Virus genome (UHGV): UHGV-0324336
Direction: 5' to 3' (one strand)
Length of the DNA: 45,108 nucleotides
From: a virus
In this document: positions 1 through 45,108 of the stretch, in pieces
Layout of the letters: each line of letters opens with the position of its first letter
Numbering within the stretch: the stretch's first letter is position 1
The notes under the pieces: generated by a model
What the model was told of the DNA's origin: nothing
Databases searched by the model: none
Seen by the model: only the letters and a program-made list of their open reading frames with translations
Made by a program: the position numbers and the translations under genes

Positions 1-152
1 ATCATCTACATGTCACAACGTGCATCTACGCCATCAAACCACGTCAAATAATCAATTATGACGCAGGTATCGTATTAATTGATCTGCATCAACTTAACGT
101 AAAAACAACTTCAGACAATACAAATCAGCGACACTGAATACGGGGCAACCTC

Positions 153-347
153 ATGTCAACGAAGAACAGAACCTGCAGAACAACAACCCGCAACATCCGC
201 TTTCCTAACCAAATGATTGAACAAATTAACATCGCTCTTGAGCAAAAAGGGTCTGGGAATTTCTCAGCCTGGGTCATTGAAGCCTGCCGTCGGAGACTAA
301 CGTCAGAAAAGAGAGCATATACATCAATCCAAAGTGATGATGGATGA
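153..347 (+). CDS. small prophage protein, DUF3950/YlcI-like (64 aa)
   Basis: ORF track; sequence and position (distal to lysis genes, opposite strand) resemble YlcI-type small proteins of DLP12/Qin-like prophages (recalled, not searched). Confidence 0.4.
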   Translation: MSTKNRTCRTTTRNIRFPNQMIEQINIALEQKGSGNFSAWVIEACRRRLTSEKRAYTSIQSDDG

Positions 348-597
348 ACATCCCGGTTTCTTTACCTCCCCTCCCACCCCGCACAGGACTGGCGAGCGTG
401 TGGGACAAATATGTGAGTCATAAACGCCTTATCCTCAGAAATGCAGTTGGCATCCGAACAGGACGATATTGTAAATTCACCTAATTACGAGGCATTGCAG
501 TAGTTGAATTGTAGTTCTGTATTAGCCTGACAGTGACAGAATGCGATATTGACTCTGTCACAGGTGAAATAGTTTGAATGGTTAGCAGTTATGGTGA

Positions 598-804
598 TCA
601 GTCAACCACCAGGGAATAATCCTTCGAATTCTTATCGTGCTTCACCAACGCTGCCTCAATTGCCCTGAATGCTTCCAGAGACACTTGATGTTCTATACAT
701 GCAATTACAACATCCGGATAACTCATAGAAATGGTGCTAGTGAGCATAGTTTTTACACGGACCTGATCCAGGGATGAGTCATCAGTGTATTGATCTTTAT
801 GCAT
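598..804 (-). CDS. hypothetical small prophage protein (68 aa), YdfO/YnfO position
   Basis: ORF track only; synteny with Qin-like late-region small genes; no recognisable motif. Confidence 0.3.
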
Positions 805-1099
805 TTTGTCGCTCCATGCGTTTGCTCTTCACTTGCGGCTAAAAATATAACGTCAAATCACTCAGCATGAAAGTGTGAAAGTTTCAGCGCGTTTCCCTTA
901 CATAATCTGTCGTTTGTATTCTCTCCAGGCATACCGAAAAGACTAGGTATTGTCACACAACCAATACCACCGACTATCGAGATTTATATCTATTCGGTAA
1001 TGTTTAAATATAACAAAACCCCGTAAAAACGAGGTTTATGGGTAAATTGTATTGTTGAATAGCATCTGACAAGAAATTGATGCTAATACTATAAACAGA

Positions 1100-1276
1100 C
1101 TAGATTAAATCAATCTTGATATCATAGCTTTCAAGACCAGTCATTTTTTCCCGTGCAGTAAACTGGATACTGGTAACTTCTTTCCCGGTCTTTTTCTTAA
1201 GCTCAATGATTTTTTTTGTTATATATTCAGAAATATCTGCTTCTGTTTTTGTTTTTAACTCTTCAATGTTCATCAT
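1100..1276 (-). CDS. gnsB: GnsA/GnsB-family small protein (start at internal MMNIEELK)
   Basis: Internal-start product MNIEELKTKTEADISEYITKKIIELKKKTGKEVTSIQFTAREKMTGLESYDIKIDLI closely matches recalled GnsA/GnsB (…FTAREKMTGLESYD…); Qin-like synteny next to csp. Confidence 0.65.
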   Translation of the reverse strand: MMNIEELKTKTEADISEYITKKIIELKKKTGKEVTSIQFTAREKMTGLESYDIKIDLI

Positions 1277-1445
1277 TTCCTCTTTTAGTCTGTTATGACT
1301 TTCCTGGTACACAGTAGTGTCAATTATATGGAGCAAACGTATAAAAGATAAGATGAAACATCGCAATAATCAACATACGACGGTCTAAATTTCACACAAA
1401 CAGATAAAGATGATTATCATTTATTATCAATGCATTAGAATCAAA

Positions 1446-1676
1446 TCAATTCAAGAGTCTCATTGCTGCTTCCAGAATTTCTTCTGAAGTTACATGTCGA
1501 TCCGCTGCTACATAAATGACTTTATGATCTCCGGTCAGAGATGGAAACCCTGCAGCCATTACAGTGAGGTGTGTTGTTTCGCCATTTGGATATTCACGCA
1601 TGATGGTGTTAACTCCGGTCATCACTGGCACTACCATTGCTGGTTCAGAGTTAAAAAAAACTATTATTTTTTTCAT
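1446..1676 (-). CDS. hypothetical small protein (76 aa from MKKIIVFF start), YnfN position
   Basis: ORF track 1446..1715; internal ATG at 1676 gives MKKIIVFF…; sits between gnsB-like and csp as ynfN does in Qin; no motif recognised. Confidence 0.35.
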   Translation of the reverse strand: MKKIIVFFNSEPAMVVPVMTGVNTIMREYPNGETTHLTVMAAGFPSLTGDHKVIYVAADRHVTSEEILEAAMRLLN

Positions 1677-1947
1677 AATGTTACCGTAATATGTGAGTAT
1701 CCATCGACTAGACACTAAGCAAAAAAGCTCCCGAAGGAGCCTTCATTTTCACTTTCTTAAATCTAACGACAGACGGCTAACATTTAAGTATTGTGAAATA
1801 TTATCAAATGTAATCATCATTGATTTACAAAAGATACATTTTGCCCCGAAAGGATTCCTGTCAGAAACATCAAAAGATGATGTTCTATACTGAGAACCAT
1901 GGCAACACGGGCATCTAAAGTGAATATGGTTTGTAATATTTTCTACC

Positions 1948-2163
1948 TCAAAGTGCCACAACATGAACAGCCGCGGGGCCTTTAGGTCCGTTCTCAATAC
2001 CAAATTCGACTTCCTGATTCTCAGTTAACGTTTTGAAATCGTTGCTCTGAATAGCTGAGAAATGGACAAACACATCTTTGCTACCATCTTTCGGCGTGAT
2101 GAAACCAAAACCTTTTTCAGGGTTAAACCATTTCACTAAACCAGTCATTTTGTTAGACATCAT
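1948..2163 (-). CDS. cold-shock protein, CspA family
   Basis: [38 protein letters not shown]… carries the RNP1/RNP2 motifs (KGFGFI, VFVHF) of the 70-aa CspA OB-fold family. Confidence 0.9.
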
Positions 2164-2523
2164 TATTACCTTTTGAAGAAGTTAGCCCTTGGGCAGAATG
2201 GTCCGAAAAAAAATATCAGAGAGAAAAACCAACAAGGAAATCTCAAGAGGTACAAATAATAAAATTATAACAATGACTGCTTCAGATAATTTTGTAACAA
2301 ACCAGAACACCATTAACGCATGATTAACCAACCATAGCAAGGATTACTTTTGTAAAGAAAAACACACGAATGAAACAATAGCTTTATTTATTAATAAAAC
2401 GTGTCATTCTGTCTAATGACCTTTTATCTTACCCTTAAGATTTCAAGGATTTTGACTCATGGAAGAGTCCTTTTTATTTAAATTTCACATTCAGCGCTAA
2501 AAATAATCCGATTTAATATTAAT

Positions 2524-3551
<1,028 letters not shown>

Positions 3552-3664
3552 GGATATTTATCAGGATTTATCGGCTTCAAATCCCCGGATATGTTAAATC
3601 TTACCTCACCAGTGATGGGCACTGGCGGGAGGAGGATGTCAATCTGATAAACACCGAGGCGACT

Positions 3665-3925
3665 ATGGATTACACAAATCTACCAAAACAAACTTTTGCT
3701 GATTTAATCGCACTCAGGCAAGCAGTCGTAGCTCTAATCAACTTGTTGCCGGAGAAGGAAAAGGAATTAGTTAAAGCGCTTCTTAACAGAACTGCCGCCG
3801 ATTTTTCATCATATCCACTGACAGATGACCTTGCGGACCTTCCTGAATTAATTGCAGCGTCCGCCATTAAGCTTACTGAAGAGATTTACCCTCCTCAAAA
3901 ATCTTCACAAAATTCCTGCGAGTAA
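3665..3925 (+). CDS. hypothetical 86-aa protein encoded antisense within the lysis cassette gap
   Basis: ORF track; GAGG 5 nt upstream of ATG; fills a 320-nt gap with no minus-strand ATG ORF; 3' end overlaps convergent 183-aa gene by 53 nt. Confidence 0.3.
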   Translation: MDYTNLPKQTFADLIALRQAVVALINLLPEKEKELVKALLNRTAADFSSYPLTDDLADLPELIAASAIKLTEEIYPPQKSSQNSCE

Positions 3926-4424
3926 CTTCAATGCAATAATCGTAAAACGCCGCAAACTGCTCATCGCGGCGTTTTTTTTCATCTTCAGAAGGAATCAGCA
4001 CCAACAATTTTTTATTCAGATCAGCGACGCTGCTCTCCAGTTTTTCAATGGGCGATTCAATATCATCTTTTTCTGACCGCAATGCCGTCGGTGGCGTCTT
4101 CAGAGAACCTGTAATTCTTCCCGGTAGCTTTCCTTTGTAGGTTATCCACACATTCTGCGCCTCTAAAATTACCGGGCGCTTTTCCGGCGACAGCTCATCT
4201 CCTTCACATAACCCGGCAGCAACATCCAGGAAGAACTGTCTGATGCTCCTTCTCGCTGCTGCCTCATAAAACTCCAGCGCGGCACCTTCAACACGGTCCA
4301 GCGAGATGTCCAAGCCAAAAATTTCACCGTCAAAGCGTTTTTTGTCCCGTAACGCTAAAGTTACCGTAACTTTATTCTCAAAATTGCGGATCCCTTTCAC
4401 AATCAGTTCATAGTTTTGAGTCAT
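3873..4424 (-). CDS. hypothetical 183-aa protein between holin and endolysin (YdfR position)
   Basis: ORF track; start 5 nt after holin stop; same position as ydfR between essQ and rrrQ in Qin; no motif recognised. Confidence 0.6.
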   Translation of the reverse strand: MTQNYELIVKGIRNFENKVTVTLALRDKKRFDGEIFGLDISLDRVEGAALEFYEAAARRSIRQFFLDVAAGLCEGDELSPEKRPVILEAQNVWITYKGKLPGRITGSLKTPPTALRSEKDDIESPIEKLESSVADLNKKLLVLIPSEDEKKRRDEQFAAFYDYCIEVTRRNFVKIFEEGKSLQ

Positions 4425-4428
4425 TGAA

Positions 4429-4644
4429 TTACTCTCCCCGTGCAGCCTTACGCTTGTCTTCTCTGATTTTGAAGTACAGATTTGTCAGATAAGTCAGGAA
4501 GCCCAGAACCAGACTCCCCAGTACACCAATCGCAGCCCACTGTGACGGACTGACCTGATCAAGCCACTGTAAAAACCAGTAGCCAGCACTGCCTGCGGAG
4601 GTGCCGTAGGCAATGCCCGTTGAAATTTTGTCCATGGATTTCAT
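4429..4644 (-). CDS. class II pinholin, phage 21 S-like (dual-start MKSM)
   Basis: 71 aa; MKSMDK dual-start motif and two TM segments essentially as in S21 (recalled); directly upstream of SAR endolysin. Confidence 0.9.
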
Positions 4645-4935
4645 AGCCTCACCTCCGCAAATAACGGATGGCGTAGTTTTACACTGAGAAATGAAAGGGA
4701 TTTGAAAAGAAAAAACCGCAAAAGCGGGCGAAACGATATATACAGAAAGGAAAGCACTCTATCCAACAAACCACCCACAGTTAATCGGAATAAAAGCAGA
4801 GTGCTTATGAATGATCGCCTGCCCGAAGGTTAGTATTTCTGCACAGCAATTTTGCAAAAAAAGGCGATCATTCATAACTTAAACGTCTTTCAGTCACTCC
4901 GGGATTTCCCATCATCGCAGACTGAAAGACTCTAA

Positions 4936-5011
<76 letters not shown>

Positions 5012-5013
5012 AT

Positions 5014-5090
<77 letters not shown>

Positions 5091-5091
5091 A

Positions 5092-5168
5092 CTGGACCGC
5101 CACCGGGGACTCGAACCTCGCACACTCAACTTAAAGGGTTGACGCTCTTTCCTGATGAGCTAGTGGCG
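5092..5168 (-). tRNA. tRNA-like gene with atypical anticodon loop (CCUUUAA; Lys-UUU-like but C33); possible pseudo- or non-canonical tRNA
   Basis: Manual fold: acceptor CCGCCAC/GTGGCGG, D-arm GCTC…GAGC, T-loop TTCGAGT, CCA encoded, but position 33 is C and T-stem has an A·C mismatch. Confidence 0.5.
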
Positions 5169-5169
5169 G

Positions 5170-5245
5170 CTGGTGGCCCTTGCTGGATTTGAACCAGCGA
5201 CCTGGCGATTATGAGTCGCTCGCTCTCACCACTGAGCTAAAGGGC
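5170..5245 (-). tRNA. tRNA-Ile2/Met type (anticodon CAU), ileX/ileZ-like
   Basis: Manual fold: GGCCCTTTAGCTCAGTGGTGAGAGC…CTCATAA…GGTTCAAATCC…GGGCCACCA; closely resembles recalled E. coli ileX (lysidine tRNA-Ile2). Confidence 0.75.
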
Positions 5246-5351
5246 CGGGCGCAGGATAATAACGTTACGAAATCAATGTTGCAAGCATTCAAAAATCACC
5301 CTTATCTCCTCCACCAGCGCATTCACCATGTCTATCCGAGATAAGTGGCAC

Positions 5352-5373
5352 AAAAAACCCGCTTGTGGGCGGG
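5352..5373 (-). terminator. intrinsic terminator (tR'-like) downstream of the late promoter
   Basis: Minus strand reads CCCGC-ccacaa-GCGGG followed by TTTTTT; lies ~50-70 nt downstream of the predicted late promoter. Confidence 0.55.
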
Positions 5374-5428
5374 TTTTGTTTGCTTTTGCCATCACGTACA
5401 AAATCGGCAAAATATCAGATTTGCATGA

Positions 5429-5457
5429 AATATATGCCTTTCAATCTACTTTTGCAA
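5429..5457 (-). promoter_or_regulatory. candidate late promoter (pR'-like) with probable qut region
   Basis: Minus strand -35 TTGCAA (5452-5457), 17-nt spacer, -10 TATATT (5429-5434); immediately 3' of the Q-like gene and 5' of the terminator. Confidence 0.45.
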
Positions 5458-6130
5458 CACTTTGCTTTGAAAATGCCGCCTTTTGTTTTGAACGTGTTCT
5501 CATTACAAACAATAAAGCCTCACTATCAAGTCGGTGAAAAATGTGTTTCATTGCAACCCAGTGACGAGTAAATGTTTTGGACCAGTTTTTAGTTGTCACT
5601 CCCGCCAGTAATGCCAGCTCCTGGTATTCATAACCTTCCCCACCAAAAAGTTCTGCTTTTACTGCCTGCGCCGCCAGCCAGATTAATTTTTTCAGGCGTT
5701 CCTGCGTTTTCCCTGCAATTTTTCTGGTACCGGATTGAGTATTAAATTCATTCCACGCCCACTGTGTTATCGCGATCTGATATTCCCAACAAATAATCCC
5801 GCTGTAACACCACAACAACCAGGCTTTATGATGTTCTTCAAGAGACAGAACTGCCCGTCGCCATGATGATGTCGAAAACTCAACCTGACTTACCAGAGCA
5901 ATTGATGAGCCTTTCGCCAGTGATTGTTTTCCCGGTATCGGTGGACTATCCCGCGTTATCATTCTTCCAGTCACTTCATCGCGGTACCGGATTTTTTTAC
6001 GCCTGTAACGCCCTGTATCAAACATGGCATTCTCCTGCCAGGCTTCAAGCTGACCTTTTGTTGCCCCACTCAAATCAGCGGTAGCGATAATGAGCTGCTC
6101 ACGCACAAACTGTAAATACTGGTTATTCAT
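5441..6130 (-). CDS. putative late-gene antiterminator Q-family protein (229 aa)
   Basis: Position after rusA and before the late promoter/terminator and lysis genes; ATGA overlap with rusA; family not confirmed from sequence. Confidence 0.5.
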   Translation of the reverse strand: MNNQYLQFVREQLIIATADLSGATKGQLEAWQENAMFDTGRYRRKKIRYRDEVTGRMITRDSPPIPGKQSLAKGSSIALVSQVEFSTSSWRRAVLSLEEHHKAWLLWCYSGIICWEYQIAITQWAWNEFNTQSGTRKIAGKTQERLKKLIWLAAQAVKAELFGGEGYEYQELALLAGVTTKNWSKTFTRHWVAMKHIFHRLDSEALLFVMRTRSKQKAAFSKQSVAKVD

Positions 6131-6486
6131 GCGCGCTCCAGTTCTGTGATTTTTATCCCCAGCCGACCACCAGGAACAGGCAGTCCGCGCACAATATTGA
6201 TTTCATCAAACTGCTCGTCGTCTATGAGAAGTCCGGCATGCGTCAGCGCATCCAGTGGTGCCTTCAGGATATTGTCCAGGTCGCGGCGGCGCTTATCCGG
6301 TGGCTCTGCAATAATTTTTATTGCCAGCCTTCCGGACAGGTTTAATTTCAACCGCTGCTGGCGAACAATTAGTGCCACATCACGGCGATAACGCTCACCG
6401 ACTTTTGATACAAAATATGTGTTGCCACGACGTCGCCAGTAAGTATTCACCGTCGGCGGATAAGGCAAAACAAACTCTATACGCAT
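6127..6486 (-). CDS. rusA: RusA-family Holliday-junction resolvase
   Basis: 119 aa; PDxRRRDLDN…LDAL…GxxxDD motifs match RusA (120 aa, …RRRDLDNLQKAAFDALT… as recalled). Confidence 0.85.
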   Translation of the reverse strand: MRIEFVLPYPPTVNTYWRRRGNTYFVSKVGERYRRDVALIVRQQRLKLNLSGRLAIKIIAEPPDKRRRDLDNILKAPLDALTHAGLLIDDEQFDEINIVRGLPVPGGRLGIKITELERA

Positions 6487-6498
6487 CAGTAACCTCTT

Positions 6499-7620
6499 TT
6501 ACCCGAGCACGCCGGTTGCAAAGGCGTGATCAAGAAAACGAAAAATTAAATCAACCTGGGAACCATGCTTTTCTTCGAACGCCAGCGGATCCGCATGAAG
6601 TTCGTTGTGATGTTCCCGGCACAACGGTAGCGTGAAAATATCGTGGGCCTTTGTTCCCATCCCTCCCTGACCGTGACCAATCAGGTGATGGGGATCGTCG
6701 GCTGGCTGACCACAACACGCACACGGCTGTGTCTTCACCCAGCGCGTATATTTCTCATTTACCCAACGGCGACGTTTAGGTCGCCTCATGAAAGATTCCG
6801 GAGACTCCGGATCAACGGTGATGCATACCACCGTCTTTTCCTGTGGTGGGTTCTGTTGCTGGTGGGCATGAGGCAACGGCGCAAGATTTTTTGTGCGCTG
6901 CTTCAGTATGCTGGTGGTGGTCTGCTCTCCCGGTACGATGTCGCTTTCGCGGTACAAGGAGCGGATTTTTTCCGCACGTAACCCCAGAGAACGACGTAAT
7001 ACTGCCTCCGGAAGCGCGTCCGCCACCTGATTGCAGACCGCCCACCAGGATAATTCAGCCAGCGACAATTCCCGCTCCTGCGTGCCATTCATTGCATGGC
7101 GTATGACGTCAATCATCCATGCTGACAGGTTTTGATGAGCAAGTTGCCCGAGTGATTCGGATGTCTGGTCACGCAACTGGTTGTCGCAGTGCCAGCACAA
7201 CACCATCGCGCCGGTACCGTAACAATGTATGACGATTTCACTGTGATGATAGTCACCATGAGGCCACTGGCAGGATTTGACATGACGCAACAGCCAGTCA
7301 GACAGTGCCCCAGCGCCGCCAGCAGCACGAATCACCCGCTCATCGCTGAAAAATGGCAGTAATGATTTATCCTCCGCCAGCGGCTGGCGAACGGCAGGGA
7401 CGACTCCGGACGGCAAACCGCGCATGCTTTTCGGTTCAGGCTCCACCAGCACTCGAGGGTTATGAAATACTTGCATGGATTCACGGCCCGGCCTAAGGAC
7501 CACCAGCCCGAGTTCCGGTACCAGAACAGGTCGAAGTAATATCCGCACGTTACCTCCAGATCCGTTGCTGGTATGTGCGGGATGGGCGCGGTGGGCGTTC
7601 GGAATAAGGGAGCCTGACAT
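6499..7620 (-). CDS. HNH-motif protein, DUF968/YdfU-like (start uncertain; alternative ATG at 7476)
   Basis: C-terminal CACCG…DPHHL…GG…N…CREHHNELH is a typical HNH/ββα-Me arrangement; position matches ydfU in Qin. Confidence 0.5.
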   Translation of the reverse strand: MSGSLIPNAHRAHPAHTSNGSGGNVRILLRPVLVPELGLVVLRPGRESMQVFHNPRVLVEPEPKSMRGLPSGVVPAVRQPLAEDKSLLPFFSDERVIRAAGGAGALSDWLLRHVKSCQWPHGDYHHSEIVIHCYGTGAMVLCWHCDNQLRDQTSESLGQLAHQNLSAWMIDVIRHAMNGTQERELSLAELSWWAVCNQVADALPEAVLRRSLGLRAEKIRSLYRESDIVPGEQTTTSILKQRTKNLAPLPHAHQQQNPPQEKTVVCITVDPESPESFMRRPKRRRWVNEKYTRWVKTQPCACCGQPADDPHHLIGHGQGGMGTKAHDIFTLPLCREHHNELHADPLAFEEKHGSQVDLIFRFLDHAFATGVLG

Positions 7621-7828
7621 AGATTATCCAGTGACGATAATCGAGGCTGAGGGCTTTCTTAATCTCGTATCCGCGTCTGCGATAGTTATGAATTAGCCAT
7701 TCGGCCTGTTCTTCAGTACATGGGTCATGCTGGAACCAGTCAGATTTGAAAGTGCGGGAACGCCGCCCGTGCCTGCTGGCAAAGACGGCAGAATCATCAG
7801 AATTGTGTAATTTGGTATCGTGCGCCAT
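7550..7828 (-). CDS. hypothetical protein (92 aa from MAHDTK start), rem position
   Basis: ORF track 7550..7909; the upstream part of that ORF overlaps a strong terminator, so the ATG at 7828 is preferred. Confidence 0.3.
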   Translation of the reverse strand: MAHDTKLHNSDDSAVFASRHGRRSRTFKSDWFQHDPCTEEQAEWLIHNYRRRGYEIKKALSLDYRHWIIYVRLPYSERPPRPSRTYQQRIWR

Positions 7829-7898
7829 CGGTTGTCTCTGCTGGCGCAGCAGGTGCCAGTTGTTCAGGCTGGCGTGCGAATTGTAAACCAGAATGCCA

Positions 7899-7926
7899 GG
7901 AAAAAACAAAACCCGCCGAAGCGGGT
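7899..7926 (-). terminator. intrinsic terminator downstream of lipoprotein moron
   Basis: Minus strand ACCCGC-ttcg-GCGGGT followed by TTTGTTTTTT. Confidence 0.6.
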
Positions 7927-8124
7927 ATGCTAAAACAAACTGAAAGTAATATACCGGACTTGTAAAGGAACGATAGAATAATTATTGGATTAAACCCTGA
8001 CTCAATCCAGATTTCATAGGCAACAACTACGGACTAATCATCACAGTCATGTTTGATAGACTTAGTCCACATTGGGTGAGGGTTTACGGCGTTTTCACTA
8101 ATAATTTATCGTCCAAGCTATACA

Positions 8125-8517
8125 CTACTGCCCTGTTTTAACGAAGTTTTTAAAGGAAACAACTGCCTGATAGGGGTTTGGTTGACAGCCAAACATATTA
8201 TCGCAAAAAGGCTTGATGAAAATTCTTGAGGATCCATCTTCATTTGGCATTTTACTCACTTGATAAGCGAGGAATGGACTATTTGGAGAGGGATTATAAG
8301 TGGAAATTAGCGTGTCTGTCGCCGTTTGAATTTTCCATGAGGAATTATTAGCCAACCAGAATTGCGCTCGTTTCCAATAAAAGTCACATTGCTTTTCATC
8401 ATTACATGTTAGTGGCTTCATTGCTTCTGCTTTCAACGCTGGATCGACCTTTGCTGCACACCCTCCCAACATTACTGTTGCAATCATTACACCTGCGACT
8501 AAAACAAGTTTCTTCAT
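8125..8517 (-). CDS. secreted lipoprotein (moron), function unknown
   Basis: Signal peptide MKKLVLVAGVMIATVMLGGC with lipobox LGGC; several Cys in mature part; flanked by terminators. Confidence 0.7.
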   Translation of the reverse strand: MKKLVLVAGVMIATVMLGGCAAKVDPALKAEAMKPLTCNDEKQCDFYWKRAQFWLANNSSWKIQTATDTLISTYNPSPNSPFLAYQVSKMPNEDGSSRIFIKPFCDNMFGCQPNPYQAVVSFKNFVKTGQ

Positions 8518-8570
8518 CTCCCTGCCCCATCAATAAAAGTTCGGTTCTCTAATAACTAGAGTTAATCAAC

Positions 8571-8592
8571 GGAAAAAACGCCGAAGCGGGTT
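8571..8592 (-). terminator. weak intrinsic terminator 3' of hok
   Basis: Minus strand CCCGC-ttcg-GCG followed by TTTTTT; short stem. Confidence 0.35.
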
Positions 8593-8660
8593 AAGTGCGG
8601 GTGCGTTGAGGATGCCTGACACATCAGAGGTGGCGAGGGATTTCTCCCCCGCCAGGTCTC

Positions 8661-8816
8661 TTACTCCTCAGGTTCGTAAGCTGTGAAGACAGCGACCTCC
8701 GTCTGGCCGGTTCGGATTCGTACCTCGCAGAGGTCTTTCCTCGTTACCAGTGCCGTCACAATGACGGTTAAACAGATGACGATCAGGGCGATTAACATCG
8801 CCTTTTGCTGCTTCAT
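8661..8816 (-). CDS. hok: Hok/Gef-family type I toxin (51 aa)
   Basis: MKQQKAMLIALIVICLTVIVTALVTRKDLCEVRIRTGQTEVAVFTAYEPEE matches the Hok consensus (…CLTLL…LTRKSLCEIR…REVAAFMAYE); in-frame upstream extension in the ORF track may be mok-like. Confidence 0.8.
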   Translation of the reverse strand: MKQQKAMLIALIVICLTVIVTALVTRKDLCEVRIRTGQTEVAVFTAYEPEE

Positions 8817-9463
8817 AGCCTGCTTCTCCTTGCCTTTCGGCACGTAAGAGGCTAACCTAGATTTGCCGTTCATAGATTGAGCCTCAGATTAATGTTAAGC
8901 GTCTTGCAGGACGCGTAATGTTAACTGGGGCTTTTCTCTATCTGCCTTTGGTGTTCATGCCTGAGGCAGATAGCCTCAAGCACCCGCAGCAATTCTACTT
9001 AACTCACGTCACCTCGCCAATATAAAATCAATCAGAAAGGCGATCCATAAGAACAACAGCAAGGCAATAAATTGCCATTACAGCAGCAATAGCCAGCGCA
9101 CATTTGAGAACCAGCACCACAACCTCCTGTATTGGACGTACACCAGTCCTGATAAATATGAGGCTGTCTCGTCAGTGATTCAATACAACTATTGGGTATA
9201 GTTTCTGTGATTTTGTTCTGTAGAAATGGAACACAACAACCAGTCACCACCAGCACTTCTTTAAATACGCCAAGTCCGACGCAAGCTAACTTTCTAGTCC
9301 GCTTTGAGCGAGAAGAGGAAGTTCATAATTATTACCAGTACAGCGTATTACTAATTATTTTTACACTGAAAGCATTGAGGTGAGAAGGGGGTTTTTATGC
9401 TTGATTTAATTATAAAATTGCAGGAAAGTGACCTTGTATCAGCTGATGATGAGTGGGTAAAAA

Positions 9464-10843
9464 ATGTGGAAAGATAAGTATATTTGTCATAAATGCGTGA
9501 ACGATAAATATGTCATGCAGCATATAATAAAAACCGGAAATAATGTTCGGATTTGCTCTTACTGCAAAAGGAAGCGTAAAAACATCCACCTCAAATATAT
9601 TCTCAAGATGATGAATGAGGTTTTTGAGTACTACTATGATATGTATGAGGATATCTATGATTCCGGGCGCGGTGATAGCGCGCAGGATGTCATCTGCGGA
9701 GAACTGGGCGTCGAATGGGACGTAGCTGAAGATATTTATGAATTTCTTTGTGATGAATATAATCCGCATAACGATTATGACTACATCCGGTATAATGATG
9801 GGTTTGTTTATCGGCACATAAATCACTATAGCGGAGAGCTTGCGCATACCTGGAGTAAAGCCACTGACTCCCTTATGAAAGAAACACGATATTTTAACCG
9901 TGAAGTTAATGATTTCCTGGATTCACTTTTCAGTGATATCGATAAACTAAAAAACAGAGACAGTAATTCACCGATAAAAACTCTGACTGATGAGGTTCAT
10001 CTTTTTCGTGCAAGGGTCTTTGAGGACCAAGAGGAAGTAAAGCAAGCCTTGGAGCAGCCCGAGAAAAATTTTGGACCTCCCCCATCAACTTTGGCTCGGT
10101 CGGGCCGTATGAACGCACAGGGGATTTCAGTATTTTACGGTGCAACCTCAGTGAATTTGGCAATTGCTGAAGTAAGGCCGCCCGTCGGCAGTATTGTAGT
10201 AACGGCCTGTTTTGTACCGTTACGCGAGCTAAAAGTGCTGGACATTTCTGCCCTTGACTCGATTAGTTTCGGCTCAGGTAGTAAATTTGATCCTCAGACT
10301 CGCAAAACCAGTGAGCGCGCGATTTTTTTCAGTACGCTTTCCCGTAAGTTGACGCTTCCTACTTTTGGAAAAAGGCAGGACAGTGATTACCTCATCACCC
10401 AAGTGGTTGCCGATTACCTAGGTGACCGAAATAAATTTAAGCTTGATGGTGTCAGCTTTAAATCTACCCAGGTAGATGCCAACGGTGAGGATGCTGAGAT
10501 AGGATATAATGTCGTTCTGTTTAATAAGTCTTCCGGCGTCAGGCATGCCGCAGATAAATCTCGCCGATATAATGTTGAGATGTATGAACACATCGAAGAT
10601 GACCAGTATGCTTTTGTTCCGGAAATTCAGTTAATAGTTGAGGAACAAATAAAACCGAGACATATGGGTTCATTTTCATCCTCGCATGACAAAAATGATG
10701 CACTACTGTTGAAAACCAACAGTATGACTTATCATAAAATTACTGGTGTAAAATACCAAACAAGTGAGACGGAGATTCATCAGGGAGATAGTGTTCGAAA
10801 ACAAGAGCCACCTCAGAAATTCGATGACCTGATGGACTTCTGA
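9464..10843 (+). CDS. RES-domain protein (putative NAD+-targeting effector) with N-terminal CxxC…CxxC zinc-ribbon domain
   Basis: Candidate RES triad R215 (GRMN), E236 (LAIAEV), S331 (DGVSFKS) with intervening YG; N-terminal C8-x2-C11…C31-x2-C34; AT-rich codon usage. Confidence 0.65.
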   Translation: MWKDKYICHKCVNDKYVMQHIIKTGNNVRICSYCKRKRKNIHLKYILKMMNEVFEYYYDMYEDIYDSGRGDSAQDVICGELGVEWDVAEDIYEFLCDEYNPHNDYDYIRYNDGFVYRHINHYSGELAHTWSKATDSLMKETRYFNREVNDFLDSLFSDIDKLKNRDSNSPIKTLTDEVHLFRARVFEDQEEVKQALEQPEKNFGPPPSTLARSGRMNAQGISVFYGATSVNLAIAEVRPPVGSIVVTACFVPLRELKVLDISALDSISFGSGSKFDPQTRKTSERAIFFSTLSRKLTLPTFGKRQDSDYLITQVVADYLGDRNKFKLDGVSFKSTQVDANGEDAEIGYNVVLFNKSSGVRHAADKSRRYNVEMYEHIEDDQYAFVPEIQLIVEEQIKPRHMGSFSSSHDKNDALLLKTNSMTYHKITGVKYQTSETEIHQGDSVRKQEPPQKFDDLMDF

Positions 10844-11257
10844 TCATCCGTTATATCAGGGTAAACTATTATTAAAGATGATGTGAGGGCAGTTAAGGAA
10901 GGAATTCACCCTGTATCGCCTGTATCGCGTTACTGGCGTCCCTTGATACCAAGCGGGCAGATTGGTGAACAGGCACGTCTGTTTGAGCGAGGAGCTGGCT
11001 TTGTAGAATGCCTCAAGGGATAAAAACACCTTATTTACGCAACTTACTGCGAAAGGACCATGGCTTTGCTGGCTTCGGATACGTTGCTGAGTTCCTCAGC
11101 CACCTTAAGTAACCGGCGTTGTGTTTGATGATAGGATTGTTAGTATGGAATATGAGAATTACCTCTTGTATTGTATAACACTTCGGCCCCATATCAATAC
11201 CAGTAACTCTTAATCTTTCAAAGCCATGTGTCAGATCAAGTCACGACTAATGCAAAT

Positions 11258-11288
11258 AATAGACAGATATCATTCTAATCTGTCTATT
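11258..11288 (-). terminator. perfect 11-bp inverted repeat hairpin between convergent genes
   Basis: AATAGACAGAT-(9 nt)-ATCTGTCTATT, 17 nt 3' of the HExxH gene stop; AT-rich, no clean U-tract. Confidence 0.35.
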
Positions 11289-11304
11289 ATTATGTCAAAA
11301 TTAT

Positions 11305-12228
11305 TTAGTGTAATTCCGAAAGGAGCCTAGTAACAAACTCTTTATATGTTGTAGCTTTATAATCAAGCTTACGGTTTTCCTGTCTCATCACCGCGATGAG
11401 AAGACAAGCTGTAAAACACCAGAAGGGCGATGAATCTGAAAGGTTGTACCCCCCTATCATTGTTTGAATCCTTACTGCTATAGATGGATACTCTTCACCA
11501 CCCCATTTATCGATATCTGATGTTAAAGCGTGTATAGTAAAGGCGGCAAGTGTTATCCCCATTGCTCGTTTTTGCATGACCTCTTCATAGGTATGCCCAG
11601 CTTTTTTAGCATAGACTCCGACGCCCTTAGTTATATATTCACGAGCCCAAGAGTCACAGGCTAACTCTTCTTCATCCTTCTCTTGGGGATTTTCATGTTT
11701 TTTTTCTTCGGCTCGTGCTTGAACATGTTTATACTCATGAAGTATAGAAAAAGACAATGCTAATGCTACTAGATCAAAAACAGCCTGTTCTTGAATATTA
11801 TTCAAACTATCTCGCGCATCTGTTGGAAAAGGAATATCTTGAGGCCATGTAATATCAGCCGTATTCGCAACGCTTAGCAAAGACTTTGAAATATACAAAT
11901 GCTGTTTATAATTTAGTTCAAATTGGCCACGTTCTTCATCAGATTCTAAAGCCGACTCTAACGTCACACCTAGTAAGCATGCTTTTACTAGGGCTGGAGC
12001 ATATGTCTCAATCGTAAACCATGTACTAAACCCAAATAACCAAAAGAAATCGATAGTTTTAGAGTCAAACTCGATGCGCCTACTAGTTGCATTCATTGTT
12101 GATCCTAGGGCATCCTCTGCAAGTTCGACCGTGTGTTTATAGCTCTTCCAGGTCTGACAAAGTTCATCAGCATTCTCAGGAACAGCCCCTCTTAGGAGGT
12201 TTAAAACTATAGTATCTAGTGATGGCAT
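11305..12228 (-). CDS. putative zinc metallopeptidase (HExxH), possibly Lit-like phage-exclusion protease
   Basis: Single HEYKH motif at residues 164-168 of 307 aa; size and motif position close to e14 Lit (297 aa, HExxH ~160-164, recalled); AT-rich. Confidence 0.5.
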   Translation of the reverse strand: MPSLDTIVLNLLRGAVPENADELCQTWKSYKHTVELAEDALGSTMNATSRRIEFDSKTIDFFWLFGFSTWFTIETYAPALVKACLLGVTLESALESDEERGQFELNYKQHLYISKSLLSVANTADITWPQDIPFPTDARDSLNNIQEQAVFDLVALALSFSILHEYKHVQARAEEKKHENPQEKDEEELACDSWAREYITKGVGVYAKKAGHTYEEVMQKRAMGITLAAFTIHALTSDIDKWGGEEYPSIAVRIQTMIGGYNLSDSSPFWCFTACLLIAVMRQENRKLDYKATTYKEFVTRLLSELH

Positions 12229-12605
12229 AAAACTGACTCCTTATTCTACTTGTTATAAAACAACGATGTTATGTTAATCACCTATTTTAGATGTTCATAG
12301 AATTCTTAAGACATCAATCATAGCAAAATAAAAAGCATATAGTGCTATATTAAACCACTAGCAAAAATGAATATAAAATGTGGTTTTGTCCGTTCCAGCC
12401 ACAAGCGATCAAGGGAGAGGAATGAGGTTTTCAATGAGCGTATAGTAAGCATTTTCATTACAACTTAGAAGCATCGAGTAAATATCATTACTAATCCAAT
12501 ATGACTATGATGAACTAAGCTTCAGATTTATAATTATCATCATAACTAGAAGCTAGGTTGCTGAAAAGGAAGTCAATAGCATCCCTTAACTTAAAACCTA
12601 TGATT

Positions 12606-13139
12606 CTATATTCCTTTTTTATAATCTCTAGACAAAAAATCAAACAGGACTTTACGTTTGTAAAGTAACGTAACCCTTACATTTTCAAGATCTGACTCCT
12701 TAATATCAGGTTTGCCATCATAATAATTTCTCCGCATTGCTTTTAAATAATCACCGTAGTCTCTTAAAGCAACTGATGTGTCAGTTAAACCTAAAAGCAA
12801 AAGCTTCGACTCTGCAACTGTCAAGCTTTTAAAATTGTCAAATAAATCTAATTTTGTTTTATTTAACTCCTCTTGCCTTTCTCTGGTAAGATCCAATCCC
12901 TTTTGTTCCTTATTTCTAACCCATTCAATTATCAAAGCCCAATAGCGTAAGGATATATGTGTCATATCCTCAATTTGAGTGCTTACAGATTCTAATGAAT
13001 CATAATAGCGACGACTTTTATCTTTATCAAATTCATGTTTGTGATTCATTTTTGAAATAATAAATGTACCTGTCAGCGTTATTATACCACCAAATCCAAT
13101 CTTCACAGCCGTATCAACAACTTCCACCCAGGTTGTCAT
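12606..13139 (-). CDS. hypothetical membrane-anchored protein (177 aa)
   Basis: N-terminal TM helix (VKIGFGGIITLTGTFIIS) then charged helical domain; AT-rich island gene with own upstream gap. Confidence 0.55.
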   Translation of the reverse strand: MTTWVEVVDTAVKIGFGGIITLTGTFIISKMNHKHEFDKDKSRRYYDSLESVSTQIEDMTHISLRYWALIIEWVRNKEQKGLDLTRERQEELNKTKLDLFDNFKSLTVAESKLLLLGLTDTSVALRDYGDYLKAMRRNYYDGKPDIKESDLENVRVTLLYKRKVLFDFLSRDYKKGI

Positions 13140-13424
13140 CCAAAACTACCTCTTGATGTTATTAAACACTCTACTAAACCAATGCATTGGAAACTAATTA
13201 TTTCTTACGCAAATACATATTCTAATATTATGTCTTCTACTAGAACCAAAATCAATCATTAGTGAAAGTGAAATAAAAGCGACATGGGCATAATGCTGCT
13301 GAGTATTGATCAGCAATTAGTTATGGATGAACGTCCTCTCTTGGCACAAAGCGGACAACCACGCTAGCTCTACCCTGTGCCACAAAATGTCAATTTGCAT
13401 CTGAACTAATGCACTTTAATCTCG

Positions 13425-13847
13425 TCACTTCAATAAATACCGAACATCCCCCTGATAAAACGACAATATGCGCTGCATAACTTCACTCTTCCGGCACTCG
13501 CGACAGATTATGTTCTGACGCCTGTCGTAGCGACGTATTTCTCCGTCAGGTAATGACCAGATAAGGTCCGGATCAACCGCAGATGGTTTCTTCAGCTTTG
13601 CCCTTGAGAGCTTTTTACGGGCATTTTGCCAGTCCTTACGCGCCTGTTCAGACGGGAATAACCCGTAACCAGAGTTGTATACATCGCCGCTGGCAACCAG
13701 CTCTCTTGCGAGAACGCTCATCAGATATCTTGTCGCACCTGTTTTGACTTCCAGTTGCCGTAACGTCTCACGCCCACTCTGGCGTACGAGTTCAACAACC
13801 TGCCCTTTAATTTTTTCTCGCTCTTCTTGTGTAAAAACTTTTGCCAC
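13425..13847 (-). CDS. hypothetical protein (140 aa) downstream of replication initiator
   Basis: ORF track; possible winged-helix segment; occupies the position of a helicase loader but has no Walker motifs. Confidence 0.45.
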   Translation of the reverse strand: MAKVFTQEEREKIKGQVVELVRQSGRETLRQLEVKTGATRYLMSVLARELVASGDVYNSGYGLFPSEQARKDWQNARKKLSRAKLKKPSAVDPDLIWSLPDGEIRRYDRRQNIICRECRKSEVMQRILSFYQGDVRYLLK

Positions 13848-13887
13848 AAGTCCTCCTGAAAATTACCTCATGACCAGAAATCAACAC

Positions 13888-14964
13888 TTACCCCCTGAAG
13901 CCCGGTGGAATTTCGGTATCCGGTTCAGAAATATGATTCACACAACGCTGGTTGTTCGTGCCGCTTACCGGGAGCAGCCAGGGGTTTTCAAAATTCCGGT
14001 CCGGTCCAAAAAACGTCGTTGCTCGCTGAACAAATTCCGTTCCCGTTTTCCCGGTAGCCGCAAGGTATCTTGCGTAACGCCTCACGCCATCCAGCATGGC
14101 CTCTGGTGACACCCCCTCGCGTAATCTGGCCTTCCAAGCACTGAAAGCGGATTTCTTCGGGTTTGCCCCAGCACGCAACGGGTATTCCCGCCAGACCTGT
14201 TCGAACACATCCGGATAATCCACTCGTCCCACAGGCTGCCCGGTGTTTTCCGGGACTACCCGATCGGCTTCCCGCTGAATGGCGGAATCGGCTTCAGGCT
14301 GCTGCAGTTGGTGTGATTGCTCCGGCCTTGCGGTCATCACCTGCTGCACAGCGCCCGAATCGGCTTTCAGCGCATACGCTGAATCGGCTTCCGGTGTCGT
14401 GCCTGCTGGCTGACCAAGATTGACGGTCTGAACATCCCCTGCCTGGTTCGTGGCGTTTTTTACGCCATGGACCATAGTGTTTTGATCTTCTTGATCTGTA
14501 TCTTTATCTGTATCTTTATCTGTCGTGACTCGTCGTGACATGTGCGTGACATTTCGTGACGCACCGTGACAATCGCCATTTTGTTCCCGCTTTCTTTCCC
14601 TCTCTCGCTGCGCCCTCTTGCGCTCTGCAGGAGATTTTGCGGTTTGCGAAATATTGCCGTTGTCCTCTTTAAGAACCTGGCGTTTTTCCCATCCAGTGAT
14701 TAAATCACCATCAAGTACCCGCCCCTGCATCGTCTGCAAAATTGAATCAATTACCTCTTCTGTCACGTCGAGCGCACTTGCCAAATCTTCTGTCGTGACA
14801 TCAATGTGACCTCGCGTGACATTTCGTGACGCGCTCACCAGGAGGTGGATATACACTGCCATCACTGTTGCAATTGGCTGCCCTGACACCCTAGCAATTG
14901 TTCGCCACTTAGGGTCATTTGGCATGTCATGCCATAATCTGAGCCAAGCGTTAGCCATACTCAC
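13888..14964 (-). CDS. replication initiator / replisome organiser (lambda O-like role)
   Basis: Position after cro/YdaT module; N-terminal HTH-like region; two iteron clusters inside the ORF as in lambdoid ori-within-O. Confidence 0.65.
   Translation of the reverse strand: MSMANAWLRLWHDMPNDPKWRTIARVSGQPIATVMAVYIHLLVSASRNVTRGHIDVTTEDLASALDVTEEVIDSILQTMQGRVLDGDLITGWEKRQVLKEDNGNISQTAKSPAERKRAQRERERKREQNGDCHGASRNVTHMSRRVTTDKDTDKDTDQEDQNTMVHGVKNATNQAGDVQTVNLGQPAGTTPEADSAYALKADSGAVQQVMTARPEQSHQLQQPEADSAIQREADRVVPENTGQPVGRVDYPDVFEQVWREYPLRAGANPKKSAFSAWKARLREGVSPEAMLDGVRRYARYLAATGKTGTEFVQRATTFFGPDRNFENPWLLPVSGTNNQRCVNHISEPDTEIPPGFRG
14524..14570. repeat. iteron cluster 1 (5 x CGTGAC at 10-11 bp spacing), candidate ori
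   Basis: CGTGAC at 14524, 14534, 14545, 14555, 14565; preceded by TATCTTTATCTG tandem repeat (14491-14523). Confidence 0.6.
14794..14830. repeat. iteron cluster 2 (4 x (C/T)GTGAC at ~10 bp spacing)
   Basis: CGTGAC at 14794, TGTGAC 14805, CGTGAC 14815, CGTGAC 14825. Confidence 0.5.
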
Positions 14965-15029
14965 CTCTTCTGATACCGAATCTTTTTACTCACGAGTTGC
15001 CGGAAGCGATTCGATATGGCTATTGTCAG

Positions 15030-15455
15030 TCAATGTACTGCCACAGCATTTCCTGCCGGGCCACCACGGTTCATCTGATTGAAACCGGCGATTGCCACTG
15101 CGACAAAATCATCAGCGTCTCTCACCAATCGCTCCCGCGTCTCCACCAGCTCCCGAAAATAAGCTGAACTGTGGCTGCGCATTCTGGCCACCAGCAAAGG
15201 TGGCATTGCCTTTTCGATCGCTGGTAACAACGCCTGAATTTTTTCAACTGCATCAGGGGTGTCTTTCTCTACCCAGCGGAAAATTTTCTGGGTATTGCGA
15301 GCCAGGGCTTCCGGATGGCTGTCGTCATACAGTTCAGGAAACGTCATACCCAACTCAAAATAAGCCTGGGTTATTCCAGCTGCTGGAACTTTTTCGCCAT
15401 CAGGACGCGCCCAGGCATTCATCGCCATGCGGATGTGTTCATGCTTGATTTTCAT
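15030..15455 (-). CDS. YdaT-family protein (Rac YdaT-like; proposed CII-like regulator/toxin)
   Basis: 141 aa, starts MKIKHEHIRMAMNAWA…; ATGA-coupled to the cro-like gene as ydaS-ydaT are in Rac (recalled). Confidence 0.55.
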   Translation of the reverse strand: MKIKHEHIRMAMNAWARPDGEKVPAAGITQAYFELGMTFPELYDDSHPEALARNTQKIFRWVEKDTPDAVEKIQALLPAIEKAMPPLLVARMRSHSSAYFRELVETRERLVRDADDFVAVAIAGFNQMNRGGPAGNAVAVH

Positions 15456-15682
15456 GAATCCCCCCCTTGGTTAGAAGGCGGATTATGATCAGAACCGGGA
15501 ATGACAACCGTCGGTATGTGTAACTCATATTTGAGCGCCCCGGCAGTGACTGCCTGAATTAGCAACGCCCATTTCCACGGAACCTCTTCCCCCCACATGC
15601 TGACTGTGGTTTTTGACGTTCCTAGAGCTGCGGCTGTTTTAACAACTCCGCCAAAATAGCCTAATACTTCTGATTTTTTCAT
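15452..15682 (-). CDS. Cro/YdaS-like HTH regulator (76 aa)
   Basis: MKKSEVLGYFGGVVKTAAALGTSKTTVSMW… HTH; GGAG 6 nt upstream of ATG at 15682; divergent from cI. Confidence 0.7.
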   Translation of the reverse strand: MKKSEVLGYFGGVVKTAAALGTSKTTVSMWGEEVPWKWALLIQAVTAGALKYELHIPTVVIPGSDHNPPSNQGGDS

Positions 15683-15710
15683 AAGTCGCTCCATAAAACT
15701 GAACGCCAAA

Positions 15711-15773
15711 ATTTTAATAATCAAAACCAAAGAAAGTCAAGAAACAAAACCATCTGTGTTTTAAAATCAAAAC
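15711..15773. promoter_or_regulatory. OR-like operator region between cro and cI
   Basis: ATTTTAATAATCAAAAC (15711-15727) and GTTTTAAAATCAAAAC (15758-15773, abutting cI ATG): inverted half-sites GTTTT/AAAAC. Confidence 0.45.
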
Positions 15774-16400
15774 ATGAGCAAGCAAACAATATCTGAACGC
15801 ATAACCCAACGTATGCATGCGCTAAACCTGAAAGGCAAAGACCTTGTCAATGCCACTGGCGCATCAAAAGGCTCCGTAAGTCAATGGATGAACGGTGGAG
15901 GAGCGCCGTCCTCGCGTTACATAAGTTCACTGGCAAAGATATTGAAAGTAAACGAAAATTGGCTTCTTAATGGAGGAGAGTTAAATACAGGTGATTCGCT
16001 TGATCTATCTTTACCGCCGATAAAAACGGTTCCGCTACTATCAGCAAGCTGGAGTGATTATATGAAAAATTCCTCAATAACCTCTTGTGTGCAGCTTGTC
16101 GGAGAAATCCCGGCCAATACCTTTGCAGTTGTTCTAGAGAGTGACAGTATGTCAACATCTGGTGGGGGAGTTTCCATCCCAAATGGTTCAACAGTTTTTG
16201 TTGATCCCGATCGAACCGTACAACCAGGAAATATTGTCCTTGCCTTACCCAAAGGGACCACAACACCTGTCATTCGTAAACTGGAGATAGAAGGGCCGGA
16301 TATTCTTTTAGTCCCCACGAATCCTCGCTACCCTTCAATTATGCTGGATGATCTATCTTGCATATTGGGCGTATGCTTTAAAATTCAACAAGATATTTAA
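15774..16400 (+). CDS. CI-like prophage repressor (HTH_XRE + S24 LexA-type autopeptidase)
   Basis: N-terminal HTH (ATGASKGSVSQWMNG); C-terminal S24 signature with Ser in ESDSMS and Lys in VIRKL. Confidence 0.85.
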   Translation: MSKQTISERITQRMHALNLKGKDLVNATGASKGSVSQWMNGGGAPSSRYISSLAKILKVNENWLLNGGELNTGDSLDLSLPPIKTVPLLSASWSDYMKNSSITSCVQLVGEIPANTFAVVLESDSMSTSGGGVSIPNGSTVFVDPDRTVQPGNIVLALPKGTTTPVIRKLEIEGPDILLVPTNPRYPSIMLDDLSCILGVCFKIQQDI

Positions 16401-16466
16401 CCAACCTCATCTATTTGATTAACTGTATGCCATCGTGGTGATGGCTTAACAGCTGCCTGCTTAAAA

Positions 16467-16512
16467 TGTTTTGATAAAAAACATTGACCTGAAAAGTTCA
16501 TTTTTCTAAGCT
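16467..16512 (+). promoter_or_regulatory. OL/pL-like operator-promoter for the ydfA-dicB early operon
   Basis: Palindrome ATGTTTTgataaAAAACAT (16467-16485) resembling the OR sites, overlapping -35 TTGACC (16484-16489), 17-nt spacer, -10 TAAGCT (16507-16512). Confidence 0.4.
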
Positions 16513-16691
16513 TCATTCATTCCCTCACCCCACCCCACAGAATGCAGGGCAATACTTCGAGTTACCAGGCAGTGGTCAGGGGTTAAGTAGCCAGCCCGAG
16601 GCGTAAGAACATGACGGCAGGGTTCAACTTTAATAACTATGCAGCAGGTTTTTGTTCCGCTACCCCGGCGTTAAGGGGAAATGAGGTCAAC

Positions 16692-16847
16692 ATGGATACT
16701 ATCGATCTTGGCAACAACGAATCTCTGGTGTACGGCGTGTTTCCCAACCAGGACGGCACATTCACCGCGATGACGTATACCAAAAGCAAAACGTTTAAAA
16801 CCGAAAATGGTGCCCGTCGCTGGCTGGAAAGAAACTCAGGTGAGTGA
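16692..16847 (+). CDS. ydfA: YdfA-like small protein (51 aa)
   Basis: MDTIDLGNNESLVYGVFPNQDGTFTAMTYTK…; GAGG 5 nt upstream; first gene of dicB-type operon by synteny. Confidence 0.6.
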   Translation: MDTIDLGNNESLVYGVFPNQDGTFTAMTYTKSKTFKTENGARRWLERNSGE

Positions 16848-16848
16848 T

Positions 16849-16977
16849 ATGGATTTCGACACAATCATGAAAAAGGCTTACGAAGAATACTTCGAAGGCC
16901 TTGCCGAAGGCGAAGAAGCTCTCAGCTTCAGTGAGTTTAAACAGGCGCTTTCCAGCTCGGCAAAATCTAACGGCTGA
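16849..16977 (+). CDS. ydfB: YdfB-like small protein (42 aa)
   Basis: Translated by hand (below ORF-track cutoff): MDFDTIMKKAYEEYFEGLAEGEEALSFSEFKQALSSSAKSNG; size and position as ydfB. Confidence 0.5.
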   Translation: MDFDTIMKKAYEEYFEGLAEGEEALSFSEFKQALSSSAKSNG

Positions 16978-17006
16978 TAAGCGAAGCAGCACCGCGAGGA
17001 ATCAGT

Positions 17007-17225
17007 ATGCAGAAACGAGAACCCGTCATCATCGCGCCAGACTATACCGATGATGAACTTTATGAGTGGATGCGCCAGAAAATTAATGCAGCGCAGGATC
17101 TGAAATGGGCCAATGAAGCCAGGGCTAAGCAGGCTGAAAATCTGTCCGCTCTGGAGCAGGATATCACCAGGCTGGAAAAAGCAGCGGCATTAAGCATTGC
17201 CAGAATGATTACATACCCGCGTTAA
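17007..17225 (+). CDS. ydfC: YdfC-like protein (72 aa)
   Basis: ORF track; AGGA 6 nt upstream; 72 aa as K-12 YdfC; synteny ydfA-ydfB-ydfC-dicF-dicB. Confidence 0.55.
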   Translation: MQKREPVIIAPDYTDDELYEWMRQKINAAQDLKWANEARAKQAENLSALEQDITRLEKAAALSIARMITYPR

Positions 17226-17565
17226 TAGCTAACCAACGAAGCTAAGGTTGGTAATTAAGGAGTTCTCCACGGGTGAGGTGGAGTGCGTGCGCCGGACACG
17301 GGTGAGCATCCGGCACTGACAGTTTACTGAAAGGATATTTCCCTGAAAAGTCAGACCATAACGCGAAAGCGCACGGCGAGGTAGCTGGTTCATAGATAGC
17401 CTGTCGTTAAATTATCGTCGACCGTGCGCTTCCGGTTGTGGCACTCCGCGAAATGGCGCGGCGGTAAGTATGGCGGGGTTATTCCTTCACCGTTGAGGAC
17501 ACCGGGTTGTCAGGTTGACCATACGCTTAAGTGACAACCCCGCTGCAACGCCCTCTGTTATCAAT

Positions 17566-17623
17566 TTTCTGGTGACGTTTGGCGGTATCAGTTTTACTCC
17601 GTGACTGCTCTGCCGCCATTTTT
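17566..17623 (+). ncRNA. dicF: DicF small regulatory RNA (ftsZ-targeting)
   Basis: TTTCTGGTGACGTTTGGCGGTATCAGTTTTACTCCGTGACTGCTCTGCCGCC + T-run matches recalled 53-nt DicF; located between ydfC and dicB as in Qin. Confidence 0.75.
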
Positions 17624-17792
17624 AAAGTGAATTTTGTGATGCGGTGAATGCGGCTAAGCGCACGCGGAACAGTTAAAACCAAAAACAGTGTTATGGGTGG
17701 ATTCTCTGTATCCGGCGTTAATTGTTAACTGGTTAACGTCACCTGGAGGCACCAGGCACCGCATCACAAAACTCATTGTTGAGGGCGCGATA

Positions 17793-17981
17793 ATGAAAAC
17801 GTTATTACCAAACGTTAATACGTCTGAAGGTTGTTTTGAAATTGGTGTCACTATCAGTAATCCTGTATTTACTGAAGATGCCATTAACAAAAGAAAACAC
17901 GAACGGGAGTTATTAAATAAAGTATGCATTGTTTCAGTGCTGGCCCGTTTACGTCTGATGCCAAAAGGATGTGCACAATGA
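17793..17981 (+). CDS. dicB: DicB cell-division inhibitor (62 aa)
   Basis: MKTLLPNVNTSEGCFEIGVTISNPVFTEDAINKRKHERELLNKVCIVSVLARLRLMPKGCAQ; 62 aa, downstream of DicF. Confidence 0.8.
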   Translation: MKTLLPNVNTSEGCFEIGVTISNPVFTEDAINKRKHERELLNKVCIVSVLARLRLMPKGCAQ

Positions 17982-18169
17982 ATCCAGTATTTGCACTTAT
18001 TCTGACGGTTTTTCTTGTTTCCGGAGAGCCAGTTGATATTGCAGTCAGTGTTCACAGAACAATGCAGGAATGTATGGCAGCAGCAACCGAACAGAAAATT
18101 CCAGGCAACTGTTATCCGGTCGATAAAGTTATTCACCAGGATAATAACGAAATCCCGGCAGGATTTTAA
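17978..18169 (+). CDS. ydfD: YdfD-like small membrane protein (63 aa)
   Basis: MNPVFALILTVFLVSGEPVDIA… with N-terminal TM; ATGA overlap with dicB stop. Confidence 0.7.
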   Translation: MNPVFALILTVFLVSGEPVDIAVSVHRTMQECMAAATEQKIPGNCYPVDKVIHQDNNEIPAGF

Positions 18170-18262
18170 AACAGCACCGTAATAAATATCCAGTTTCATT
18201 CTTATATGTCAGCAATGGCAGAGATTTGTTCACCCTTAAATCTGTGATGAGGTTTACCAATA

Positions 18263-20704
18263 ATGAGCACTGATAAAGAAGAATTTGCACTATATTGCGA
18301 AGCAAAAAATGACAAAGTAAGAAAACGCCTAGGAATTAAAGGTGGTTTTTACTGGACTACAGCAAAAAAATTATCTGTTGCAATCTCCCGCTGCATTACC
18401 GCAATGGATGACAACGATTATGATGAAGACGACTTTAAAAAACCCGTCCGCGTCAATTTGCCCGTTGTTGACGACCTTCCGCCAGAAGGCGTGTTTGATA
18501 CTGAATTCTGCAACCGCTATGAAAAAGGCGGGAAAGATGGCATCACAATGACATTTATCGGCCCTTCCCCCTCTGTTCAGGACAAACCAGCCAGCACTGA
18601 CAATACCAACATCAACGGCGAAGACATGACTGAGATTGAGGAGAGCATGCTTCTGCCTGTCTCCGGTCAGGAACTGCCCATTCGTTGGCTTGCTCAACAC
18701 GGCAGCGAAAAACCAGTAACGCACGTTTCACGCGACGAACTCCAGGCATTACACATTGCACGGGCTGAAGAACTACCGGCTGTTACTGCCCTGGCTATTT
18801 CGCATAAAACCAGTCTGCTCGACTCGCTGGAGATTCGCGACCTCCACAAACTGGTTCGTGACACTGACAAAGTTTTCCCTAATCCTGGTAATTCAGACCT
18901 GGGACTAATAACTGCTTTTTTCGAAGCATACCTGGACGCTGACTACACTGATCGGGGTCTGCTGACAAAAGAGTGGATGAAAGGAAATCGTGTTTCACGC
19001 ATCACCCGCACGGCTTCCGGTGCTAATGCTGGCGGTGGGAACAAAACCGATCGCAATCCGAATTTAGTACACACCCTCGACACACTGGATGTGGAGATTG
19101 CAGCAGCCACACTTCCGATGGATTTTAATATTTATGAAATTCCGGGCAGCGTTTATCGTCGCGCAAAAGAAGTAGTCCTGAACAAAGAAAGTCCGTTCAA
19201 AGAATGGTCCGCAGCACTTCGTGCAACCCCGGGTATTCTGGACTATTCCCGCGCCGCTATTTTTGCACTTATCCGAAGCGCACACCCTGAATTTTATCAC
19301 TACCCGGGACGCCTTCAGGGGTATATCAACGCCTATTTGACGGAAACTGATCACGAGAACCCCAGCAAGGAAACTCTCACAGCTGCCCGGCATACGCCGG
19401 AAAAAGATATCCTGGAAGAAATTAACCGCGAGGTGGTTACTGAGCGTGAAACAGAAGAAGAAAAACCACAACCATCTGACGCAATGGCAGGTGAACAGGC
19501 AACAACTGAAACAATGGAACCGGATACAACTGAACATGGCCAGAACGCGCAGTCGCTGGATGCTCAGTCGCAGGTGAGTTCCGCTAACCAAGTAAAAGTC
19601 ACCGCTGACGAAGTAAACAAAATTATGCAGGCAGCCAATATCAGCCAGCCTGACGCCGATAAGTTACTTGCTGTATCGCGTGGTGAATTTGTTGAGGGGA
19701 TTAGCGACCCTAATGATCCGAAATGGGTCAAGGGGATCCAGACTCGCGATTCTGTGAACCAGAACCAGCATGAATCGGAACGGAACGACCAAAAAGCGGA
19801 ACAAAACAGCCCAAATGCGTTACAAAACGAGCCAGAAACGAAACAATCCGAACCAGTAGCGCAACAGGAACCGGAAAAAGTCTGCACCGCCTGCGGTCAG
19901 AGCGGTGGCGGCAACTGCCCTGATTGTGGCGCGGTGATGGGCGACGCAACATACCAGGAAACATTCGATGAAGAGAATCAGGTTGAAGTTCAGGAAAATG
20001 ATCCGGAGGAAATGGAAGGCGCTGAACATCCACACAAGGAGAACCCTGGCGGCAATCAGCATCACGCCAGCGATAATAAAACTGGCGAGGCGACAGATCC
20101 CTTAATTAAGGTGAATGGTCATCATAAGCTCACATCCACCAGCAGAGCGGGGATTCATCTGATGATCGACCTTGAAACCATGGGAAAAAATCCCGATGCC
20201 CCAATTATCTCAATAGGCGCAATATTTTTCGATCCACAAACCGGAGATATGGGACCGGAATTTAGCAAGACCATCGATCTGGATACTGCTGGCGGAGTCA
20301 TTGATCGTGACGTCATTAAATGGTGGCTAAAGCAATCACGTGAAGCGCAGTCTGCCATTATGACCGATGAAATCCCGTTAGATGATGCACTACTGCAATT
20401 GCGGGAATTTATCGACGAAAACTCCGGTGAATTTTTTGTTCAGGTCTGGGGTAATGGGGCCAACTTCGACAACGTGATTTTACGCCGTTCATACGAACGA
20501 CAGGGTATCCCCTGCCCGTGGCGCTACTGCAACGATCGCGATGTACGCACAATCGTTGAGCTGGGGAAAGCCATAGACTTCGATGCCAGAACTGCTATCC
20601 CATTCGAAGGTGAGCGCCATAATGCACTTGATGACGCTCGTTACCAGGCAAAATACGTTTCAGCTATCTGGCAAAAACTGATCCCGAGTCAGGCTGATTT
20701 TTAA
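18263..20704 (+). CDS. RecE/YdfE-family protein with C-terminal DEDDh 3'-5' exonuclease domain (813 aa)
   Basis: C-terminal DnaQ-like motifs: DLETMG (Exo I), NGANFD (Exo II), HNALDDARY (Exo III); acidic low-complexity middle; CTACG…CPDCG zinc-ribbon-like element. Confidence 0.65.
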   Translation: MSTDKEEFALYCEAKNDKVRKRLGIKGGFYWTTAKKLSVAISRCITAMDDNDYDEDDFKKPVRVNLPVVDDLPPEGVFDTEFCNRYEKGGKDGITMTFIGPSPSVQDKPASTDNTNINGEDMTEIEESMLLPVSGQELPIRWLAQHGSEKPVTHVSRDELQALHIARAEELPAVTALAISHKTSLLDSLEIRDLHKLVRDTDKVFPNPGNSDLGLITAFFEAYLDADYTDRGLLTKEWMKGNRVSRITRTASGANAGGGNKTDRNPNLVHTLDTLDVEIAAATLPMDFNIYEIPGSVYRRAKEVVLNKESPFKEWSAALRATPGILDYSRAAIFALIRSAHPEFYHYPGRLQGYINAYLTETDHENPSKETLTAARHTPEKDILEEINREVVTERETEEEKPQPSDAMAGEQATTETMEPDTTEHGQNAQSLDAQSQVSSANQVKVTADEVNKIMQAANISQPDADKLLAVSRGEFVEGISDPNDPKWVKGIQTRDSVNQNQHESERNDQKAEQNSPNALQNEPETKQSEPVAQQEPEKVCTACGQSGGGNCPDCGAVMGDATYQETFDEENQVEVQENDPEEMEGAEHPHKENPGGNQHHASDNKTGEATDPLIKVNGHHKLTSTSRAGIHLMIDLETMGKNPDAPIISIGAIFFDPQTGDMGPEFSKTIDLDTAGGVIDRDVIKWWLKQSREAQSAIMTDEIPLDDALLQLREFIDENSGEFFVQVWGNGANFDNVILRRSYERQGIPCPWRYCNDRDVRTIVELGKAIDFDARTAIPFEGERHNALDDARYQAKYVSAIWQKLIPSQADF

Positions 20705-20762
20705 TGTTCAACCCTAATTGCCGCTAACCGTATATAGTTAGCGGCGGTTATGAGATATAGCT

Positions 20763-20966
20763 ATGAGCAGCTTATTTTTAACCGAAGATGAATTGCTAAT
20801 ATTAACGGGCTGCAAATATGCAAGCCACCAGCGAAAATGGCTAATGGAAAACGGGCTTCCGTTCTATACCAATCGTAGTGGCAAACCGATTGTCAGCCGG
20901 AATCTATTTACCTGCAATAAAACTTTACCACCACGCGAGGTAGAGCCGAATTTTGGTGCGATCTGA
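20763..20966 (+). CDS. DUF4224-like small protein in excisionase position
   Basis: 67 aa MSSLFLTEDELLILTGCKYASHQRKWLMENGLPF…; stop overlaps int ATG (TGATG). Confidence 0.5.
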   Translation: MSSLFLTEDELLILTGCKYASHQRKWLMENGLPFYTNRSGKPIVSRNLFTCNKTLPPREVEPNFGAI

Positions 20967-21289
20967 TGGGAAGACGAAGGAAAAATCCTGAACACGAAAA
21001 ATTACCTCCAAATGTATACCCAAATAAATATAGTTATGTATGGAAACCAACATCCAGAGAATCTGTCACACTAACCGCCATCAAGGATGGTTTAGCTGCT
21101 TTATGGAAAAAGTATGAGGAAACTGTAAATAATCGCGATCGTGCAATGACATTCGGTCGCTTGTGGGAAAAATTCCTCGCCAGCGCCTATTACAGTGACC
21201 TTAGACCGATGATACAGAGTCGAAAAATCAAAGAGTTAAAAATTTTTCTTGGAATAAATGTCTTAAAATCGTACACGAAAAATCAATGA
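20966..21289 (+). pseudogene. int: integrase N-terminal fragment (arm-binding domain only; truncated tyrosine recombinase)
   Basis: MGRRRKNPEHEKLPPNVY… aligns with lambda Int N-terminus (MGRRRSHERRDLPPNLY…) but ORF stops after 107 aa; no catalytic domain (R..HxxR..Y) in any frame before the next gene. Confidence 0.75.
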
Positions 21290-21513
21290 ATTACATAACA
21301 TTAAAGAAGAATATTCCAAGCCTTCTTGAGTCTACCACCTGTTTTCAGGTGTCATTCAGACGTGATTTGCCCCAGATTGGGAAAGCACGCTTTTTTCTCA
21401 GCTTATTCCATTTTGCCTGTGTGTTGAATAATTCCACTGCAGTTATATAAAATCGGTAACGGCTGGAAATAATTCAATACTCGTACTATCGAAAGTTAAC
21501 CAGCCAGCCGCAG

Positions 21514-21552
21514 TATCCTATCATGACAAGTTACTGCGGCTTTTTACTTTTT
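21514..21552 (+). terminator. hairpin plus T-rich tract at int/tail-fibre junction
   Basis: AGCCGCAGTA-(14 nt)-TACTGCGGCT followed by TTTTTACTTTTTA on + strand. Confidence 0.35.
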
Positions 21553-21556
21553 ATAT

Positions 21557-21859
21557 TTAACGGATCAACATCCAGATCAGCAGACACGCCACCACCGGCA
21601 CAGCAAAATCCATCAGGCTTGCCACATCCCACGCGCGCGGATCAAAACCGCCCCACCACGGCATATTCATACGCTTGCCATGCCCGAACATTTCAATCCA
21701 GCGATATTCTGCCTGGGTGTGTTCACGCGCAATGAAGAACGTACAACCGGCTATCGCCCCGTAAGCCCAGTTCCCGGTAAAAAGACCAATCAGTAGCTGC
21801 GCAGCCACAGCACAAAGCGCATGAAGGAAAGGTGTTATATCCATTTTCATCCTACCCAA
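21557..21859 (-). CDS. small integral membrane protein downstream of tail-fibre genes (function unknown; exclusion candidate)
   Basis: 100 aa with several hydrophobic segments; 27 nt after the preceding fibre gene, last gene before the int fragment. Confidence 0.5.
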   Translation of the reverse strand: MGRMKMDITPFLHALCAVAAQLLIGLFTGNWAYGAIAGCTFFIAREHTQAEYRWIEMFGHGKRMNMPWWGGFDPRAWDVASLMDFAVPVVACLLIWMLIR

Positions 21860-21886
21860 TAAAACGGGGCGCTCGGCCCCTTAATA

Positions 21887-22927
21887 TTATTTAGACGCAA
21901 GCGCCGCCTCAATTGCAGATAATCTTTGTCTTAATTCTGCGTTTTCTTCTTCCAGTGCTGTTATTCTGTCGTCTGACTCTCTGGCTACCTGAACAAGCAA
22001 GCCAGTAATACCAGAATAATCTACTGTGTAATAACGTTCACCTTCTTCACCTTCCGATCCGCTTGCACCGTCCTGATATTTCATTGCGGAACCTACAACT
22101 TCCGGGATTGCTTCCAGAGCTTCCTGTGCAATGACACCAGCATAGGGCATACCGTTTTCTTTAAGCGTGTATGTATAGCCGTTCATTTTACGGATGCGGT
22201 CGGTTGCATTATCGATCACCTGAATGTTGTCTTTCAGATCCCGGTCGGAATGCTGGTTAAATGCGGTGGCATGACATGCACCATTAACGCTTAACATATA
22301 GGTGTTATCGGTATTTTTCTGCGCATAGAACATATAAGCGCCACCATCAACACCGACTTCATAAACAACAGGACGGCTGGAGTTGCCCCACAATCGAGCA
22401 GTAACACCAGCATAAGCGGTTCCCCGTGTGTTTAATGTCATGGTTGACCCATGATTGGCATATTTGATCTGTAATGTGTCGGTGTAATCAAATTTAATAA
22501 GCGCGTTACTTCCACGCTTGCTGTATGACATAAGGCAGTTACCCATTTTGAGGTATCCGCTGTCACCGGGAAAAATCATCGTACCGCCATAAAGGTTGGT
22601 AAAGTCCCAGCAAATGTTTGTCCCGTTATCGTTCAGGTTAAGGCGCGCCATTGCGTTACCTGGACTGTCTATCCATTTTTTGAGGTATAGTTCGCAATAC
22701 GCATCCTCAACACCTGCCGTCCTGTGAGTTGAGCGGAGTTTTCTCCCAAATATAGCTCCGCTAGTTGGCAATACCTGCTGATACCATGAAGCAGACCAGT
22801 CACCAACGATTTCATCTTTGCTGTCTACATATAATTTTGTTGCGTAGCTTCCTTGATCGTTTTTTAATTTGCTAACGTCGGATTTTAGCGTTTTGATGTC
22901 ATCAGGAATTACTGTCGATGTAGCCAT
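21887..22927 (-). CDS. tail fibre/spike-like protein with C-terminal S74 intramolecular-chaperone autoprotease domain
   Basis: C-terminal S-D-R-D-L-K-D-N-I motif (Ser-Lys dyad of endosialidase-type chaperone domains), then coiled-coil tail ITALEEENAELRQRL. Confidence 0.65.
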   Translation of the reverse strand: MATSTVIPDDIKTLKSDVSKLKNDQGSYATKLYVDSKDEIVGDWSASWYQQVLPTSGAIFGRKLRSTHRTAGVEDAYCELYLKKWIDSPGNAMARLNLNDNGTNICWDFTNLYGGTMIFPGDSGYLKMGNCLMSYSKRGSNALIKFDYTDTLQIKYANHGSTMTLNTRGTAYAGVTARLWGNSSRPVVYEVGVDGGAYMFYAQKNTDNTYMLSVNGACHATAFNQHSDRDLKDNIQVIDNATDRIRKMNGYTYTLKENGMPYAGVIAQEALEAIPEVVGSAMKYQDGASGSEGEEGERYYTVDYSGITGLLVQVARESDDRITALEEENAELRQRLSAIEAALASK

Positions 22928-22936
22928 TTTTCTTCC

Positions 22937-23218
22937 TCACATCCAGCCACGAAGTTGATGCTCAACAGCAACCACGTATTCATCGAATAATGACGATATT
23001 TGCGAATCATTAATGATGCGCACGTTTACAAAATATCCGTCTTCCTTAACACATACCGGTTCGCCATCTTCAGTCAGTTCTCCGGTTTCTTTGTACACGT
23101 TACCTATCACGTCAATAAGAATATCATCCTGCATCGACTCGTCATCATAATAGCCAATACTCTCCATAAAGGCCGAAAAGTCGGCCCTGTCGGCAAATTT
23201 GAGTGTTAAATCTTTCAT
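22937..23218 (-). CDS. small acidic protein translationally coupled to stf (possible fibre assembly factor)
   Basis: 93 aa; start overlaps stf stop (TAATG); 9-nt gap to next fibre gene; not lambda Tfa. Confidence 0.45.
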   Translation of the reverse strand: MKDLTLKFADRADFSAFMESIGYYDDESMQDDILIDVIGNVYKETGELTEDGEPVCVKEDGYFVNVRIINDSQISSLFDEYVVAVEHQLRGWM

Positions 23219-25452
23219 TAGATTGACTCCCCCACCTGAGCATCAGTCAATGCCTTGTGCCATATTCTGAAATTCCTGACATGACCAAATAAATGACGTA
23301 ACCCGGCTGTAGTCTGACCTCCAATACGGATAATTGCGGTGTTCTGAATACAGGACCATGTGGTTTTTGTTTCGCTGGATATATGCCCGTTACTTACTGA
23401 GCACGTAGACTGCTCTGACTTTACACGCATCCCCATAACCATTTTTTCAAGCGATGCGTTTTCGTTTACCCGTCTGCTAGCTCCTCCAATATCGCAATAA
23501 GGAAATCCGTCGTAATCTGTTGAACGACCGAAGCCAAGAATAATAGCCGCTCCGGTTTGATGACCGCCGGTATCAAAAACACGTGGCGCTGCATTTGGCG
23601 TTTTATACCAGTTCTTATGTACCTCACAAAGAACCGTAAAAGGAAGATTATAAAGATTATTCTTAATTGGAACTGTAACTATATCGCTTGCGCGGGTCGC
23701 CGCCGTCGCTCCTGATATAATAAAAGATGATACACAAGGCCCATCTTCTACTTGTGGGGTGGCCAGATAAATATAGTCACCAGATACGGTTGCCCCGCTC
23801 TGCTTAGGAGAATACTGTATCTGAGAGCCTATTTTTAACTCCCCATCAATTGCCTGAATTGTTGCCTCTGCAAAAATCCATCCGGTAGCTTCGTCCTTTC
23901 TGACTCTCGCTGTAATCCTTGAGGCAGCACCGCCTGTCATATTAATTTCAAGCGTTTGTGTATCAATATACGCATCACCAAGAAAAGTTGTTGCGCTACC
24001 GTCATATTTATCAAACCGGATACGCAACCTTACCTGCAGTTCTGTTTTAAAACGACATGAGGTTGTCACGTGTTTATTATCGCCTGAGACATCAACTGAC
24101 TTTGTTGCAGCAATTGATGCCATATTAATGGCTGAGGTTTGCCCAATCAGAGAATCGTTGCAGACAAACTTTCCATAGGTAAAACCAAAATTATCCGTCC
24201 CTGTTTCGGGCACATCCATATTTGACGATCGCCCCCAACTGGCAGGGCTTTCCGAATTGAGCATGTAGTTTGTTCTTTGCCCCTCAATAAGCAGGCCATC
24301 ACGTTCAAATCGTGGCTCGTCAATGGCAGCCTCTGTCAGCACACCAGATTTATTAATATAGGTTGCTTTCGATGCACGTTTAAACTTAACAATCTTGTCG
24401 CCAGGCATCGTTATTTCGTCGTCACCAATAACAATCTTTTTATATGATGGCGAAAAGCCCGTAATCATATCCAGTGAATCGTTAAACGGTATCCACACAT
24501 CAGGCAGCGGCTGTAAGACATATTTATACGGATCTGCTGCCTGGCTTGCATACTCTCTGGCTGCGTCTTCACTTGCTTTTGCAGCGGTCTGGCTTGCAGC
24601 GGATGCTTTCGCCGAGTTGGCCGCCGCAGTTTCGCTGGCTTTGGCATTCGTTTCGCTGGTCTTCGCTGCCGTCTGGCTGGACTTTGCGTTAGTTTCACTC
24701 GTCTTCGCAGCTTTCTGGCTGTTAGCCGCAGCAGTTGCTGATCCAGCTGCTGAAGTCGCAGAACCGGCTGCCGCGCTCTCGCTTTGGGCTGCTGCAACCT
24801 GGCTGTTTTTTGCCGCAGTTTCACTGGCTTTGGCATTCGTTTCGCTGGTTTTCGCTGCCGTCTGGCTGGACTTTGCGTTGGTTTCGCTCGTCTTTGCGGC
24901 TGTCTCGCTATTTTTCGCGTTGGTTTCTGATTTTTTGGCTGCTGTCGCGGAGTTTTCTGATGCAGTCTGTGAGGTCGCTGCCGCCTGTGCACTATTAGCT
25001 GCATTCGTTTCTGAGGTTTTCGCCGCGTTCTTCGATGATGCCGCTGCAGTTTCGGATTTCTTTGCCGCCGCTGCGCTCTGAGAGGCGGCTTCGGCGTTGC
25101 GTGCCGCTTCTTCCACCATTTCCTCAAAACGACGCAATGCCTCCGGCATGACATCATCTTCCGTCATGGCACCGAGAAAATCATTCAGCGTACCTGGTCT
25201 GGAACCTTCATAGACGGTAATGGTTCCGGCATGTGAAGGCGGAAAACCTTCAACAAGCAGGATAACGCTGTACTGGCCATACTCAACATCCATGCTGTAA
25301 CGCCCGGCTTCATCCGGATTTTCAGAGGCCACCGTGTTCACCAGTACCGTGGTGCTGTTACGCTTTGCCTTCAGTTGAATAGTGCAGTTCTGTATTGGTT
25401 TTCCCGCACCATCTTTCAGCACACCTGAGATTTTTACTGCTGCCATATCCAC
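23218..25452 (-). CDS. stf: side tail fibre Stf (lambda-like N-terminus, non-lambda C-terminal LamG/ConA-like lectin domain)
   Basis: N-terminus MAVKISGVLKDGAGKPIQNCTIQLKA… matches lambda Stf; Ala/Ser/Thr-rich helical repeats; C-terminal …LFGHVRNFRIWHKALTDAQV typical of LamG-type domains. Confidence 0.8.
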   Translation of the reverse strand: MDMAAVKISGVLKDGAGKPIQNCTIQLKAKRNSTTVLVNTVASENPDEAGRYSMDVEYGQYSVILLVEGFPPSHAGTITVYEGSRPGTLNDFLGAMTEDDVMPEALRRFEEMVEEAARNAEAASQSAAAAKKSETAAASSKNAAKTSETNAANSAQAAATSQTASENSATAAKKSETNAKNSETAAKTSETNAKSSQTAAKTSETNAKASETAAKNSQVAAAQSESAAAGSATSAAGSATAAANSQKAAKTSETNAKSSQTAAKTSETNAKASETAAANSAKASAASQTAAKASEDAAREYASQAADPYKYVLQPLPDVWIPFNDSLDMITGFSPSYKKIVIGDDEITMPGDKIVKFKRASKATYINKSGVLTEAAIDEPRFERDGLLIEGQRTNYMLNSESPASWGRSSNMDVPETGTDNFGFTYGKFVCNDSLIGQTSAINMASIAATKSVDVSGDNKHVTTSCRFKTELQVRLRIRFDKYDGSATTFLGDAYIDTQTLEINMTGGAASRITARVRKDEATGWIFAEATIQAIDGELKIGSQIQYSPKQSGATVSGDYIYLATPQVEDGPCVSSFIISGATAATRASDIVTVPIKNNLYNLPFTVLCEVHKNWYKTPNAAPRVFDTGGHQTGAAIILGFGRSTDYDGFPYCDIGGASRRVNENASLEKMVMGMRVKSEQSTCSVSNGHISSETKTTWSCIQNTAIIRIGGQTTAGLRHLFGHVRNFRIWHKALTDAQVGESI
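24623..24900. repeat. two ~89-bp near-identical direct repeats 189 bp apart inside stf
   Basis: GCCGCAGTTTCGCTGGCTTTGGCATTCGTTTCGCTGG… at 24623-24711 and 24812-24900; encode repeated AAKTSETNAKxS units. Confidence 0.7.
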
Positions 25453-25510
25453 TCCACAAAAAAGCCCGCCTGAACCGGCGGGCTGTCATAACACTGTGTT
25501 ACCTGGCTAA

Positions 25511-26110
25511 TCAGAATTTATAACCGACACCCACGATGAAACCGTCAGTGCGCCAGTCACCACTGCCGGAACCTTCATAAGCAAGGTCAATGGCCACGGA
25601 TTCGGTCGGGTTAAACTGCACGCCAGCCCCCCACGCCAGAGACGTGTTGCTGTGGCGACCGTCATCACTTCCGGTCAGCACATCGTGCGTTTTCCCCTTG
25701 TTGTCAGTTACGCGGAGATAATCCCCGGAGAAGGTCGACACACGGCTGTAAGCCATACCCGCCATCGCATAAGCACTGAACCATTCATTCACGCGTACAG
25801 ATGGCCCCGCCATCATGCTGAACCAGCGGTTACGCACGGAATCTTCATGCCAGCGGGTATCGCTGTAATGCGTTTTTTGCTCATCTTTGGCATTGGCATA
25901 ACTGAATGACGTCACCAGCCCCAGCGTGTCCGTAAATTCATAACGGTATTTCACGTTAATGCCCTTCAGGTCATCACTGCCTGGCATATCAGTATGGGTC
26001 TGAAGATACCCGGCGCTTAGTGTGGACTGATGCTCTGCTGCGCTCGCTGGCGTACCAGCGGCAACCAGCCAGACTACTGCGGACAGAATAACAGCACATA
26101 ATTTACGCAT
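25511..26110 (-). CDS. lom: Lom outer-membrane protein (Ail/PagC family)
   Basis: Signal peptide then beta-barrel OMP sequence ending …GVGYKF; position after J as in lambda. Confidence 0.85.
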   Translation of the reverse strand: MRKLCAVILSAVVWLVAAGTPASAAEHQSTLSAGYLQTHTDMPGSDDLKGINVKYRYEFTDTLGLVTSFSYANAKDEQKTHYSDTRWHEDSVRNRWFSMMAGPSVRVNEWFSAYAMAGMAYSRVSTFSGDYLRVTDNKGKTHDVLTGSDDGRHSNTSLAWGAGVQFNPTESVAIDLAYEGSGSGDWRTDGFIVGVGYKF

Positions 26111-26177
26111 AATTACCTCTCGCTTTTCTGCAATAAAAAAGGCGTCATTTCTGACGCCCGTATTGGGGTTATAAAAT

Positions 26178-29100
26178 TCAGCTGATACTGATGCCTGCGG
26201 TGGCTTTCTTCATCACCACAACCAGCAAATCGCTGATACTTGCTGTGGGATACCAGTCATTTACCAGCCATGCTGACACCGAAAACTCCAGCGTCATGTG
26301 ACCGTGACCGGCAGGCATATCAATAACGCCACTGTAAATCAGCGTATTATCCAGCGCGGTACGGTTATAAATTTCAGCACCGTTTTTCCGCACTATCAGA
26401 CGGCATGAGGAGTAAATATCAGTATGCTCTCTCTCATGTTTAGCGCCGCTGAATGCCACCGCCGGAATAACAATCTGCCGGTCAAACGGCTGATCGTCAT
26501 AAATCCTGACGGTAATGGTCCCTGATGGCCACCGTTCCGGTGCACGGGAGTCCCGGGGGAAAGCTTTGCCCACTGTTTTAACGAGATCGCCTTCAATCTG
26601 GTTCGCGGACAGTTTTCCCAGAACCCGGCAGTTCTCGTTAATCGTGACGTTGTTGAGCGTCCCGGAGTTCGCATTCACGTTACCGCTGATATCGGCATTT
26701 TTCGCCGTCAGCCGCCCGTCCGGTGTCAGGGAAAATGCCGGAGGATTACCGCCGCTGGTAATGGTGGGAGCCGTCAGATATTTCAGGAACACTTCATTCA
26801 TAAATATCTGATCGCCCTGACCAACAAACATCGGCTTTGTGTTGCCATTCGCAGGATTAACCATCGCAATCCTGTCCGCCGCCAGCAGCACCTGACTCTG
26901 CATGCCGTCAGGGGTGTTCTCAATACCGGCACCAATACCCGCGATATAAAGGCGTCCGTCCTGCATCTGCTGCAGCTTCACAGCCCACATGCTGTTCAGG
27001 TTATTATTTGTATCAACCTGAACCTTCTGTATCTGCTGAATTGCCGCACTCTGGTCTTCCAGTTTCTTATTGACGGTCTGCGTGATTTCATTGCTGACAT
27101 CCGTAATGGACGTCCTGATTTCAGCCAGGTCAGGCGCAAGCTGACCGTTATCAATCTGCGTCCACAGCTCCTGAGCCAGATGGCTTTTCCCTATCTCGCC
27201 TTTGAAAAAATCCAGATAGCCGGATGCATCATCACTCGGCTGGCCAACAGCCTCCACAAATGCCGATTTGCCAACGGTGTTCACACTGCGGATGTAAAAA
27301 TAATAATCATGGCCCGGTTTGATATTGATACTGGCAGCTATCCAGTACAGCGCCGTGCCAAGATAGCGGGCTGTGGTTTCAACCTGCCTGATATCCGCAA
27401 TCCGCTTTTCCGAGAACCAGAACTCAAACTGTACCGTCGGATCATAAACGGCAAGATGCGGCGTGGCGGTTATCTGAAAATAGCCCGGCGTCAGCTCAAT
27501 CCGCGACGGCGCTGCCGGTGCGGCAATACGGAACGATACCGATGCCGGATCGCCCTGCTGCCCCCAGGCATTTGCCGCCCGGACTGTCAGCCTGTAGTTT
27601 CCCAGCGCCAGTTGCGTGAAGCGGTATGTGGTTTCCGTCGTCCGGGCCGTGCTGACCAGCCGCTCACTGCCGTCATCCGCTGCCACGGTCAGGCGAAGCA
27701 GGAAGCTCACGCCCTTCACCACCTTCGGTGTGTCCCATCGCGCCAGCACCTGATATTCCCCGCTGTCTGCAGTGACTTCTGCGGTCAGGTGCTGCACCGC
27801 TGGCGGCGTGACACCATTCACCGTGCCACTCTGTTCGCCGTCAAAGTGCGCCCCGTTATCCACGATGGCCTCTTTTTCCGGCACATGCTGCACGGCGGTG
27901 ATGGCATACGTGCCGTCGTCGTTCTCACGGATACTCACGCAGCGGAACAGTCGCTGGCGCAGCGTCGGCAGCTTCAGCCCCCATACGCTGTATTCAGCAA
28001 CACCGTCAGGAACACGGCTCACTTTTACCTTCACGCCGTCGGTGACGGACTGAACCTCCACGCTGACCGGATTGCCACTTCCGTCAACCAGGCTTATCAG
28101 CGTGGTACCGGAGGATGGCAGCGTGATTTCACGGTCGAGCGTCAGCGTCCGGGTCTGGCTGTTCACCGCCAGCACGCGACCACCGGTGCTGATACCGGCA
28201 TAGTCATCATCGCAGATTTCAATAACATCGCCCGGCACATGGCGAAGCCCTTCTGCGCCCACGCTGAAATCCACGGTCTGCGTTTCCAGCAGTTCCGTTT
28301 TAATCAGCCACAGCCCGGCGCGGTGTGCCTGCCCCCGGCTGGTACAGCCAAAGGCATCCATCTTCGTGACATTACGACCGTAACGGGCAATGGCCTGCGT
28401 ATCTTCAACAAGCTCTGTCGCCGTCTCCCAGCCGTTGTTCGGGTCAATCCAGTTCACCTCAACGGCATTATGGCGGTCCTTCAGGGCGCTGAAGCTGTAG
28501 CGGAACGGCGCGCCATCATCCGGCATCACCACATTACTGCGGTTATAGGTCCACACCTTATCCGACTGTCGGTCCTGCACGAACGTCAGCGTCTGCCCGT
28601 TCCATACCGGCATACAGCGCATCGCCGAGCAGAAATCACTGAGCACATCCCACGCCTTGCGCTGTGTGGTCAGGTACGCATTACAGGTGATGCGCGGCTC
28701 CGTGCCGCCAAAGCCGTCCGGCACTGACTGGTCGCAGTACTGGCCGATGACATACAGCGCCCATTTGTCCACATCCGCCGCACCAAGACGTTTCCCCATG
28801 CCGTAGCGCGGGTGGGTCAGCATATCCCACAGACACCAGGCCATGTTGTTGCTGTATGCTGGTTTTAACGTTCCGTCCCAGATACCGCTGTATTGTCGCG
28901 TCTGTGGGTTATAGTTCGACGGCACCTGCAGAATGCGCCCGCGAAGATGATAATTACGGCTCACCTGCTGGCTGCCGAACTGCTCCGAGTCCACCTGTAC
29001 GCCGACCAGTGCCGTGTTCGGGTAGCACTGTTTCACATCGATGATCTCGGTGTATGACGACCAGAGCGTTTTGTTCTGCAGCTGGTCTGTGGTGCTGTCC

Positions 29101-29657
29101 GGCGTCATCCTGCGCATCCGGATATTGAACGGGCGCGGCGGCAGGTTATCCACCACCACCGAGGCCAGATACTGCGAGGTGGTTTTGCCCTTAATGGTGA
29201 TGTCTTTTTCCGTCACCCAGCCACCGTTACGCTGTATCTGAACCAGCAGGCGGACTTCCGACGGATTCCTGTCTCCCTTTGAGGTGGTTTCCACCAGTGC
29301 CTGTACACCGAAGGTAAAGCGCAGACGGTCGATGTTTGCCGACGTGATGGTCCGGGTGATCGGCGTTTCATATTTCACTTCCGTACCGAGCACCGTCTCG
29401 GAACCGGAGGATTCAAATCCCTCCGGCGGTGACTGCTCCTGCTCACCTGCCCGGAACACCACCGTGACGCCGGAGATATTGGTATTCCCCTCACTGTCCA
29501 GCACCGGCGTACTGTTCAGCAGCACGCTTTTTAATCCATCCACCGGACCTTCAATCGGCCCTTCGCTGATGGCATCAATCGCACTCAACAGCTGCGTGGA
29601 TTTCAGGTTATCTTTCGCTTCGCGCGGGGTATGCCCCTTACTGCTGCCTTTACCCAT
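26178..29657 (-). CDS. J: tail tip/central fibre protein J (lambda-like N-terminal ~1000 aa, divergent C-terminal receptor-binding region)
   Basis: Starts [24 protein letters not shown]… as lambda J; 1159 aa vs 1132 in lambda; C-terminal ~150 aa differ from recalled lambda J. Confidence 0.9.
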
Positions 29658-29717
29658 TCGTCATGCTCCATAAACGACAAAACCGCCCGGAGGCGGTTTC
29701 ACATAAAACATTTTGCA

Positions 29718-30389
29718 TCAGCGACCAATCACCACAACCTGACCACCGTCCCCTTCGTCTGCCGTGCTGATCTCCTGAGAAACCACCCGCGACCCCACAC
29801 GCATTTCACCGTACAGAACAGGCAGAACATTGCCCTGAGCAACCATGTTATCCAGTGAGGAAAAATAGGTGTTCTGTTTGCCGTTATCCGTTGTCTGTGT
29901 ACGGGGAGTTCTGGCTTTCGGTGCCAGCATCTGCGCCACACCACCGAGCACCATACTGGCACCGAGAGAAAACAGGATGCCGGTCATACCACCGGCCCCA
30001 ATGGCTGCCCCCCATGCTGCAAGGGTGGCTCCGGCAGTAAAGAATGATCCGGCAATGGCGGCAGCTCCCAGGACAATCTGGAATACACCACCTGACTTGG
30101 CCCCGGCGACTCTGGGAACAATATGAATCACAGCGCCATCAGGCAGAGTCTCATGTAACTGAGCCGTTAATCCGGACGTGCTGACATCCCGCCCGGCAAT
30201 CCGTACCTGATACCAGCCGTCGCTCAGTTTCTGACGAAACGCCGGGAGCTGTGTGGCCAGCGCCCGGATAGCTTCAGCCCCCGTTTTCACACGAAGATCG
30301 ATGCGGCGGCCAAATCGTTGCAAATCCCCGTAAAGGCAGATGCGTGCCATGCCCGGTGACGCCAGAGGGAGTGTGTGCGTCGCTGCCAT
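29718..30389 (-). CDS. I: tail assembly protein I
   Basis: 223 aa; coordinates fit lambda map; ubiquitin-like N-terminus and Gly/Ala-rich C-terminus. Confidence 0.9.
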   Translation of the reverse strand: MAATHTLPLASPGMARICLYGDLQRFGRRIDLRVKTGAEAIRALATQLPAFRQKLSDGWYQVRIAGRDVSTSGLTAQLHETLPDGAVIHIVPRVAGAKSGGVFQIVLGAAAIAGSFFTAGATLAAWGAAIGAGGMTGILFSLGASMVLGGVAQMLAPKARTPRTQTTDNGKQNTYFSSLDNMVAQGNVLPVLYGEMRVGSRVVSQEISTADEGDGGQVVVIGR

Positions 30390-31030
30390 TTGTCGGTATA
30401 CCTCTCTCGTTTGCTCAGTTGTTCAGGAATATGGTGCAGCAGCTCGCCATCACCACAGTAAATGGCGGCATGATTCGGCACCGATGAACCAAAACAGCAC
30501 AGCAGCACATCGCCCGGTTGTGCTGATGACAACGGCACCTGATACAGCCCTGTGGCCTCCAGATTATCCAGATAGAGATTCTGACCGTGACGCCACCAGT
30601 CATCCTCGCGATGAAAATCCGGCATCTCAATCCCCGCCAGATGATAAGCATCCCGGAACAGCGTGTAACAGTCCGTCACCCCGTGCTCAAAGCGCCGCCC
30701 GGTGAGATGCGGCACACAGAGGAACTTATGAATCGTCCCCCGGCAGACCAGCCACCACGGCAAATCACTCTGCACCTGCAGCCGCCGGTCGGCTTCACTC
30801 AGCCAGGGCAGACCACCGGGATGGCTGTGGACCAGCGCGACAATCTCACCCTGCATCTCTGCCTGCAGCCAGTCCTCCGGCGACATACGGAAATACGCCT
30901 CCGGCTCACCGGAGATATTCACGCAGGGAAAATATCTTTCCCCCTCCGGCGTTCTCACCACGAAGCCGCACGACTCCGCTGGCGCACATCGCCGGGCGTG
31001 CGCCAGAATCGCTGATTCTGTCTCTGTCAT
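30287..31030 (-). CDS. K: tail assembly protein K (MPN/JAMM + NlpC/P60-like); annotated lambda start would be 30886
   Basis: Extended ORF includes JAMM-type HSHPGG motif; lambda K usually annotated as 199 aa from the internal ATG. Confidence 0.85.
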   Translation of the reverse strand: MTETESAILAHARRCAPAESCGFVVRTPEGERYFPCVNISGEPEAYFRMSPEDWLQAEMQGEIVALVHSHPGGLPWLSEADRRLQVQSDLPWWLVCRGTIHKFLCVPHLTGRRFEHGVTDCYTLFRDAYHLAGIEMPDFHREDDWWRHGQNLYLDNLEATGLYQVPLSSAQPGDVLLCCFGSSVPNHAAIYCGDGELLHHIPEQLSKRERYTDKWQRRTHSLWRHRAWHASAFTGICNDLAAASIFV

Positions 31031-31035
31031 GGGAT

Positions 31036-31734
31036 TTACTGCAAAAGTTTGTTAATGGAAAGGAAGCCGCCAAAGTTGCCGACGTTATTGCGAAACTTAC
31101 AGCCACTCAGGCATTTGCTGCATTTATCCTTCGTGATATCGGACGTCGGCTGGTCATATTCATCCGCGACTGCCGGACCGTTATAACCGCACTCATCACC
31201 GCGATAGGTCCAGGTGCAGGTGTTGGCCAGCATGATGCGCCCCGGAAAAACGGCACCATCCGTTTCCGTCGGCGTGGACAGTACAAAAGAGGCACTGACC
31301 GCGCTCAGTTCGCTGCACTGCTCGATGCGCCAGCGGCTGATCACCTCCTGCTCCGGATCGGCGTCGCTGTTTCCGTTGACGAAGTTCACCGCATCCAGAA
31401 AACGGGCGTAAACCTTACGCCGGACCACCGTTCCGCCGACCAGACTCTGCAGATCTTCCACCATCCCGGTGACCATACCGTACAGGTTAGAAACCGTCAG
31501 CGTGGGGCGCGTACTGGCGCCTTTGCCATTCAGTTCAAAACCACTCCCCTGAATGGGATACGGCTGATACTGTCGCCCCTGCCAGGTGACCGGCTCACCT
31601 TTTTCGTTCTGCTCATTACAGAAAAAATAACGCTCTCCACCGACCTCTGTCAGATCGATTTCCCAGAGCACCACGCTGGCCGACTGCTCCGCACGGGTGC
31701 ATTCATTCAGTGTTTCCTGTTGGATATCCTGCAT
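31036..31734 (-). CDS. L: tail tip protein L
   Basis: 232 aa; lambda-like sequence and coordinate fit. Confidence 0.9.
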   Translation of the reverse strand: MQDIQQETLNECTRAEQSASVVLWEIDLTEVGGERYFFCNEQNEKGEPVTWQGRQYQPYPIQGSGFELNGKGASTRPTLTVSNLYGMVTGMVEDLQSLVGGTVVRRKVYARFLDAVNFVNGNSDADPEQEVISRWRIEQCSELSAVSASFVLSTPTETDGAVFPGRIMLANTCTWTYRGDECGYNGPAVADEYDQPTSDITKDKCSKCLSGCKFRNNVGNFGGFLSINKLLQ

Positions 31735-32063
31735 CAGTTCACCACCTGTTCAAACTCTGCGCTGAACTCAACACGCAACATACTGACCCGCGACGACCAT
31801 TTTGCGCAGGTCACCTTTATCTGCCGGTAGCCATAAGGCGGCGTCCACAGAAAGGCCTTCCAGCCCCCGTGCTCAGCCAGAAACGACTCCAGCGCCGCGG
31901 CCTCCCAACGGGGAACAGAAAGCGTCACGCTGTACGTTTTCAGGTCAGTGTTCAGCCCGGCAGGCGCTCGCTGGGAATAGCCATCACCAAAGCGCACCTT
32001 TCTTACGGAAGGGGCCGAAGCCACATCCATACCGGGTTTCACTTTCCAGCGGAAGGTTTTCAT
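31734..32063 (-). CDS. M: tail tip protein M
   Basis: 109 aa; lambda-like; overlaps H stop. Confidence 0.9.
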   Translation of the reverse strand: MKTFRWKVKPGMDVASAPSVRKVRFGDGYSQRAPAGLNTDLKTYSVTLSVPRWEAAALESFLAEHGGWKAFLWTPPYGYRQIKVTCAKWSSRVSMLRVEFSAEFEQVVN

Positions 32064-34621
32064 CGTCCACCTCCGGAGAACAGACCACCATCGCGCATCT
32101 GCCCGGTCACAACATCCATTGCCGCCTTACGGGCTACGTCATAAACAGCCTTCAGCGCCTGTGGCCCTATCTGACCGTTCGTGCCGTCGTTGTTAATCAC
32201 CACATGGTTATTCTGCTCAAACGTCCCGGACGCCTGCGACCGGCTGTCCGCCATGCTGCCCGGTGTACCGACATAACCACCGGTGGCATAGCCGCGCATC
32301 AGCCGGTAGAGATTCCCCACGCCAATCCGGCTGGTTGCCTCCTTCGTGAAGACAAATTCACCGCGGTGAACAATCCCCGCAGGCTCATATTTGCCGCCGG
32401 TTCCCGTAAATCCCCCGGTCGCAAAATGGAATTTCGCCGCAGCGGCCTGAATGGCTGTACCGCCTGACGCTGATGCGTCACCACCGACAGCACCGCCAAT
32501 GACACTGCCCACACTCCCGACGATCCCCACCATTGCCTGCTTAAGCAGAATTTCTGTCATCATGGACAGCACGGAACGGGTGAAGCTGCGCCAGTTCTGC
32601 TCACTGCCGGTCAGCATCGCCGCCATATTCTGCGCAATACCATCAAAGGTCTGCGTGGCTGCACTTTTAACCTGCGACATACTGTCCGTGGCACTCTCTT
32701 TCCACTCGCTCCAGCCGGACTTGAGGCCAGCCATCCAGTTCCCGCGAAGCAGGTCTTCAGCCGCCCAGGTCTTTTTCTGCTCTGACATGACGTTATTCAG
32801 CGCCAGAGGATTATCGCCATACTGTTCCTTCAGGCGCTGTTCTGTGGCTTCCCGTTCTGCCTGCCGGTCAGTCAGCCCCCGGCTTTTCGCATCAATGGCG
32901 GCCCGTTTTGCCCGTTGCTGCTGTGCGAATTTATCCGCCTGCTGCGCCAGCGCGTTCAGGCGCTCCTGATACGTAACCTTGTCGCCAAGTGCAGCCAGCT
33001 GGCGTTTGTACTCCAGCGTCTCATCTTTATGCGCCAGCAGGGATTTCTCCTGTGCAGACAGCTGGCGACGTTGCGCCGCCTCCTCCAGTACCGCGAACTG
33101 ACTCTCCGCCTTCCACAAATCCCGGCGCTGCTGGCTGATTTTCTCATTTGCTCCGGCATGCTTCTCCAGCGTCCGGAGTTCAGCCTGAAGCGTCAGCAGG
33201 GCAGCATGAGCATTGTCTTCCTGACGATCGCCCGCAGACACCTTCACGCCGGACTGTTTCGGCTTTTTCAGCGTCGCTTCATAGTCCTTTTTCGCCGCCG
33301 CCATCAGTGTGTTGTAATCTGCCTGCAGAATTTTCCCGTCCTTCAGTGCCTTATTCAGTTCTTCCTGACGGGCGGTATATTTCTCCAGCGGCGTCTGCAG
33401 TCGTTCGTAAGCCTTCTGCGCCTCTTCGGTATATTTCAGCCGTGACGCTTCGGTATCGCTCTGCTGCTGCGCATTTTTGTCCTGTTGACTCTGCTGTTCA
33501 GCCTTCTTTCGGGCGGCTTCAAGCGCAAGACGGGCCTTTTCACGATCATCCCAGTAACGCGCCCGCGCTTCATCGTTAACAAAATAATCATCCTTGCGCA
33601 GATTCCAGATGTCGTCCGCTTTCTTAAACGCAGCCTCTGCCTTAATCAGCATCTCCTGAGCGGTATCAGGACGACCAATATCCAGCACCGCATCCCACAT
33701 GGATTTGAATGCCCGTGCTGTCCTGTCTGCCCAGGTTTCCAGCGTGCCCATGTTCTCTTTCAGGCGTCGGGTCTGGTCATCAAACCCTTTCGTTGCGGCC
33801 TCGTTCGCCGCCTGCAATGCCCCGGCTTCATCGCCGGAACGCTGCAACTGAGCAACATACGCAATCTGTTCCGCCGTCACGTTATGGAACTGGCGTGCCA
33901 TCGCCGTCAACCCCGACGTCGGGTCTGTGGTCAGCTTCCCGAAGGCTTCAGCGACCTTGTCCACCTCCACACCGGATGCAGAGGAGAAACGCGCCACACT
34001 CTGACTGATGGACGCAATCTGAGCCTCACCGCTTACCCCCGCCTTAACCAGTGCGCTGAGTGACTCGCTGGTCTGGTTAAACGTCAGCCCTGCCGCCTGC
34101 CCGGCTCTGGACAGGACCAGCATACGATCTGCCGTCAGACCTGACTGATGACCGGAAAGGACCAGCGTTTTGTTGAAATCGGACAGGGTTGAGTTGCCCT
34201 GATACCAGGCATACGCCAGCGCCCCTGTAGCCACCGCCAGCGAGGTGGCCCCGACCATCGGCAGGGTGATCGCACCGGCAAGCCCCCTGAACATGGGGAT
34301 CATCCCGCCGAAGGAGTCCTTCACCTGACCACCCTGTTGCAGCAGGATCAGCCACGGACTTTGCCCGCCTGCAAGCTGCGTGGCCACGTCGGTGAACTGT
34401 GCAGGCAGCATACGCATGGCTGCTTTATACTGCCCGACGGAAATCCCCGCTTTCTGTGCAGCCAGCGCCTGTCGGCTCAGCGACTGTTCAACGACTGCCG
34501 CTGTTTTTTTCGCATCAGTTTCCGTACCGGAAAAATGACGCCTGACTCTGGCCATCTGCTCGTCAAATCTGGCCGCATCCAGACTTAAATCAACGACCAG
34601 ATCGCCTACCGGTTCAGCCAT
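32060..34621 (-). CDS. H: tail tape-measure protein H
   Basis: 853 aa, same length as lambda H; coiled-coil-rich. Confidence 0.95.
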   Translation of the reverse strand: MAEPVGDLVVDLSLDAARFDEQMARVRRHFSGTETDAKKTAAVVEQSLSRQALAAQKAGISVGQYKAAMRMLPAQFTDVATQLAGGQSPWLILLQQGGQVKDSFGGMIPMFRGLAGAITLPMVGATSLAVATGALAYAWYQGNSTLSDFNKTLVLSGHQSGLTADRMLVLSRAGQAAGLTFNQTSESLSALVKAGVSGEAQIASISQSVARFSSASGVEVDKVAEAFGKLTTDPTSGLTAMARQFHNVTAEQIAYVAQLQRSGDEAGALQAANEAATKGFDDQTRRLKENMGTLETWADRTARAFKSMWDAVLDIGRPDTAQEMLIKAEAAFKKADDIWNLRKDDYFVNDEARARYWDDREKARLALEAARKKAEQQSQQDKNAQQQSDTEASRLKYTEEAQKAYERLQTPLEKYTARQEELNKALKDGKILQADYNTLMAAAKKDYEATLKKPKQSGVKVSAGDRQEDNAHAALLTLQAELRTLEKHAGANEKISQQRRDLWKAESQFAVLEEAAQRRQLSAQEKSLLAHKDETLEYKRQLAALGDKVTYQERLNALAQQADKFAQQQRAKRAAIDAKSRGLTDRQAEREATEQRLKEQYGDNPLALNNVMSEQKKTWAAEDLLRGNWMAGLKSGWSEWKESATDSMSQVKSAATQTFDGIAQNMAAMLTGSEQNWRSFTRSVLSMMTEILLKQAMVGIVGSVGSVIGGAVGGDASASGGTAIQAAAAKFHFATGGFTGTGGKYEPAGIVHRGEFVFTKEATSRIGVGNLYRLMRGYATGGYVGTPGSMADSRSQASGTFEQNNHVVINNDGTNGQIGPQALKAVYDVARKAAMDVVTGQMRDGGLFSGGGR

Positions 34622-35048
34622 ACCGGACTCCTCCTGCGATCCCTTCTGATACTGTCATCAGCATTACGTCATCCTCCGTCATGTCCGCCACATCCGGGGA
34701 AGCGGGGATAACTTCATTCCCGTCCGGGCCAAAACGAACGCCTCCGGCAAGCCCTGCCGCTTTCTGCATCAGCACATCATCTTCAGGCTCTTCGTCAGCC
34801 TCACACCGGTTCAGCAGACTGAAATCCAGCGGATGCATCTCCGGATCGCTGAAAAACAGGCTGAGCACGGTGTACGTCAGCCCGGAAAAGTGCATATCCA
34901 GCAGAACATCATGAAAATAATGGGTACTGTAAAAACGGTGCCAGTCGGCATACTCCGTGGATGACATCCCGGCAAGCATGGCGCGCCAGTCGGGTCGCCC
35001 CATCTCACGCGCCAGTTTCAGGGCAAAACTCAGCTCACCGTCGAACAC
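34614..35048 (-). CDS. T: T segment of the G-T tail assembly chaperone (expressed by -1 frameshift from G)
   Basis: ORF in -1 frame relative to G, overlapping G 3' end; slippery heptamer present. Confidence 0.85.
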   Translation of the reverse strand: MFDGELSFALKLAREMGRPDWRAMLAGMSSTEYADWHRFYSTHYFHDVLLDMHFSGLTYTVLSLFFSDPEMHPLDFSLLNRCEADEEPEDDVLMQKAAGLAGGVRFGPDGNEVIPASPDVADMTEDDVMLMTVSEGIAGGVRYG

Positions 35049-35443
35049 TTTCCCGCAGAAACAGGCTCTGCAGGCCCGGCGTCCTCTGCCTGTTCAGGGG
35101 CATTATTCACCACAAACTCATACATACCGGACAGCCGGTACACCACGTTTTCAGCATGAGAAATTGCCTCTGTGGGCCAGGTGGTAAGCACTTCCTGCTC
35201 AATCTGTTTAACGGCTTCATTCATGGACGGCATCTGCGTCTTCTTCGGATGGTTATGCCACAGAGACATCGCCACCACAAAAGCGCCGGTTCTGATGACG
35301 TCTTCCACAGTAAACTTCCGGTTACTGTCGGATTCTGCCTGCTGTTTCATCAGGGCGAGATGCTCAATACGCTGCAGGGCTGACAGTTCAGAAAGCGTGA
35401 CGGTCACGCCGTTATATTCAAATGATTCGGTTTTCAGGAACAT
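35030..35443 (-). CDS. G: tail assembly chaperone G
   Basis: 137 aa (lambda G 140 aa; apparent 9-nt difference from the lambda map). Confidence 0.9.
   Translation of the reverse strand: MFLKTESFEYNGVTVTLSELSALQRIEHLALMKQQAESDSNRKFTVEDVIRTGAFVVAMSLWHNHPKKTQMPSMNEAVKQIEQEVLTTWPTEAISHAENVVYRLSGMYEFVVNNAPEQAEDAGPAEPVSAGKCSTVS
35048..35054 (-). promoter_or_regulatory. programmed -1 ribosomal frameshift slippery site G GGA AAG (G to G-T)
   Basis: Plus-strand CTTTCCC = minus-strand GGGAAAG at the G/T overlap, as in lambda. Confidence 0.8.
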
Positions 35444-35458
35444 CGCTGACTCTCCGGA

Positions 35459-36199
35459 TTAACTGGCGGTGACGGTGATTTCTGCAACCGCAGCAAACTC
35501 ACCATTACCGGATACAACCGGAATGTTGACCTTGCCTGCAGCAACGCCGTTCACGGTGATGGTCATACCACTGACCGACACGGTGGCTTTTGTTTTATCC
35601 GCAGACACCGCACGGAAGCTCTTGTCGGTTACACCTTCCGGCTGGAATGCCACGGTCAGCGTGGTGCTCTGCCCTTTCACTACGGAAGCACTGGCTGGCG
35701 TTACCTTCATGCCGGTTGCTGCCGTCACCGTACTGCGATCTTCAGCCATCGACGGGCGTCCAACATTGGTGACCTTCACCGTGCGGGTGATCACTTCCTT
35801 CGCCGTCACCGCTTTACCGATACTGCTGACCCAGCCACGGAACACATCGACCGTGCCGTTCGGGAAGCGGATTTTATAGGCACGGGTATCACCTTCATTA
35901 AACCACGCCAGCAGCGCCTGCTGCCCCTGCTCTCCGGGCATCCACGCCAGCGTGAAGCTGGTATCTCCGGCTGATTTCTGCCCCTGCCCGGTCGCAGTCC
36001 AGTCTGCATCTTCATCATCGAGATAGCTGTCGTCATAGGACTCAGCGGTCAGTTCGCCGGGCGTCAGGTCTTTAACTTTTGCCAGACGCGACCAGTCAAC
36101 GTCTGAAAGCGGGTTCGCATAAGGGTCACCGTTCCCCTTATAAACCCACAGTGTGGTCCCGGCACCTTTCACCGGCATTGTTGGATTTGGTACAGGCAT
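35459..36199 (-). CDS. V: major tail protein V
   Basis: Start [22 protein letters not shown]… as lambda V; C-terminal Ig-like domain. Confidence 0.95.
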
Positions 36200-36206
36200 A
36201 GCGTCC

Positions 36207-36602
36207 TCACATTTCATAGGTAATGACATACGTCAGATCGGCTGAACTCCACAGGCCCGCATCATCGTCGCGCCGGTAGTCATAGCCACTGGCCACCATA
36301 CTGGTGATCAAATCTGACAGTGCCGGGATATCGCTCATCACCGGATAAATCCGGGACTCCATCCACGAATCCAGCTCTGAATCCGGCACCTGAGCAGGCA
36401 GGAAAACTTCAATATGCAGCTCCGCCTGCCAGGTATCGCTGTCCAGCTCTTCGCCCGTGTATTCAGCGCCGGTGAGATAAACGGCAATTGCCGGAAAATC
36501 TTCCTCATCAAAAACAGCGGGGCGACCATCAAAAAGCGTCGCCCCGGTGTCATGCTTCTCCAGTGCATCCAGTACGGCTGCACGGAGTTCAGTATGTTTC
36601 AT
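36207..36602 (-). CDS. U: tail terminator protein U
   Basis: 131 aa; lambda coordinate fit. Confidence 0.95.
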
Positions 36603-37177
36603 CGCTTTATTACCATTCTCAGTTGATGCTGCAGCGCATAGCCCAGCTCTTTCGGAAGACGTTCACGCCGTATCCGTTCAATATTCTGTTTAAACGCCGT
36701 GGTAAGCGGCACCGCCATCGGGATTTTCACCACATCAATGGGGTAACGGTTTTTCCCGGCCACACGCTGCATGACATGCCACCGGCCATTTTTCAGTTGC
36801 TGAATAAACGCGCCGGGAATACGACGGTTCCCCACCACAAGCACGCTGCCGCCACCTTTCAGGGATGAACGCTGCCCCTTTTTACGACGCCTGCGGCGGG
36901 ACAGGACAACCCGCGCATTACCCAGCTTGATTACGGGCAAATCCCCCCGGTTAACTTTGATTCTGGCCTGCGGGTTTTTGACCGTGGCCCTTTTCAGCCT
37001 GGCCCTTTCCTTTACCAGTTTCCGGCGTACCTTTGTCTCACGGGCAACCTGTGACGCCGACTGCGATATCGCGGATGAAGCAACGCGGTTAATGGCCATT
37101 GCGGCGGCACCGGGCACCGCCGTTTTGCTGATACGGCTGAGGTTTTCAACGGCCTGCTCAAGACCTTTTATGGCCAT
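36599..37177 (-). CDS. Z: tail completion protein Z
   Basis: 192 aa; lambda coordinate fit. Confidence 0.95.
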   Translation of the reverse strand: MAIKGLEQAVENLSRISKTAVPGAAAMAINRVASSAISQSASQVARETKVRRKLVKERARLKRATVKNPQARIKVNRGDLPVIKLGNARVVLSRRRRRKKGQRSSLKGGGSVLVVGNRRIPGAFIQQLKNGRWHVMQRVAGKNRYPIDVVKIPMAVPLTTAFKQNIERIRRERLPKELGYALQHQLRMVIKR

Positions 37178-37188
37178 ACATCCCCCTT

Positions 37189-37542
37189 TCAGCGGCGACG
37201 GTTAACGGCAGGCGGCACGCCCCGTCCAAGCCAGAGATGACAGCTTCCGCCATCATCCGGCGAAACCCGATCTACCCAGAAATTTTCCTCACCGATGGTC
37301 AGCGTGTCTCCACGCCGCAGCTGCCGCACCTCATCAGTCCGGACAAACAGGGACGGGCTGGAGCCTTCAACGCGCACGCCCTGTCCGGCATAGCTGATAT
37401 TTTCAGGGTCATCAAAAACACCACGTATCACCGCACCGGACTGCTCACCGGATGTAATGGTTGCTGACGTTCCCATGTACCCGCGTATCGTTTCATCGGC
37501 GCGGGCAATGGCAGCATCGAACAGGTTATCGAAATCAGCCAC
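37189..37542 (-). CDS. FII: head-tail connector protein FII
   Basis: 117 aa MADFDNLFDAAIARADETIRGYMG… as lambda FII. Confidence 0.95.
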   Translation of the reverse strand: MADFDNLFDAAIARADETIRGYMGTSATITSGEQSGAVIRGVFDDPENISYAGQGVRVEGSSPSLFVRTDEVRQLRRGDTLTIGEENFWVDRVSPDDGGSCHLWLGRGVPPAVNRRR

Positions 37543-37553
37543 AGCGCCTCCCG

Positions 37554-37952
37554 TTATTGCATTCTGGCCAGGCCGCGCTCTGTCATTTCGGCTGCCACAC
37601 CGGCAGAGACACGAAACGCCGTTCCCGGCAGCACAAATGCCACAGGTTCATCCCGCGTGGCGTGAAGTGCATCAGTATGCAGCTTCACCAGTGCCACGAC
37701 CGTGACCAGTTCAGACGTATCCAGAATCACGGTATCCGGCTGCGCTGATCCCACCTCATTTTCATGTCCGGTCAGCACATTTTCCCGGCTGAGAGGGGTG
37801 TCCTGACCGGCAGTTTCATCCGTGTCATCAAGCTCCTCTTCCAGCTCTGCCACACGGAGCGCCAGTTCTTCTTTCGTCCCCGTCAGGCTGACATCACGGT
37901 TCAGTTGTTCACCCAGCGAGCGGAGACGGGCAATCAGTTCATCTTTCGTCAT
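37554..37952 (-). CDS. FI: DNA-packaging protein FI
   Basis: Start MTKDELIARLRSLGEQLN… as lambda FI; 132 aa. Confidence 0.9.
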   Translation of the reverse strand: MTKDELIARLRSLGEQLNRDVSLTGTKEELALRVAELEEELDDTDETAGQDTPLSRENVLTGHENEVGSAQPDTVILDTSELVTVVALVKLHTDALHATRDEPVAFVLPGTAFRVSAGVAAEMTERGLARMQ

Positions 37953-37993
37953 GGACTCCTCCACAGAGAAACAATGGCCCCGAAGGGCCATGA

Positions 37994-39019
37994 TTACGCC
38001 AGTTGTACGGACACGAACTCATCAGGGTCAGCCAGCAGCATCAGCGGTGCTGACTGAATCATGGTGAACTCACGCGCCGGATCGCCGGTGGTCACCCAGT
38101 TTTTCGGGTAACGGGCAGAGGCGTTAATGCCTTCGCGCTGTGCGTCCGCATCCTGAATGCAGCCATAGGTGCGCAGACCGCGTGCCTGAGTGTTCCCCAG
38201 CACCATCGTGTTGTCCGGCAGGAAGTTCTTTTTGACGCCGTTTTCCACGTACTGTCCGGAATACACGACGATGGCCACATCGCCATACATCCCCTTATAG
38301 GACACCGCTTTACCTAGGTCTTTCACCGCTGTCTCCAGCTCGGAATGAGAGCCGCGACGAGTATCCAGCTTCTCCTTGACGGCTTTGAAGGAACGGAACA
38401 GCGCCCAGCCTTTCGGATCGAACACGATGATATTCACCACACCGCTGGCGTTCAGCGCGTAGGCTTCGATATCGTCGGTCGGGTCATACGTGGACTTGTC
38501 ACGCTTGCTCCACTCCGTGCCGCCGGACTGCGTGATGTTATTCTCCTCACTGCGGCCCATATCCACCTCAACCGGATCGAAGGCTTCACCGGTCATGGTG
38601 TATTTGCCCTTAAGCACGGCAGAAACTGCCTGCATCTCTTCGACCTGAGCAATGGCCAGCTCTTCGTCACGCATGTTCTGCATGATGATGCGACGGCGGC
38701 GGTAAGCCGGGTCCGCCAGATTCTGCGGATCTTCATCCGGCAGGCGACGCAGGGTCATCTGCGGATTCACTTCATGCTTCGGCTTGACATATCCCGGCGT
38801 AAATTCAGAGGTGGAGCCGCCACGGGAACGGATAACCTCACCGGAAACAATCGGCGAAACGTACAGCGCCATGTTTACCAGTCCCGGAATTTGTGAGAGA
38901 TAGACTTTCTCCGTGGTGAAGGGATAGCTCTCACGGAAAAAGAGACGCAGAAACAGCGGATCAAACTTAAATTTCTGCTCATTTGCCGCCAGCAGTTGGG
39001 CGGTTGTGTACATCGACAT
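37994..39019 (-). CDS. E: major capsid protein E
   Basis: Start MSMYTTAQLLAANEQKFKFDPLFLRLFFRESYPF… as lambda E; 341 aa. Confidence 0.95.
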   Translation of the reverse strand: MSMYTTAQLLAANEQKFKFDPLFLRLFFRESYPFTTEKVYLSQIPGLVNMALYVSPIVSGEVIRSRGGSTSEFTPGYVKPKHEVNPQMTLRRLPDEDPQNLADPAYRRRRIIMQNMRDEELAIAQVEEMQAVSAVLKGKYTMTGEAFDPVEVDMGRSEENNITQSGGTEWSKRDKSTYDPTDDIEAYALNASGVVNIIVFDPKGWALFRSFKAVKEKLDTRRGSHSELETAVKDLGKAVSYKGMYGDVAIVVYSGQYVENGVKKNFLPDNTMVLGNTQARGLRTYGCIQDADAQREGINASARYPKNWVTTGDPAREFTMIQSAPLMLLADPDEFVSVQLA

Positions 39020-39074
39020 AAAAAAATCCCGTAAAAAAAGCCGCACAGGCGGCCTTTAGTGATGAAGGGTAAAG

Positions 39075-39407
39075 TTAAACGATGCTGATTGCCGTTCCGG
39101 CAAACGCGGTCCGTTTTTTCGTCTCGTCGCTGGCAGCCTCCGGCCAGAGCACATCCTCATAACGGAACGTGCCGGACTTGTAGAACGTCAGCGTGGTGCT
39201 GGTCTGGTCAGCAGCAACCGCAAGAATGCCAACGGCAGCACCGTCGGTGGTGCCATCCCACGCAACCAGCTTACGGCTGGAGGTGTCCAGCATCAGCGGG
39301 GTCATTGCAGGCGCTTTCGCACTCAATCCGCCGGGCGCGGTTGCGGTATGAGCCGGGTCACTGTTGCCCTGCGGCTGGTAATGGGTAAAGGTTTCTTTGC
39401 TCGTCAT
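39075..39407 (-). CDS. D: head decoration protein D
   Basis: [38 protein letters not shown]… as lambda D; 110 aa. Confidence 0.95.
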
Positions 39408-39416
39408 AAACATCCC

Positions 39417-40022
39417 TTACACTGGTGTGTTCAGCAAATCGTTAACGGCATCAGATGCCGGGTTACCTGCAGCCAGCGGTGCCGGTGCCCCCTGCATCAG
39501 ACGATCCAGCGCAGTGTCACTGCGCGCCTGTGCACTCTGTGGTGCTGCGGCCAGAATGCGGCGGGCCGTTTTCACGGTCATACCGGGGGTTTCTGCCAGC
39601 ACGCGTGCCTGTTCTTCGCGTCCGTGAGCCTCCTCACAGTTGAGGATCCCCATAATGCGGCTGTTTTCTGCCGCAACCGCTGCGGTGATCTGCGCGTTCA
39701 CGTCCGGCTGCGCCGCGCTGGCGTTCTCGCCCTCCGTCGCTGGCACCACGTCAGTAACGTCAGCCTGCGAAGCAGTGGCTGAAACAGTTGTTGATTGAGT
39801 CTCTTTGGTCATTCGCCCTCCTGAGAGACGGGATTTACGTGCATCCAGTGCATCACGCATGACGGTGATCGCATCGGTGCTGTTAACAAGTTCATCAGCC
39901 AGTCCGGCATCAATGGCCTCCTGACCGCTGTACACTGCAGCCTCGGTATCCAGCACAGCCTGCACGGACAGGCCGGTATATGCCGACACCTTCTGCGCAA
40001 ACATCTGGCGGGTTGCGTCCAT
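39417..40022 (-). CDS. Nu3: scaffolding protein Nu3 (in-frame internal start within C)
   Basis: C-terminal 201 codons of C starting MDATRQMFAQKVSAYTG…, as in lambda. Confidence 0.8.
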   Translation of the reverse strand: MDATRQMFAQKVSAYTGLSVQAVLDTEAAVYSGQEAIDAGLADELVNSTDAITVMRDALDARKSRLSGGRMTKETQSTTVSATASQADVTDVVPATEGENASAAQPDVNAQITAAVAAENSRIMGILNCEEAHGREEQARVLAETPGMTVKTARRILAAAPQSAQARSDTALDRLMQGAPAPLAAGNPASDAVNDLLNTPV

Positions 40023-40716
40023 CCGGGACTGCAGTGTCTCCCGGACGTCATCCGGAAGATGGCTGTAGGGGTTGCCATCCACCTTATGGCTGCCGCTGTA
40101 AATCAGCGTGATTTCCACACCCTGTTTCTCCAGCGCAGCACCGTAATTACTGTGAGCCATCATGACGCCGATGGAGCCTGTCCGGGCGGTCTGCGTGACC
40201 AGACGCCGGGAGGCGGCACTGGCAAGCAACTGACCTGCACTGCAGTTCATGTCGTTGGCAAGCGCCCATACCGGTTTTATGTCACGCACACGGGCGATGA
40301 TGTCAGCGCAGTCAAATGCCCCCGCCACCATCCCGCCGGGCGTGTCCATATCGAGCAGAATGCCGTCCACCATCGGATCGCTGGCAGCCTGTTGCAGACG
40401 GGCGATAATGCCGTTGTAACCGGTCATCCCCGAGTACGGCTGCAGCGCCCGCGTCCGGCTGACCAGCGTGCCGGACACCGGCAGCACGGCGATGCCGTTC
40501 ATGACCTGATAACTGCGGGCCTGTCGTGGTCCGTCATCATCACCGGATAATGCCAGCGTCGCGAGTGCCTCCTGGGCAGTCAGGCTGTCGCCGGACACCG
40601 CATCCGTCAGGCGGCTGATCCCAAGCTGGCCTGCAAGCGCACAAAAGAAAACCCGCGCATAGGCGGGTTCAAGCATCAGCGGCTCATTAAAGGCCATGCT
40701 GGCAATATGCGGGAGA

Positions 40717-40736
<20 letters not shown>
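39417..40736 (-). CDS. C: capsid assembly protease C (GTG start)
   Basis: 439 aa from VTAELRNLPHIASMAFNEPLMLEP…; coordinate fit with lambda C; S49-type protease. Confidence 0.9.
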
Positions 40737-44417
<3,681 letters not shown>

Positions 44418-44443
<26 letters not shown>

Positions 44444-44963
44444 TCAGCAACCCCGGTATCAGTTCATCCAGCGCGGCTGCTTTGTTCATGGCTTTGATGA
44501 TATCCCGTTTCAGGAAATCAACATGTCGGTTTTCCAGTTCCGGAAAACGCCGCTGCACCGACAGGGGGAGCCCGTCGAGAATACTGGCAATTTCACCTGC
44601 GATCCGCGACAACACGAAAGTACAGAATGCGGTTTCCACCACTTCAGCGGAGTCTCTGGCATTCTTCAGTTCCTGTGCGTCGGCCTGCGCACGCGTAAGT
44701 CGATGGCGTTCGTACTCAATAGTTCCTGGCTGGAGATCTGCCTCGCTGGCCTGCCGCAGTTCTTCAACCTCCCGGCGCAGCTTTTCGTTCTCAATTTCAG
44801 CATCCCTTTCGGCATACCATTTTATGACGGCGGCAGAGTCATAAAGCACCTCATTACCCTTGCCACCGCCTCGCAGAACGGGCATTCCCTGTTCCTGCCA
44901 GTTCTGAATGGTACGGATACTCGCACCGAAAATGTCAGCCAGCTGCTTTTTGTTGACTTCCAT
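44418..44963 (-). CDS. Nu1: terminase small subunit Nu1
   Basis: 181 aa MEVNKKQLADIFGASIRTIQNWQEQGMPVLRGGGKGNEVLYD… as lambda Nu1 (winged HTH). Confidence 0.95.
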
Positions 44964-45108
44964 TGTTCATTCCACGGACAAAAACAGAGAAAGGAAACGA
45001 CAGAGGCCAAAAAGCTCGCTTTCAGCACCTGTCGTTTCCTTTCTTTTCAGAGGGTATTTTAAATAAAAACATTAAGTTATGACGAAGAAGAACGGAAACG
45101 CCTTAAAC
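44964..45108 (-). promoter_or_regulatory. cosB-type terminase-binding region (partial; cosN lies beyond window end)
   Basis: Reverse complement of window end (GTTTAAGGCGTTTCCGTTCTTCTTCGTCATAACTTAATGTTTTTATTTAAAATACCCTCTGAAAAGAAAGGAAACGACAG…) matches recalled lambda left-end sequence ~positions 55-190. Confidence 0.8.

Follow-up and report, generated by a model that had tools for sequence, protein, structure and literature searches.

Organization of the locus

In the window analysed here, the whole 45,108-nt stretch of virus genome UHGV-0324336, a 183-codon gene on the minus strand lies between a class II holin gene and a phage lysozyme gene, and an 86-codon ORF on the plus strand converges on its 3′ end. 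The features of the region are as follows.

2524–3021, minus strand: Rz-type spanin (DUF2514; PF10721, E 1.9e-38)
2574–2870: Rz1-like lipoprotein ORF embedded in the Rz-type spanin gene (from the ORF list)
3018–3551, minus strand: phage lysozyme (rrrQ-like endolysin), 177 aa (PF00959, E 2.6e-24)
3554–3595, plus strand: upstream element ATATTTATCAGGATTTATC (3554–3572) with a candidate promoter, TTTATC (3567–3572), 17 nt, TATGTT (3590–3595)
3609–3625, plus strand: small hairpin CCAGTG-ATGGG-CACTGG in the putative 5′ leader (from sequence and fold)
3656–3659, plus strand: Shine-Dalgarno site GAGG, 5 nt before the ATG
3665–3925, plus strand: 86-aa gene, convergent with the 183-aa gene, product acidic (pI 4.6) (phrog_2572, PGAP, homologues)
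3670–3867, minus strand: 65-aa ORF with an ATG start, opposite the 86-aa gene and separated by 5 nt from the 183-aa stop; probable shadow
3873–4088, minus strand: C-terminal tail of the 183-aa gene (residues 113–183 and stop), predicted helical (conservation, pN/pS, profile)
3944–3979, plus strand: putative intrinsic terminator of the 86-aa gene, stem AAAACGCCGC / GCGGCGTTTT, 12-nt loop, run of 8 T
4089–4424, minus strand: N-terminal DUF1327/YdfR part of the 183-aa gene (residues 1–112; PF07041, E 8e-41)
4429–4644, minus strand: class II (phage 21 S-type) holin, 71 aa (PF04971, E 1.4e-35; RefSeq homologues named essQ or class II holin)

The 183-codon ORF (3873–4424), the holin and the endolysin follow one another as in the initial annotation; 4 nt lie between the holin stop and the 183-codon gene, and a gap of 321 nt (3552–3872) between the latter and the endolysin. 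The plus-strand ATG ORF, its GAGG and its 53-nt 3′ overlap with the 183-codon gene (3873–3925) can likewise be read from the sequence, whereas the statement that the gap holds no minus-strand ATG ORF was mistaken, as the 65-codon ORF lies there. A Q antiterminator is found upstream of the late operon that holds the holin, the 183-codon gene, the endolysin and Rz. The endolysin gene shares 88.6% nucleotide identity with K-12 rrrQ, and the Rz-type spanin gene with its embedded Rz1-like ORF is arranged like K-12 rzpQ/rzoQ.

The genes flanking the gap adjoin in relatives: ydfR overlaps rrrQ by 4 nt in K-12 Qin, and a ydfR-like gene and the endolysin are 50 nt apart in O157:H7 NE92. The G+C fraction is 0.428 in the 86-codon ORF and 0.407 in the tail-coding part of the 183-codon gene, compared with 0.479–0.517 in the flanks and 0.501 in the whole window, and mosaic boundaries of the segment lie at ~3630 and 3891–3932. 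We regard the segment as probably a mosaic accessory piece of a Qin/phage-21-type lambdoid lysis cassette, with one real gene on each strand. Of 5426 complete E. coli genomes, 311 (~6%) carry the 374-nt segment in full; the window allele also occurs in E. coli HS and in phage 2H10. The layout of a YdfR-like gene with an antisense small gene is common among E. coli and Salmonella prophages. Scanning species-representative genomes gave one locus, from E. coli, and did not widen the host range.

The 183-codon gene

The product of the 183-codon gene, described initially as unrecognised, belongs to a known family. The Pfam search for DUF1327 gave a match far above cut-off, PF07041 scoring 138.6 bits against a cut-off of 25 and aligning residues 1–112 with model positions 1–92 of 93; phrog_2091 was matched end to end (1–183 of 183, E 1.4e-108) in the PHROG search, and RefSeq homologues are named YdfR family protein. 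Clear homology to YdfR, which had been named as an observation that would tell against the initial reading, was found for residues 1–112. The gene also occupies the position of YdfR, flanked in a lambdoid prophage by genes for a class II holin and a phage lysozyme. In K-12 Qin, YdfR is encoded between an essQ-type holin and an rrrQ-type lysozyme, and residues 1–74 of the window protein are 78% identical to it. K-12 YdfR differs in being only 103 residues long, with a stop that overlaps the lysozyme start; relative to it, the window protein has a different middle part and a 70-residue tail, and its gene has an antisense gene downstream. K-12 YdfR corresponds to the first 99 residues of a 174-residue form that bears the tail and the convergent gene, and this comparison identifies the K-12 protein, which is without the pair, as a truncated remnant of longer tailed forms with a convergent partner.

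The tail comprises ~70 residues and shows 52–63% amino-acid identity in Stx phages. A profile built from the tails matches a stand-alone 73-residue Salmonella partner (E 4e-6 to 1e-5); for the clade C tail E was 4.4, a value at which homology with the other tails is not demonstrable. Accidental read-through into an inserted moron was rejected as the origin of the tail, given a pN/pS of 0.38 against L005 and its occurrence in Salmonella as an independent ORF, with a start codon overlapping the stop of Rz. RefSeq flags the window-type gene as a pseudogene 'missing C-terminus', yet the 183-codon frame is open and conserved. In the predicted structure the N-terminal part forms three strands and a helix with moderate pLDDT and the tail has low pLDDT; the whole model is poor (pLDDT 48.5), too poor to serve as a structure-search query. 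We assign the protein as a long YdfR, made up of a DUF1327 N-terminal domain followed by a ~70-residue tail predicted to be helical.

The 86-codon gene

The case for the 86-codon ORF is comparative and does not depend on its length, which alone is not significant in 45 kb. The protein matches phrog_2572 over its entire length (1–86 of 86, E 1.2e-53; PHROG search), and its remote homologues P0140, P0141, P0143, P0145 and P0146, of 89–93 residues and 38–57% identity, keep the N-terminus, the start and about the same length. The plus frame alone is free of stops in all clades and has the highest BLOSUM score of the frames, in codon alignments that were guided by the plus-frame protein and carry a slight bias toward it. 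Indel variants are in frame, and raw pN/pS in the deep comparison is about 0.44–0.51, which we estimate to become ~0.3 after Jukes-Cantor correction. These comparisons identify the ORF as a real gene. PGAP (NCBI) calls its product a hypothetical protein, and the gene is missing from the annotation of several phage records. Constraint on it within E. coli is weak, with 12 synonymous and 18 non-synonymous polymorphisms, and ~15% of its copies are broken, having lost the ATG or acquired a frameshift, nonsense codon or truncation.

The 65-codon minus-strand ORF, for which Pfam and PHROG gave no family match, was rejected as a gene in its own right and is probably a shadow of the plus-strand gene. 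Substitution counts among close E. coli alleles cannot separate the two ORFs because their wobble positions coincide, and only the deep comparisons distinguish them: BLOSUM scores are lower for the minus than for the plus frame (93 vs 140 and 127 vs 158), the minus frame has stops in other clades, and its extent is not conserved in the Salmonella relatives.

The product is predicted to be a small acidic cytoplasmic protein with three helices, the model showing these helices and a disordered tail (pLDDT 71.8). The label DUF1823 (PF08853), attached to this protein in record PV340549, was rejected: the match scored 13–15 bits against a cut-off of 25 (E 0.02–0.11), and the Salmonella and clade C relatives gave no match to this family. 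Structural searches with the model returned no match, and a sequence-profile search of the PDB gave chance-level matches alone, for example AcrIIC4 at E ~0.2.

Putative expression signals of the small gene

A Shine-Dalgarno site, GAGG or AAGGA, lies 5–7 nt before the start of the small gene in all three clades. The candidate promoter is a weak match to the consensus (3/6 and 4/6 hexamer positions) and was not called by the promoter/terminator scanner; clades A, B and C share its hexamers, TTTATC and TATGTT (or TATTGT), and the length of the spacer (17 nt) but not the spacer sequence. On these grounds it may be active for the 86-codon gene. The first 51–78 nt of the upstream element are also found upstream of endolysins in phages without the small gene, and the element may have a role for the endolysin gene or mark a site of recombination between mosaic segments. 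Folding energy of the 5′ leader is unexceptional (z = -0.96), and an Rfam search of the gap found nothing.

Judged by its sequence, the terminator is of the canonical rho-independent kind and has a 10-bp stem with 6 G:C pairs, 19 nt after the 86-codon stop. It was missed by the scanner because its loop exceeds the scanner's 8-nt limit. The hairpin is located 19–25 nt after the small-gene stop in all three clades and lies within the tail codons KKRRDEQFAAF of the 183-codon gene. One compensatory change from G:C to A:U (clade C) and one G.U variant were observed, a covariation that rests on 8 sequences and is statistically not decisive; stem-breaking variants occur only in two phages without the plus-strand gene.

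Co-occurrence of the tail and the small gene

The tail and the small gene form a convergent pair in three clades and two genomic slots, at ~105 loci. One slot is that between holin and endolysin; the other, in Salmonella, follows Rz, and there the partner is the stand-alone 73-residue ORF. At all of the ~105 loci with readable flanks the convergent partner is kept, with an overlap of 53 or 59 nt, and the small gene has never been found without the tail. For this reason we think it most likely that the small protein works on, or together with, the partner that bears the tail. The pairing is one-sided, as the tail also occurs without the small gene in many phages, in forms of 214, 263 and 296 residues, and the physical overlap by itself compels some of the co-inheritance. 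What the comparisons show is that both ORFs are conserved as coding sequence, that hairpin and gene order are conserved, and that the family assignments hold. The conserved pair is undescribed. The families phrog_2091 and phrog_2572, both matched at full length here, are each listed as function unknown, and their pairing is unrecorded in PHROG.

Discussion

The reading we favour, and hold to be rather likely, is of a long-form YdfR gene within the late operon and, running antisense to that operon, an 86-codon gene that makes up a moron-type unit with transcription of its own. Among the three possibilities raised in the initial annotation (a lysis regulator, a moron or a toxin/antitoxin-like convergent pair), the moron is best supported, by the gene's own Shine-Dalgarno site, terminator and promoter-like element, by its low G+C and by its insertion between genes that are adjacent elsewhere. 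Lambdoid morons include lambda bor and lom, and bor lies antisense next to the lysis genes. The window unit resembles these in being an extra gene with its own terminator, a candidate promoter and an odd base composition, placed between late genes that are adjacent in relatives. It differs in lying partly outside intergenic DNA, with a 3′ end and terminator overprinted on the coding sequence of its neighbour, and in that the neighbour's tail moves with the unit.

The last 18 codons of the small gene and its terminator hairpin are embedded in the stretch of the ydfR-like gene that encodes the tail. Under the favoured reading, transcription of the small gene would take place in the lysogen, while the late genes are off. 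After Q-modified polymerase has entered the late operon, the two transcripts would share a complementary stretch of 53 nt between the stops, or of ~110 nt if the sequence as far as the terminator is counted, and convergent transcription or RNA pairing would render expression of the two genes mutually antagonistic. Promoter activity and the timing of expression are what we infer here, as are RNase E binding by the window protein and an interaction between the two products.

We consider it doubtful that the pair constitutes a single module of regulatory or antidote type, in which the small protein or an antisense transcript restrains the late protein or the endolysin in the lysogen until Q-driven transcription overrides it. 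Such a module would account for the strict co-inheritance and the 53- or 59-nt overlap across three clades and two slots, for a terminator embedded in the most conserved motif of the partner and for the low G+C common to tail and small gene. Its geometry would also be a familiar one. Lambda oop RNA/cII, txpA/RatA and bsrG/SR4, the latter two being type I toxin-antitoxin loci, are convergent units whose 3′ ends overlap by tens of nucleotides, a geometry that permits RNA duplex formation with RNase III cleavage, or transcriptional interference. The window shares this arrangement; it differs in that both partners encode conserved proteins, neither of them a small hydrophobic toxin. Against a regulatory module, moreover, overproduced K-12 YdfR altered few transcripts (PMC13232886), the tail is present in many phages that do not carry the small gene, and the partner is kept where the small gene is broken, which is unexpected for an essential antidote. 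Neither protein is hydrophobic or membrane-like, and neither matched a toxin or antitoxin family in Pfam, NCBIfam or PADLOC; PADLOC defence models gave no match at E up to 0.05 with either protein or with the alternative cargo ORFs. A type II toxin-antitoxin system was rejected, the genes being convergent rather than a co-directional operon and without a family match, as was a type I system with 3′ overlap, both partners being soluble (GRAVY -0.11 and -0.69) and the antisense partner being under protein-level constraint. The convergent pair proposed initially is thus borne out in part as a linkage and fails as a toxin-antitoxin locus.

Phages are known to encode modulators of RNase E, among them phiKZ Dip, T7 gp0.7 and T4 Srd. 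Binding of K-12 YdfR to the RNase E catalytic domain was reported in 2026 (PMC13232886), the one specific result of literature searches on DUF1327, on ydfR with holin and on morons in lysis cassettes. In that work YdfR residues 1–72 bound RNase E 1–597 in a two-hybrid assay, and tagged YdfR co-purified RNase E 1–598 together with DNase-resistant nucleic acid; binding was observed with the K-12 protein alone, overexpressed (PMC13232886). On the favoured reading, and by extension from these data, the N-terminal domain of the window protein would bind RNase E in its catalytic half, perhaps along with RNA. The 183-residue protein would then be a late-expressed modulator of RNA decay and would stand outside the lysis machinery itself. 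Provided that the K-12 finding applies here, the likeness to Dip, gp0.7 and Srd is that of a phage protein contacting RNase E in the lytic programme; there is no sequence relation to these proteins, however, and K-12 YdfR contacts the N-terminal catalytic half, not the scaffold. A further, speculative reading, which we rate as improbable, is that the helical tail and the small gene are a mobile two-component module that phages add to their late genes, in E. coli as a fusion with YdfR and in Salmonella free after Rz. In it the small protein, or an antisense transcript ending at the terminator that is encoded within the partner's codons, would control a late-expressed, RNase E-directed RNA-decay modulator.

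P2 LysA/LysB and P1 LydB are models for an accessory role in lysis timing. That the 183-residue protein, with or without the small protein, is such a factor, antiholin-like or a regulator of the pinholin or SAR endolysin, appears quite unlikely to us. Its gene does begin 4 nt after the holin stop, a placement between holin and endolysin kept across hundreds of prophages, and a genetic screen has tied ydfR to envelope integrity (discussed in PMC13232886). However, the protein has no predicted transmembrane segment and no similarity to holin, antiholin or spanin families in Pfam or PHROG, its C-terminal half is highly variable and often truncated, the Salmonella tail gene follows Rz and is not beside the holin, and the sole biochemical data point to RNase E and RNA (PMC13232886).

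Least probable, and in our judgement very unlikely, is that the plus-strand ORF is non-functional, an antisense shadow or annotation artefact in decaying mosaic DNA between late genes: the weak constraint in E. coli with its start-loss, frameshift and nonsense alleles, the wobble-sharing antisense frame with similar pN/pS among close relatives, and the lack of a known domain (DUF1823 at 15 bits against 25) or structural match would fit it, but relatives at 41–57% identity retain start, length, Shine-Dalgarno site and terminator, the plus frame beats the antisense frame at deep divergence and alone stays open, and the extent of the antisense ORF is not conserved.

Apart from the undescribed conserved pair, the locus is ordinary in kind, and if the unit is a mere passenger gene the finding is ordinary too. 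RefSeq treats the 183-codon gene as a broken YdfR; the comparative evidence is that both genes are conserved coding sequences, carried by ~6% of complete E. coli genomes. With the K-12 protein a truncated remnant, functional work on YdfR would be better done with the full tailed forms. The strictly conserved 3′ overlap and a putative terminator hairpin that retains its pairing through a compensatory change within protein-coding sequence make a compact and easily mutated system, suited to the question of whether lysis or RNA decay is regulated by antisense units in the late operons of phages. Should the module control an RNase E-directed modulator, it would represent a novel type of switch from lysogeny to lysis, operating by way of RNA turnover in the host.

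The lysis cassette and its convergent pair

ORF and family searches place the lysis cassette on the minus strand at 2524-4644, where the holin and lysozyme genes are separated by a 183-aa ORF and a gap containing most of a convergent 86-aa ORF.

Features of the lysis cassette and its surroundings
5441-6130: Q antiterminator, upstream of the cassette (PF06323)
4429-4644, minus: class II holin of the phage-21 type (PF04971, E 1.4e-35)
3873-4424, minus: 183-aa ORF, starting 4 nt past the holin stop
3552-3872: 321-nt gap between the 183-aa ORF and the lysozyme
3665-3925, plus: 86-aa ORF
3018-3551, minus: phage lysozyme (PF00959)
2524-3021, minus: Rz-type spanin (DUF2514) with an embedded Rz1-like ORF
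1948-2163, minus: CspI-like cold-shock protein
1749-2003, minus: YmcF-like protein, an overlapping ORF call
1100-1366, minus: GnsA/GnsB-family protein

The plus-strand ORF reported in the initial annotation is present; GAGG lies 5 nt ahead of its ATG, and its last 53 nt overlap the 183-aa gene. The gap, described there as free of minus-strand ATG ORFs, does hold one, of 65 aa, at 3670-3867 (minus), beginning 5 nt past the 183-aa stop. The 183-aa gene, previously considered unrecognised, gave a match to DUF1327 over residues 1-112 (E 8e-41) in the suggested Pfam comparison, is covered by phrog_2091 over its whole length (1 to 183), and carries the RefSeq name YdfR family protein; the 86-aa protein belongs to phrog_2572.

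The late transcription unit also carries a four-tRNA cluster (4937-5246, minus; Gly-UCC, Thr-UGU, Lys-UUU and Met-CAU) between the Q antiterminator gene and the holin. Downstream of Rz lies a Qin-type accessory cluster (1100-2163, minus), in which an 89-aa ORF had no family match.

The pair in three clades

The small-gene family comprises three clades, which differ in location and partner.

Convergent pair in the three clades of the small-gene family
Clade A: E. coli, 86 aa; holin-endolysin slot; partners of 169-211 aa with DUF1327 and tail; 53-nt overlap
Clade B: Salmonella, 93 aa; after Rz, before DUF1441/terminase genes; partner a free-standing 73-aa ORF, its ATG overlapping the Rz stop; 59-nt overlap
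Clade C: 89-93 aa; holin-endolysin slot; partners a K-12-type YdfR of 174 or 243 aa, or a 144-153-aa protein; 59-nt overlap

With a profile of the E. coli tail (residues ~113-183 of the 183-aa protein), we recovered the Salmonella 73-aa protein among 418 ORFs searched (E 4e-6 to 1e-5), equivalent positions being aligned; the same profile gave no significant match to the clade C tail (E 4.4). Among ~105 loci with readable flanks, no intact small gene was found without a convergent partner, as a true antidote or regulatory pair would have it, whereas the tail is common without the small gene. The initial annotation had listed a moron and a toxin/antitoxin-like pair among its options. The moron reading is the better supported, by a terminator, a position between otherwise adjacent genes and a distinctive base composition; attributes of toxin-antitoxin pairs, of defence systems and of DUF1823 were not found, and we consider a true antidote or regulatory pair unlikely. 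The slot occupied in clades A and C could point to a role in lysis timing and the location of clade B beyond Rz points away from it; such a role appears distinctly improbable.

The 86-aa ORF as a gene

Close E. coli alleles provide weak and ambiguous coding evidence: pN/pS is 0.35-0.73 in the plus frame and 0.22-0.61 in the 65-aa minus frame, the wobble positions of which coincide, and the plus ORF has 12 synonymous and 18 non-synonymous polymorphisms (chance expectation, 24% synonymous). Since these alleles leave the frames ambiguous, the decisive evidence is that from remote relatives of 89-93 aa, found by exhaustive HMMER and then profile search, which share 38-57% identity with the 86-aa protein and keep its N-terminus (MSDNFLSKQAFAD... 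versus MDYTNLPKQTFAD...). In three-clade codon alignments, at 58-66% nucleotide identity, the plus frame is free of stops in every sequence, with a raw pN/pS of 0.44-0.51 across clades (an estimated ~0.3 with Jukes-Cantor correction), and its BLOSUM score is the best of all frames (in the two deepest pairs 140 and 158, versus 93 and 127 for the antisense frame that shares its wobble positions); the remaining four frames show pN/pS near 1 and many stops. Moreover, the extent of the 65-aa antisense ORF changes in Salmonella relatives, and a Shine-Dalgarno site lies 5-7 nt ahead of the small-gene start in all clades. On these comparative grounds, the plus ORF is very probably a real gene. Constraint on it is relaxed in E. 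coli prophages, and ~15% of copies are damaged (seven ATG to ACG changes, five frameshift extensions, one truncation and one nonsense codon); this might be taken to mean that the ORF is non-functional, a reading that, set against the remote relatives, we regard as very unlikely.

The family proteins are acidic (pI 4.6-4.75), and the 86-aa protein is modelled as a three-helix bundle (helices 8-27, 30-48 and 56-74; pLDDT 71.8) with a disordered tail corresponding to the region of gene overlap. Its EKEKE stretch (GAGAAGGAAAAGGAA, 3749-3766) differs among alleles by in-frame insertion or loss of 6 nt (P0001, +2 aa; P0004, -2 aa), a pattern resembling short-repeat slippage.

The family is narrow, its named sources being E. 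coli, Shigella and Salmonella, and it is found in only one species-representative genome. The 1.3-kb segment is present in many E. coli chromosomes at 94-98% identity, with at least 80% of it in 279 genomes, and the 374 nt holding the plus ORF are near-complete in 311 of 5426 complete genomes. PGAP lists the plus ORF as hypothetical; in phage 2H10 the 183-aa ORF is annotated and the antisense ORF is not, and in PhiR12 phages both are.

A terminator overprinted on the partner gene

An intrinsic terminator of canonical form starts 19 nt past the plus-strand stop, with stem arms AAAACGCCGC (3944-3953) and GCGGCGTTTT (3966-3975) around a 12-nt loop and a run of eight T at 3972-3979. Read on the opposite strand, this stretch encodes KKRRDEQFAAF, which is the tail's most conserved motif. 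All three clades keep the hairpin at an equal distance from the small-gene stop. The clade C stem, CGCCACC/GGTGGCG, has A:U in place of one G:C pair, and its codons specify RHH..VA instead of RR..AA. A G.U pair occurs in one E. coli variant, and only two variants break the stem, both from phages without the plus gene; the covariation set comprises eight distinct sequences and its statistics are not decisive.

Upstream, all clades conserve the element ATATTTATCAGGnTTTATC and, 17 nt further on, TATGTT or TATTGT, with spacers that differ in sequence. We infer that it acts as a promoter, and no more than infer, because the match is weak and the first 51-78 nt beside the endolysin start occur also in phages without the small gene; a promoter scanner made no call. 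G+C is 0.43 in the plus ORF and 0.41 in the tail, and 0.48-0.52 in the flanks.

A ~51-nt stretch directly upstream of the endolysin start codon (3552-3602; 1501-1551 in locus L109) is conserved with or without the antisense gene, and has no obvious Shine-Dalgarno sequence for the endolysin (AAATCCTGATAAATATCC-ATG); in Salmonella this motif accompanies the small gene, away from any endolysin. The presumed small-gene leader contains a perfect 6-bp hairpin, CCAGTG-ATGGG-CACTGG (3609-3625, plus), to which the Salmonella motif GTGGTGGG(A)CACTG is related; the leader's folding energy was not unusual.

The YdfR-like protein and its mosaic setting

YdfR-like proteins occur in lengths of 103, 114-116, 169, 176, 183, 211, 263 and 296 aa, with a common N-terminus and mosaic C-terminal parts. 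We accept the full 183-aa product as real on sequence grounds, because its tail (residues ~113-178) recurs in Stx phages at 52-63% amino-acid identity, sometimes without the DUF1327 part, and its codons show a sense-frame pN/pS of 0.38 against Stx1_699, comparable to the 0.50-0.55 of the DUF1327 part. The predicted structure is of low overall quality (pLDDT 48.5), with three strands and a helix at moderate confidence in the N-domain and a low-confidence helical hairpin in the tail. PGAP/RefSeq marks the gene as a pseudogene ("incomplete; missing C-terminus", 112 codons kept) at 3873-4424 and in two further loci (L001 and L002, both 4190-4525); despite this mark, most of the copies examined keep an open frame of 183 codons.

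K-12 Qin homology is limited to 3000-3561 and 4219-4549, and in Qin the ydfR stop overlaps the rrrQ start. K-12 YdfR (103 aa; locus L003, 5555-5866) aligns with residues 1-99 of a 174-aa clade C partner (L117, 2724-3248) at 85% identity and then ends; the 174-aa form comes with a tail and convergent gene. By this alignment, the K-12 reference YdfR is evidently a C-terminally truncated form that has lost both. Relative to Stx phages, the window-specific segment is ~3630-3891 or 3630-3932, essentially the plus gene.

In other lambdoid and Stx phages the slot between the ydfR-like gene and the endolysin holds different convergent ORFs, behind the 78-nt element that also lies at 3552-3629 here: a putative 233-aa ORF (L005, 2541-3242; L110, 1862-2563), unannotated by PGAP, and a putative 104-126-aa ORF (L007, 2621-3001; phrog_1853). 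Neither matched Pfam or PADLOC. Different ORFs behind a common element suggest that the slot is a cargo hotspot.

In E. coli 2013C_3997_C1 (L090, 1847-3060) an IS3-family element replaces the distal part of the module, cutting the small gene after ~80% of the segment, and the ydfR-like gene is gone. In Salmonella enterica AAFNNW010000040.1 (L095), a small-gene remnant (P0018, ~28 first codons fused to other sequence) lies beside a 139-aa DUF1327 gene, and the lysis genes there are flanked by ParE/ParD-like and HicA/HicB toxin-antitoxin pairs.

Function and a possible mechanism

The family libraries searched assigned no function to either protein, and fold and PDB searches were uninformative. 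The only experimental lead comes from the K-12 protein: YdfR residues 1-72 were recovered with an RNase G bait in a two-hybrid screen, RNase E 1-597 interacts with full-length YdfR, and tagged YdfR co-purifies RNase E 1-598 and DNase-resistant nucleic acid; ydfR is silent in standard growth and its overexpression alters few transcripts (Göpel et al. 2026, PMC13232886). Over that N-terminal segment the 183-aa protein shares 78% identity with K-12 YdfR.

We did not find described elsewhere either the conserved convergent pair in which a terminator overprints coding sequence or the truncated-remnant status of K-12 YdfR; the pair and its terminator nonetheless fall within known categories. The best account, a late-operon accessory factor with a moron-type antisense unit, is reasonably likely as an architecture; its biochemistry is far more tentative. 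The 183-aa protein would contact RNase E and RNA, and the 86-aa gene would be read against the late operon while that operon is off, its transcript ending at the embedded hairpin. Once Q-dependent transcription is on, the convergent units would interfere, either by polymerase collision or by pairing of their RNAs over 53 to ~110 nt. The small gene depends on the tail and not vice versa, which suggests a product that may act on or with the tail-bearing protein.

Follow-up and report, generated by a model that had tools for sequence, protein, structure and literature searches.

A lipoprotein gene inserted at the hokD terminator of Escherichia coli lambda-like prophages, a candidate for superinfection exclusion

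A small lipoprotein gene lies between the hok toxin gene and the nin-like genes of an Escherichia coli lambda-like prophage, which raises the questions of how it arrived there, how it is transcribed and what it does. The prophage is represented here by UHGV-0324336, a virus genome of 45,108 nucleotides that constitutes the window analysed. The initial annotation described the locus as a classic moron, that is, a lipobox-containing gene with upstream space of its own, flanked by terminators and comparable to Bor, Cor and TraT-like lipoproteins that mediate serum resistance or entry exclusion. What stands of this description is the ORF, its lipobox, the downstream terminator and the location, together with the interpretation as a lipoprotein gene on extra DNA that ends in a strong terminator. 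The flanking by terminators, the separate upstream space, the gene's own promoter and the kinship with Bor, Cor or TraT were not borne out.

The gene occupies 8125–8517 on the minus strand and encodes a precursor of 130 amino acid residues (RefSeq WP_000737636.1, annotated as “hypothetical protein”); a literature search found no paper on this accession. Its N-terminus, MKKLVLVAGVMIATVMLGGC, matches a PROSITE PS51257-type lipobox, defined by N-terminal basic residues, an uncharged hydrophobic stretch and the motif [LVI][ASTVI][GAS]C with the cysteine within residues 15–35: K2 and K3 are followed by LVLVAGVMIATVM and then by L-G-G-C20. By this rule, residues 1–19 (8461–8517, minus strand) form the predicted signal peptide and Cys20 (8458–8460, minus strand) is the predicted site of lipidation. 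A strict lipobox was present in 85 of 96 diverse relatives. Residue +2 is Ala in WP_000737636.1 and Asp in none of the 85 relatives scored, which, as a rule-based prediction only, would direct the protein to the outer membrane. The mature domain comprises approximately 110 residues with conserved Cys38, Cys44, Cys105 and Cys111; in the family alignment C38, C44 and C105 are invariant, and C20 and C111 are found in at least 90% of relatives. Comparison with the Enterobacter copy gave a dN/dS of 0.11, dS being saturated in comparisons with the other relatives. Because the ORF is annotated, conserved in other genera and has this low dN/dS, it is, as judged from its sequence, a real gene under purifying selection and more than a chance ORF. 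Among 60 viral-contig loci, the protein is 100% identical in most of the E. coli copies; its exact sequence occurs on at least 1,000 contigs, and one frameshifted variant (P0012) was seen among relatives.

Comparison with related prophages showed that the gene belongs to a 665-bp cassette inserted at the hokD terminator hairpin. The GC content of the cassette is 39.2%, against 53.0% in the left flank and 51.9% in hok/sok, the window as a whole having 50.1%. The empty site, in which hokD, its terminator and a 92-aa gene follow one another directly, is contiguous at 98.2% identity in one locus (L079). When the two flanks were joined and used as a query against complete E. coli genomes, at least 80% of the query was covered in 2,703 genomes; the cassette is present in approximately 251 (approximately 4.6% of complete E. 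coli genomes), and approximately 2,450 keep the uninterrupted site. The repeat search recovered a direct repeat, D1, with 17 of 19 positions identical at a spacing of 665. The insertion left a 13-nt direct repeat, ACCCGCTTCGGCG, with a broken hairpin upstream of the gene and an intact terminator downstream. The same terminator hairpin, CCCGCTTCGGCGGG, precedes the lipoprotein gene in other phages, and in E. coli the crossover fell exactly there. Occasionally, IS-type disruptions are seen upstream of the gene in E. coli copies. The numerous empty sites and the deviant GC content bear out the proposal that the moron is extra DNA, and the lipoprotein gene is best read, on these comparisons, as a horizontally mobile accessory gene that arrived by a moron-type insertion.

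As had been stated, the gene lies between hokD on one side and the 92-aa gene, DUF968/YdfU, RusA and Q on the other. The hokD toxin gene (8661–8816, minus strand; Pfam HOK_GEF, E 3e-23) and the hok/sok regulatory region extend over 8661–8985 (minus strand), with an Rfam sok match of 111.7 bits at 8811–8985. This is the nearest upstream transcription unit, and it is its terminator that the insertion split. The next gene downstream, encoding the 92-aa protein, lies at 7550–7828 (minus strand) and matches PHROG 1212, a family annotated without function (E 7e-37).

The intact intrinsic terminator at the right junction (7901–7926, minus strand) consists of ACCCGCTTCGGCGGGT and TTTGTTTTTT, with the stem-loop at 7911–7926 and the T-tail at 7901–7910. 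It was called by the terminator scan, has a folding energy of -13.1 kcal/mol (z = -2.3) and is identical in alignment to the hokD terminators of the empty site and of K-12. The strong downstream terminator of the initial annotation is, by this identity, the original hokD terminator, which would now end the lipoprotein transcript. The terminator ACCCGCTTCGGCGGG with a T-rich tail was found in 55 of 58 scored copies (53 with the exact stem and 2 with an extra G). At the left junction (8573–8591, minus strand) there is a degenerate copy of the hokD terminator, ACCCGCTTCGGCG followed by TTTTTT, without the 3' half of the stem. This truncated hairpin folds no better than shuffles (-5.3 kcal/mol, z = 0.19) and was not called by the terminator scan; it is probably leaky or inactive as a terminator. 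The broken hairpin is shared by 57 of the 58 scored E. coli copies, i.e. all that retain the junction, the exception being L012, which has unrelated DNA upstream. A gene placed between hok and the terminator belonging to hok is a better description of the layout than a gene flanked by terminators.

The supposed upstream space amounts to a 55-nt leader between the T-run and the ATG (8518–8572, minus strand). In the alignment of upstream regions, the 3' part of this leader, TTTTATTGATGGGGCAGGGAG, proved conserved in relatives from other phages; it contains the ribosome-binding region. A consensus-based promoter scan, which a weak non-consensus promoter could escape, found no sigma-70-like site in 8518–8660 (minus strand), and none was found at the same threshold upstream of the ATG in relatives from three other phages (L004, L068 and L008). 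A TGnTAGGAT motif resembling an extended -10 element was noticed by eye in three relatives and is absent from the E. coli copy. From 8661 to 8517, nothing resembling a terminator was called by the scan. The gene points the same way as the cro-like, O-like, RusA and Q genes and lies in sense orientation inside two transcription units. Because no promoter of its own is detectable and the upstream terminator is disabled, this anatomy suggests that expression in lysogens probably comes from read-through starting at the constitutive hok promoter, and that after induction the gene is transcribed as part of the early-right operon. In other phages, the terminator that directly follows each relative is a different one.

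The cassette shares much with lambdoid-phage morons such as HK97 gene 15 and lambda lom and bor, a class defined by Juhala and Hendrix and reviewed in PMC3594210. Like these, it is extra DNA of deviant GC content relative to otherwise collinear relatives and holds a single small envelope-protein gene that ends in an intrinsic terminator and is inserted in an antiterminated operon; like HK97 gene 15, relatives of the lipoprotein gene sit in a tail operon. Unlike them, it has no recognisable promoter of its own, and because it interrupts the terminator of the adjacent toxin gene, its expression probably depends on the hok promoter. The lipoprotein itself is unrelated to gp15, Lom and Bor.

Apart from a chance match to C4, the 130-aa protein matched no Pfam family at E up to 1; it also had no NCBIfam match and no match to PADLOC-DB 2.0 families at E up to 1. 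Pfam and NCBIfam searches with 96 relatives likewise found no core-domain match, and the only domain identified was PDZ in fused members. The full length of the protein matches PHROG 16082 (E 2.6e-84, residues 1–130 against profile positions 1–130 of 130), a family annotated without function. Searching PDB sequences with the family profile yielded noise at the level of signal peptides only. In the AlphaFold2 model (mean pLDDT 84; approximately 90 in the mature domain; 84–96 in 10-residue blocks from residue 31) the protein adopts a predicted helix-grip alpha/beta fold with a generic resemblance to Flpp3, BamC-N and KA1 domains. Foldseek searches found no match at E < 0.001 among either BFVD viral models or PDB structures; the best structural neighbour is Flpp3 (DUF3568) of Francisella. 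Sequence identity to Flpp3, the BamC N-terminal domain and KA1 is 5–13% (Foldseek E > 0.01), and neither the protein nor its relatives match the DUF3568 profile in Pfam. The helix-grip fold is common and says little about function.

Candidate kinships with known lipoproteins were considered individually. The match to Cor (PHROG 1119; E 0.0071) covers residues 1–44 against profile positions 1–39 of 78 and thus reaches hardly beyond the signal peptide. Neither Bor/Iss (Pfam Lambda_Bor) nor TraT gave a profile match in the protein or its 96 relatives, and the likeness to Bor, TraT, Llp and the o-spanin Rz1 is restricted to the signal peptide. Lpp021 of mEp021 produced no BLASTP alignment at E up to 100, and T5 Llp showed no similarity in sequence or fold.

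More informative is the genomic context of relatives. In Enterobacter, Pantoea, Pseudomonas and metagenomic phages they occupy five slots in the lambda-like tail-tip cluster H-M-L-K-I-J: between H and M (the Enterobacter relative, 81% identical), between M and L, between K and I (a metagenomic phage and two Pseudomonas genomes), upstream of I, and between I and J (Pantoea). Elsewhere, a relative in a DGR phage adjoins a cI-like repressor, and a Plesiomonas relative lies near a DUF968 gene, similar to the nin-region setting in E. coli. The phage-borne clade is 66–85% identical across genera, and its close members are, as far as the sequences sampled go, confined to Enterobacterales. No co-variation of the lipoprotein with the receptor-binding end of J was seen: it is 68–79% identical between phages in which the C-terminal regions of J can hardly be aligned. 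In the E. coli prophage, whose J C-terminus matches VT1-Sakai/PPompW-type phages, the lipoprotein gene is 20 kb from K and unlinked from J.

The most likely function, as suggested by this context, is exclusion of other phages. Entry exclusion is the most plausible role because relatives are repeatedly placed inside tail-tip gene clusters, a reason other than that given originally; it is also the least certain step of the account and comes from context only. By established rules, Lgt, Lsp and Lnt would lipidate Cys20, and, with Ala rather than Asp at residue +2, the Lol system would deliver the protein to the outer membrane's inner leaflet. The four remaining conserved cysteines would form two disulfides in the periplasm, stabilising a compact helix-grip domain of approximately 110 residues. 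There the lipoprotein may bind an envelope component needed by incoming lambda-like tails, either the periplasmic face of an outer-membrane receptor, as T5 Llp does with FhuA, or a component of the tail-tip/tape-measure penetration step, and superinfecting phages would be excluded; it may also shield released progeny from adsorbing to debris. The whole explanation, a mobile accessory gene read through from hok and encoding an outer-membrane lipoprotein that excludes superinfecting phages, we hold tentatively, at somewhat less than even chances. We counted towards exclusion the other defence-type cargo in the window (hok/sok, a RES-domain protein and a Lit-like peptidase U49), and against it the lack of homology to the exclusion factors compared (Cor, Llp and Lpp021) and the size of the mature protein, which at approximately 110 residues is roughly twice that of known small exclusion lipoproteins.

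Exclusion lipoproteins encoded in or beside tail or receptor-binding protein genes are experimentally established for T5 Llp (PMC9586334), for Drexlerviridae receptor-binding protein loci (PMC8594841) and for Lpp021 and Lpp010 of mEpimmI coliphages (PMC11893012), and HK97 gp15, the product of a moron in the tail operon, blocks DNA entry (PMC3594210). T5 Llp and the members of the Cor family (phi80, N15, T1 and mEp167) act from the periplasm, where these small lipoproteins of the outer membrane jam FhuA (PMC9586334). The protein studied here resembles them in being phage-encoded, in having a lipobox with an outer-membrane sorting signal and predicted disulfide bonds, and in that its relatives' genes lie beside tail-tip or receptor-binding genes; the logic of blocking entry from the periplasmic face is plausibly the same. 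It differs from them in sequence and fold, in its mature domain (approximately 110 residues of alpha/beta helix-grip, against approximately 60) and in not co-varying with the receptor-binding end of J. Lpp021 and Lpp010 exclude phages dependent on the same receptor, OmpA or LamB (PMC11893012). Their genes lie inside the structural/tail cluster of temperate phages, as do those of our relatives, whereas the E. coli copy belongs to the nin region; Lpp021 is also shorter (72 aa). Ltp of Streptococcus thermophilus phage TP-J34 is a prophage envelope protein that blocks DNA injection rather than adsorption (PMC3952083). The same mode of action in Ltp and HK97 gp15 would suit a lipoprotein conserved across varying J ends, although Ltp has a Gram-positive host and a different architecture and gp15 is an inner-membrane protein.

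Conservation of the lipoprotein despite divergent J ends, and its separation from J in E. coli, argue against a simple pairing with one receptor-binding domain. A bolder version of the exclusion hypothesis is that this widespread family, consisting of outer-membrane lipoproteins with disulfide bonds, accompanies lambda-like tail-tip modules as a dedicated partner, from Enterobacterales to Pseudomonas, that it blocks entry at a conserved periplasmic step rather than masking one receptor, and that in E. coli it was rewired to co-transcription with hok via the destroyed terminator stem. This would explain the 68–79% identity between phages with barely alignable J ends, but we consider it unlikely in this full form.

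The best surviving alternative, itself improbable, is that phages captured a housekeeping envelope protein that acts in outer-membrane protein biogenesis or envelope stress and benefits lysogen or phage indirectly rather than through a specific anti-phage target. It is a large family, with 1,141 clusters at 50% identity; many members are chromosomal, in ordinary neighbourhoods with no phage genes nearby, and 12 of 96 sampled members carry a C-terminal fusion to a DegP/DegS-type PDZ domain, the kind that reads the C-termini of outer-membrane proteins. The chromosomal members and PDZ fusions count against exclusion and point to an ancestral role that was therefore a cellular envelope function. 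A captured housekeeping protein leaves unexplained, however, the five independent tail-tip insertion slots and the 66–85% identity of the phage-borne clade, and the fold matches are generic, with Foldseek finding none at E < 0.001.

Even less probable is an envelope immunity protein or inhibitor that neutralises a periplasmic enzyme or toxin, protecting the cell wall of the lysogen or timing the damage done to it by the phage itself; candidate targets are the NlpC/P60-JAB tail-tip protein K of the incoming phage or of the phage itself, and also a lysozyme, a type VI amidase or a colicin. Periplasmic lipoproteins that inhibit wall hydrolases form an established class (MliC, PliC and the Tai/Tsi immunity proteins), the two conserved disulfides would suit a stable binder in the periplasm, and in several phages the lipoprotein gene is directly beside a K-type NlpC/P60 gene. 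Its position relative to K is not constant, however, since H/M, M/L and I/J slots are also used, and the distance of 20 kb from K in E. coli does not fit either.

We consider it very unlikely that the protein is a host-fitness or virulence lipoprotein of the outer membrane that acts in serum or complement resistance or adhesion, as do Bor/Iss and TraT, with no part in phage entry. E. coli carriers of the gene come from humans, poultry, pigs and cattle and include enteroaggregative strain 042, the same prophage encodes Lom, another envelope moron, and Flpp3 has been described as a virulence lipoprotein of Francisella. Serum resistance does not explain, however, relatives inside tail-tip clusters of plant-associated or environmental hosts (Pantoea, Phytobacter and Pseudomonas fontis), Pfam similarity to Bor/Iss or TraT is lacking, and the +2 rule predicts a protein that faces the periplasm rather than the surface; a serum resistance role is without support. 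That the gene is a silent passenger, promoterless at this position, unexpressed and decaying, is scarcely credible, because the negative promoter scan, the frameshifted P0012 and the upstream IS-type disruptions are outweighed by the identity of most E. coli copies, the many exact matches, strong purifying selection and the sense orientation inside two transcription units.

The protein family is unnamed and uncharacterised, and the lipoprotein gene is a further item of moron-type prophage cargo. Should the protein prove to exclude phages, the few known exclusion lipoproteins (Cor, Llp and Lpp) would be joined by a structurally new family, and, with approximately one in twenty complete E. coli genomes carrying the gene, host range in phage therapy and phage typing could be affected; if it does not, it is one more uncharacterised prophage lipoprotein. 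In either case the anatomy of the cassette is a concrete, datable example of the movement of an accessory gene between phages, and of cargo whose transcription may rely on a promoter borrowed from a toxin-antitoxin locus.

The cassette also contains a non-coding 3' region of 198 nt (7927–8124, minus strand; GC 36%). A small RNA or a mobile element was considered here and rejected: there was no Rfam match, the region is not more structured than shuffles (fold z -0.67), and it never occurs apart from the lipoprotein gene. It shows no coding or DNA similarity to the regions downstream of relatives. In E. coli 042 it corresponds to 2259668–2259865 of NC_017626.1. The region is found in 255 E. coli genomes, in one or two copies each, and contains an inverted repeat (7991–8006 and 8071–8086); approximately 69 nt (roughly 8010–8078) are absent from some copies.

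The surroundings of the lipoprotein gene are those of an Escherichia coli lambda-like prophage. An 801-bp stretch is identical in many E. coli chromosomes, and the full module is present in approximately 251 of 5,426 complete E. coli genomes. The genes run co-directionally in the order cro-like, YdaT-like and replication genes, small genes, hokD, lipoprotein gene, 92-aa gene, DUF968/YdfU and RusA, then Q, tRNAs and lysis genes. A cI-like repressor with Peptidase_S24 and HTH domains (15774-16400) is divergent from this early operon, which places the lipoprotein gene in the sense orientation of the early-right operon.

The 130-aa ORF (8125-8517, minus strand) is a real gene, known in RefSeq as WP_000737636.1, “hypothetical protein”. 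Its exact sequence was found on at least 1,000 contigs, and relatives at 66-85% identity occur in Enterobacter hormaechei, Pantoea, Phytobacter and metagenomes. Comparison with the Enterobacter copy gave dN = 0.135, dS = 1.23 and dN/dS = 0.11; for the remaining relatives dS was saturated and dN ranged from 0.12 to 0.45. The size of its 90%-identity cluster (1,137) is not a count of the lipoprotein: the cluster also contains Hok toxins, which looks like a clustering artefact, and its representative is an 87-aa fragment. The N-terminus, MKKLVLVAGVMIATVMLGGC followed by AAK, conforms to the PROSITE-type lipobox rule, with two Lys within residues 1-7, an uncharged hydrophobic stretch and L-G-G-C ending at Cys20. 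Residue +2 is Ala and, since the +2 sorting rule is established for Enterobacteriaceae, the mature protein would be directed to the outer membrane via Lol.

The gene lies on an insertion. GC content is 39.2% in the cassette, 53.0% in the downstream flank and 51.9% in the hok/sok locus, and a 19-nt direct repeat (17/19 identical) is found at 7908-7926 and 8573-8591, with a spacing of 665 nt. We joined 7700-7926 to 8592-8800 as a hypothetical empty site and used it as a query. It is contiguous in strain AH20K059, for example (98.2% over 435 nt). In 2,703 genomes at least 80% of the query is covered, and the two-piece occupied form accounts for only about 251 of them. The initial annotation, in reading the gene as lipoprotein cargo, was right in kind. 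Alignment of the empty site, the K-12 hokD region and both window junctions showed that the left junction matches the empty site (...CACCCGCAC(G/T)TAACCCGCTTCGGCGGGTTTTGTTTTTTCCTGGCATTC...) through ACCCGCTTCGGCG and diverges after it, while the right junction matches from ACCCGCTTCGGCGGGTTTTG on; thus, a 13-nt repeat within the hokD terminator hairpin bounds the insertion. The slot 3' of the same terminator is taken in K-12 by rem, a different cargo gene. The 198-nt non-coding 3' region of the cassette is itself variable: approximately 69 nt (about 8010-8078), enclosed by a 16-nt inverted repeat (arms 7991-8006 and 8071-8086), are missing in 11 of 60 viral-contig copies, and one further copy lacks a different 100-nt stretch.

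The gene had been described as flanked by terminators, and this holds on the downstream side only. There the terminator is intact (stem 7911-7926, T-tail to 7901, minus strand), was picked up by the terminator scan and folds at -13.1 kcal/mol (z = -2.3), about the same as the K-12 hokD terminator (-12.8). The upstream hairpin copy has lost the 3' half of its stem (GCGGGTTTT to GCGTTTTTT), folds at -5.3 kcal/mol (z = 0.19) and was not called in the terminator scan. Among 58 E. coli copies scored, all 57 that keep the upstream junction have the same broken form, and the downstream terminator has the ACCCGCTTCGGCGGG form in 55, with an additional G in two of these. Scans found no terminator-like site from the hok stop (8661) to the lipoprotein ATG (8517) and no sigma-70-like site 5' of that ATG; the sole minus-strand promoter-like match nearby is within the lipoprotein coding sequence. 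The most economical reading of these signals is that hok transcripts would read through the lipoprotein gene and end at the old hok terminator, and that after induction the gene would also be transcribed by the early-right operon. Upstream, a sok Rfam match (111.7 bits) lies 5' of hokD at 8811-8985 on the minus strand; K-12 hokD sits behind relBE, whereas in this prophage the hok/sok-type regulatory region is still complete. Two E. coli copies carry DNA that would sever the lipoprotein gene from the hok promoter: in L026 approximately 1.3 kb (about 3592-4920), with an 11-nt duplication and looking like an IS element, lies between the two genes, and in L012 unrelated DNA (1-331) reaches the lipoprotein start codon.

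The same hairpin is found directly 5' of the lipoprotein gene in two other phages, as CCCGCTTCGGTGGG after the tape-measure gene in Enterobacter and as ACCCGCTTCGGCGGGTTTTTG in locus L068. In both, a homologous stretch (GCCGTTRA...) and a conserved leader, TTTACTGATGGGGATAGGGAT, come next. Likeness of the hairpin may reflect chance convergence of a common UUCG-loop terminator; hairpin and leader taken together suggest that the cassette probably came with its own upstream hairpin, which recombined with the near-identical hok terminator.

A relationship to Bor, Cor or TraT, to which the initial annotation likened the protein, was not borne out: the lipoprotein has no match in Pfam, NCBIfam or PADLOC, and PHROGs matches to Cor and to a spanin are confined to the signal peptide. 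The observation in the initial annotation was largely right, and its interpretation wrong in three details (upstream terminator, own promoter and relationship). In PHROGs there is a full-length match to phrog_16082 and a weak one to phrog_4186, neither with an assigned function. An exhaustive profile search over 1.84 billion representatives identified 1,141 clusters at E <=0.001 (532 at E <=1e-10). In 96 diverse members C38, C44 and C105 are invariant and C20, C111, W48, W54 and T73 nearly so, a cysteine pattern that fits one lipidated Cys and two putative periplasmic disulfides. Twelve of the 96 have a C-terminal PDZ domain of the DegP/DegQ/DegS type. Three chromosomal members from Caballeronia and Candidatus Burkholderia (L085, L086, L095) have a long proline-rich C-terminal tail, and tblastn detected no window-type phage tail, hok or nin genes at their loci.

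An AlphaFold2 model built from a 12-sequence alignment (mean pLDDT 84, pTM 0.72) has a disordered signal peptide and a mature domain averaging about 90 (10-residue blocks of 84-96 from residue 31), with a predicted order of helix, short strand, long helix, four strands and C-terminal helix. Its structural neighbours include DUF4468 and Bet v 1/START-like proteins at 0-13% identity. Foldseek agreed on these neighbours and returned nothing with E <0.01, BFVD returned nothing with E <0.02, and the FhuA-Llp complex is absent among the structure matches listed. The modelled fold is a common helix-grip, which names no function.

The main functional clue is the gene context of the relatives, which are spread over five slots within the lambda-like tail-tip cluster: between H (tape measure) and M in Enterobacter (81% identical, four independent contigs); between M and L in locus L078 (66%); between K and I in a metagenomic phage (L076) and in Pseudomonas fontis and Pseudomonas sp. 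MIACH (42%); 5' of I in loci L067 and L068, where another, unrelated lipoprotein gene comes after it; and between I and J in Pantoea. The second lipoprotein genes (L067 5386-5784, 132 aa; L068 5344-5679, 111 aa) differ from each other, and their start overlaps the stop of the first (TGATATG). In L076 the K-to-I gap is shared with a Fic-domain gene (5855-6346), making it a multi-cargo site. Phytobacter has a gene remnant next to gpM; one distant member, from a phage that has a diversity-generating retroelement, adjoins a cI-like repressor; the Plesiomonas copy has a DUF968 gene about 1.2 kb away, which recalls the E. coli nin-region arrangement; and many others lie at ordinary chromosomal sites with no phage genes around them.

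A secreted lipoprotein cannot form part of the virion, so its repeated independent insertion in the tail-tip cluster speaks for a role connected with phage entry or adsorption. The leading hypothesis, held tentatively and at somewhat less than an even chance, is superinfection exclusion. There are precedents: the T5 Llp gene adjoins that of the receptor-binding protein pb5 (PMC9586334), Drexlerviridae carry cognate exclusion genes within RBP loci (PMC8594841), structural-cluster lipoprotein genes of mEpimmI coliphages exclude phages using OmpA or LamB (PMC11893012), and HK97 gene 15, the first moron, is a tail-operon gene that blocks DNA entry (PMC3594210). Lpp021 of mEp021 (72 aa) was compared with the lipoprotein and did not align. 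One-to-one pairing of the lipoprotein with a receptor-binding domain is not supported, because the last 300 residues of J in this prophage and in phages with 68-79% identical lipoproteins share 21-30% identity over sub-regions only, with unrelated extreme ends, and J and the lipoprotein gene are unlinked in E. coli. The target could be a periplasmic face that orthologous receptors have conserved, or a conserved step in penetration by the tail tip or tape measure; the PDZ fusions and the BamC-like fold are weak hints of affinity for beta-barrel proteins of the outer membrane. The kind of element is known; this member of it is uncharacterised.

The lipoprotein gene and hok/sok, with the RES and Peptidase_U49 genes described next, form a stretch of accessory, defence-like genes that separates the replication genes from the nin genes. 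A 459-aa protein with RES (E 5e-14) and HEPN/RES N-terminal domains (9464-10843, plus strand, opposite the early operon) is encoded by low-GC DNA, for the most part near 40% and ranging over 33-51% in windows of 200 bp; PADLOC gave no match for it, and it looks like defence- or toxin-type cargo. A 307-aa Peptidase_U49 protein (Lit family, E 3.7e-7; 11305-12228, minus strand) is encoded by DNA of 34-43% GC. Outside this run, a full-length Ail/Lom outer-membrane protein gene (E 1.5e-127; 25511-26110, minus strand), just 3' of J, is a second envelope moron of the same prophage.

What the first reader, a model, noticed from the sequence alone, without database searches (positions are those of the whole stretch)
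8571..9030. Intact-looking hok type I toxin with upstream space for mok/sok, uncoupled from relBE
Hok matches the family consensus and has ~200 nt of upstream untranslated region with an extended in-frame ORF (possible mok-like leader) and GC-rich 3' hairpins (fbi-like). Unlike Qin hokD it is not preceded by relBE, so it may retain its own antisense Sok control.
Basis: partly seen in the sequence, partly recalled or inferred. Interest (0 to 1): 0.4.

Follow-up and report, generated by a model that had tools for sequence, protein, structure and literature searches.

The report
Intact prophage hok/mok/sok toxin–antitoxin module

Summary
On the minus strand, 9020→8573 holds a full hok/mok/sok type I toxin-antitoxin module.

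- **Toxin:** a 51-aa Hok identical to K-12 HokD, with an in-frame 70-codon mok.
- **Leader:** a 169-nt leader matching Rfam RF01794 at 111.7 bits (threshold 59).
- **Switch elements:** every published element is present, namely tac, ucb, mok SD, dcb and fbi.
- **Antitoxin:** a plus-strand Sok gene at 8865→~8935. Its promoter hexamers and spacer are identical to the experimentally validated sokW of Stx phage 933W/Sp5.

Predicted folds reproduce the textbook switch. The full-length mRNA is closed by tac/fbi and the mok SD is masked. After 3' trimming, tac/ucb forms and the mok SD moves into the Sok-target hairpin.

K-12 hokD shares only 8830→8579. Its leader and sok were replaced by relBE, with the breakpoint inside the Sok -35. 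No relBE exists in this window.

The intact form is the common one: 4301 of 5426 complete E. coli genomes, against 1165 with the relE-hokD junction. The module is 93.5% identical to hokW/mokW/sokW (annotated 1999, tested 2021).

Peculiarities of this copy are a truncated terminator stem, a distinct Sok 5' tail, and its position inside the prophage early-right operon next to RES-domain and Lit-like genes.

Verdict: real, correctly interpreted, already known, low interest.

The parts
9015..9020 (-). hok promoter -35-like hexamer TTGGCG
   Evidence: Consensus scan: TTGGCG-17 nt-TAGAAT, 9/12. It lies outside the block conserved in about half of related loci, where homology starts at about 9005. 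933W has TTTGCG at the same place.
8992..8997 (-). hok promoter -10 hexamer TAGAAT
   Evidence: Conserved in hokD-type loci as TAGAAT/TAAAAT/TAAGAT. It lies 7 nt upstream of the position where the Rfam model and the R1 +1 align.
8573..8985 (-). Predicted full-length hok mRNA (about 410 nt); the 5' end is inferred by homology to R1 +1, and the 3' end is uncertain
   Evidence: The R1-type reference aligns from GG(C/U)GCUUGAGG. MFE -167 kcal/mol, z=-6.9. Across 89 sequences 94.8% of cells are paired, with 40 pairs carrying compensatory changes against 16.8 in shuffles.
8974..8985 (-). tac (translational activator element), the 5'-terminal 12 nt
   Evidence: It has three predicted partners: fbi in the full-length fold, ucb in the 3'-trimmed fold, and the adjacent GCCUCAGGC(A) in nascent 30-50-nt transcripts, the metastable hairpin at -19.6 kcal/mol. 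Nearly invariant.
8925..8933 (-). ucb / anti-SD box (AAGCCCCAG)
   Evidence: In the full-length fold 8932-8925 pairs with 8887-8880, which contains the mok SD, with the same C·A mismatch as R1 (PMC9841398). In the trimmed fold 8933-8927 pairs with tac (98.9% of cells paired).
8882..8885 (-). mok Shine-Dalgarno GAGG
   Evidence: 8 nt upstream of the mok AUG. Masked by ucb in the full-length fold and placed in the SD/dcb stem of the Sok-target hairpin in the trimmed fold.
8661..8873 (-). mok reading frame (70 codons, in frame with hok and sharing its stop)
   Evidence: ORF list. Same architecture as the annotated mokW of 933W, also 213 nt. Codons 2-5 are the variable hotspot of the leader.
8848..8853 (-). 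dcb (AGCCUC), alternative partner of the mok SD
   Evidence: Pairs with 8885-8880 in the trimmed-mRNA fold. 94.7% of cells paired and invariant. It abuts the Sok -10 box on the other strand, as reported for R1 (PMC9841398).
8830..8835 (+). Sok promoter -35 TTGCCT
   Evidence: Same position and 17-nt spacing as R1 TTGCGC. Identical in sokW of 933W. The K-12 hokD homology breakpoint (8830/8831) falls inside it.
8853..8858 (+). Sok promoter -10 TAACCT
   Evidence: Aligns with R1 TATCCT and is identical to sokW. One variable column among 70 hokD-type sequences. Missed by the generic promoter scan because it matches only 3 of 6 consensus positions.
8865..8939 (+). Sok antisense RNA (about 71-75 nt): 5' single-stranded tail 8865-8878, hairpin 8879-8933, U-rich tail to 8935-8939
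   Evidence: Fold -31.5 kcal/mol, z=-5.3. Same architecture as 64-nt R1 Sok. The 71-nt sokW misc_RNA annotated in AF125520 maps to 8865->8935.
8826..8830 (-). hok Shine-Dalgarno AGGAG
   Evidence: 9 nt upstream of the hok AUG. Invariant across the family alignment. It is the first base block retained in K-12 hokD.
8661..8816 (-). hok toxin gene (51 aa, identical to K-12 HokD/RelF)
   Evidence: Pfam PF01848 E=3e-23. PHROG 251 'MokW-like host killing' E=2.8e-33. 51/51 identity with K-12 HokD. No stop codon or frameshift in 70 related sequences.
8675..8678 (-). UACG motif at Hok Tyr47 (candidate TadA A-to-I editing site, Tyr->Cys)
   Evidence: Sequence read directly. Editing of the equivalent codon in K-12 hokD mRNA is reported in PMC5630033.
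8631..8654 (-). GC-rich 3' hairpin (10 bp, GAAA loop), the likely 3' end protector of the processed mRNA
   Evidence: Folds. It corresponds in position to the R1 hairpin that ends the 361-nt truncated mRNA. Compensatory changes are seen in the alignment (helices 16-17).
8599..8611 (-). fbi (fold-back inhibitory element) CCUCAACGCACCC
   Evidence: 12 bp plus one bulge with tac. 98.0% of cells paired in 89 sequences (helix 1). It is the last conserved block in the IncY phage-plasmid and 933W copies.
8573..8588 (-). Weak terminator: CGC-UUCG-GCG followed by U6
   Evidence: In this allele the stem is cut from 5 to 3 bp (GG->TT at 8578/8577), giving -3.1 against -8.7 kcal/mol. The allele is in 15 of the fetched loci, against 82 with the full stem. 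The terminator scan does not detect it.

Best explanation
Window 9020->8573 (minus strand) is a complete hok/mok/sok type I toxin-antitoxin cassette of the hokD/hokW subgroup. It is carried in the early-right (Cro-to-Q) region of a Qin-like lambdoid prophage of E. coli.

The mechanism is inferred from the R1 and hokW paradigms, and each sequence requirement is met here:

1. A weak promoter makes a roughly 410-nt hok mRNA.
2. While the transcript is nascent, tac is held in a local hairpin.
3. In the finished transcript the 5' tac pairs with the 3' fbi, and ucb masks the mok Shine-Dalgarno. The stable full-length mRNA is therefore neither translated nor bound by Sok.
4. Slow 3' exonucleolytic trimming removes fbi.
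5. tac then pairs with ucb, and the mok SD moves into a hairpin with dcb whose loop is complementary to the 5' end of Sok.
6. If the short-lived roughly 71-nt Sok RNA (plus strand, 8865->~8935) is present, it binds, blocks mok and hence the coupled hok translation, and the duplex is degraded.
7. If Sok synthesis stops or is overwhelmed, Mok/Hok are translated and the 51-aa Hok depolarises the inner membrane.

Shown here: all sequence elements, their predicted alternative pairings, their conservation, and identity of the toxin and of the Sok promoter to experimentally tested relatives.

Inferred: expression, processing, killing, and the biological role. By analogy with hokW-sokW, the most likely role is accelerating lysis and phage release on prophage induction and/or stabilising the prophage.
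For: - Family matches: Rfam RF01794 at 111.7 bits against a threshold of 59; Pfam HOK_GEF E=3e-23.
- Toxin: Hok is identical to K-12 HokD, whose CDS is toxic (bioRxiv 10.1101/2025.08.07.668861).
- Alignment: the locus aligns element by element with an R1-type parB locus.
- Full-length fold: closes tac with fbi and masks the mok SD, z=-6.9.
- Trimmed fold: gives tac/ucb and SD/dcb.
- Nascent fold: gives the metastable tac hairpin.
- Covariation: 94.8% of cells are paired in 89 homologues, with 40 compensatory pairs against 16.8+/-2.6 in shuffles and about 40% paired in slid controls.
- Conservation: functional boxes are nearly invariant while flanks vary, and the homology block in about 140 loci ends at the promoter and at fbi or the terminator.
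- Sok: the candidate has the architecture of R1 Sok, z=-5.3, and coincides with the annotated 71-nt sokW of phage 933W.
- Closest tested relative: the module is 93.5% identical to 933W's and has an identical Sok -35/spacer/-10. For hokW-sokW, PMC8621323 shows toxin activity, promoter-dependent antitoxin activity, detection of both RNAs in lysogens, loss of sokW on induction, and a role in lysis and phage release.
Against: - No expression data exist for this allele.
- The intrinsic terminator stem is truncated to 3 bp (-3.1 kcal/mol) and is not recognised by the terminator scan. The 3' end of the primary transcript is therefore uncertain, and read-through into the downstream lipoprotein gene is possible.
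- The Sok -10 (TAACCT) matches only 3 of 6 consensus positions.
- The switch helices tac/ucb and SD/dcb are invariant, so covariation neither supports nor refutes them.
- A crude count of variant hok codons (9 synonymous, 25 non-synonymous) shows no clear purifying selection on the protein.
- Several chromosomal hok loci tested in the past did not mediate post-segregational killing, as summarised in bioRxiv 10.1101/2025.08.07.668861.
- NCBIfam Hok models score below their curated cut-offs (48.5 against 73).
Confidence: 0.85

Rival explanations
1. The locus looks intact but is a silent or decaying remnant. It makes too little hok mRNA or Hok to matter, like the inactivated hokA/B/C/E loci of K-12, and persists only by hitch-hiking with the prophage.
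For: - The terminator stem is truncated in this allele.
- The -35 of the hok promoter lies outside the conserved block.
- The synonymous to non-synonymous count in hok is about neutral.
- Decayed copies and IS-disrupted copies exist among relatives: L094 has a scrambled tac, and L026 has an IS4-family insertion after fbi.
- Earlier tests of some chromosomal hok loci found no post-segregational killing (cited in bioRxiv 10.1101/2025.08.07.668861).
Against: - Every regulatory box is intact and nearly invariant across 70 close relatives, while neighbouring non-functional positions vary.
- No frameshift or stop occurs in hok or mok here.
- The toxin is identical to a demonstrably toxic one.
- The Sok promoter is identical to a functional one (PMC8621323).
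- The 93.5%-identical hokW-sokW is expressed and has a phenotype in lysogens (PMC8621323).
Confidence: 0.1
2. The module works mechanistically as above, but its selected role is abortive infection or exclusion of other phages rather than prophage maintenance or lysis timing. Shut-off of host transcription by an infecting phage would deplete unstable Sok and release Hok. On this view it is part of a small defence island.
For: - It sits beside a RES-domain/HEPN_RES_NTD1 protein (9464-10843, +) and a Lit-like Peptidase_U49 protein (11305-12228, -).
- The flank upstream of hok is a variable cargo site: L001 has a different gene there.
- R1 hok/sok is reported to exclude T4 (cited in PMC8621323 and PMC7438911).
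Against: - A large survey found no enrichment of hok near defence systems (bioRxiv 10.1101/2025.08.07.668861).
- PADLOC has no model matching Hok, the RES protein or the lipoprotein.
- The only experimental test of a near-identical prophage copy found a role in induction-dependent lysis (PMC8621323).
- The roles are not mutually exclusive.
Confidence: 0.2
3. Hok here is expressed mainly from read-through transcripts of the prophage early-right operon, as K-12 hokD is from the relBEF operon. Sok and the 5'/3' fold-back would then be largely irrelevant.
For: - The module is co-oriented with Cro->YdaT->DUF977->...->DUF968->RusA->Q.
- No terminator-like site separates it from upstream genes apart from the opposite-strand RES gene.
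Against: - Read-through transcripts would still contain tac, ucb, fbi and the Sok target.
- The strict conservation of the module's own promoter -10, tac at a defined 5' end, and the Sok gene argues that the autonomous circuit is what is selected.
- The same module occurs at quite different positions in other phages, for example near the right end of 933W and on IncY phage-plasmids.
Confidence: 0.05

Closest known systems
hokW / mokW / sokW of Stx2 phages 933W and Sp5 (GenBank AF125520; functional study PMC8621323)
   Same: - 93.5% nucleotide identity from the hok -10 box to fbi.
- The same 70-codon mok and 51-codon hok.
- The same Sok -35/spacer/-10 and Sok hairpin, differing by one loop base.
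- The annotated sokW coordinates coincide with the Sok predicted here.
- Both are carried by lambdoid prophages.
   Different: - Six of the first ten Sok nucleotides (mok codons 2-5: MNGKS here, MLNTC in 933W) differ.
- Hok differs at a few residues.
- The 3' flank and terminator are unrelated beyond fbi.
- In 933W the module lies near the right end of the phage genome, whereas here it lies between the replication region and Q.
hok/mok/sok (parB) of plasmid R1 and IncF plasmids
   Same: - The same order and spacing of tac, ucb, Sok target, mok SD/AUG, dcb/Sok -10, Sok -35, hok SD, hok, 3' hairpin and fbi.
- The same predicted full-length and truncated conformations.
- The same C·A mismatch in the ucb/SD stem.
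   Different: - Only about 65-70% nucleotide identity overall; PMC8621323 reports 44% protein identity between HokW, which differs from this Hok at only a few residues, and R1 Hok.
- The Sok hairpin is 13-16 nt longer here, and the 5' hairpin is 16 nt shorter.
- mok is in frame with hok here.
- It is prophage-borne rather than plasmid-borne.
hokD (relF) of the relBEF operon, Qin prophage, E. coli K-12
   Same: - An identical 51-aa toxin.
- 98% nucleotide identity from the hok SD to the terminator, 8830->8579.
- The same relative position, upstream of the DUF968 (ydfU)-Q genes of a Qin-like prophage.
   Different: - K-12 lacks the hok promoter, tac, ucb, mok start, Sok target and the whole Sok gene. 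All of these are replaced by relB-relE, with the breakpoint inside the Sok -35.
- K-12 keeps the full 5-bp terminator stem.
- The downstream neighbour is rem in K-12 and a 130-aa lipoprotein gene here.

Membership tests
[quoted passage not shown] | Hok/Gef-family small membrane toxin ORF | tested here: met
   Pfam PF01848 at 81.6 bits against a cut-off of 22. PHROG 251 E=2.8e-33. Identical to K-12 HokD. NCBIfam Hok models hit but score below their curated cut-offs.
[quoted passage not shown] | Conserved hok mRNA leader (Rfam RF01794 at or above its gathering score) | tested here: met
   111.7 bits against 59, full-length model match at 8985->8811. The match is on the hok-coding strand, so the model represents the leader, the complement of Sok.
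[quoted passage not shown] | Overlapping mok reading frame with its own Shine-Dalgarno, through which hok translation is coupled | tested here: met
   A 70-codon ORF at 8873->8661, with GAGG 8 nt upstream of its AUG. Same architecture as the annotated mokW. The coupling itself cannot be tested here.
[quoted passage not shown] | cis-encoded antisense Sok gene (promoter, 5' tail, hairpin, U-tail) overlapping the mok translation-initiation region | tested here: met
   TTGCCT-17-TAACCT at the R1-homologous position. A 75-nt fold with z=-5.3. It coincides with the annotated sokW and has an identical promoter. Transcription was not tested.
[quoted passage not shown] | Long-range tac/fbi pairing closing the full-length mRNA | tested here: met
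   12 bp plus 1 bulge in both the MFE and the centroid. 98.0% of cells paired in 89 sequences, with one compensatory pair.
[quoted passage not shown] | Alternative pairings: ucb/mok-SD in the full-length mRNA; tac/ucb and mok-SD/dcb in the truncated mRNA; a metastable tac hairpin in the nascent RNA | tested here: met
   All three states are the MFE structures of the corresponding transcript lengths. They pair in 95-99% of homologues, but the columns are invariant, so covariation is uninformative.
[quoted passage not shown] | Defined 3' end / intrinsic terminator downstream of fbi | tested here: inconclusive
   Only a 3-bp stem plus U6 in this allele (-3.1 kcal/mol). The scan does not detect it. 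Most relatives have a 5-bp stem.
[quoted passage not shown] | 3' processing to an active mRNA, Sok-dependent RNase III decay, killing when Sok is lost | not testable with these tools
   These require northern blots, a rifampicin chase and viability assays. They have been shown for R1 (PMC9841398 and references in it) and partly for hokW-sokW (PMC8621323).
relBEF-type hokD (K-12 arrangement) | hok immediately preceded by relB-relE, with the hok leader and sok absent | tested here: not met
   Homology to K-12 starts at 8830, and the upstream sequence is unrelated. No relB or relE anywhere in the window.
hokW-sokW (933W/Sp5) allele | Same Sok recognition (5' tail) sequence and same genomic position | tested here: not met
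   Six of the first ten Sok nucleotides differ, and the flanking genes are different. The rest of the module is 93.5% identical, so this is a sister allele and not the same one.

The most novel reading that the evidence does not exclude
The only strongly variable part of the module is the 12-15 nt spanning mok codons 2-5. This segment encodes the loop of the Sok-target hairpin on one strand and the single-stranded 5' end of Sok on the other. It may be under diversifying selection that gives each prophage-borne copy a private antitoxin specificity. Co-resident copies (median 2, up to 10 per E. coli genome) would then not cross-protect, and each prophage would keep its own addiction or lysis-timing switch. 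In this copy, the truncated terminator and the co-orientation with the early-right operon would additionally tie Hok release, and expression of the downstream lipoprotein, to prophage induction.
Probability: 0.2. Interest if true: 0.35.

Novelty: already known. Interest (0 to 1): 0.1.

Why it matters
The locus has little intrinsic importance.

It does illustrate that the textbook K-12 hokD is the derived, minority state: relBE replaced the leader and sok. The autonomous hok/mok/sok cassette is what most E. coli prophages carry.

There are two practical points:
- RefSeq annotates only the hokD CDS at these loci, with no mok and no Sok RNA.
- The Rfam 'sok' model matches the hok-coding strand, so automated annotation would place Sok on the wrong strand.

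If the specificity idea in the novel case were true, it would bear on how many near-identical type I modules coexist in one cell.

Tried and rejected
1. The generic sigma-70 scan found the hok promoter but not the Sok promoter, because TAACCT matches 3 of 6 positions. It found no terminator for either hok or Sok. This was resolved by positional homology to R1 and to the annotated sokW.
2. Covariation was used to test tac/ucb and SD/dcb. The columns are invariant, so the result is uninformative.
3. A crude synonymous to non-synonymous count in hok gave 9:25. This is not evidence of purifying selection. It is confounded by RNA-structure constraints on synonymous sites and by sampling the relatives closest to the query.
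4. PADLOC gave no hits for Hok, the RES protein or the lipoprotein. NCBIfam Hok models scored below their cut-offs.
5. Sub-threshold Rfam hits in the region were treated as chance: ceN48, fungal SRP, isrK at 8573-8652 with E=0.92, and a plus-strand 'sok' hit at 20.5 bits.
6. The 29/30-codon hydrophobic ORF upstream (9117/9120->9028) was considered as a possible second small toxin. It has no family match. It is intact in 25 of 25 variants, but the whole 320-bp block is 93-99% conserved, so coding is unproven.
7. Two scripts failed because locus L002 was not yet on the script machine. The alignment tool was used instead.
8. The YUNR/U-turn motif in the target loop was looked for by eye only and was not pursued.
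Full report
**What is there**

The feature lies on the minus strand.
- The ORF list gives a 70-codon frame at 8873->8661. Its last 51 codons (8816->8661) are Hok: MKQQKAMLIALIVICLTVIVTALVTRKDLCEVRIRTGQTEVAVFTAYEPEE.
- The frame matches Pfam HOK_GEF at 81.6 bits against a cut-off of 22, and PHROG 251 'MokW-like host killing'.
- The 51-aa protein is identical to K-12 HokD/RelF.
- An Rfam scan of the whole window gives a full-length match to RF01794 ('sok') at 8985->8811, 111.7 bits against a gathering score of 59, E=1e-24.
- That match is on the hok-coding strand and runs into the hok start codon. The model therefore describes the hok mRNA leader, the complement of Sok, and not Sok itself.

**Element map**

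I used an R1-type parB sequence as reference. It matches IncF plasmids at 100% over 433 nt. Alignment shows the window has every block in the same order. Element definitions follow PMC9841398.

| Element | Coordinates | Strand |
|---|---|---|
| hok promoter TTGGCG-17-TAGAAT | 9020-8992 | - |
| +1 | 8985/8984 | - |
| tac | 8985-8974 | - |
| ucb / anti-SD | 8933-8925 | - |
| mok SD GAGG | 8885-8882 | - |
| mok AUG | 8873 | - |
| dcb | 8853-8848 | - |
| hok SD | 8830-8826 | - |
| hok AUG | 8816 | - |
| stop codon | 8663-8661 | - |
| GC-rich hairpin, GAAA loop | 8654-8631 | - |
| fbi | 8611-8599 | - |
| short hairpin plus U6 | 8588-8573 | - |
| Sok promoter TTGCCT (8830-8835)-17 nt-TAACCT (8853-8858) | 8830-8858 | + |
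| Sok RNA | ~8865 to 8935-8939 | + |

The Sok promoter has exactly the spacing of R1's TTGCGC-17-TATCCT. The Sok RNA has a 14-nt single-stranded 5' tail, a long hairpin and a U-rich tail. It folds at -31.5 kcal/mol with z=-5.3.

**Predicted behaviour**

- The 414-nt transcript folds at -167 kcal/mol, z=-6.9. Its first 12 nt pair with fbi, and ucb pairs across the mok SD with the same C·A mismatch as in R1.
- Removing fbi, with 3' ends anywhere from 8612 to 8629, switches the MFE to a tac/ucb stem. It also gives a hairpin in which the mok SD pairs with dcb. The loop of that hairpin (mok codons 2-3) is complementary to the 5' end of Sok.
- Nascent 30-50-nt transcripts form an 11-bp hairpin that sequesters tac.

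These are the three states described for R1 (PMC9841398).

**Comparative support**

I fetched 142 related loci from phage and genome collections.
- Homology to the window almost always begins at about 8993-9005 and ends at 8573-8599. This is a discrete cassette running from the -10 box to fbi or the terminator.
- On an alignment of 89 distinct sequences, 94.8% of cells in the full-length structure are paired, against 34-42% when partners are slid.
- Forty pairs show compensatory changes, against 16.8+/-2.6 in shuffles.
- tac/fbi is 98% paired.
- The switch helices pair in 95-99% of sequences but never vary, so covariation neither supports nor refutes them. Invariance would be expected if each box has to fit two or three partners.
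- Among 70 close relatives, tac, ucb, the Sok -10 and -35, the hok SD and fbi are nearly invariant. Variation concentrates in the flanks, in helices that tolerate compensation, and above all in 8878-8859, the target of Sok's 5' tail.

**Relation to K-12 hokD and prevalence**

- K-12 shares only 8830->8579 (98% identity). Everything upstream is relE-relB, and the breakpoint lies inside the Sok -35 hexamer.
- The window contains no relB, relE or rem.
- A leader probe (8790-8990) is covered at 80% or more in 4301 of 5426 complete E. coli genomes, with a median of 2 and up to 10 places per genome.
- The K-12 relE-hokD junction is found in 1165 genomes.
- The 521-bp region is 100% identical in many chromosomes. 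RefSeq annotates only 'hokD' there, with no mok and no Sok.

**Closest described relative**

- 102 phage records carry the module.
- Phage 933W (AF125520) annotates mokW, hokW and a 71-nt 'SokW antisense RNA'. Transferred to the window, that RNA is 8865->8935, matching my independent prediction.
- Identity is 93.5% from the -10 box to fbi.
- The Sok promoter hexamers and spacer are identical.
- The differences cluster in mok codons 2-5, where 6 of the first 10 Sok nucleotides differ.
- Takada et al. (PMC8621323) reported several results for hokW-sokW in the Sp5 prophage:
  - HokW is toxic.
  - sokW expressed from its own promoter protects, partly through RNase III and Hfq.
  - Both RNAs are present in lysogens.
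  - sokW disappears on RecA-dependent induction.
  - HokW appears about 1 h before the endolysin.
  - Deleting the locus halves phage release.
- Surveys report up to about 12 hok/sok loci per E. coli strain, many of them intact (PMC4147584), and enrichment of hok in prophages (bioRxiv 10.1101/2025.08.07.668861).

**Context**

The window is a Qin-like lambdoid prophage. The main genes, in coordinate order:

| Feature | Coordinates | Strand |
|---|---|---|
| DicF | 17567-17618 | + |
| cI-like repressor | 15774-16400 | + |
| Cro | 15452-15730 | - |
| YdaT | 15030-15455 | - |
| DUF977 | 13425-13847 | - |
| Lit-like Peptidase_U49 | 11305-12228 | - |
| RES/HEPN_RES_NTD1 protein | 9464-10843 | + |
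| hok module | 9020-8573 | - |
| 130-aa lipoprotein | 8125-8517 | - |
| DUF968 | 6499-7620 | - |
| RusA | about 6127-6486, transferred from L001 | - |
| Q | 5441-6130 | - |
| four tRNAs | 4940-5246 | - |

The module is therefore co-oriented with the early-right operon. It occupies the same relative position as hokD in Qin.

**Peculiarities of this copy**

- The 3' arm of the terminator reads GCGTT instead of GCGGG, so the stem drops from 5 to 3 bp (-3.1 against -8.7 kcal/mol). This allele goes with the window's particular downstream flank. It is present in 15 of the fetched loci, against 82 with the full stem. The junction with the flank therefore lies inside the terminator, and read-through is possible.
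- The Sok 5' tail (GCCGUUCAUA...) is one of at least a dozen alleles. In the two genomes sampled that carry three hokD-type copies, all three tails differ. This is anecdotal.

**Verdict**

The observation and the interpretation are both right. The object is a standard, very common and already described kind of element. A near-identical relative has been characterised experimentally, and identical copies sit in public genomes. Interest is low. What remains untested is expression and the biological role of this allele.

Noticed in passing
window 9005-9320 (minus strand); ORF 9117/9120->9028: A block of about 320 bp immediately upstream of the hok promoter is 93-99% conserved in about 31 related loci. 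It contains a 29/30-codon hydrophobic ORF, (V)VLVLKCALAIAAVMAIYCLAVVLMDRLSD, with a strong AGGAGG Shine-Dalgarno. The ORF is intact in all 25 distinct variants. It has no Pfam, PHROG or NCBIfam match and is not annotated in RefSeq. It could be a small membrane protein or a non-coding element.
   Followed up: partly
window 9464-10843 (+) and 11305-12228 (-): A 459-aa RES-domain protein with a weak HEPN_RES_NTD1 match and a 307-aa Lit-like Peptidase_U49 protein lie next to hok. They are candidate abortive-infection cargo in a variable slot of the prophage: strain 165 has a different gene in place of the RES gene. Neither protein has a PADLOC match.
   Followed up: partly
window 8573-8590: The hok terminator stem is truncated (GG->TT at 8578/8577) exactly where homology to most other copies ends. 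The recombination junction with the downstream lipoprotein-gene flank therefore lies inside the terminator. Read-through into 8517->8125 is possible.
   Followed up: partly
window 8675-8678 (minus strand): Hok Tyr47 is encoded by UAC followed by G, the TadA A-to-I editing motif. This motif is reported to recode Tyr to Cys in K-12 hokC/D/E mRNAs (PMC5630033).
   Followed up: no
window 8811-8985: The Rfam RF01794 'sok' model matches the hok-coding strand and ends at the hok start codon. Annotation pipelines using it would place 'Sok' on the wrong strand. RefSeq annotates neither Sok nor mok at identical loci.
   Followed up: yes
L026:3287-4613 (viral contig IMGVR_UViG_2547132254_000003): A 1327-bp IS4-family element (402-aa DDE_Tnp_1 transposase) is inserted between fbi and the terminator of an otherwise identical module. 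It has an 11-bp target duplication, GCACTTAACCC, equivalent to window 8598-8588. From memory, this resembles the IS insertions beside K-12 hok loci.
   Followed up: partly
window 8859-8878; loci L085/L091/L094 and L086/L089/L092: mok codons 2-5, the target of Sok's 5' tail, exist in at least 13 alleles among the fetched loci. The three hokD-type copies co-resident in each of two genomes all carry different alleles.
   Followed up: partly
window 1902-2318 (-), 4940-5246 (-), 17567-17618 (+): Other RNA features of the prophage are a cspA-type thermoregulator leader (109.8 bits), a cluster of four tRNA genes downstream of Q, and DicF sRNA (73.4 bits).
   Followed up: no
L004 (Shigella flexneri IncY plasmid NZ_CP055201) 1501-1897: An 88.5%-identical hokD-type module sits on P1-like IncY phage-plasmids of Escherichia, Shigella and Salmonella. 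Homology ends right after fbi, and a different terminator follows.
   Followed up: no

Follow-up and report, generated by a model that had tools for sequence, protein, structure and literature searches.

An AT-rich island in an Escherichia coli lambda-like prophage comprises two swappable gene cassettes

The AT-rich island described here consists of two swappable gene cassettes carried by a lambda-like prophage of Escherichia coli. It occupies a slot in the lambdoid backbone, with the replication module (DUF977) on one side and hokD on the other. We consider it likely that two accessory cassettes, both acquired horizontally, are arrayed in the island, with cargo that is most likely anti-phage, and that the island was assembled by recombination at palindromic sites. 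The features are collected in Table 1.

We set the limits of the island at positions 9316-13329 of the window, the whole 45,108-nucleotide stretch analyzed, by comparison with L003, a prophage with other cargo. The initial annotation had reported a sharp drop in base composition against a backbone of ~50% GC and had placed the island at 9270-13420; both the drop and the island are real, and the coordinates were slightly generous. Windowed GC is 0.384 within these limits, compared with 0.484 in the left flank (5316-9315) and 0.487 in the right flank (13330-17329), that is, 38.4% versus about 48.5%. Among all 4014-bp windows of the 45-kb sequence, the lowest GC is 0.385, at 9301, and the median is 0.486. 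The three open reading frames are present with the lengths and strands originally given, and the intergenic gaps (461 and 377 bp) have the expected size of 375-460 bp. Their description as AT-rich holds for the second gap (GC 0.313) but not for the first, which at 0.414 is not AT-richer than the genes. In the left flank, hokD (8661-8816) is supported by Pfam HOK_GEF (E 3e-23) and by its RefSeq name, and the sok RNA by an Rfam match of 111.7 bits.

The island is bordered by two palindromes, both of which point into it. The left site has 9-bp arms around a 6-nt centre, GAGCGA, and the centre of the right site is GTGCCA. Homology with L003 breaks at 9315/9316, within the left site, and restarts at 13330, at the right site. 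In the window, the boundary pattern occurs at both island borders and nowhere else, with a chance expectation of 0. The border sites are the best two model matches, and the third-best is a degenerate A-type site inside the island. In a locus that carries RES with a different 476-aa cargo (L222), homology stops at 10990, inside this internal site, which also aligns with stronger sites at the ends of lit cassettes from Enterobacter (E 6e-6) and Citrobacter (E 5e-5). The internal site marks where the RES module meets the lit-177 module. It is weak, and no matching T-type end was detected for the RES module. The inner half of the T-type site accompanies the 177/lit cassette in Klebsiella, Enterobacter, and Citrobacter elements, and in many related prophages the DUF977 gene adjoins a T-type site. 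The conserved palindromic boundary sites, which define the cassettes, had been missed in the initial annotation.

Table 1. Features of the island and its backbone flanks, in window coordinates
Feature	Coordinates	Strand	Basis
Left backbone flank: hokD toxin gene and hok/sok regulatory RNA region	8661..8985	-	Pfam, Rfam, RefSeq
A-type palindrome of 27 nt at the left border, GTCCGCTTTGAGCGAGAAGAGGAAGTT	9297..9323	+	30.4 bits, E 1e-8
26-codon upstream ORF MLDLIIKLQESDLVSADDEWVKNVER	9397..9477	+	Read from the sequence; strong Shine-Dalgarno sequence
459-aa stand-alone RES-domain protein	9464..10843	+	Pfam RES, RefSeq, homologs
Degenerate internal A-type site GTCTGTTTGAGCGAGGAGCTGGCTTTG	10978..11004	+	10982-11002, 9.7 bits, E 0.043
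Perfect 14-bp hairpin 3' of lit	11255..11291	-	Inverted repeat I7
307-aa Lit-family zinc metalloprotease (Peptidase U49)	11305..12228	-	Pfam PF10463, PADLOC, NCBIfam
177-aa protein, uncharacterised conserved family	12606..13139	-	Homologs, AF2
Right boundary site, T-type palindrome GTCCGCTTTGTGCCAAGAGAGGACGTT	13330..13356	-	30.6 bits, E 9e-9
Right backbone flank: DUF977 gene, last of the replication module	13425..13847	-	Pfam DUF977, E 7e-30

Module 1 (9324-10977) encodes a stand-alone RES-domain protein with an N-terminal zinc-ribbon region. The predicted RES domain was recovered by Pfam at about residues 207-361 (53 bits, cut-off 23.2, E=5e-14), and RefSeq labels the protein 'RES family NAD+ phosphorylase'. 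The domain is preceded by a four-Cys zinc ribbon/HEPN-RES-NTD1-like region and followed by a beta-rich C-terminal region. PF18870 reaches 21.1 bits on this protein, under its cut-off of 27.4; the 759 homologs of equal length include many with precomputed PF18870 and PF08808 matches. In the alignment, C8, C11, C31, and C34 are nearly invariant, and R182, R184, R215, E236, R238, Y309, S334, and Q336 are invariant. No PADLOC model matched the RES protein, and it had zero sequence matches among solved structures. The 26-codon upstream ORF runs across the RES start codon in a different frame, and in the protein called in Klebsiella variicola (P0070, 481 aa) the homologous peptide is fused in frame to RES. 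RES moves alone, as its own cassette: the module is 97% identical at an unrelated prophage site, and RES occurs with second modules of three kinds, each time 167 bp past an A-type site.

Module 2 (11005-13329) holds lit, which has a likely terminator hairpin of its own, and the 177-aa gene. The HExxH motif noted earlier in the 307-aa protein corresponds to H164, E165, and H168 and lies in a Peptidase_U49/Lit match (PF10463, 30.5 bits, cut-off 23.9; PADLOC Lit, E 1.3e-18). The protein scored 184.7 bits against NCBIfam NF007238, under the equivalog cut-off of 274, and shares 20% identity with K-12 Lit across 270 aligned residues; its substrate and trigger may therefore differ from those of K-12 Lit. 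The HExxH motif, E187/E188, D192, and K220-R221-A222 are invariant, K-12 Lit included. The 307-aa protein belongs to a separate, widely spread subfamily with 50-60% identity across alpha-, beta-, and gamma-proteobacteria. The perfect hairpin had been taken as an element between the convergent genes; it is there, with arms at 11255-11268 and 11278-11291, but directly past the lit stop codon, as part of the lit cassette rather than shared. It folds with a minimum free energy of -16.7 kcal/mol (z -3.4), and Klebsiella, Enterobacter, and Citrobacter cassettes have a hairpin at the same place with another stem sequence (z -5.1 to -7.7). It is likely a transcription terminator or RNA stabiliser of lit.

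At the N terminus of the 177-aa protein, a hydrophobic helix leads into a stretch rich in K, H, and R. The AF2 model of the protein is all-helical (pLDDT 89.9). We read it as a cytoplasmic four-helix bundle anchored in the membrane by a putative N-terminal transmembrane helix. No family was found for it in Pfam, NCBIfam, or PHROG, PADLOC gave only a weak partial match (E 0.004), and a PDB fold search with the model returned no significant match; with Foldseek, significant structural neighbours were absent for both models searched. The family comprises 68 homologs, almost all of 175-178 aa, with 18 invariant residues.

The initial annotation had regarded the three genes as independent stand-alone modules. 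Our comparison yields two instead, since the 177-aa gene and lit travel as a single cassette. The pair recurs, with 79-92% protein identity, in four mobile-element contexts: a slot in a lambdoid prophage, an island of the P4 type, the end of a P2-like prophage, and a prophage of Citrobacter.

The slot itself is variable, as had been proposed. Of 5426 complete E. coli genomes, 4 contain the complete island, whereas about 1900 have its flanks. In related prophages, the slot is taken by retron Ec67, Kiwa with relBE, an ATP-dependent nuclease, or a RelA/SpoT-domain gene; for at least one of these cargos, the nuclease (L006), no boundary sites could be detected. The earlier parallel with Qin also stands, as relB-relE adjoin hokD within the DUF977/hokD slot of a Qin-like prophage. 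Elsewhere, site-bounded cassettes carry PD-T7-1 (E 7e-157), a ThsB-like TIR protein (E 9e-128), and NsnA-like nucleases, and also non-defence cargo (MFS transporters, LysR, SDR, and acetyltransferase).

Our survey of the boundary motif gave 100 distinct instances. In all 36 non-redundant convergent pairs an A-type site faces a T-type site, with no A-A and no T-T pair, and of the 13 divergent pairs, in which the sites lie back to back, 9 have a spacing of 15-18 nt. In the site stems, 89.6% of cells are paired, and a 9-bp hairpin is possible. We found no covariation in the stems, a signal that is absent because the sequence hardly varies. Loop bases are conserved as strongly as stem bases, suggesting sequence-specific recognition.

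Co-inheritance raises the question of whether the 177-aa protein and Lit form one two-component system, in which the former might tether or inhibit the protease or act as its membrane sensor. In all four contexts the two genes keep their order and strand and lie ~380-400 bp apart, and one pair of boundary sites encloses both genes. However, a gap of ~400 bp is not operon-like, and the four enteric copies, whose DNA is 83.5% identical with the spacer counted in, may simply descend from one recent ancestor. Moreover, no Lit homolog lies close to any of 65 more distant 177-aa family loci, in as many other genomes, and the genes around them all differ; in Psychrobacter the gene sits in a core context between genes that read as AmpD-like and MurJ-like. 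Conversely, lit-like genes of Pseudomonas and Acetobacter are followed by a T5orf172 gene and lack the 177-aa gene. We therefore regard a joint system as unlikely. Still less probable is that the cargo are addiction or stabilisation toxins that hold a possibly defective prophage in the chromosome. The slot does adjoin hokD/sok, Qin-like prophages hold relBE there, and in strain PF9285 the cro and integrase genes of the host prophage are frameshifted. Yet no antitoxin gene lies beside lit or RES, and none of Xre type beside RES, as had been noted before for antitoxins in general; the RES protein is three times the length of TA toxins and has a conserved N-terminal zinc ribbon as in conflict systems; K-12 Lit is an established phage-exclusion protein; and sister cassettes hold validated defence genes.

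It is possible, if somewhat doubtful, that the palindromes are transcription or RNA insulators (weak terminators, processing sites, or operators) and that cargo is swapped by homologous recombination in the flanks. Prophages that differ in cargo have kilobases of flank in common at 99.6-99.8% identity, more than enough for RecA or Red recombination; the sites are able to form the hairpin described above, and no dedicated recombinase is known for them. Insulation leaves unexplained, however, the conserved inner half-site on all unrelated cargos, the pairing of A-type with T-type ends in every cassette, the retention of just the inner halves by one and the same cassette in the P2-like, P4-like, and Citrobacter contexts, and the joining of the RES module to three partners exactly inside a site. 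The site hairpin also lacks a U-tract, and the equal conservation of loop and stem points to sequence-specific recognition.

Several known systems bear comparison. Lit of the e14 prophage in E. coli K-12, a Peptidase U49 member, cuts EF-Tu when activated by the Gol peptide of the T4 capsid. It shares with the 307-aa protein the Pfam family, HExxH, the invariant E-E...D-S-x-A and K-R-A motifs, a similar length (297 versus 307 aa), and its setting, in which a single gene on a prophage is preceded by a long AT-rich region. It differs in sequence, with the identity and equivalog score given above, and in subfamily, and the 307-aa family is linked to the 177-aa gene (enterobacteria) or to a T5orf172 gene (elsewhere). 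The 459-aa protein resembles RES toxins of TA systems, whose NAD+ chemistry is summarised in PMC9503650, in its above-threshold Pfam RES match, its invariant R/E/S-type residues, and its NAD+ phosphorylase annotation in RefSeq. In contrast to the 459-aa protein with its N-terminal zinc ribbon/HEPN-RES-NTD1-like region and C-terminal extension, these toxins are about 150-190 aa long, and instead of an adjacent Xre antitoxin only the 26-codon ORF is found here. The relBE genes of Qin share the slot beside hokD and a related backbone, but form a classical two-gene TA operon, whereas the island genes have no antitoxin partners.

Anti-phage genes that are diverse and quickly exchanged in a fixed backbone slot have been described in temperate phages (2022, PMC9122126), where exchange by cos ends plus homologous recombination was suggested. 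As in those hotspots, the 177+lit cassette also turns up at the end of a P2-like prophage and inside a P4-like island; unlike them, the present slot lies in a lambdoid backbone between the replication module and hokD, and its cassettes have palindromic sites. In phage lambda, the b-region genes ea31 and ea59 are bracketed by a convergent pair, a weak T-type match at 24329-24354 (11 bits, E 0.017) and an A-type site at 27317-27348 (23 bits, E 2.6e-6). ea59 matches PtuA of Septu (E 5e-184) and PDC-M01A, and ea31 matches PDC-M01B, making a Septu-like pair that differs from the island in cargo and in lying next to att instead of at the replication/nin boundary. Integron cassettes (attC), Acinetobacter pdif modules, and engineered RMCE resemble the island in their short cargo, site-like ends, and arrays, and the latter two also in having two different inverted sites per unit with an arm, 6-nt centre, arm layout. 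Unlike in integrons, the sites lie at both ends rather than one, and integron integrase and attI are absent. By inspection, the boundary motif does not resemble the XerC/XerD dif consensus, and we do not claim membership of the integron, pdif, or RMCE classes.

Taken as a whole, we hypothesize that the palindromes take part in cassette exchange: each cassette would carry an A-type end and a T-type end, inverted relative to each other, crossover would occur at the palindrome centre, and the island would have been built and swapped between phages by recombination at these 27-nt sites. A Lit-family protease and a RES enzyme with intact conserved residues make a defence or exclusion reading reasonable. 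When a phage late protein appears, the Lit homolog would respond by cutting a translation factor, and triggering of the N-terminal region would lead the RES enzyme to consume NAD+. The 177-aa protein would be an autonomous unit, its co-inheritance with lit in enterobacteria being incidental. Judging by characterised relatives, the cargo would most likely protect the lysogen from other phages by abortive infection.

Between positions 6500 and 16000, the window is 100% identical to a lambdoid prophage of E. coli strain PF9285. The early-right operon lies on the minus strand and reads cro, a ydaT-like gene, a replication gene, DUF977, the island, hokD/sok, a lipoprotein gene, and DUF968, followed by RusA and Q as read off the annotation of the identical PF9285 prophage. 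An AT-rich accessory island at this place had been proposed in the initial annotation, and the finding proved real and largely well read. Computed windowed GC content falls to 0.384 in the island, compared with 0.484 and 0.487 in its 4-kb flanks, making it the lowest 4-kb stretch of the window. The three predicted ORFs are all where they had been placed, the gaps expected to span 375–460 bp measure 461 and 377 bp, and the perfect hairpin has arms of 14 bp.

The claim that the island is accessory also held: the complete island occurs in 4 of 5426 complete E. coli genomes, and the flanks occur in about 1900. A prophage with near-identical flanks (L003; 99.6–99.8% identity) carries a different cargo of 986 bp in the same position. 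Presence and absence between near-identical backbones, together with the deviating composition, mark the island as a moron, or prophage hotspot cargo. Alternative occupants of the DUF977–hokD slot include an 810-bp ORF, a retron Ec67 reverse transcriptase, an ATP-dependent nuclease, a RelA/SpoT-domain protein, and relBE with Kiwa and QueH, the last of these bearing out the earlier comparison with Qin; many further genes occupy the slot in related prophages. Prophage hotspots are a major reservoir of bacterial immunity, and, to our knowledge, the precision with which their cargo is exchanged is largely without explanation. Each component of the island is of a known kind (Lit-family protease, RES enzyme, prophage hotspot cargo); their combination is new. 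In the backbone, the cro-like gene and the integrase are annotated in RefSeq as frameshifted pseudogenes, so the prophage may be defective; the island genes are intact. An unannotated cysteine-rich 74-codon ORF with a GTG start, which may be spurious, lies in the conserved backbone between hok/sok and the left boundary site.

Coordinates of the features in the window and in the comparison loci
Feature	Sequence	Position	Strand
Unannotated 74-codon ORF	Window	9032-9256	-
A-type palindrome, left island end	Window	9297-9323	
AT-rich island	Window	9316-13329	
26-codon ORF	Window	9397-9477	+
RES gene (459 aa)	Window	9464-10843	+
Degenerate internal A-type site	Window	10982-11002	
Segment shared with the Enterobacter lit cassette	Window	11005-11180	
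psRNA2 candidate	Window	11156-11331	
Hairpin 3' of lit	Window	11255-11291	
lit homolog (307 aa)	Window	11305-12228	-
177-aa gene	Window	12606-13139	-
T-type palindrome, right island end	Window	13330-13356	
cro-like pseudogene	Window	~15440-15683	
cro-like pseudogene	PF9285 prophage (L001)	18440-18683	
Integrase pseudogene	PF9285 prophage (L001)	23980-25030	
T-type match	Phage lambda (L216, NC_001416)	24329-24354	+
misc_recomb feature	Phage lambda (L216, NC_001416)	24389	
A-type site	Phage lambda (L216, NC_001416)	27317-27348	-
T-type/A-type pair, one site	Qin-like prophage (L005)	3200-3231	+
T-type/A-type pair, other site	Qin-like prophage (L005)	4187-4219	-
Weak boundary-site match	K-12 e14 (L020)	3596-3622	-
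476-aa gene	L222	~4630-6060	-
Lit-like and T5orf172/MUG113 genes	P. aeruginosa (L091)	4001-5446	
Lit-like and T5orf172/MUG113 genes	Acetobacter (L093-L095)	4001-5438	
Distant relatives of the 177-aa gene	Psychrobacter (L025, L029, L036, L038, L041, L044, L045, L047-L049)	~3300-6250	

The three genes are as the initial annotation described them, but their independence did not stand, since the island is, as judged by comparison of loci, made of two modules and not three. The RES gene with 167 bp of upstream DNA recurs at 97% identity at an unrelated locus that adjoins the host pao genes, beside tail-fibre gene remnants of another prophage. In viral contigs, the RES module is joined to three different second modules: lit with the 177-aa gene, a pair of genes encoding 101 and 229 aa, and a 476-aa gene. 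The 177-aa gene and lit keep the same order, about 380–400 bp apart, in four contexts: the lambdoid slot of the window, a Klebsiella P4-like island (AlpA, DUF927), an Enterobacter P2-like prophage after gpD/Ogr, and a Citrobacter prophage. The two are not obligate partners: no Lit homolog occurs at any of 65 loci with more distant members of the 177-aa family, and the neighbors at these 65 loci all differ, Psychrobacter excepted. At L222, the 476-aa protein stands in place of lit and the 177-aa gene as partner of a 93%-identical RES gene, and it has no similarity to the other collected cassette cargos.

The 459-aa protein matches the Pfam RES family PF08808 over residues 207–361 (53 bits; cut-off, 23.2), and its N-terminal region falls just under the cut-off for PF18870, HEPN/RES-NTD1 (21.1 versus 27.4 bits). 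Among 759 homologs of equal length, many are annotated with both families, and many full-length homologs at 30–50% identity have a precomputed PF18870 assignment. A four-cysteine ribbon is nearly invariant among the RES homologs, and Arg-215, Glu-236, Ser-334, Arg-182, Arg-184, Tyr-309, and Gln-336 are invariant in 26 of them. From motif context, the first three would be equivalent to catalytic residues of solved toxins. Sequence and fold searches of the PDB with the protein returned no RES structure, Foldseek with the model gave nothing meaningful (best E = 0.28), and PADLOC v2.0 had no match. As the initial annotation had remarked, no antitoxin-like partner is visible: neither ORFs nor annotation revealed an Xre/HTH gene next to the RES gene in the window, in the PF9285 prophage, or in L002, so a RES–Xre pair is not present there. 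The neighbors of 30 phage-borne homologs showed no conservation over the whole family. RES domains phosphorolyse or hydrolyse NAD+ (PMC9503650). The N-terminal zinc-ribbon region may keep the RES domain inactive until a trigger arrives, whereupon the domain would consume NAD+ and arrest the cell. Upstream, a strong Shine-Dalgarno sequence precedes an ORF of 26 codons that runs 14 nt into the RES gene in another frame, and the RES protein of Klebsiella variicola (481 aa) includes a homologous peptide as an in-frame fusion. The ORF could act as a leader or in coupling, or the start site may be ambiguous; the ORF may set the level of RES translation.

The 307-aa protein scores above the gathering threshold of Pfam PF10463 (30.5 bits; cut-off, 23.9; E = 3.7e-7) and matches the Lit model of PADLOC v2.0 (E = 1.3e-18), the sole clear PADLOC match among the three proteins. 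It shares 20% identity with K-12 Lit and stays below the equivalog cut-off of NCBIfam NF007238, "phage exclusion protein Lit" (184.7 versus 274 bits). By these profile comparisons, it is a member of the Lit/Peptidase U49 family, yet no equivalog of K-12 Lit, and it sits in a large, tightly conserved 307-aa subfamily spread over proteobacteria. The HExxH residues His-164, Glu-165, and His-168 are invariant across 19 sequences including K-12 Lit (His-160, Glu-161, and His-164), as are the E-E...D-S-x-A and K-R-A motifs. A sequence search of solved structures gave no match. K-12 Lit cuts EF-Tu at Gly59-Ile60 after activation by a phage capsid peptide. By analogy, the homolog may be a latent zinc protease that senses a phage late product and cleaves an essential host translation component, aborting the infection; because identity is low, its target and trigger may differ from those of K-12 Lit.

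All four enteric cassettes, folded one by one, keep the hairpin 3' of lit with differing stem sequences; the hairpin therefore belongs to the lit cassette and is most likely the lit terminator. The Rfam candidate psRNA2 scored 24.8 bits, below its gathering score of 65, and was put down to chance; sok in the flank was the only other Rfam match. A promoter scan returned 20 consensus-like sites where 14.2 ± 3.8 were expected and was thus uninformative, and the candidate immediately 5' of lit overlaps the lit ribosome-binding site. In Pseudomonas aeruginosa and Acetobacter, a 307-aa Lit-like gene is followed after 10–18 bp by a 167-aa T5orf172/MUG113-domain gene, in what looks like a conserved two-gene operon; the 177-aa gene is absent there, and the T5orf172/MUG113-domain gene is absent from the window.

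No family in Pfam, NCBIfam, or PHROGs accounts for the 177-aa protein, which has 68 homologs of almost fixed length with 18 invariant residues. Its confident model (pLDDT 89.9) is a four-helix bundle into which a single long N-terminal helix packs; this helix opens with hydrophobic residues and continues with basic ones. Foldseek against the PDB found generic four-helix bundles only (best E = 0.16), and PADLOC gave a weak partial match to "2TM effector" (E = 0.004, 59 residues). The model is consistent with a membrane-anchored cytoplasmic helical bundle that would act on its own. The idea that every copy of the gene precedes some variable effector was dropped, as neighbor clustering gave no conserved partner and the Psychrobacter context is core genome. 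In ten Psychrobacter genomes, distant family members (34–40% identity) have a conserved chromosomal context, flanked by an AmpD-like amidase gene and a murJ-like gene as read from the sequence, which hints at an envelope-related role rather than a purely phage-borne one.

The unexpected part of our analysis is a palindromic boundary code that defines cassettes and reaches phage lambda. An inverted repeat covers both island ends, and its core is a 27-nt palindrome that, within the window, is unique to the two borders. The palindrome also brackets the alternative cargos of L003, L004, and L007; L006, with the ATP-dependent nuclease in its slot, has no detectable sites. A motif scan of viral contigs returned at least 120 stretches, and 100 distinct instances were collected among the matches listed. 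These fall into two discrete classes differing at two loop positions, each with 9-bp arms: A-type, GTCCGCTTTG-AGCGA-GAAGCGGAAGTT, with the 6-nt center GAGCGA, and T-type, GTCCGCTTTG-TGCCA-GAAGCGGACGTT, with the center GTGCCA. Loop bases are conserved to the same degree as arm bases in the 100 listed instances. Among the matches listed, all 36 non-redundant convergent pairs join an A with a T (A-A, 0; T-T, 0), and back-to-back sites of adjacent cassettes lie 15–18 nt apart in 9 of 13 divergent pairs. A covariation test of the boundary hairpin found 89.6% of cells paired with no excess over shuffles; the sequence varies too little for the stem to give such a signal.

Among the matches listed, about half of the contigs with the motif lack the DUF977/hokD backbone, so the motif is not slot-specific. 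The cargo of 44 cassettes among these matches includes PD-T7-1, a ThsB-like TIR protein, NsnA-like nucleases, retron Ec67, and RelA/SpoT, as well as transporters, regulators, and dehydrogenases. In the b region of phage lambda, ea31 (HNH) and ea59 (ATPase) lie between a T-type match that is weak (11 bits, E = 0.017) and a clear A-type site (23 bits, E = 2.6e-6). Ea59 is recognized by PtuA of Septu (E = 5e-184) and by PDC-M01A, and Ea31 by the partner model PDC-M01B. Close to the weak T-type match, the lambda record carries a misc_recomb feature. In a Qin-like prophage, ydfV-flxA lies between a T-type/A-type pair adjoining relBE-hokD, whose orientation relative to the backbone is opposite to that in the window's island. 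K-12 e14 has a weak match (9.9 bits, E = 0.035) 7 nt past the lit stop codon in the convergent orientation expected of a cassette end; no upstream partner site was detected. We found no description of the A/T code in the searchable literature, which is no proof of novelty, and nothing relevant on the motif sequence, hokD hotspots, or ea31/ea59 as Septu.

A sequence model built from the 100 listed instances and run over the whole window scored the island ends at 30.4 and 30.6 bits; its third-best match was a degenerate internal A-type site (E = 0.043). A T-type end of the RES module had been suspected by eye near 10928–10952, but the model did not detect one there. Homology with L003 stops at 9315 and restarts at 13330, and homology with L222 stops at 10990, midway through the internal site. 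The lit cassette of Enterobacter and Citrobacter ends in a clear site that aligns with the internal one, and of the T-type site, just the inner half accompanied the 177/lit cassette into the P2-like, P4-like, and Citrobacter contexts. Four independent comparisons thus put the junction near the site center, the outer arms belonging with the backbone and the inner ones with the cargo. Beyond the internal site, the window and the Enterobacter lit cassette have in common a segment of about 150 nt that the Klebsiella and Citrobacter cassettes lack. In L218/L002, the first part of this segment, up to window position 11078, directly adjoins the outer half of a T-type site; the segment may be a mini-cassette or a remnant.

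How these junctions arose can be read in two ways. Site-specific cassette exchange at the palindromes is a tentative reading, to which we give somewhat less than an even chance; its chief competitor has homologous recombination take place in the flanks and gives the palindromes some other role. Junctions near the site centers and the strict pairing of A with T speak for the former. No recombinase for the sites was identified, and this, together with the lack of likeness to dif, the lack of covariation, and the occupied slot without sites in L006, leaves site-specific exchange only a hypothesis.

Known systems offer partial parallels. Engineered recombinase-mediated cassette exchange has, like the island, sites of arm, 6-nt center, and arm in two inverted types, and the palindrome layout and inverted heterotypic arrangement recall the pdif modules of Acinetobacter. 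By inspection, however, the 100-instance consensus is unlike the XerC-6 nt-XerD consensus of E. coli dif. An integron cassette has a single attC at its 3' end and relies on IntI/attI, whereas the island has inverted sites at both ends, and the annotation of the prophage lists no integron integrase. A likeness to Xer dif, lambda Int core sites, Hin/Gin sites, or REP elements was ruled out on sequence. In its fullest form, site-specific exchange would make the palindromes the core sites of an undescribed natural system, a biological analogue of recombinase-mediated cassette exchange. Defense genes and further accessory genes would then pass from one lambdoid phage to another, with at least two hotspots (the b region and the replication/nin boundary) trading cargo and an occasional transfer to P2-like and P4-like elements, and the Septu-like ea31/ea59 pair of lambda would be one such cassette; we consider this possible, although we lean toward doubting it.

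As candidates for testing, the island adds a divergent Lit subfamily, a RES enzyme that stands alone, and a conserved membrane protein. It also yields a sequence rule, an inverted A-type and T-type palindrome with junctions at the palindrome center, that delimits cassettes in many lambdoid phages and probably extends to phage lambda itself. If the sites truly recombine, they would explain the modular spread of defense genes, make anything between an A and a T site a handle for finding new ones, and suggest a natural cassette-exchange tool.

Follow-up and report, generated by a model that had tools for sequence, protein, structure and literature searches.

The DNA analysed here (the window; 45,108 nucleotides of the virus genome UHGV-0324336) is a lambdoid prophage, and its positions 4089–21204 share 99.8% identity with a prophage of E. 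coli PF9285. Outside this interval the window differs from the PF9285 prophage, and from about 25000 the GC content rises from approximately 0.44–0.49 to 0.53–0.60 and stays high to 45108. The gene under study codes for a protein with a RES domain, called aRES here after the stand-alone RES proteins of that name (Osterman et al, 28 January 2026, bioRxiv 10.64898/2026.01.28.702374). It is listed with its surroundings in Table 1. Many lambdoid and Stx-like prophages have, like this one, a group of tRNA genes downstream of the Q antiterminator gene; here there are four.

Table 1. Features at and around the aRES gene, in positions of the window.
Feature	Position	Strand	Remarks
aRES coding sequence	9464..10843	+	ATG start, 459 aa plus stop; matches E. 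coli UC5 aRES, IMG 2729545185
Cys4 zinc ribbon (C8, C11, C31, C34)	9464..9583, residues 1–40	+	Conserved Cys, model
HEPN/RES-NTD1	9584..9943, residues 41–160	+	Winged-helix-like core ~43–118, then two helices
RES (ADP-ribosyltransferase-fold) NAD+ phosphorylase domain	9974..10546, residues 171–361	+	Key residues R182, R184, R215, Y225, E236, S334, N349
Beta-rich C-terminal region	10547..10840, residues 362–459	+	Modelled strands 369–378, 381–390, 414–425
26-aa upstream ORF	9397..9477	+	Overlaps aRES start codon; good Shine-Dalgarno-like sequence
Promoter-like bipartite motif	9401..9429	+	TTGATT-N17-GAAAGT; consensus TTGAWW-N11-TTRYNR-GAMAKT
Mobile single-gene cassette	9296..11078	+	168 nt upstream, aRES gene, 235 nt downstream
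Lit-family peptidase U49 gene	11305–12228	−	Convergent to aRES; Pfam, PADLOC
177-aa hypothetical protein	12606–13139	−	Between Lit-family gene and DUF977; lowest-GC stretch (0.34)
hokD/sok type I toxin-antitoxin locus	8661–8985	−	Just upstream of cassette border; Pfam Hok E=3e-23; Rfam sok 111.7 bits
tRNA cluster	4937–5246	−	Gly-tcc, Thr-tgt, Lys-ttt, cat-anticodon tRNA (Ile per PGAP)

Domain organisation and conservation of the RES protein

Direct translation of the gene gives a cysteine module, C8-x2-C11-x19-C31-x2-C34, followed by R215 in GRMN, Y225-G226, E236 in LAIAEV and the stretch DGVSFKS starting at residue 328. The sequence-only reading had described an N-terminal CxxC-x19-CxxC module and a RES signature. 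The module is present and its cysteines are conserved among 60 aligned relatives. Of the signature, R215, the YG pair and E236 stand, but the serine that had been chosen, S331, is variable in the alignment, and the RES serine is S334. In the same alignment the invariant residues include C31, C34, R142, R182, R184, R215, Y225, E236 and N349, while C8, C11 and S334 are at least 90% conserved.

The two profile matches expected for the protein came out differently. The RES family PF08808 was matched clearly over residues 207–361 (Pfam, 53 bits, E=5.2e-14, cut-off 23.2), but HEPN_RES_NTD1 (PF18870) stayed below threshold with the single sequence (hmmscan, 21.1 bits, E=4e-4, residues 29–147, cut-off 27.4). 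Among the 60 full-length aligned relatives, RES was matched in every one and PF18870 in 50, with a best E of 4.6e-11. The C-terminal region has no Pfam family match, and PADLOC v2, NCBIfam and PHROGs contain no model matching the protein.

Structure prediction gave a RES fold whose closest structural counterparts are the NAD+ phosphorylases MbcT and NatT; the fold is also shared with ParT. A search of the PDB sequences with phmmer and a 20-sequence profile recovered no RES structure, and phmmer and hmmsearch miss the RES-Xre toxins because their sequence similarity to aRES is too low. The zinc ribbon is modelled with a pLDDT above 90 and residues 411–440 of the C-terminal region with a pLDDT of 85–90. 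For the N-terminal domain the model shows a winged-helix-like fold, with matches that include FtsK-gamma, SelB and Z-alpha, and NTD1 is presumed to be a sensor or regulatory domain.

A database search returned 759 relatives, most of them full-length at 440–500 aa and many with PF18870 plus PF08808, from Enterobacterales, Aeromonas, Pedobacter, Mucilaginibacter, Rothia and others. The sole match in a tblastn search of 50,697 phage records was one distant Salmonella sequence with 24% identity. Mean pairwise identity is 0.51 for the RES domain, 0.35 for the zinc ribbon, 0.30 for NTD1 and 0.21 for the C-terminal region, the least conserved part of the protein. The enzymatic core is thus conserved while the flanking domains have diverged two- to three-fold more, which hints at where the trigger is read.

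Identity with the aRES of E. coli UC5

Residues 1–399 of the ORF are identical to the E. coli UC5 aRES sequence given in Table S4 of the preprint, and positions 10445–10843 of the window are identical to 399 nt of its integration construct. The two cloning primers match the ends of the gene at 9464–9497 and 10816–10843. Judged on residues 1–399, the last 399 nt and these primers, the gene is the prototype aRES of E. coli UC5, so that the finding is not new: a defence system with this protein as its prototype was reported in January 2026. Over the compared parts there is no protein difference, the domains are the same and both genes stand alone. The other two aRES proteins tested in the preprint, from E. 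chengduensis and K. pneumoniae, are 75% and ~45% identical respectively (399 residues compared).

The preprint, which precedes peer review, is the single source for the enzymology and phenotype of aRES. UC5 aRES alone in MG1655 gave protection against diverse phages, with growth arrest. Infection of aRES cells with T7 caused depletion of NAD+ and a sharp rise in ADPR-1''-phosphate, and lysate of infected cells degraded added NAD+ completely, with ADPR-1''-P as the major product. Six alanine mutants were made (R182A, R184A, R215A, Y225A, E236A and S334A), and defence was lost on point mutation of predicted active-site residues. NARP1 does not rescue phages from aRES. NARP2, a NARP1 operon with a Macro-domain phosphatase, rebuilds NAD+ and cancels the defence, and the aRad1 inhibitor proteins also rescue phages. 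Homologues of aRES were found in about 4% of genomes (Osterman et al, 2026). These tests of the matching protein support the proposal, made from the raw sequence, of a single-gene abortive-infection NADase built as a sensor-effector fusion, and that reading correctly picked out a real NAD+-depleting immune gene. The chemistry is corrected in one respect: NAD+ is indeed destroyed, but by phosphorolysis to nicotinamide plus ADPR-1''-phosphate and not by simple hydrolysis.

The preprint counts as aRES those proteins that have RES plus PF18870 (hhsearch probability above 80%), are 300–600 aa long, stand alone and occur in defence islands. Its Methods give the RES accession as PF00808, presumably a typographical error since RES is PF08808. 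The protein studied here has PF08808 and, at 459 aa, lies within the length range. PF18870 is assigned from the 50 of 60 relatives that match it (the single sequence is sub-threshold in hmmscan) and from the presence of the UC5 protein on the preprint's list. The gene forms a one-gene cassette with unrelated neighbours in 16 contexts and no operon partner. Its positions correspond to defence islands or hotspots, with a Lit-family neighbour here and the sheath/fibre gap of a P2-like prophage elsewhere; homologues are placed near the portal gene of a P2-like prophage and in plasmid and integrative-element cargo. All six residues mutated in the preprint are present, and five of them are invariant among the 60 relatives, the other being S334.

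The order of zinc ribbon, HEPN/RES-NTD1 and RES is not unusual: it was catalogued in 2013, and aRES is present in ~4% of genomes. Table 2 of Anantharaman et al (2013, PMC3710099) lists NTD1 fused to RES, in some cases with an extra N-terminal zinc ribbon, and aRES has this same order with a mostly helical NTD1 (PF18870). That study was computational only, called RES a potential RNase and included no test of function.

A single-gene cassette in prophages, and relatives in other mobile elements

The aRES gene was found in 12 of 5426 complete E. coli genomes, in three settings: the lambdoid prophage described here, a P2-like prophage and a cryptic prophage tail remnant beside paoD/pinE. The window is ~97.2% identical to both of the other loci over 1.78 kb, with the identity ending at 9296 and 11078. 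These ends indicate that the moving unit is a 1.78-kb single-gene cassette. In the P2-like prophage the cassette is flanked by the genes for tail sheath and tail fibre. We take this gap to be the place of the Z/fun locus. The Z/fun locus has been cited as variable (10.1101/2021.01.21.427644).

More distant relatives lie in the cargo regions of conjugative plasmids and integrative elements. Across 16 distinct contexts, comprising prophages, conjugative plasmids and integrative elements, no neighbour of aRES is conserved. A ~40%-identical homologue in Aeromonas caviae (locus L023, 4001–5392) is placed between umuDC and the ogr/portal/terminase genes of a P2-like prophage, near the portal gene and the gpA–gpQ hotspot. 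In P2, old and tin occupy the cos/portal-proximal hotspot close to this position.

On the 3' side of the cassette in the window, the Lit-family gene scores 30.5 bits with Pfam (cut-off 23.9) and E=1.3e-18 with the PADLOC Lit model, and has the zinc motif HEYKH at residue 164. It appears divergent, since the NCBIfam Lit equivalog gives 184.7 bits, under its cut-off of 274. With a divergent Lit adjoining aRES, this segment of the prophage looks like a small defence island. The convergent downstream gene was considered as a partner and rejected, as the Lit protein and the 325-aa and 336-aa proteins found at this position in Klebsiella and on plasmids are mutually unrelated. The 177-aa hypothetical protein has no Pfam, NCBIfam or PHROGs match and a weak match to the PADLOC ‘2TM effector’ (E=0.004), and could be a further gene of the defence or moron kind.

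The upstream ORF and a promoter-like motif

The sequence-only reading had named a 26-aa peptide as the only ORF upstream of the RES gene. This ORF exists, but it is not conserved as an ORF and is not a partner gene. In an allele with 98% identity a TGG to TGA change cuts it to 19 aa, in Klebsiella a run shorter by one A fuses it in frame with aRES (annotated as 481 aa), and in a 74% homologue it lacks an ATG. The run of A residues before the aRES ATG (9457–9463 in the window; locus L004, 6001–6069) varies in length between alleles. The 22-aa N-terminal extension of the 481-aa Klebsiella variicola protein is probably an annotation artefact, and the upstream ORF is probably not a gene. For the Tn7 construct of the preprint the coding sequence alone was amplified, with a synthetic RBS in the primer, and the integrated strain resisted T7 (Osterman et al, 2026). 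As this construct defended, the upstream ORF is dispensable, and we reject it as an antitoxin or a leader peptide.

By comparing the DNA 5' of the gene in 10 relatives, with 48–100% protein identity, we found that no columns 5' of the ATG are invariant or nearly so except those in the core of a bipartite motif. Its spacing is constant in every locus with at least 48% protein identity. The window contains a single copy of the motif, against an expectation of zero, and each of 21 loci likewise contains one, in every case a short way 5' of the gene; the pattern was derived from the same loci. Outside the set that defines it, the motif is absent from two loci, both of relatives with ~40% identity, and nearly matched in a third. 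It is not listed in a sigma-70 scan of the window because its −10-like hexamer, GAAAGT, matches at only 3 of 6 positions. By eye, it does not resemble a sigma-54 promoter, having no GG 10 nt upstream of GC, and it likewise fits neither a LexA box nor a sigma-E or sigma-32 promoter. From its sequence we infer a weak promoter of the sigma-70 type, in which A2, A4 and T6 of the −10 hexamer are retained, and transcription would then start near 9436. The ATG of the upstream ORF is just 5' of the conserved −35-like hexamer, so that with such a promoter it would be outside the transcript. The upstream ORF and the annotated N-terminal extension are probably both artefacts of the promoter-like element.

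Proposed mode of action and alternatives

We propose that the gene is an aRES, a stand-alone antiphage RES enzyme carried as cargo by a lambdoid prophage and acting by NAD+ phosphorolysis of an abortive-infection type, with a probability of about 0.9. The protein would be present and inactive in the uninfected cell, where an antitoxin would not be involved. Infection by a phage such as T7 would make the RES domain active, and with inorganic phosphate it would convert NAD+ to nicotinamide and ADP-ribose-1''-phosphate. The collapse of the NAD+ pool would then stop growth of the infected cell and prevent the phage from propagating, giving protection of the abortive-infection type. Transcription would come from the gene's own weak promoter, and the gene would spread as the 1.78-kb cassette between hotspots of mobile elements.

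The RES fold shared with MbcT, NatT and ParT raises the question of whether this is a conventional RES toxin with an antitoxin that has been missed, be it the 26-aa peptide, an antisense RNA or a prophage gene elsewhere. The leader DNA is conserved, and the short ORF that overlaps the aRES start codon has a strong Shine-Dalgarno-like sequence. That ORF, however, is truncated, fused or without an ATG in close relatives and it is the promoter-like motif alone that is fixed; the cassette carries aRES alone as it moves among three types of prophage, and its neighbours change in every context. The protein also acts alone in MG1655, with NAD+ lost during infection only (Osterman et al, 2026). This explanation is largely refuted and we consider it very improbable. 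A similarly small chance is given to a ParT-like activity, in which a host or phage protein would be ADP-ribosylated and the loss of NAD+ would be a side effect. ParT (6D0H), a RES-domain ADP-ribosyltransferase of Prs, modifies a protein, whereas the product reported for aRES is free ADPR-1''-P, which accumulates in infected aRES cells and is the major product in lysate; NARP2 rebuilds NAD+ and cancels the defence (Osterman et al, 2026), and the closest structures are phosphorylases.

For the stand-alone phosphorolytic aRES, the zinc ribbon, the winged-helix-like NTD1 and the variable C-terminal region may together form a sensor and autoinhibitory part. This is suggested because NTD1 is also common to HEPN effectors (PMC3710099), because the zinc ribbon, NTD1 and the C-terminal parts evolve faster than the core, and because the N-terminal fold resembles nucleic-acid-binding winged helices. 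It is possible, if on balance doubtful, that the zinc ribbon and NTD1 directly sense a particular species or structure of phage DNA or RNA and thereby release an autoinhibited RES domain. If so, the same module would also serve HEPN RNase effectors elsewhere. The chances are about even that activation comes instead from a phage protein that binds the variable C-terminal region or the N-terminal domain, or from a perturbation of the host, for example when transcription is shut off or a labile factor is lost, though a zinc ribbon plus winged helix, with its FtsK-gamma, SelB and Z-alpha matches, is typical of nucleic-acid binders.

Comparison with related systems

The RES-Xre toxins MbcT (6FKG), NatT (8QNL), P. 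putida Res (9R35) and VPA0770 (8GUG) are likewise RES-fold proteins. They are, however, single-domain toxins of 144–250 aa that are neutralised by the product of an adjacent antitoxin gene, whereas aRES is activated by infection and has, within its 459 aa, ~170 aa N-terminal and ~100 aa C-terminal of the RES domain. The size had been noted from the sequence, as had the missing antitoxin, and both observations hold: no Xre/HTH (COG5642-type) gene was found on either flank or in any related locus.

The SIR2/DSR, TIR (in Thoeris) and SEFIR effectors resemble aRES in that infection triggers depletion of NAD+, leading to growth arrest or death. They differ from it in fold and release ADPR, which NARP1 can recycle, while aRES releases ADPR-1''-P, which NARP1 cannot use (Osterman et al, 2026).

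The preprint makes no mention of prophage carriage, a zinc ribbon, a trigger, a sensor or a native promoter. The present analysis adds to it the mobility of the cassette, the model of the N-terminal zinc ribbon and winged-helix-like domain, and the upstream promoter-like element. The prototype aRES is thereby placed as prophage cargo beside a Lit-family exclusion gene, moving among lambdoid, P2-like and cryptic prophages, and the remaining interest lies in its trigger and in this mobility.

In one lineage, represented by a Rahnella-type plasmid (locus L009, 6443–7903) and the only one in which this pairing was seen, the gene of an aRES homologue with 51% identity precedes, in the same orientation, one for a 486-aa FRG-domain protein (PF08867). 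Another clade of the ADP-ribosyltransferase superfamily, FRG has been linked to prokaryotic immunity (PMC9503650).

Follow-up and report, generated by a model that had tools for sequence, protein, structure and literature searches.

A predicted Lit-family zinc metalloprotease encoded in the accessory region of a lambda-like prophage: a probable latent abortive-infection protease

Lit, an E. coli 'suicide' protease active against phage T4, is a textbook abortive-infection system, and all knowledge of it comes from the Lit protein of the e14 prophage and from a single trigger, the Gol peptide of T4 gp23. According to a review (PMC3014915), e14 Lit is an HExxH zinc protease that stays latent until the Gol segment of gp23 binds to domains II-III of EF-Tu. 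Cleavage of EF-Tu by Lit at Gly59-Ile60 follows, translation stops and the infection is aborted (PMC3014915). The virus genome UHGV-0324336, whose 45,108 nucleotides are called the window here, contains a 307-codon ORF on the minus strand with an HExxH motif. A sequence-only reading of this ORF suggested a metallopeptidase-like protein, possibly a Lit-type exclusion protease, and left homology to Lit open. In this study, we investigated whether the product is a Lit-family protein and what role it may have. The gene and its two motifs are as follows.

11305..12228, minus strand: gene of the predicted Lit-family (Peptidase U49) zinc metalloprotease, ATG start, 307 aa
11725-11739, minus strand: HEYKH codons (residues 164-168), predicted zinc-binding and catalytic motif, by direct reading and alignment to HEISH 160-164 of e14 Lit
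11653..11670, minus strand: codons E187-E188-L-A-C-D192, acidic motif common to e14 Lit (EEREAD), candidate third zinc ligand

Family membership, conserved residues and predicted fold

A regular-expression search found exactly one HExxH and one HxxxH in the 307-aa protein, both of them HEYKH at residues 164-168, as the sequence-only reading had stated. Given the composition of the protein, chance alone would yield about 0.02 HExxH motifs. The motif by itself is weak evidence, and the weight is carried by the profile matches. The Pfam family Peptidase_U49 (PF10463) was matched at 30.5 bits against a gathering cut-off of 23.9 (E 3.7e-7; residues 96-237 on model positions 29-164 of 202), and no other Pfam family, including M78/ImmA and the other HExxH families, was found at E<=1. 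The NCBIfam model PRK09672, 'phage exclusion protein Lit', was matched with an E value of 2.2e-54 (residues 7-305 on model 11-302 of 309), and the PADLOC Lit model with 1.3e-18 (residues 15-306 on model 18-285 of 290). By the coverage of these two models, the protein is colinear with Lit over its full length as a single domain of ~300 aa. Both the window protein and e14 Lit matched phrog_34061. BLASTP against e14 Lit, taken from MG1655, gave 20% identity over 270 residues (E 4e-7), and the same alignment paired HEYKH with HEISH at 160-164 and EEELACD with EEREAD. The sequence-only reading had described e14 Lit as a 297-aa protein with its HExxH near residues 160-164, and this was correct. These results indicate that the window protein is almost certainly a member of the Lit family (Peptidase U49), and the family-level homology that had been left open is now established by Pfam, NCBIfam, PADLOC and BLASTP.

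The window protein reached 184.7 bits on PRK09672, below the equivalog cut-off of 274 bits. Its clade relatives scored 175.6-206.1 bits, whereas the positive control, e14 Lit, scored 349.8 bits on PRK09672 and 374 bits on PF10463. By these scores, the protein belongs to the Lit family but is not an equivalog of e14 Lit. Since the score lies below the equivalog cut-off, the same substrate and trigger as in e14 Lit are not to be assumed. With this score and a single characterised relative at 20% identity, exclusion of T-even phages via EF-Tu cleavage is an extrapolation. The assignment itself is already known to annotation pipelines: the identical protein WP_021575733.1 is named 'phage exclusion protein Lit family protein' in RefSeq, and standard pipelines label the gene correctly.

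We then compared the protein residue by residue with e14 Lit (b1139, from the cryptic prophage e14 of E. coli K-12), the cell-death peptidase that founded the Peptidase U49 family. In an alignment of 18 relatives and e14 Lit, 28 columns were invariant between the clade and e14 Lit. H164, E165, H168, E187, E188, D192, K220, R221 and A222 were invariant in the 18 clade members and e14 Lit, and also in 59 aligned clade members, among which 46 columns did not vary. The other columns invariant with e14 Lit included P17, E18, W63, W70, Y76, W128-P129, P133, P135, P248 and R253. Thus, the two proteins are alike in being prophage-borne single-domain proteins of 307 and 297 aa, with HExxH at 164-168 and 160-164, with invariant E-E-x-x-x-D, K-R-A, W-P and further positions along the full length, and with matches to the same Pfam, NCBIfam, PADLOC and PHROG models. 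They differ in their neighbours, which are a 177-aa gene and a RES gene in a lambdoid accessory region here but ymfD/ymfE and intE at the integrase end of e14. The conserved residues suggest that the window protein is a catalytically intact zinc metalloprotease, and from gluzincin architecture the E187/E188/D192 region is a candidate for the third zinc ligand.

The AlphaFold (AF2) model of the Lit-like protein had a pLDDT of 94.2 and resembled zinc metallopeptidases, the best match being M48 BepA. The predicted fold is thus that of a zinc metallopeptidase (zincin). The likeness to M48/M56 and other gluzincins (BepA, Ste24/ZMPSTE24, BlaR1, neprilysin-type M13) is at the fold or clan level only, with 11-16% identity and no sequence-level family match, and the window protein is devoid of their transmembrane or TPR parts. 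A PDB sequence search found nothing at E<=10, so that no solved relative was detectable by sequence.

We also considered whether HExxH could have arisen by chance in an ORF that is non-enzymatic or decaying. HExxH is short, and the gene is rare, being present in 4 of 5,426 E. coli genomes. However, the profile matches are full-length, the motif is invariant in 59 homologues, and the zincin-like model is confident. In addition, all four enterobacterial copies (4/4) are intact with 307 codons and show dN/dS of 0.27-0.36, indicating that the gene is under purifying selection, i.e., maintained. The profile matches, residue conservation, structure model and selection data refute this explanation, and its probability is close to nil.

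Prophage setting and the block shared with a 177-aa gene

The features around the Lit-like gene are listed below.

9464-10843, plus strand: RES-domain gene, 459 aa (Pfam RES E 5e-14), convergent with the Lit-like gene
11255..11291, minus strand: hairpin with a 14-bp perfect stem and 9-nt loop, 14 nt after the stop codon; possible terminator or insulator facing the RES gene
12229..12605, minus strand: AT-rich spacer, 377 bp, 31% GC, with AAGGAG ~8 nt before the ATG
12606-13139, minus strand: co-travelling 177-aa gene; predicted long hydrophobic N-terminal helix, then a four-helix bundle
~10977..13355, minus strand: mobile two-gene block (177-aa gene, spacer, Lit-like gene, hairpin), approximate extent from blastn

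The region of the Lit-like gene was found at 99.8-100% identity in the same four complete E. coli genomes of the 5,426. In strain PF9285, it lies within a lambdoid prophage at tRNA-Ser/mtfA. The early-right order, on the minus strand and from right to left in the window, is Cro/CI, YdaT, replication protein, DUF977, 177-aa gene, Lit-like gene, RES gene (on the opposite strand), hokD, DUF968, RusA and Q. The Lit-like gene shares its strand with this early-right operon. Its GC content is 40.2%, compared with 31% for the upstream spacer and 50.1% for the entire window, which bears out the earlier description of the gene as AT-rich. It is an accessory gene of a lambda-like prophage, located between the replication genes and the hokD/Q region.

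The convergent neighbour that the sequence-only reading had called RES is the 459-aa ORF listed above. The RES module (~9296-11078) was found at 97% identity in other E. coli genomes that are without the Lit-like gene, indicating a separate piece of cargo within the same hotspot. The RES protein also gave a sub-threshold match to HEPN/RES N-terminal domain 1, and there was no Xre-type antitoxin neighbour. About 600 bp from the RES gene is an ORF for a hokD-type type I toxin (8661-8873, minus strand), annotated as such in the near-identical prophage of PF9285. Within 4 kb, the window thus holds three toxic or suicide-type functions, namely Hok, RES and Lit-like.

The hairpin expected 3' of the gene was present 14 nt past the stop codon. 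RNA folding gave an energy of -17.4 kcal/mol with z = -3.7 against shuffles. Its stem is A/T-rich without a clean U-run, and a consensus terminator scan did not call it. The hairpin falls within the block conserved with Enterobacter and Klebsiella. Upstream, the spacer had a mean column identity of 81% among four enterobacterial copies, and it presumably holds the Lit-like gene's own promoter. A promoter scan found 18 sites against 13.2 +/- 4.3 expected; the spacer contained only 9-of-12 promoter-like matches, none of them convincing. The description of the gene as monocistronic held in part: the 377-bp spacer upstream and the absence of a same-strand gene downstream agree with it, but the co-directional 177-aa gene co-travels with the Lit-like gene as a block and no promoter could be assigned with confidence. 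An Rfam scan of 10700-13500 gave a single match, psRNA2 at 11156-11331 on the plus strand, a stretch that overlaps both the hairpin and the gene's 3' end. Its 24.8 bits are far below the gathering score of 65 (E 0.002), and the match is most likely due to chance.

We next examined how the Lit-like family is distributed among phages. A tblastn search of the Lit-like protein against 50,697 phage records gave no match, and its model gave nothing at E<=0.001 in the BFVD viral structure library. Sequenced phage genomes contain essentially no members of the family. A 2026 preprint (10.64898/2026.02.27.708500) reported Lit mostly on plasmids and unclassified regions and rarely in prophages, with a single P2-like instance. 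The part of the window at ~21200-45108 carries long minus-strand ORFs (1159, 853, 744, 641, 533 aa and others), and regions matching this part are annotated as prophage tail fibre genes in other genomes. It has the appearance of a second structural module of prophage type and differs from the HK97-type structural genes annotated upstream of the matching prophage in strain PF9285. No complete E. coli genome covered at least 80% of 19500-25500, which indicates a mosaic or tandem prophage arrangement at this junction that is absent from that E. coli collection.

The 177-aa protein had no Pfam or NCBIfam match. Its best 19-residue hydropathy mean was 1.56, at residues 10-28, and its AF2 model (pLDDT 90) matched only generic helical bundles. 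Enterobacter, Citrobacter and Klebsiella have copies of the gene with 96%, 91% and 92% identity, respectively, each of them ~400 bp upstream of the Lit-like gene. By blastn, the two genes form one continuous DNA match of ~2.2-2.4 kb, at 88% with an Enterobacter P2-like prophage (window ~10977-13345), 83% with a Klebsiella island (~11181-13356) and 82% with a Citrobacter contig up to the end of that contig. The block follows ogr in the P2-like prophage of Enterobacter roggenkampii, it follows DUF968/IS110 in a lambdoid prophage of Citrobacter freundii, and in Klebsiella it lies in a common island that carries AlpA and a DUF927 primase. The gene order and the ~380-400 bp spacer are kept in these three settings and in the E. 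coli lambdoid prophage of the window. The 177-aa gene is found at 5074-5607 of locus L003, 5063-5596 of L007 and 4001-4534 of L059. Such a two-gene block is unreported in the literature searched.

The portability of this block bears on whether the protein could instead be a prophage regulatory protease, of the ImmA/IrrE-like or anti-repressor kind, or another non-defence protease. HExxH is followed ~20 residues on by the acidic E-E-x-x-x-D, a layout that we take to resemble superficially that of ImmA/IrrE (M78), and the gene is near the prophage immunity and replication region. However, Pfam gave no match to Peptidase_M78 or to another HExxH family at E<=1, and there is no adjacent HTH repressor partner. 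The same block in a P2-like prophage and a satellite-like island, together with relatives at non-phage loci, fits portable cargo better than a regulator bound to the circuitry of a single phage. We consider a regulatory or other non-defence role very improbable.

We also examined whether the Lit-like protease and the putatively membrane-anchored helical-bundle protein might form a two-gene system, in which the bundle protein might serve in sensing or regulation, as an antitoxin-like restraint or as a second effector. The same order and spacer recur in four unrelated element types as one continuous DNA match, and among complete E. coli genomes the same four carry both genes. In each pair, dS is broadly comparable for the two genes, as co-inheritance would predict. 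Both genes are under purifying selection; the dN/dS of the 177-aa gene is 0.08-0.13, and that of the Lit-like gene is about three times as high. On the other hand, each family occurs without the other. The 177-aa gene was absent from all 43 species-level Lit-clade loci outside enterics, and the e14 Lit and the plasmid-borne Lit clade are without such a neighbour. Conversely, in Salmonella enterica (L064 4001-5476) a 177-aa gene with 82% identity is present, the homology to the window is limited to this ORF, and an unrelated 181-aa gene comes next at the same ~400 bp spacing. In Vibrio, the 177-aa gene is also followed by unrelated genes, and no Lit relative was found in the Salmonella or Vibrio loci carrying it. 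In addition, the long AT-rich spacer does not resemble operon-like coupling, and the co-travel may just reflect the recent spread of one block. A two-gene system is considered unlikely. The PDF...EVK motif of the Salmonella 181-aa protein points to a PD-(D/E)xK nuclease, and PADLOC gave a weak match of this protein to PD-Lambda-3_A (E 0.003).

Relatives and partner genes outside the enterics

The closest relatives of the Lit-like protein are the Enterobacter, Citrobacter and Klebsiella copies, which are 79-88% identical. The next are 307-314-aa proteins of alpha-, beta- and gamma-proteobacteria with 50-60% identity over the full length. These and the window protein belong to a ~307-aa clade, mostly of alpha- and gamma-proteobacteria, that is separate from e14 Lit. 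A profile search with this clade found 572 clusters at the 50% identity level among 1.84 billion representatives; in the best 150 of the 572, nearly all the full-length ones were 297-334 aa, mostly ~300-320. The family is thus small and compact, with a single domain. A third clade, at ~30% identity, is carried by large conjugative plasmids of Klebsiella, Salmonella and others. These plasmid-borne proteins (IncHI and other large Klebsiella/Salmonella/Citrobacter plasmids) share with the window protein the RefSeq name 'phage exclusion protein Lit family protein', the 924-bp gene and the absence of a T5orf172 partner, as they stand alone; they differ from it in the low identity and in residing on conjugative plasmids rather than prophages.

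The ~307-aa clade (P. aeruginosa, Acetobacter, Sinorhizobium, Bradyrhizobium) is the window protein's nearest kin outside the enterics, but it often has a different neighbourhood. In P. aeruginosa, Acetobacter and Sinorhizobium, a T5orf172/MUG113 gene encoding 167-176 aa begins 10-22 bp past the Lit-like gene. In Pseudomonas and Sinorhizobium it is itself followed by a third gene of ~170 aa, which either overlaps it or lies 3 bp from it. We counted these partners in 43 loci from GTDB species representatives, 37 of which were assessable. The T5orf172 gene was found 10-25 bp downstream in ~21 of the 37 (about 57%) and the third gene in about 10 of the 37. The nearest non-enteric relatives, of Bradyrhizobium and Nitratireductor (59% identity), carry both. 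A tblastn search 3' of the window gene for a decayed T5orf172 or third gene gave nothing better than E 0.5. With no remnant of a partner in the window, the enterobacterial lineage appears to have shed both genes. The T5orf172 gene could be a functional partner or a homing-endonuclease-like hitchhiker, and the literature searched holds no mention of a Lit-linked T5orf172 operon.

The T5orf172/MUG113 protein is GIY-YIG-type with a Cys-rich C-terminus, and the third protein contains a WRLRNNLFHG (R-x4-H) motif. The partner genes lie at 6943-7968 of L005, 6968-8007 of L011 and 6935-7438 of L008, with others among L014-L056. We examined whether the 177-aa protein of the enteric block is kin to genes of the Pseudomonas locus. 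BLASTP gave E 16 with the ~170-aa third gene and E 7.8 with the 365-aa upstream gene, and both candidates were rejected. MAFFT paired RRNYYDG with LRNNLFHG, but the pairing is not significant. In P. aeruginosa (L005 1-3875), the Lit-clade operon adjoins two Gabija-like-domain genes (AAA_15/OLD-like TOPRIM and UvrD helicase), and the other flank carries the conjugative-transfer genes TrbI, CagX, VirB8 and TrbL. These neighbours place the Pseudomonas operon in a defence islet on a conjugative element.

The partner genes raise the possibility of a larger system. Rather than a stand-alone Lit, the ~307-aa clade may be the protease arm of an undescribed module comprising a Lit-like protease, a T5orf172/GIY-YIG nuclease and a ~170-aa protein with a HEPN-like motif. 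This arm would have been cut loose in the Enterobacteriaceae and re-paired with the membrane-anchored four-helix-bundle protein, and its substrate might be a partner or something other than EF-Tu. We regard this as speculative, with a low probability.

The distribution of the clade also bears on whether the fold and chemistry of Lit are here put to other biology, namely those of a defence effector with a non-EF-Tu substrate and a trigger other than a T4-like capsid peptide. The 20% identity to e14 Lit and the sub-equivalog score are consistent with such a change. The clade is centred on alpha-proteobacteria, pseudomonads and their relatives, where T-even phages are not an obvious threat, and the non-catalytic positions evolve fairly fast, with dN/dS ~3x that of the neighbouring gene. 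However, the 28 columns invariant with e14 Lit are spread over the whole length, beyond the active site. The switch-I region of EF-Tu is conserved across bacteria, and given this conservation a family-wide EF-Tu target is plausible. We consider a different substrate and trigger rather unlikely.

Proposed mechanism and its meaning

Taken together, our analysis suggests that the gene probably encodes a Lit-family zinc metalloprotease of a lambda-like prophage that acts as a latent abortive-infection protease. By analogy with e14 Lit, the protease would stay latent in the lysogen until a second phage infects the cell. A late protein of this phage, presumably a structural one, would act as the trigger by generating or uncovering the substrate of the protease. 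An essential translation factor of the host, with EF-Tu as the leading candidate, would then be cut, and the resulting stop of protein synthesis would abort the infection. An anti-phage, abortive role of the protein is likely in our view, and EF-Tu as its substrate is proposed more tentatively, at somewhat less than an even chance. Cleavage of EF-Tu, activation by Gol and exclusion of T-even phages late in infection are established solely for e14 Lit (PMC3014915), and the literature searched contained no paper characterising another Lit homologue.

The context is in favour of a defence role. The gene shares a prophage accessory region with hokD and a RES-domain gene. Its relatives occupy the end of a P2-like prophage, an AlpA/DUF927 island and a site next to a locus with Gabija-like domains on a P. 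aeruginosa conjugative element. Against stand-alone action, T5orf172 accompanies ~57% of the species-level relatives, and the ancestral form may work in a multi-gene system. As the Lit-like gene is on the strand of the early-right operon, it may be expressed on induction too, in which case the prophage would need a means to avoid self-triggering.

Since pipelines already label the gene and only 4 of 5,426 complete E. coli genomes carry it, the practical consequences are small. Solely the non-enteric linkage to T5orf172 and the enteric two-gene block went unmentioned in the literature searched. A homologue at 20% identity from another type of prophage, directly testable in E. coli, provides a second test case for Lit biology. 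It would address the question of whether sensing of the EF-Tu/capsid-peptide complex is family-wide or a peculiarity of e14.

What the first reader, a model, noticed from the sequence alone, without database searches (positions are those of the whole stretch)
12606..13139. Membrane-anchored 177-aa protein in the island, candidate abortive-infection or exclusion factor
One N-terminal TM helix followed by a charged, helix-rich cytoplasmic domain, encoded alone with ~375 bp of AT-rich upstream sequence. Small single-TM proteins in prophage accessory islands often act as Abi or superinfection-exclusion factors. It may work with the adjacent HExxH gene (same strand) or independently.
Basis: inference. 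Interest (0 to 1): 0.5.

Follow-up and report, generated by a model that had tools for sequence, protein, structure and literature searches.

The report
Unannotated membrane-anchored helical-bundle accessory protein
The 177-aa gene is real and belongs to a large, unnamed family of small membrane-anchored proteins that mostly travel as single-gene integron cassettes; here it sits in a prophage cargo island next to a Lit-type exclusion protease, so an anti-phage role is plausible but untested.

Summary
The ORF 12606-13139 exists on the minus strand. It has a Shine-Dalgarno site and a promoter-like site conserved in four hosts, and it is under purifying selection. It encodes one N-terminal hydrophobic helix (residues 11-29, predicted N-out/C-in) that runs straight into a cytoplasmic four-helix bundle (AF2 pLDDT 90).

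One detail of the finding is wrong. The 377-bp AT-rich stretch lies downstream of the gene, in front of the Lit-like gene. The true upstream spacer is 285 bp.

The protein matches no Pfam, NCBIfam, PHROG or PADLOC model and no specific solved fold. It does belong to a family of about 1,070 50%-identity clusters, nearly all about 175 aa.
- 26 of 75 related loci are integron cassette arrays, four with intI nearby.
- In Psychrobacter the gene is syntenic (ampD-X-murJ).
- It is rare in viral contigs.

No relative outside Enterobacteriaceae has a Lit or RES neighbour. Within Enterobacteriaceae, X177 and the Lit-like gene form a 2.2-kb module found in four different mobile elements. Lit homologues at 67% and 53% identity lack X177, and the Salmonella X177 lacks Lit.

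Best reading: an autonomous single-gene membrane protein from the cassette pool, probably anti-phage. This is inference, not demonstration. The main rival is a non-defence membrane function. Interest is moderate.

The parts
12606..13139 (-). X177 coding sequence (177 aa, ATG start, TAG stop), 33% GC
   Evidence: ORF list. Homologues of the same length. Excess of third-position differences. GC content.
13053..13109 (-). Codons for residues 11-29, the single predicted transmembrane helix. The family's most conserved motif, D9-T-A-V-K13-I-G15-L-G17-A, starts just before it.
   Evidence: Hydropathy and flank charges. Invariant D9, K13 and G17 and near-invariant G15, L16 and A18 across 51 distant members. 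Helix 4-80 in the AF2 model.
12615..13007 (-). Codons for residues ~45-175, the predicted cytoplasmic four-helix bundle. Conserved polar residues are H61, Y66, W67, T107, E110, R126 and R162.
13149..13154 (-). Shine-Dalgarno AAGAGG, 9 nt upstream of the ATG
   Evidence: Sequence. Invariant in the E. coli, Klebsiella, Enterobacter and Citrobacter copies.
13227..13255 (-). Sigma-70 promoter-like site TTGATT-17 nt-CATAAT belonging to the gene
   Evidence: Consensus scan. Both hexamers lie in an invariant block of the four-host alignment while neighbouring positions vary. Promoter activity is inferred, not shown.
12229..12605 (-). 377-bp AT-rich spacer between the X177 stop and the Lit-like start.
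   Evidence: 31% GC. 74.7% identical to the Klebsiella copy, with 38 gap columns, against 90% for the X177 CDS. No Rfam match. Only ORFs of 42 aa or less. No notable repeats.
11305..12228 (-). Lit-family (Peptidase_U49, HExxH) gene, co-mobile neighbour of X177
   Evidence: Pfam PF10463, 30.5 bits against a cutoff of 23.9. PADLOC Lit, 1.3e-18. RefSeq name 'phage exclusion protein Lit family protein'.
11181..13356 (-). 2.2-kb two-gene module (X177 promoter + X177 + spacer + Lit-like gene) shared with three other genera
   Evidence: blastn gives 83.5% identity to a Klebsiella P4-like satellite (window 13356-11181), 88.3% to an Enterobacter P2-like prophage (13345-10977) and 81.6% to a Citrobacter lambdoid prophage (13335-11181).
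9316..13329 (.). Strain-specific cargo island (RES gene 9464-10843 on +, Lit-like gene, X177) in the DUF977/ren-hokD hot spot of the prophage
   Evidence: Flanks match E. coli O157:H16 Santai up to 9315 and from 13330. That strain carries a different 270-aa gene at this site. The whole island is in 4 of 5,426 genomes.

Best explanation
SHOWN. X177 is a functional, autonomously transcribable gene for a small bitopic inner-membrane protein. A short acidic N-terminus is predicted to face the periplasm. One glycine-rich TM helix carries the family's invariant D9/K13/G17 motif. That helix continues without a break into a cytoplasmic four-helix bundle.

The protein belongs to a large family with no model in Pfam, NCBIfam, PHROGs or PADLOC. 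The usual vehicle of the family is a single-gene integron cassette, so it needs no dedicated partner gene. In Enterobacteriaceae one lineage left the cassette pool. It became joined to a Lit-type protease gene in a 2.2-kb block, and that block has been dropped into cargo hot spots of lambdoid prophages, a P2-like prophage and a P4-like satellite.

INFERRED. It most likely acts as a stand-alone anti-phage factor at the inner membrane.
- The cytoplasmic bundle, with conserved buried-type polar residues H61, E110, R126 and R162, would recognise a cytoplasmic infection cue.
- The conserved small-residue TM helix would then self-associate or engage a membrane component to perturb the membrane. This would be abortive infection.
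- Blocking DNA entry (superinfection exclusion) is the less likely mode, because almost nothing of the protein is predicted to be exposed to the periplasm.
- In this reading Lit and RES are independent neighbours stacked in the same island.
For: Real gene under selection.

Topology and fold. The TM N-terminal motif is the most conserved part of the family across 51 members at 21-45% identity.

Autonomy:
- 75 loci from other species have no conserved partner and no Lit or RES.
- 26 of 75 loci have X-flanking sequence repeated along the locus, as in attC arrays.
- 23 of 75 have a TAA-C stop overlapping the repeat start.
- Integron integrases (TIGR02249, 408-477 bits against a cutoff of 265) lie next to or near X in L012, L033, L034 and L052.
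- The gene's own promoter-like site and SD are conserved in four hosts.

Defence context:
- The cargo hot spot holds Lit and RES genes.
- The same X177-Lit block sits in a P4-like satellite, in a P2-like prophage after ogr, and in a second lambdoid prophage.
- The Aeromonas orthologue is followed by a weak AbiGi-like gene.
- The Salmonella orthologue sits in an integrase-rich island, followed by a gene with a PD-(D/E)xK-like motif, read by eye.
- A 50%-identical E. coli relative lies in a P2-like prophage that also carries AbiTii.
- A P. aeruginosa plasmid copy lies among TA systems.

Literature:
- 16 of 88 tested V. cholerae cassettes and 9 of 57 V. parahaemolyticus cassettes protect against phages (PMC12409362).
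- About a third of mobile-integron defence cassettes carry TM helices (10.1101/2024.07.02.601719).
- TM-only cassette proteins have been shown to protect: 'Brigantia' (10.1101/2024.07.02.601686) and LDILCD_22380 (10.64898/2026.03.17.712381).
Against: No experiment addresses this protein, and no sequence or specific fold similarity links it to any known defence protein.
- The only PADLOC hit (2TM effector, E 0.0043) occurs in 1 of 33 members and is a chance match.
- Foldseek against the PDB and BFVD gives nothing at E<=1e-3.
- In Psychrobacter the gene is syntenic in 12 species between ampD and murJ, with median identity 72% against 81% for AmpD. In three Acinetobacter species it follows uvrA. 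This is unusual for defence genes.
- Among 150 genes within two positions of family members, recognisable defence genes are scattered and present in roughly a tenth of loci, with no formal enrichment test.
- The family is very rare in viral contigs.
- TM hydrophobicity is borderline, with mean KD about 1.5.
Confidence: 0.42

Rival explanations
1. A non-defence membrane protein. The family would provide a general physiological function at the inner membrane, such as envelope or cell-wall-related stress adaptation or another small regulatory role. The E. coli copy would be a passenger gene that travelled with Lit.
For: - Stable vertical inheritance in Psychrobacter between the cell-wall genes ampD (Amidase_2) and murJ, 24-47 bp after ampD.
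- Conserved position after uvrA in three Acinetobacter species.
- Most neighbours in other taxa are ordinary metabolic or unknown genes.
- Most integron cassettes tested so far are not anti-phage: 72 of 88 and 48 of 57 (PMC12409362).
- No PADLOC model matches, including the candidate 'PDC' families derived from defence-island context.
Against: - Distribution in Enterobacteriaceae is extremely patchy: 4 of 5,426 E. coli genomes.
- The gene recurs in phage and satellite cargo hot spots and next to Abi-like genes.
- It has been retained with its own promoter through at least three transfers between mobile elements.
Confidence: 0.35
2. A two-gene system with Lit. X177 would be the membrane-bound sensor, regulator or antidote of the adjacent Lit-type protease, and the pair would be the functional unit.
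For: The two genes, their spacer and about 200 bp of upstream sequence move as one block with nearly the same end points into four different mobile elements in four genera, with X177 91-96% and Lit 79-88% identical. They are on the same strand, with X177 first.
Against: - Lit homologues at 67% identity (P2-like prophage, upstream gene Mrr_cat on the opposite strand) and at 53% identity (P. aeruginosa) have no X177.
- The Salmonella X177 (82% identical) has an unrelated 181-aa downstream gene, and DNA homology stops at the ORF ends.
- None of 75 other family loci has a Peptidase_U49 neighbour.
- The 377-bp spacer diverges faster than both genes and carries indels.
- The e14 Lit protein is known to work without a partner gene (established knowledge, not tested here).
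- All four co-occurrences can derive from a single ancestral juxtaposition.
Confidence: 0.12
3. A superinfection-exclusion protein. Expressed from the prophage, it would sit in the inner membrane and block genome entry of incoming phages, rather than killing the infected cell.
For: It is a prophage-borne small bitopic membrane protein with a promoter-like site of its own. A membrane-located integron cassette protein, Deva, has been reported to interfere with T7 genome injection (10.1101/2024.07.02.601719).
Against: - Only about 9-10 residues are predicted to face the periplasm, and the conserved bulk is cytoplasmic.
- The family is mainly chromosomal or integron-borne and rare in phages.
- It matches no PHROG exclusion family.
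Confidence: 0.08

Closest known systems
Transmembrane-only single-gene anti-phage integron cassettes ('Brigantia' of the V. cholerae chromosomal integron; BrcWGS21 and Deva of mobile integrons; LDILCD_22380 of V. vulnificus)
   Same: These are small single-gene units that encode proteins whose only recognisable feature is a TM segment, and they are carried as integron cassettes. The X177 family is a recurrent cassette. It has members in V. vulnificus, V. cholerae and V. parahaemolyticus.
   Different: No sequence of those proteins was available, so identity or homology could not be tested. No phage phenotype is known for X177. The window copy is not in an integron and has no attC.
Lit (Peptidase_U49) phage-exclusion system of prophage e14
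   Same: The immediate same-strand neighbour is a Lit-family protein, and X177 co-transfers with it in Enterobacteriaceae. Both are prophage cargo.
   Different: X177 is not a protease and has no similarity to Lit. Lit homologues elsewhere lack X177, and X177 homologues elsewhere lack Lit.
Four-helix-bundle sensor domains of chemoreceptors and histidine kinases (for example PDB 4k0d, 5xsd, 2d4u, 1lih)
   Different: Sequence identity is 4-12%, and designed helical bundles score equally well. Foldseek finds nothing at E<=1e-3. The sensor domains are periplasmic and lie between two TM helices. X177 has one TM helix, a predicted cytoplasmic bundle and no output domain.
Prophage-encoded small membrane exclusion/abortive-infection proteins (lambda RexB, P22 SieA/SieB, T4 Imm; from general knowledge)
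   Same: These are small membrane proteins expressed from a prophage accessory region, and the proposed action is at the inner membrane.
   Different: No sequence or profile similarity: PHROGs gave 0 hits and PADLOC gave no consistent hit. The family lives mostly outside phages.
Pfam DUF4760 (a UniRef label on one Vibrio homologue, P0020)
   Same: Similar size (about 150-180 aa) and an N-terminal hydrophobic helix (from memory of the Pfam entry). One source name links the two.
   Different: No DUF4760 hit was listed for any scanned member, even in the run at E<=10 that included P0020 itself.

Membership tests
Pfam DUF4760 | Match to the Pfam HMM at or above the gathering score | tested here: not met
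   The window protein has 0 Pfam families at E<=1 and at E<=10. P0020, which carries the UniRef label, has no DUF4760 hit at E<=10. No DUF4760 hit is listed among the 33 close and 51 distant members scanned, although only the top 25 families are shown.
Integron gene cassette | attC recombination site at the 3' end of the ORF (inverse core ...TAAC to core GTTR..., imperfect palindrome), repeated at every cassette boundary | tested here: met
   Met for relatives, not for the window copy.
- In L010, L012, L023, L034 and L097 the ORF is flanked by members of 70-135-nt repeat families that start with TAAC and end with GTTA/GTTAT.
- The L034 copies fold with paired ends.
- 26 of 75 loci have repeated flanks and 23 of 75 have a TAA-C stop.
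- The window copy has no attC-like site and no repeated flank.
Integron gene cassette | Integron integrase (IntI) divergently oriented at the head of the array | tested here: met
   TIGR02249 'integron integrase' scores 408-477 bits (cutoff 265) on the opposite strand upstream of X in L012, L033, L034 and L052. X is the first ORF after intI in L033 and L052. The window has no intI.
Lit (Peptidase_U49) system component | Consistent co-occurrence with a Peptidase_U49 gene across the family | tested here: not met
   0 of 75 loci from other species have a Lit neighbour. Co-occurrence is seen only in E. coli, Klebsiella, Enterobacter and Citrobacter copies that share one 2.2-kb block. Lit homologues at 67% and 53% identity lack X177.
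RES-toxin partner (e.g. Xre-RES-type pair) | Co-occurrence and operon arrangement with the RES gene | tested here: not met
   RES is on the opposite strand, 1.8 kb away, with Lit in between. 97%-identical RES genes occur alone elsewhere in E. coli. No family locus has RES. The Klebsiella, Enterobacter and Citrobacter modules lack it.
CBASS-type 2TM/1TM membrane effectors (PADLOC PDLC00699/00665) | Profile match shared by family members | tested here: not met
   The window protein scores E 0.0043 over 59 residues. Only 1 of 33 family members hits each model. No cyclase neighbour is present.
Four-helix-bundle (4HB_MCP-like) sensor domain | Antiparallel four-helix bundle continuous with a TM helix | tested here: met
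Four-helix-bundle (4HB_MCP-like) sensor domain | Periplasmic location between two TM helices, an attached signalling output, and a sequence-profile match | tested here: not met
   One hydrophobic segment only, and charge bias predicts a cytoplasmic bundle. There is no further domain in 177 aa. No Pfam 4HB_MCP hit. Foldseek E>0.05.
Phage housekeeping membrane proteins (holin, spanin, etc.) | Membership of a phage protein family and position in a lysis or structural module | tested here: not met
   0 PHROG hits. 0 tblastn hits in 50,697 phage records. 9 loci in 2.9 million viral contigs, only 3 of them substantial. The lysis genes of this prophage lie elsewhere.
Abortive-infection / superinfection-exclusion factor | Protects the population from phage (reduced EOP, or MOI-dependent collapse) | not testable with these tools
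   This requires phage challenge experiments. Only contextual evidence is available.

The most novel reading that the evidence does not exclude
The X177 family (about 1,000 clusters, no model in the four libraries scanned) is a new autonomous single-protein anti-phage system. It would be a membrane-tethered four-helix-bundle sensor whose conserved D-x3-K-x-G-x-G transmembrane helix executes membrane disruption. Integrons spread it as a one-gene cassette, and prophages and satellites of enteric bacteria have repeatedly recruited it. A bolder variant is that it is a portable membrane sensor that can be placed in front of different effectors: Lit protease, a PD-(D/E)xK-like protein in Salmonella, and an AbiGi-like protein in Aeromonas. 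In each case the effector gene lies about 300-400 bp downstream on the same strand.
Probability: 0.3. Interest if true: 0.65.

Novelty: new variant of a known kind. Interest (0 to 1): 0.4.

Why it matters
If the inference holds, this is a compact, 534-bp, single-gene defence candidate from a family with no model in Pfam, NCBIfam, PHROGs or PADLOC v2. The family has over a thousand sequence clusters in Proteobacteria, Acidobacteriota, Verrucomicrobiota, Bacteroidota and cyanobacteria.

The locus also documents a concrete route by which genes leave the integron cassette pool and enter prophage and satellite cargo hot spots of Enterobacteriaceae, here welded to a Lit-type protease.

Even if the gene is not anti-phage, the family deserves a name. 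Its most conserved part is the membrane-embedded N-terminus, it is core in Psychrobacter next to cell-wall genes, and nothing is known about it. The test is cheap: clone 0.8 kb and challenge with phages.

Tried and rejected
1. Family libraries. Pfam, PHROGs, PADLOC and NCBIfam scans gave nothing consistent for the window protein, 33 close members or 51 distant members. The UniRef 'DUF4760' label could not be reproduced. The PADLOC '2TM effector' hit is a one-off.
2. Solved structures by sequence. A profile search against PDB sequences gave a best E of 0.25.
4. attC detection. The strict RYYYAAC/GTTRRRY consensus plus arm complementarity was too strict and found nothing. An MFE-based scan was insensitive, flagging 7 of 76 loci. 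Both were replaced by a within-locus repeat test and by IntI detection.
5. The 377-bp spacer. No hidden element was found: no Rfam match, only unconserved ORFs of 42 aa or less, no meaningful repeats, and faster divergence with indels.
6. Published cassette proteins. Sequence comparison with Brigantia, the BRiCs and LDILCD_22380 was not possible, because the held texts and supplements contain no matching sequences.
7. A conserved partner gene. Clustering of the four genes either side of X in 75 loci showed that only genus-level synteny is conserved, in Psychrobacter and Acinetobacter.
8. One failed look-up. The context of P0009 (Psychromonas) is not on record.
Full report
**The observation**

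An ATG-initiated ORF of 177 aa lies at 12606..13139 on the minus strand. AAGAGG sits 9 nt before the start codon. The ORF has 33% GC, against 50% for the window.

The ORF is a real gene.
- 68 homologues of nearly the same length were found with E down to 1e-101.
- A profile search over 1.84 billion representatives found 1,069 clusters at E<=1e-3, of which 499 are at E<=1e-10. Almost all are 170-185 aa.
- Differences from the Klebsiella and Salmonella orthologues fall 9/5/38 and 27/15/84 on codon positions 1/2/3, which is the signature of purifying selection.

One detail of the finding is wrong. On the coding strand the 377-bp, 31%-GC stretch (12229-12605) lies downstream of this gene and upstream of the next one. 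The true upstream spacer is 13140-13424 (285 bp).

**The protein**

- The only hydrophobic segment is residues 11-29. Its family-mean Kyte-Doolittle value is about 1.5, which is borderline.
- The N-terminal flank has net charge -2 and the 15 residues after the segment have +2 to +3.5, in 92-100% of members. This predicts N-out/C-in, with about 10 periplasmic residues and a cytoplasmic body.
- AlphaFold2 on a 33-sequence alignment gives pLDDT 90 and pTM 0.75. One long helix (residues 4-80) runs from the membrane into a bundle completed by helices 86-115, 119-138 and 148-175.
- In the close family the invariant residues are D9, K13, G15, G17, H61, Y66, W67, A68, T107, E110, L113, L115, R126, G129 and R162.
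- Across 51 distant members (21-45% identical) only D9, K13 and G17 stay invariant, with G15, L16, A18, L113 and L115 near-invariant. The membrane-proximal N-terminus is therefore the most conserved part of the family.

**What it is not**

- No Pfam, PHROG, NCBIfam or consistent PADLOC match exists for the window protein or for 84 relatives.
- The 'DUF4760' name that UniRef gives one Vibrio homologue is not reproduced, even at E<=10.
- The PADLOC '2TM effector' hit (E 0.0043) occurs in 1 of 33 members.
- A profile search of PDB sequences gives a best E of 0.25.
- It is not a phage housekeeping protein. There is no tblastn hit in 50,697 phage records. There are nine loci in 2.9 million viral contigs: one is this same prophage, two are substantial matches, and six match only the N-terminus.

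**Local context**

The window is a lambdoid prophage of E. coli with a CI-like repressor, a YdaT-family protein, a replication initiator, a DUF977/Ren-like gene, hokD, RusA, Q and lysis genes. Window 9316-13329 is a strain-specific insert. The flanks match E. coli Santai at >99% up to 9315 and from 13330, and that strain carries a different 270-aa gene at this site.

The insert holds three genes:
- a RES-domain gene on the plus strand;
- a Lit/Peptidase_U49 gene on the minus strand (Pfam 30.5 bits; PADLOC Lit 1.3e-18);
- X177 on the minus strand.

Only 4 of 5,426 complete E. coli genomes have the island.

**Co-occurrence, from the X177 side**

A scan of one genome per species returned 79 loci, mostly Gammaproteobacteria, with some Acidobacteriota, Verrucomicrobiota, Bacteroidota and a cyanobacterium.
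- None has a Lit or RES neighbour.
- Clustering the four genes either side of X shows conserved neighbours only within Psychrobacter (12-14 species) and Acinetobacter (3 species).
- Pfam and PADLOC scans of 150 neighbours show no recurrent partner. A minority of loci carry defence genes such as MADS, DarT/NADAR, PDC-S31 and PDC-S48.

**Integron cassettes**

In many marine and Pseudomonas or Xanthomonas-type genomes the gene lies in a one-directional array of short ORFs separated by 70-135-nt repeats. These repeats start with TAAC and end with GTTA/GTTAT, and one copy lies on each side of X (L010, L012, L023, L034, L097).
- The L034 copies fold with their ends paired.
- 26 of 75 loci (26 of the 61 outside Psychrobacter) have X-flanking sequence repeated on the same strand elsewhere in the locus. 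23 of 75 have a TAA-C stop overlapping the repeat start.
- Integron integrases (TIGR02249, 408-477 bits against a cutoff of 265) lie divergently upstream in L012, L033, L034 and L052. X is the first ORF after intI in L033 and L052.
- IS110-family transposase genes also lie close to X in L011, L038, L081 and L097.
- A Vibrio subclade occurs in V. vulnificus, V. cholerae, V. parahaemolyticus, V. metschnikovii, V. rotiferianus and V. splendidus at 74-97% identity.

The family is therefore a bona fide, recurrent single-gene cassette. This is the strongest evidence that it works without a dedicated partner. The window copy itself has no attC.

**Core-genome copies**

In Psychrobacter the gene sits 24-47 bp after ampD (Amidase_2) and before murJ in every species sampled. 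Median pairwise identity is 72%, against 81% for AmpD and 93% for MurJ. In three Acinetobacter species it follows uvrA. Such stable vertical inheritance is unusual for defence genes and is the main argument for a more general membrane function.

**Co-occurrence in Enterobacteriaceae and from the Lit side**

The closest homologues show a different picture. X177 is again followed, about 400 bp downstream on the same strand, by a 307-aa Peptidase_U49 gene in three other settings:
- Klebsiella (X177 92% identical), in a P4-like satellite with AlpA and a DUF927 primase;
- Enterobacter (96%), in a P2-like prophage just after ogr;
- Citrobacter (91%), in a lambdoid prophage near DUF968.

DNA homology to the window runs from 13335-13356 to 11181, or to 10977 in Enterobacter, at 82-88% identity. 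A discrete 2.2-kb two-gene block has therefore been placed into four kinds of mobile element.

Within this block a TTGATT-17-CATAAT promoter-like site and the SD are invariant while surrounding bases vary. The 377-bp spacer is the least conserved part, at 74.7% identity with 38 gap columns.

The association does not extend further.
- The Salmonella orthologue (82% identical) shares homology only over the ORF itself (13140-12612). It is followed by an unrelated 181-aa gene with a PD-(D/E)xK-like motif, read by eye, that has no Pfam or NCBIfam hit.
- The Aeromonas orthologue (62%) is followed by a weak AbiGi-like gene.
- Lit homologues at 67% identity (in a P2-like prophage, next to an Mrr_cat gene) and at 53% identity (P. 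aeruginosa) have no X177.

The simplest reading is one ancestral juxtaposition followed by co-transfer, not obligatory partnership.

**Mechanism**

Shown: a selected, autonomously mobile gene for a bitopic membrane protein with a cytoplasmic four-helix bundle, its own conserved promoter-like site, and no obligatory partner.

Inferred: an anti-phage role. The inference rests on four kinds of evidence.
- The hot spot is shared with Lit and RES.
- The gene has been repeatedly recruited into prophage and satellite cargo sites.
- It neighbours Abi-like genes in Aeromonas and in a second E. coli prophage.
- Published tests show that 16 of 88 and 9 of 57 unknown cassettes protect against phages (PMC12409362). 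About a third of mobile-integron defence cassettes carry TM helices (10.1101/2024.07.02.601719). TM-only cassette proteins such as 'Brigantia' and LDILCD_22380 do protect (10.1101/2024.07.02.601686; 10.64898/2026.03.17.712381).

Almost the whole protein is predicted to be cytoplasmic, and the conserved TM helix is rich in small residues. I therefore favour cytoplasmic sensing coupled to membrane perturbation (an Abi-type mode) over a block of DNA entry.

My confidence in the anti-phage reading is about 0.4. The non-defence membrane function is about 0.35, the Lit-partner model about 0.12, and the entry-block (Sie) mode about 0.08.

**Comparison with known systems, and novelty**

The nearest known kind is the recently described class of single-gene, TM-only anti-phage integron cassettes. 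I could not obtain their sequences, so I could not test whether X177 is one of them. It fails the membership tests for DUF4760, CBASS TM effectors, a Lit-system component, a RES partner and phage housekeeping proteins. It shares only a generic fold with four-helix-bundle sensor domains.

I rate it a new variant of a known kind: an undescribed family within the class of small membrane-anchored accessory or defence-candidate proteins. Interest is moderate (0.4). The family is large, unnamed and cheap to test, but nothing here is mechanistically surprising yet.

Noticed in passing
window 11190-11258: A 69-nt stretch just 3' of the Lit-like gene, at the edge of the shared 2.2-kb module (boundary 11181), matches about 3,000 E. 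coli genomes at about 90% identity. In K-12 the matching sequence lies between mnmH and the ylbG pseudogene (an HTH/transposase-like remnant). This may be an IS-end remnant. Rfam gives only a sub-threshold psRNA2 match at 11156-11331 (24.8 bits against a gathering score of 65).
   Followed up: partly
window 11255-11291: A perfect 14-bp inverted repeat (AATAATAGACAGAT / ATCTGTCTATTATT, 9-nt loop) lies immediately after the Lit-like stop codon, between the convergent RES and Lit genes. It is a likely bidirectional terminator hairpin.
   Followed up: no
window 9464-10843: The 459-aa RES-domain gene, which has a weak HEPN/RES N-terminal domain hit, occurs at 97% identity at other chromosomal sites in other E. 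coli genomes without Lit or X177. It is therefore an independent mobile unit.
   Followed up: partly
L002 3317-4302 (E. coli O157:H16 Santai): The same DUF977-hokD hot spot carries a different cargo gene in many other E. coli strains, a 270-aa hypothetical protein (WP_000161640.1) on the opposite strand. This shows that the site is a cargo-exchange hot spot.
   Followed up: partly
L090 6931-7476 (Salmonella enterica): The gene downstream of the Salmonella X177 orthologue encodes a 181-aa protein with a PD-(D/E)xK-like motif (IPDF...IIEVK). It has no Pfam or NCBIfam match and lies in an integrase-rich island. It may be an uncharacterised nuclease-type defence gene.
   Followed up: partly
L098 6836-7570 (Aeromonas hydrophila): An X177 homologue (62% identical) inserted after the trp operon is followed 299 bp downstream by a 244-aa protein with a weak AbiGi match. 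The layout, with the same strand and a 300-400-bp gap, recalls X177-Lit and the Salmonella pair.
   Followed up: no
L117 2522-5968 (Pseudomonas aeruginosa): A Lit homologue (53% identical) lies near conjugation genes. It is preceded, after a 381-bp gap, by a 365-aa protein with no Pfam hit, and followed by T5orf172/MUG113 and 172-aa genes. This may be a different Lit-containing multi-gene arrangement.
   Followed up: no
L119-L121 and L096: P2-like prophages carry swapped cargo in the tail-gene region around gpR/gpS. L119-L121 have Lit (67% identical) plus Mrr_cat next to gpS, and L096 has AbiTii between gpS and the spike gene. L096 also carries a 50%-identical X177 relative at the contig end.
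   Followed up: no
L014, L021, L027 and 9 further Psychrobacter loci, around position 8000: The family member is a syntenic core gene between ampD (Amidase_2) and murJ, 24-47 bp after ampD. This hints at a link to cell-wall recycling or lipid II export in this genus.
   Followed up: partly
L033 6672-8531; L052 6821-8522: In two chromosomal integrons the X177-family cassette is the first ORF after intI, the position reported to be most highly expressed (PMC12409362).
   Followed up: no
window 4937-5246: A cluster of four tRNA genes (Gly-TCC, Thr-TGT, Lys-TTT, and a CAT-anticodon tRNA that ARAGORN calls Met and RefSeq calls Ile) lies between the Q antiterminator and the lysis genes of the prophage.
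   Followed up: no
window ~15440-15730: RefSeq annotates the cro-like gene of the identical prophage in strain PF9285 as frameshifted, and annotates only a short 'LexA family protein'. The window itself has a 208-aa repressor-like ORF (15774-16400). The prophage may be defective, or the annotation may be inconsistent.
   Followed up: no
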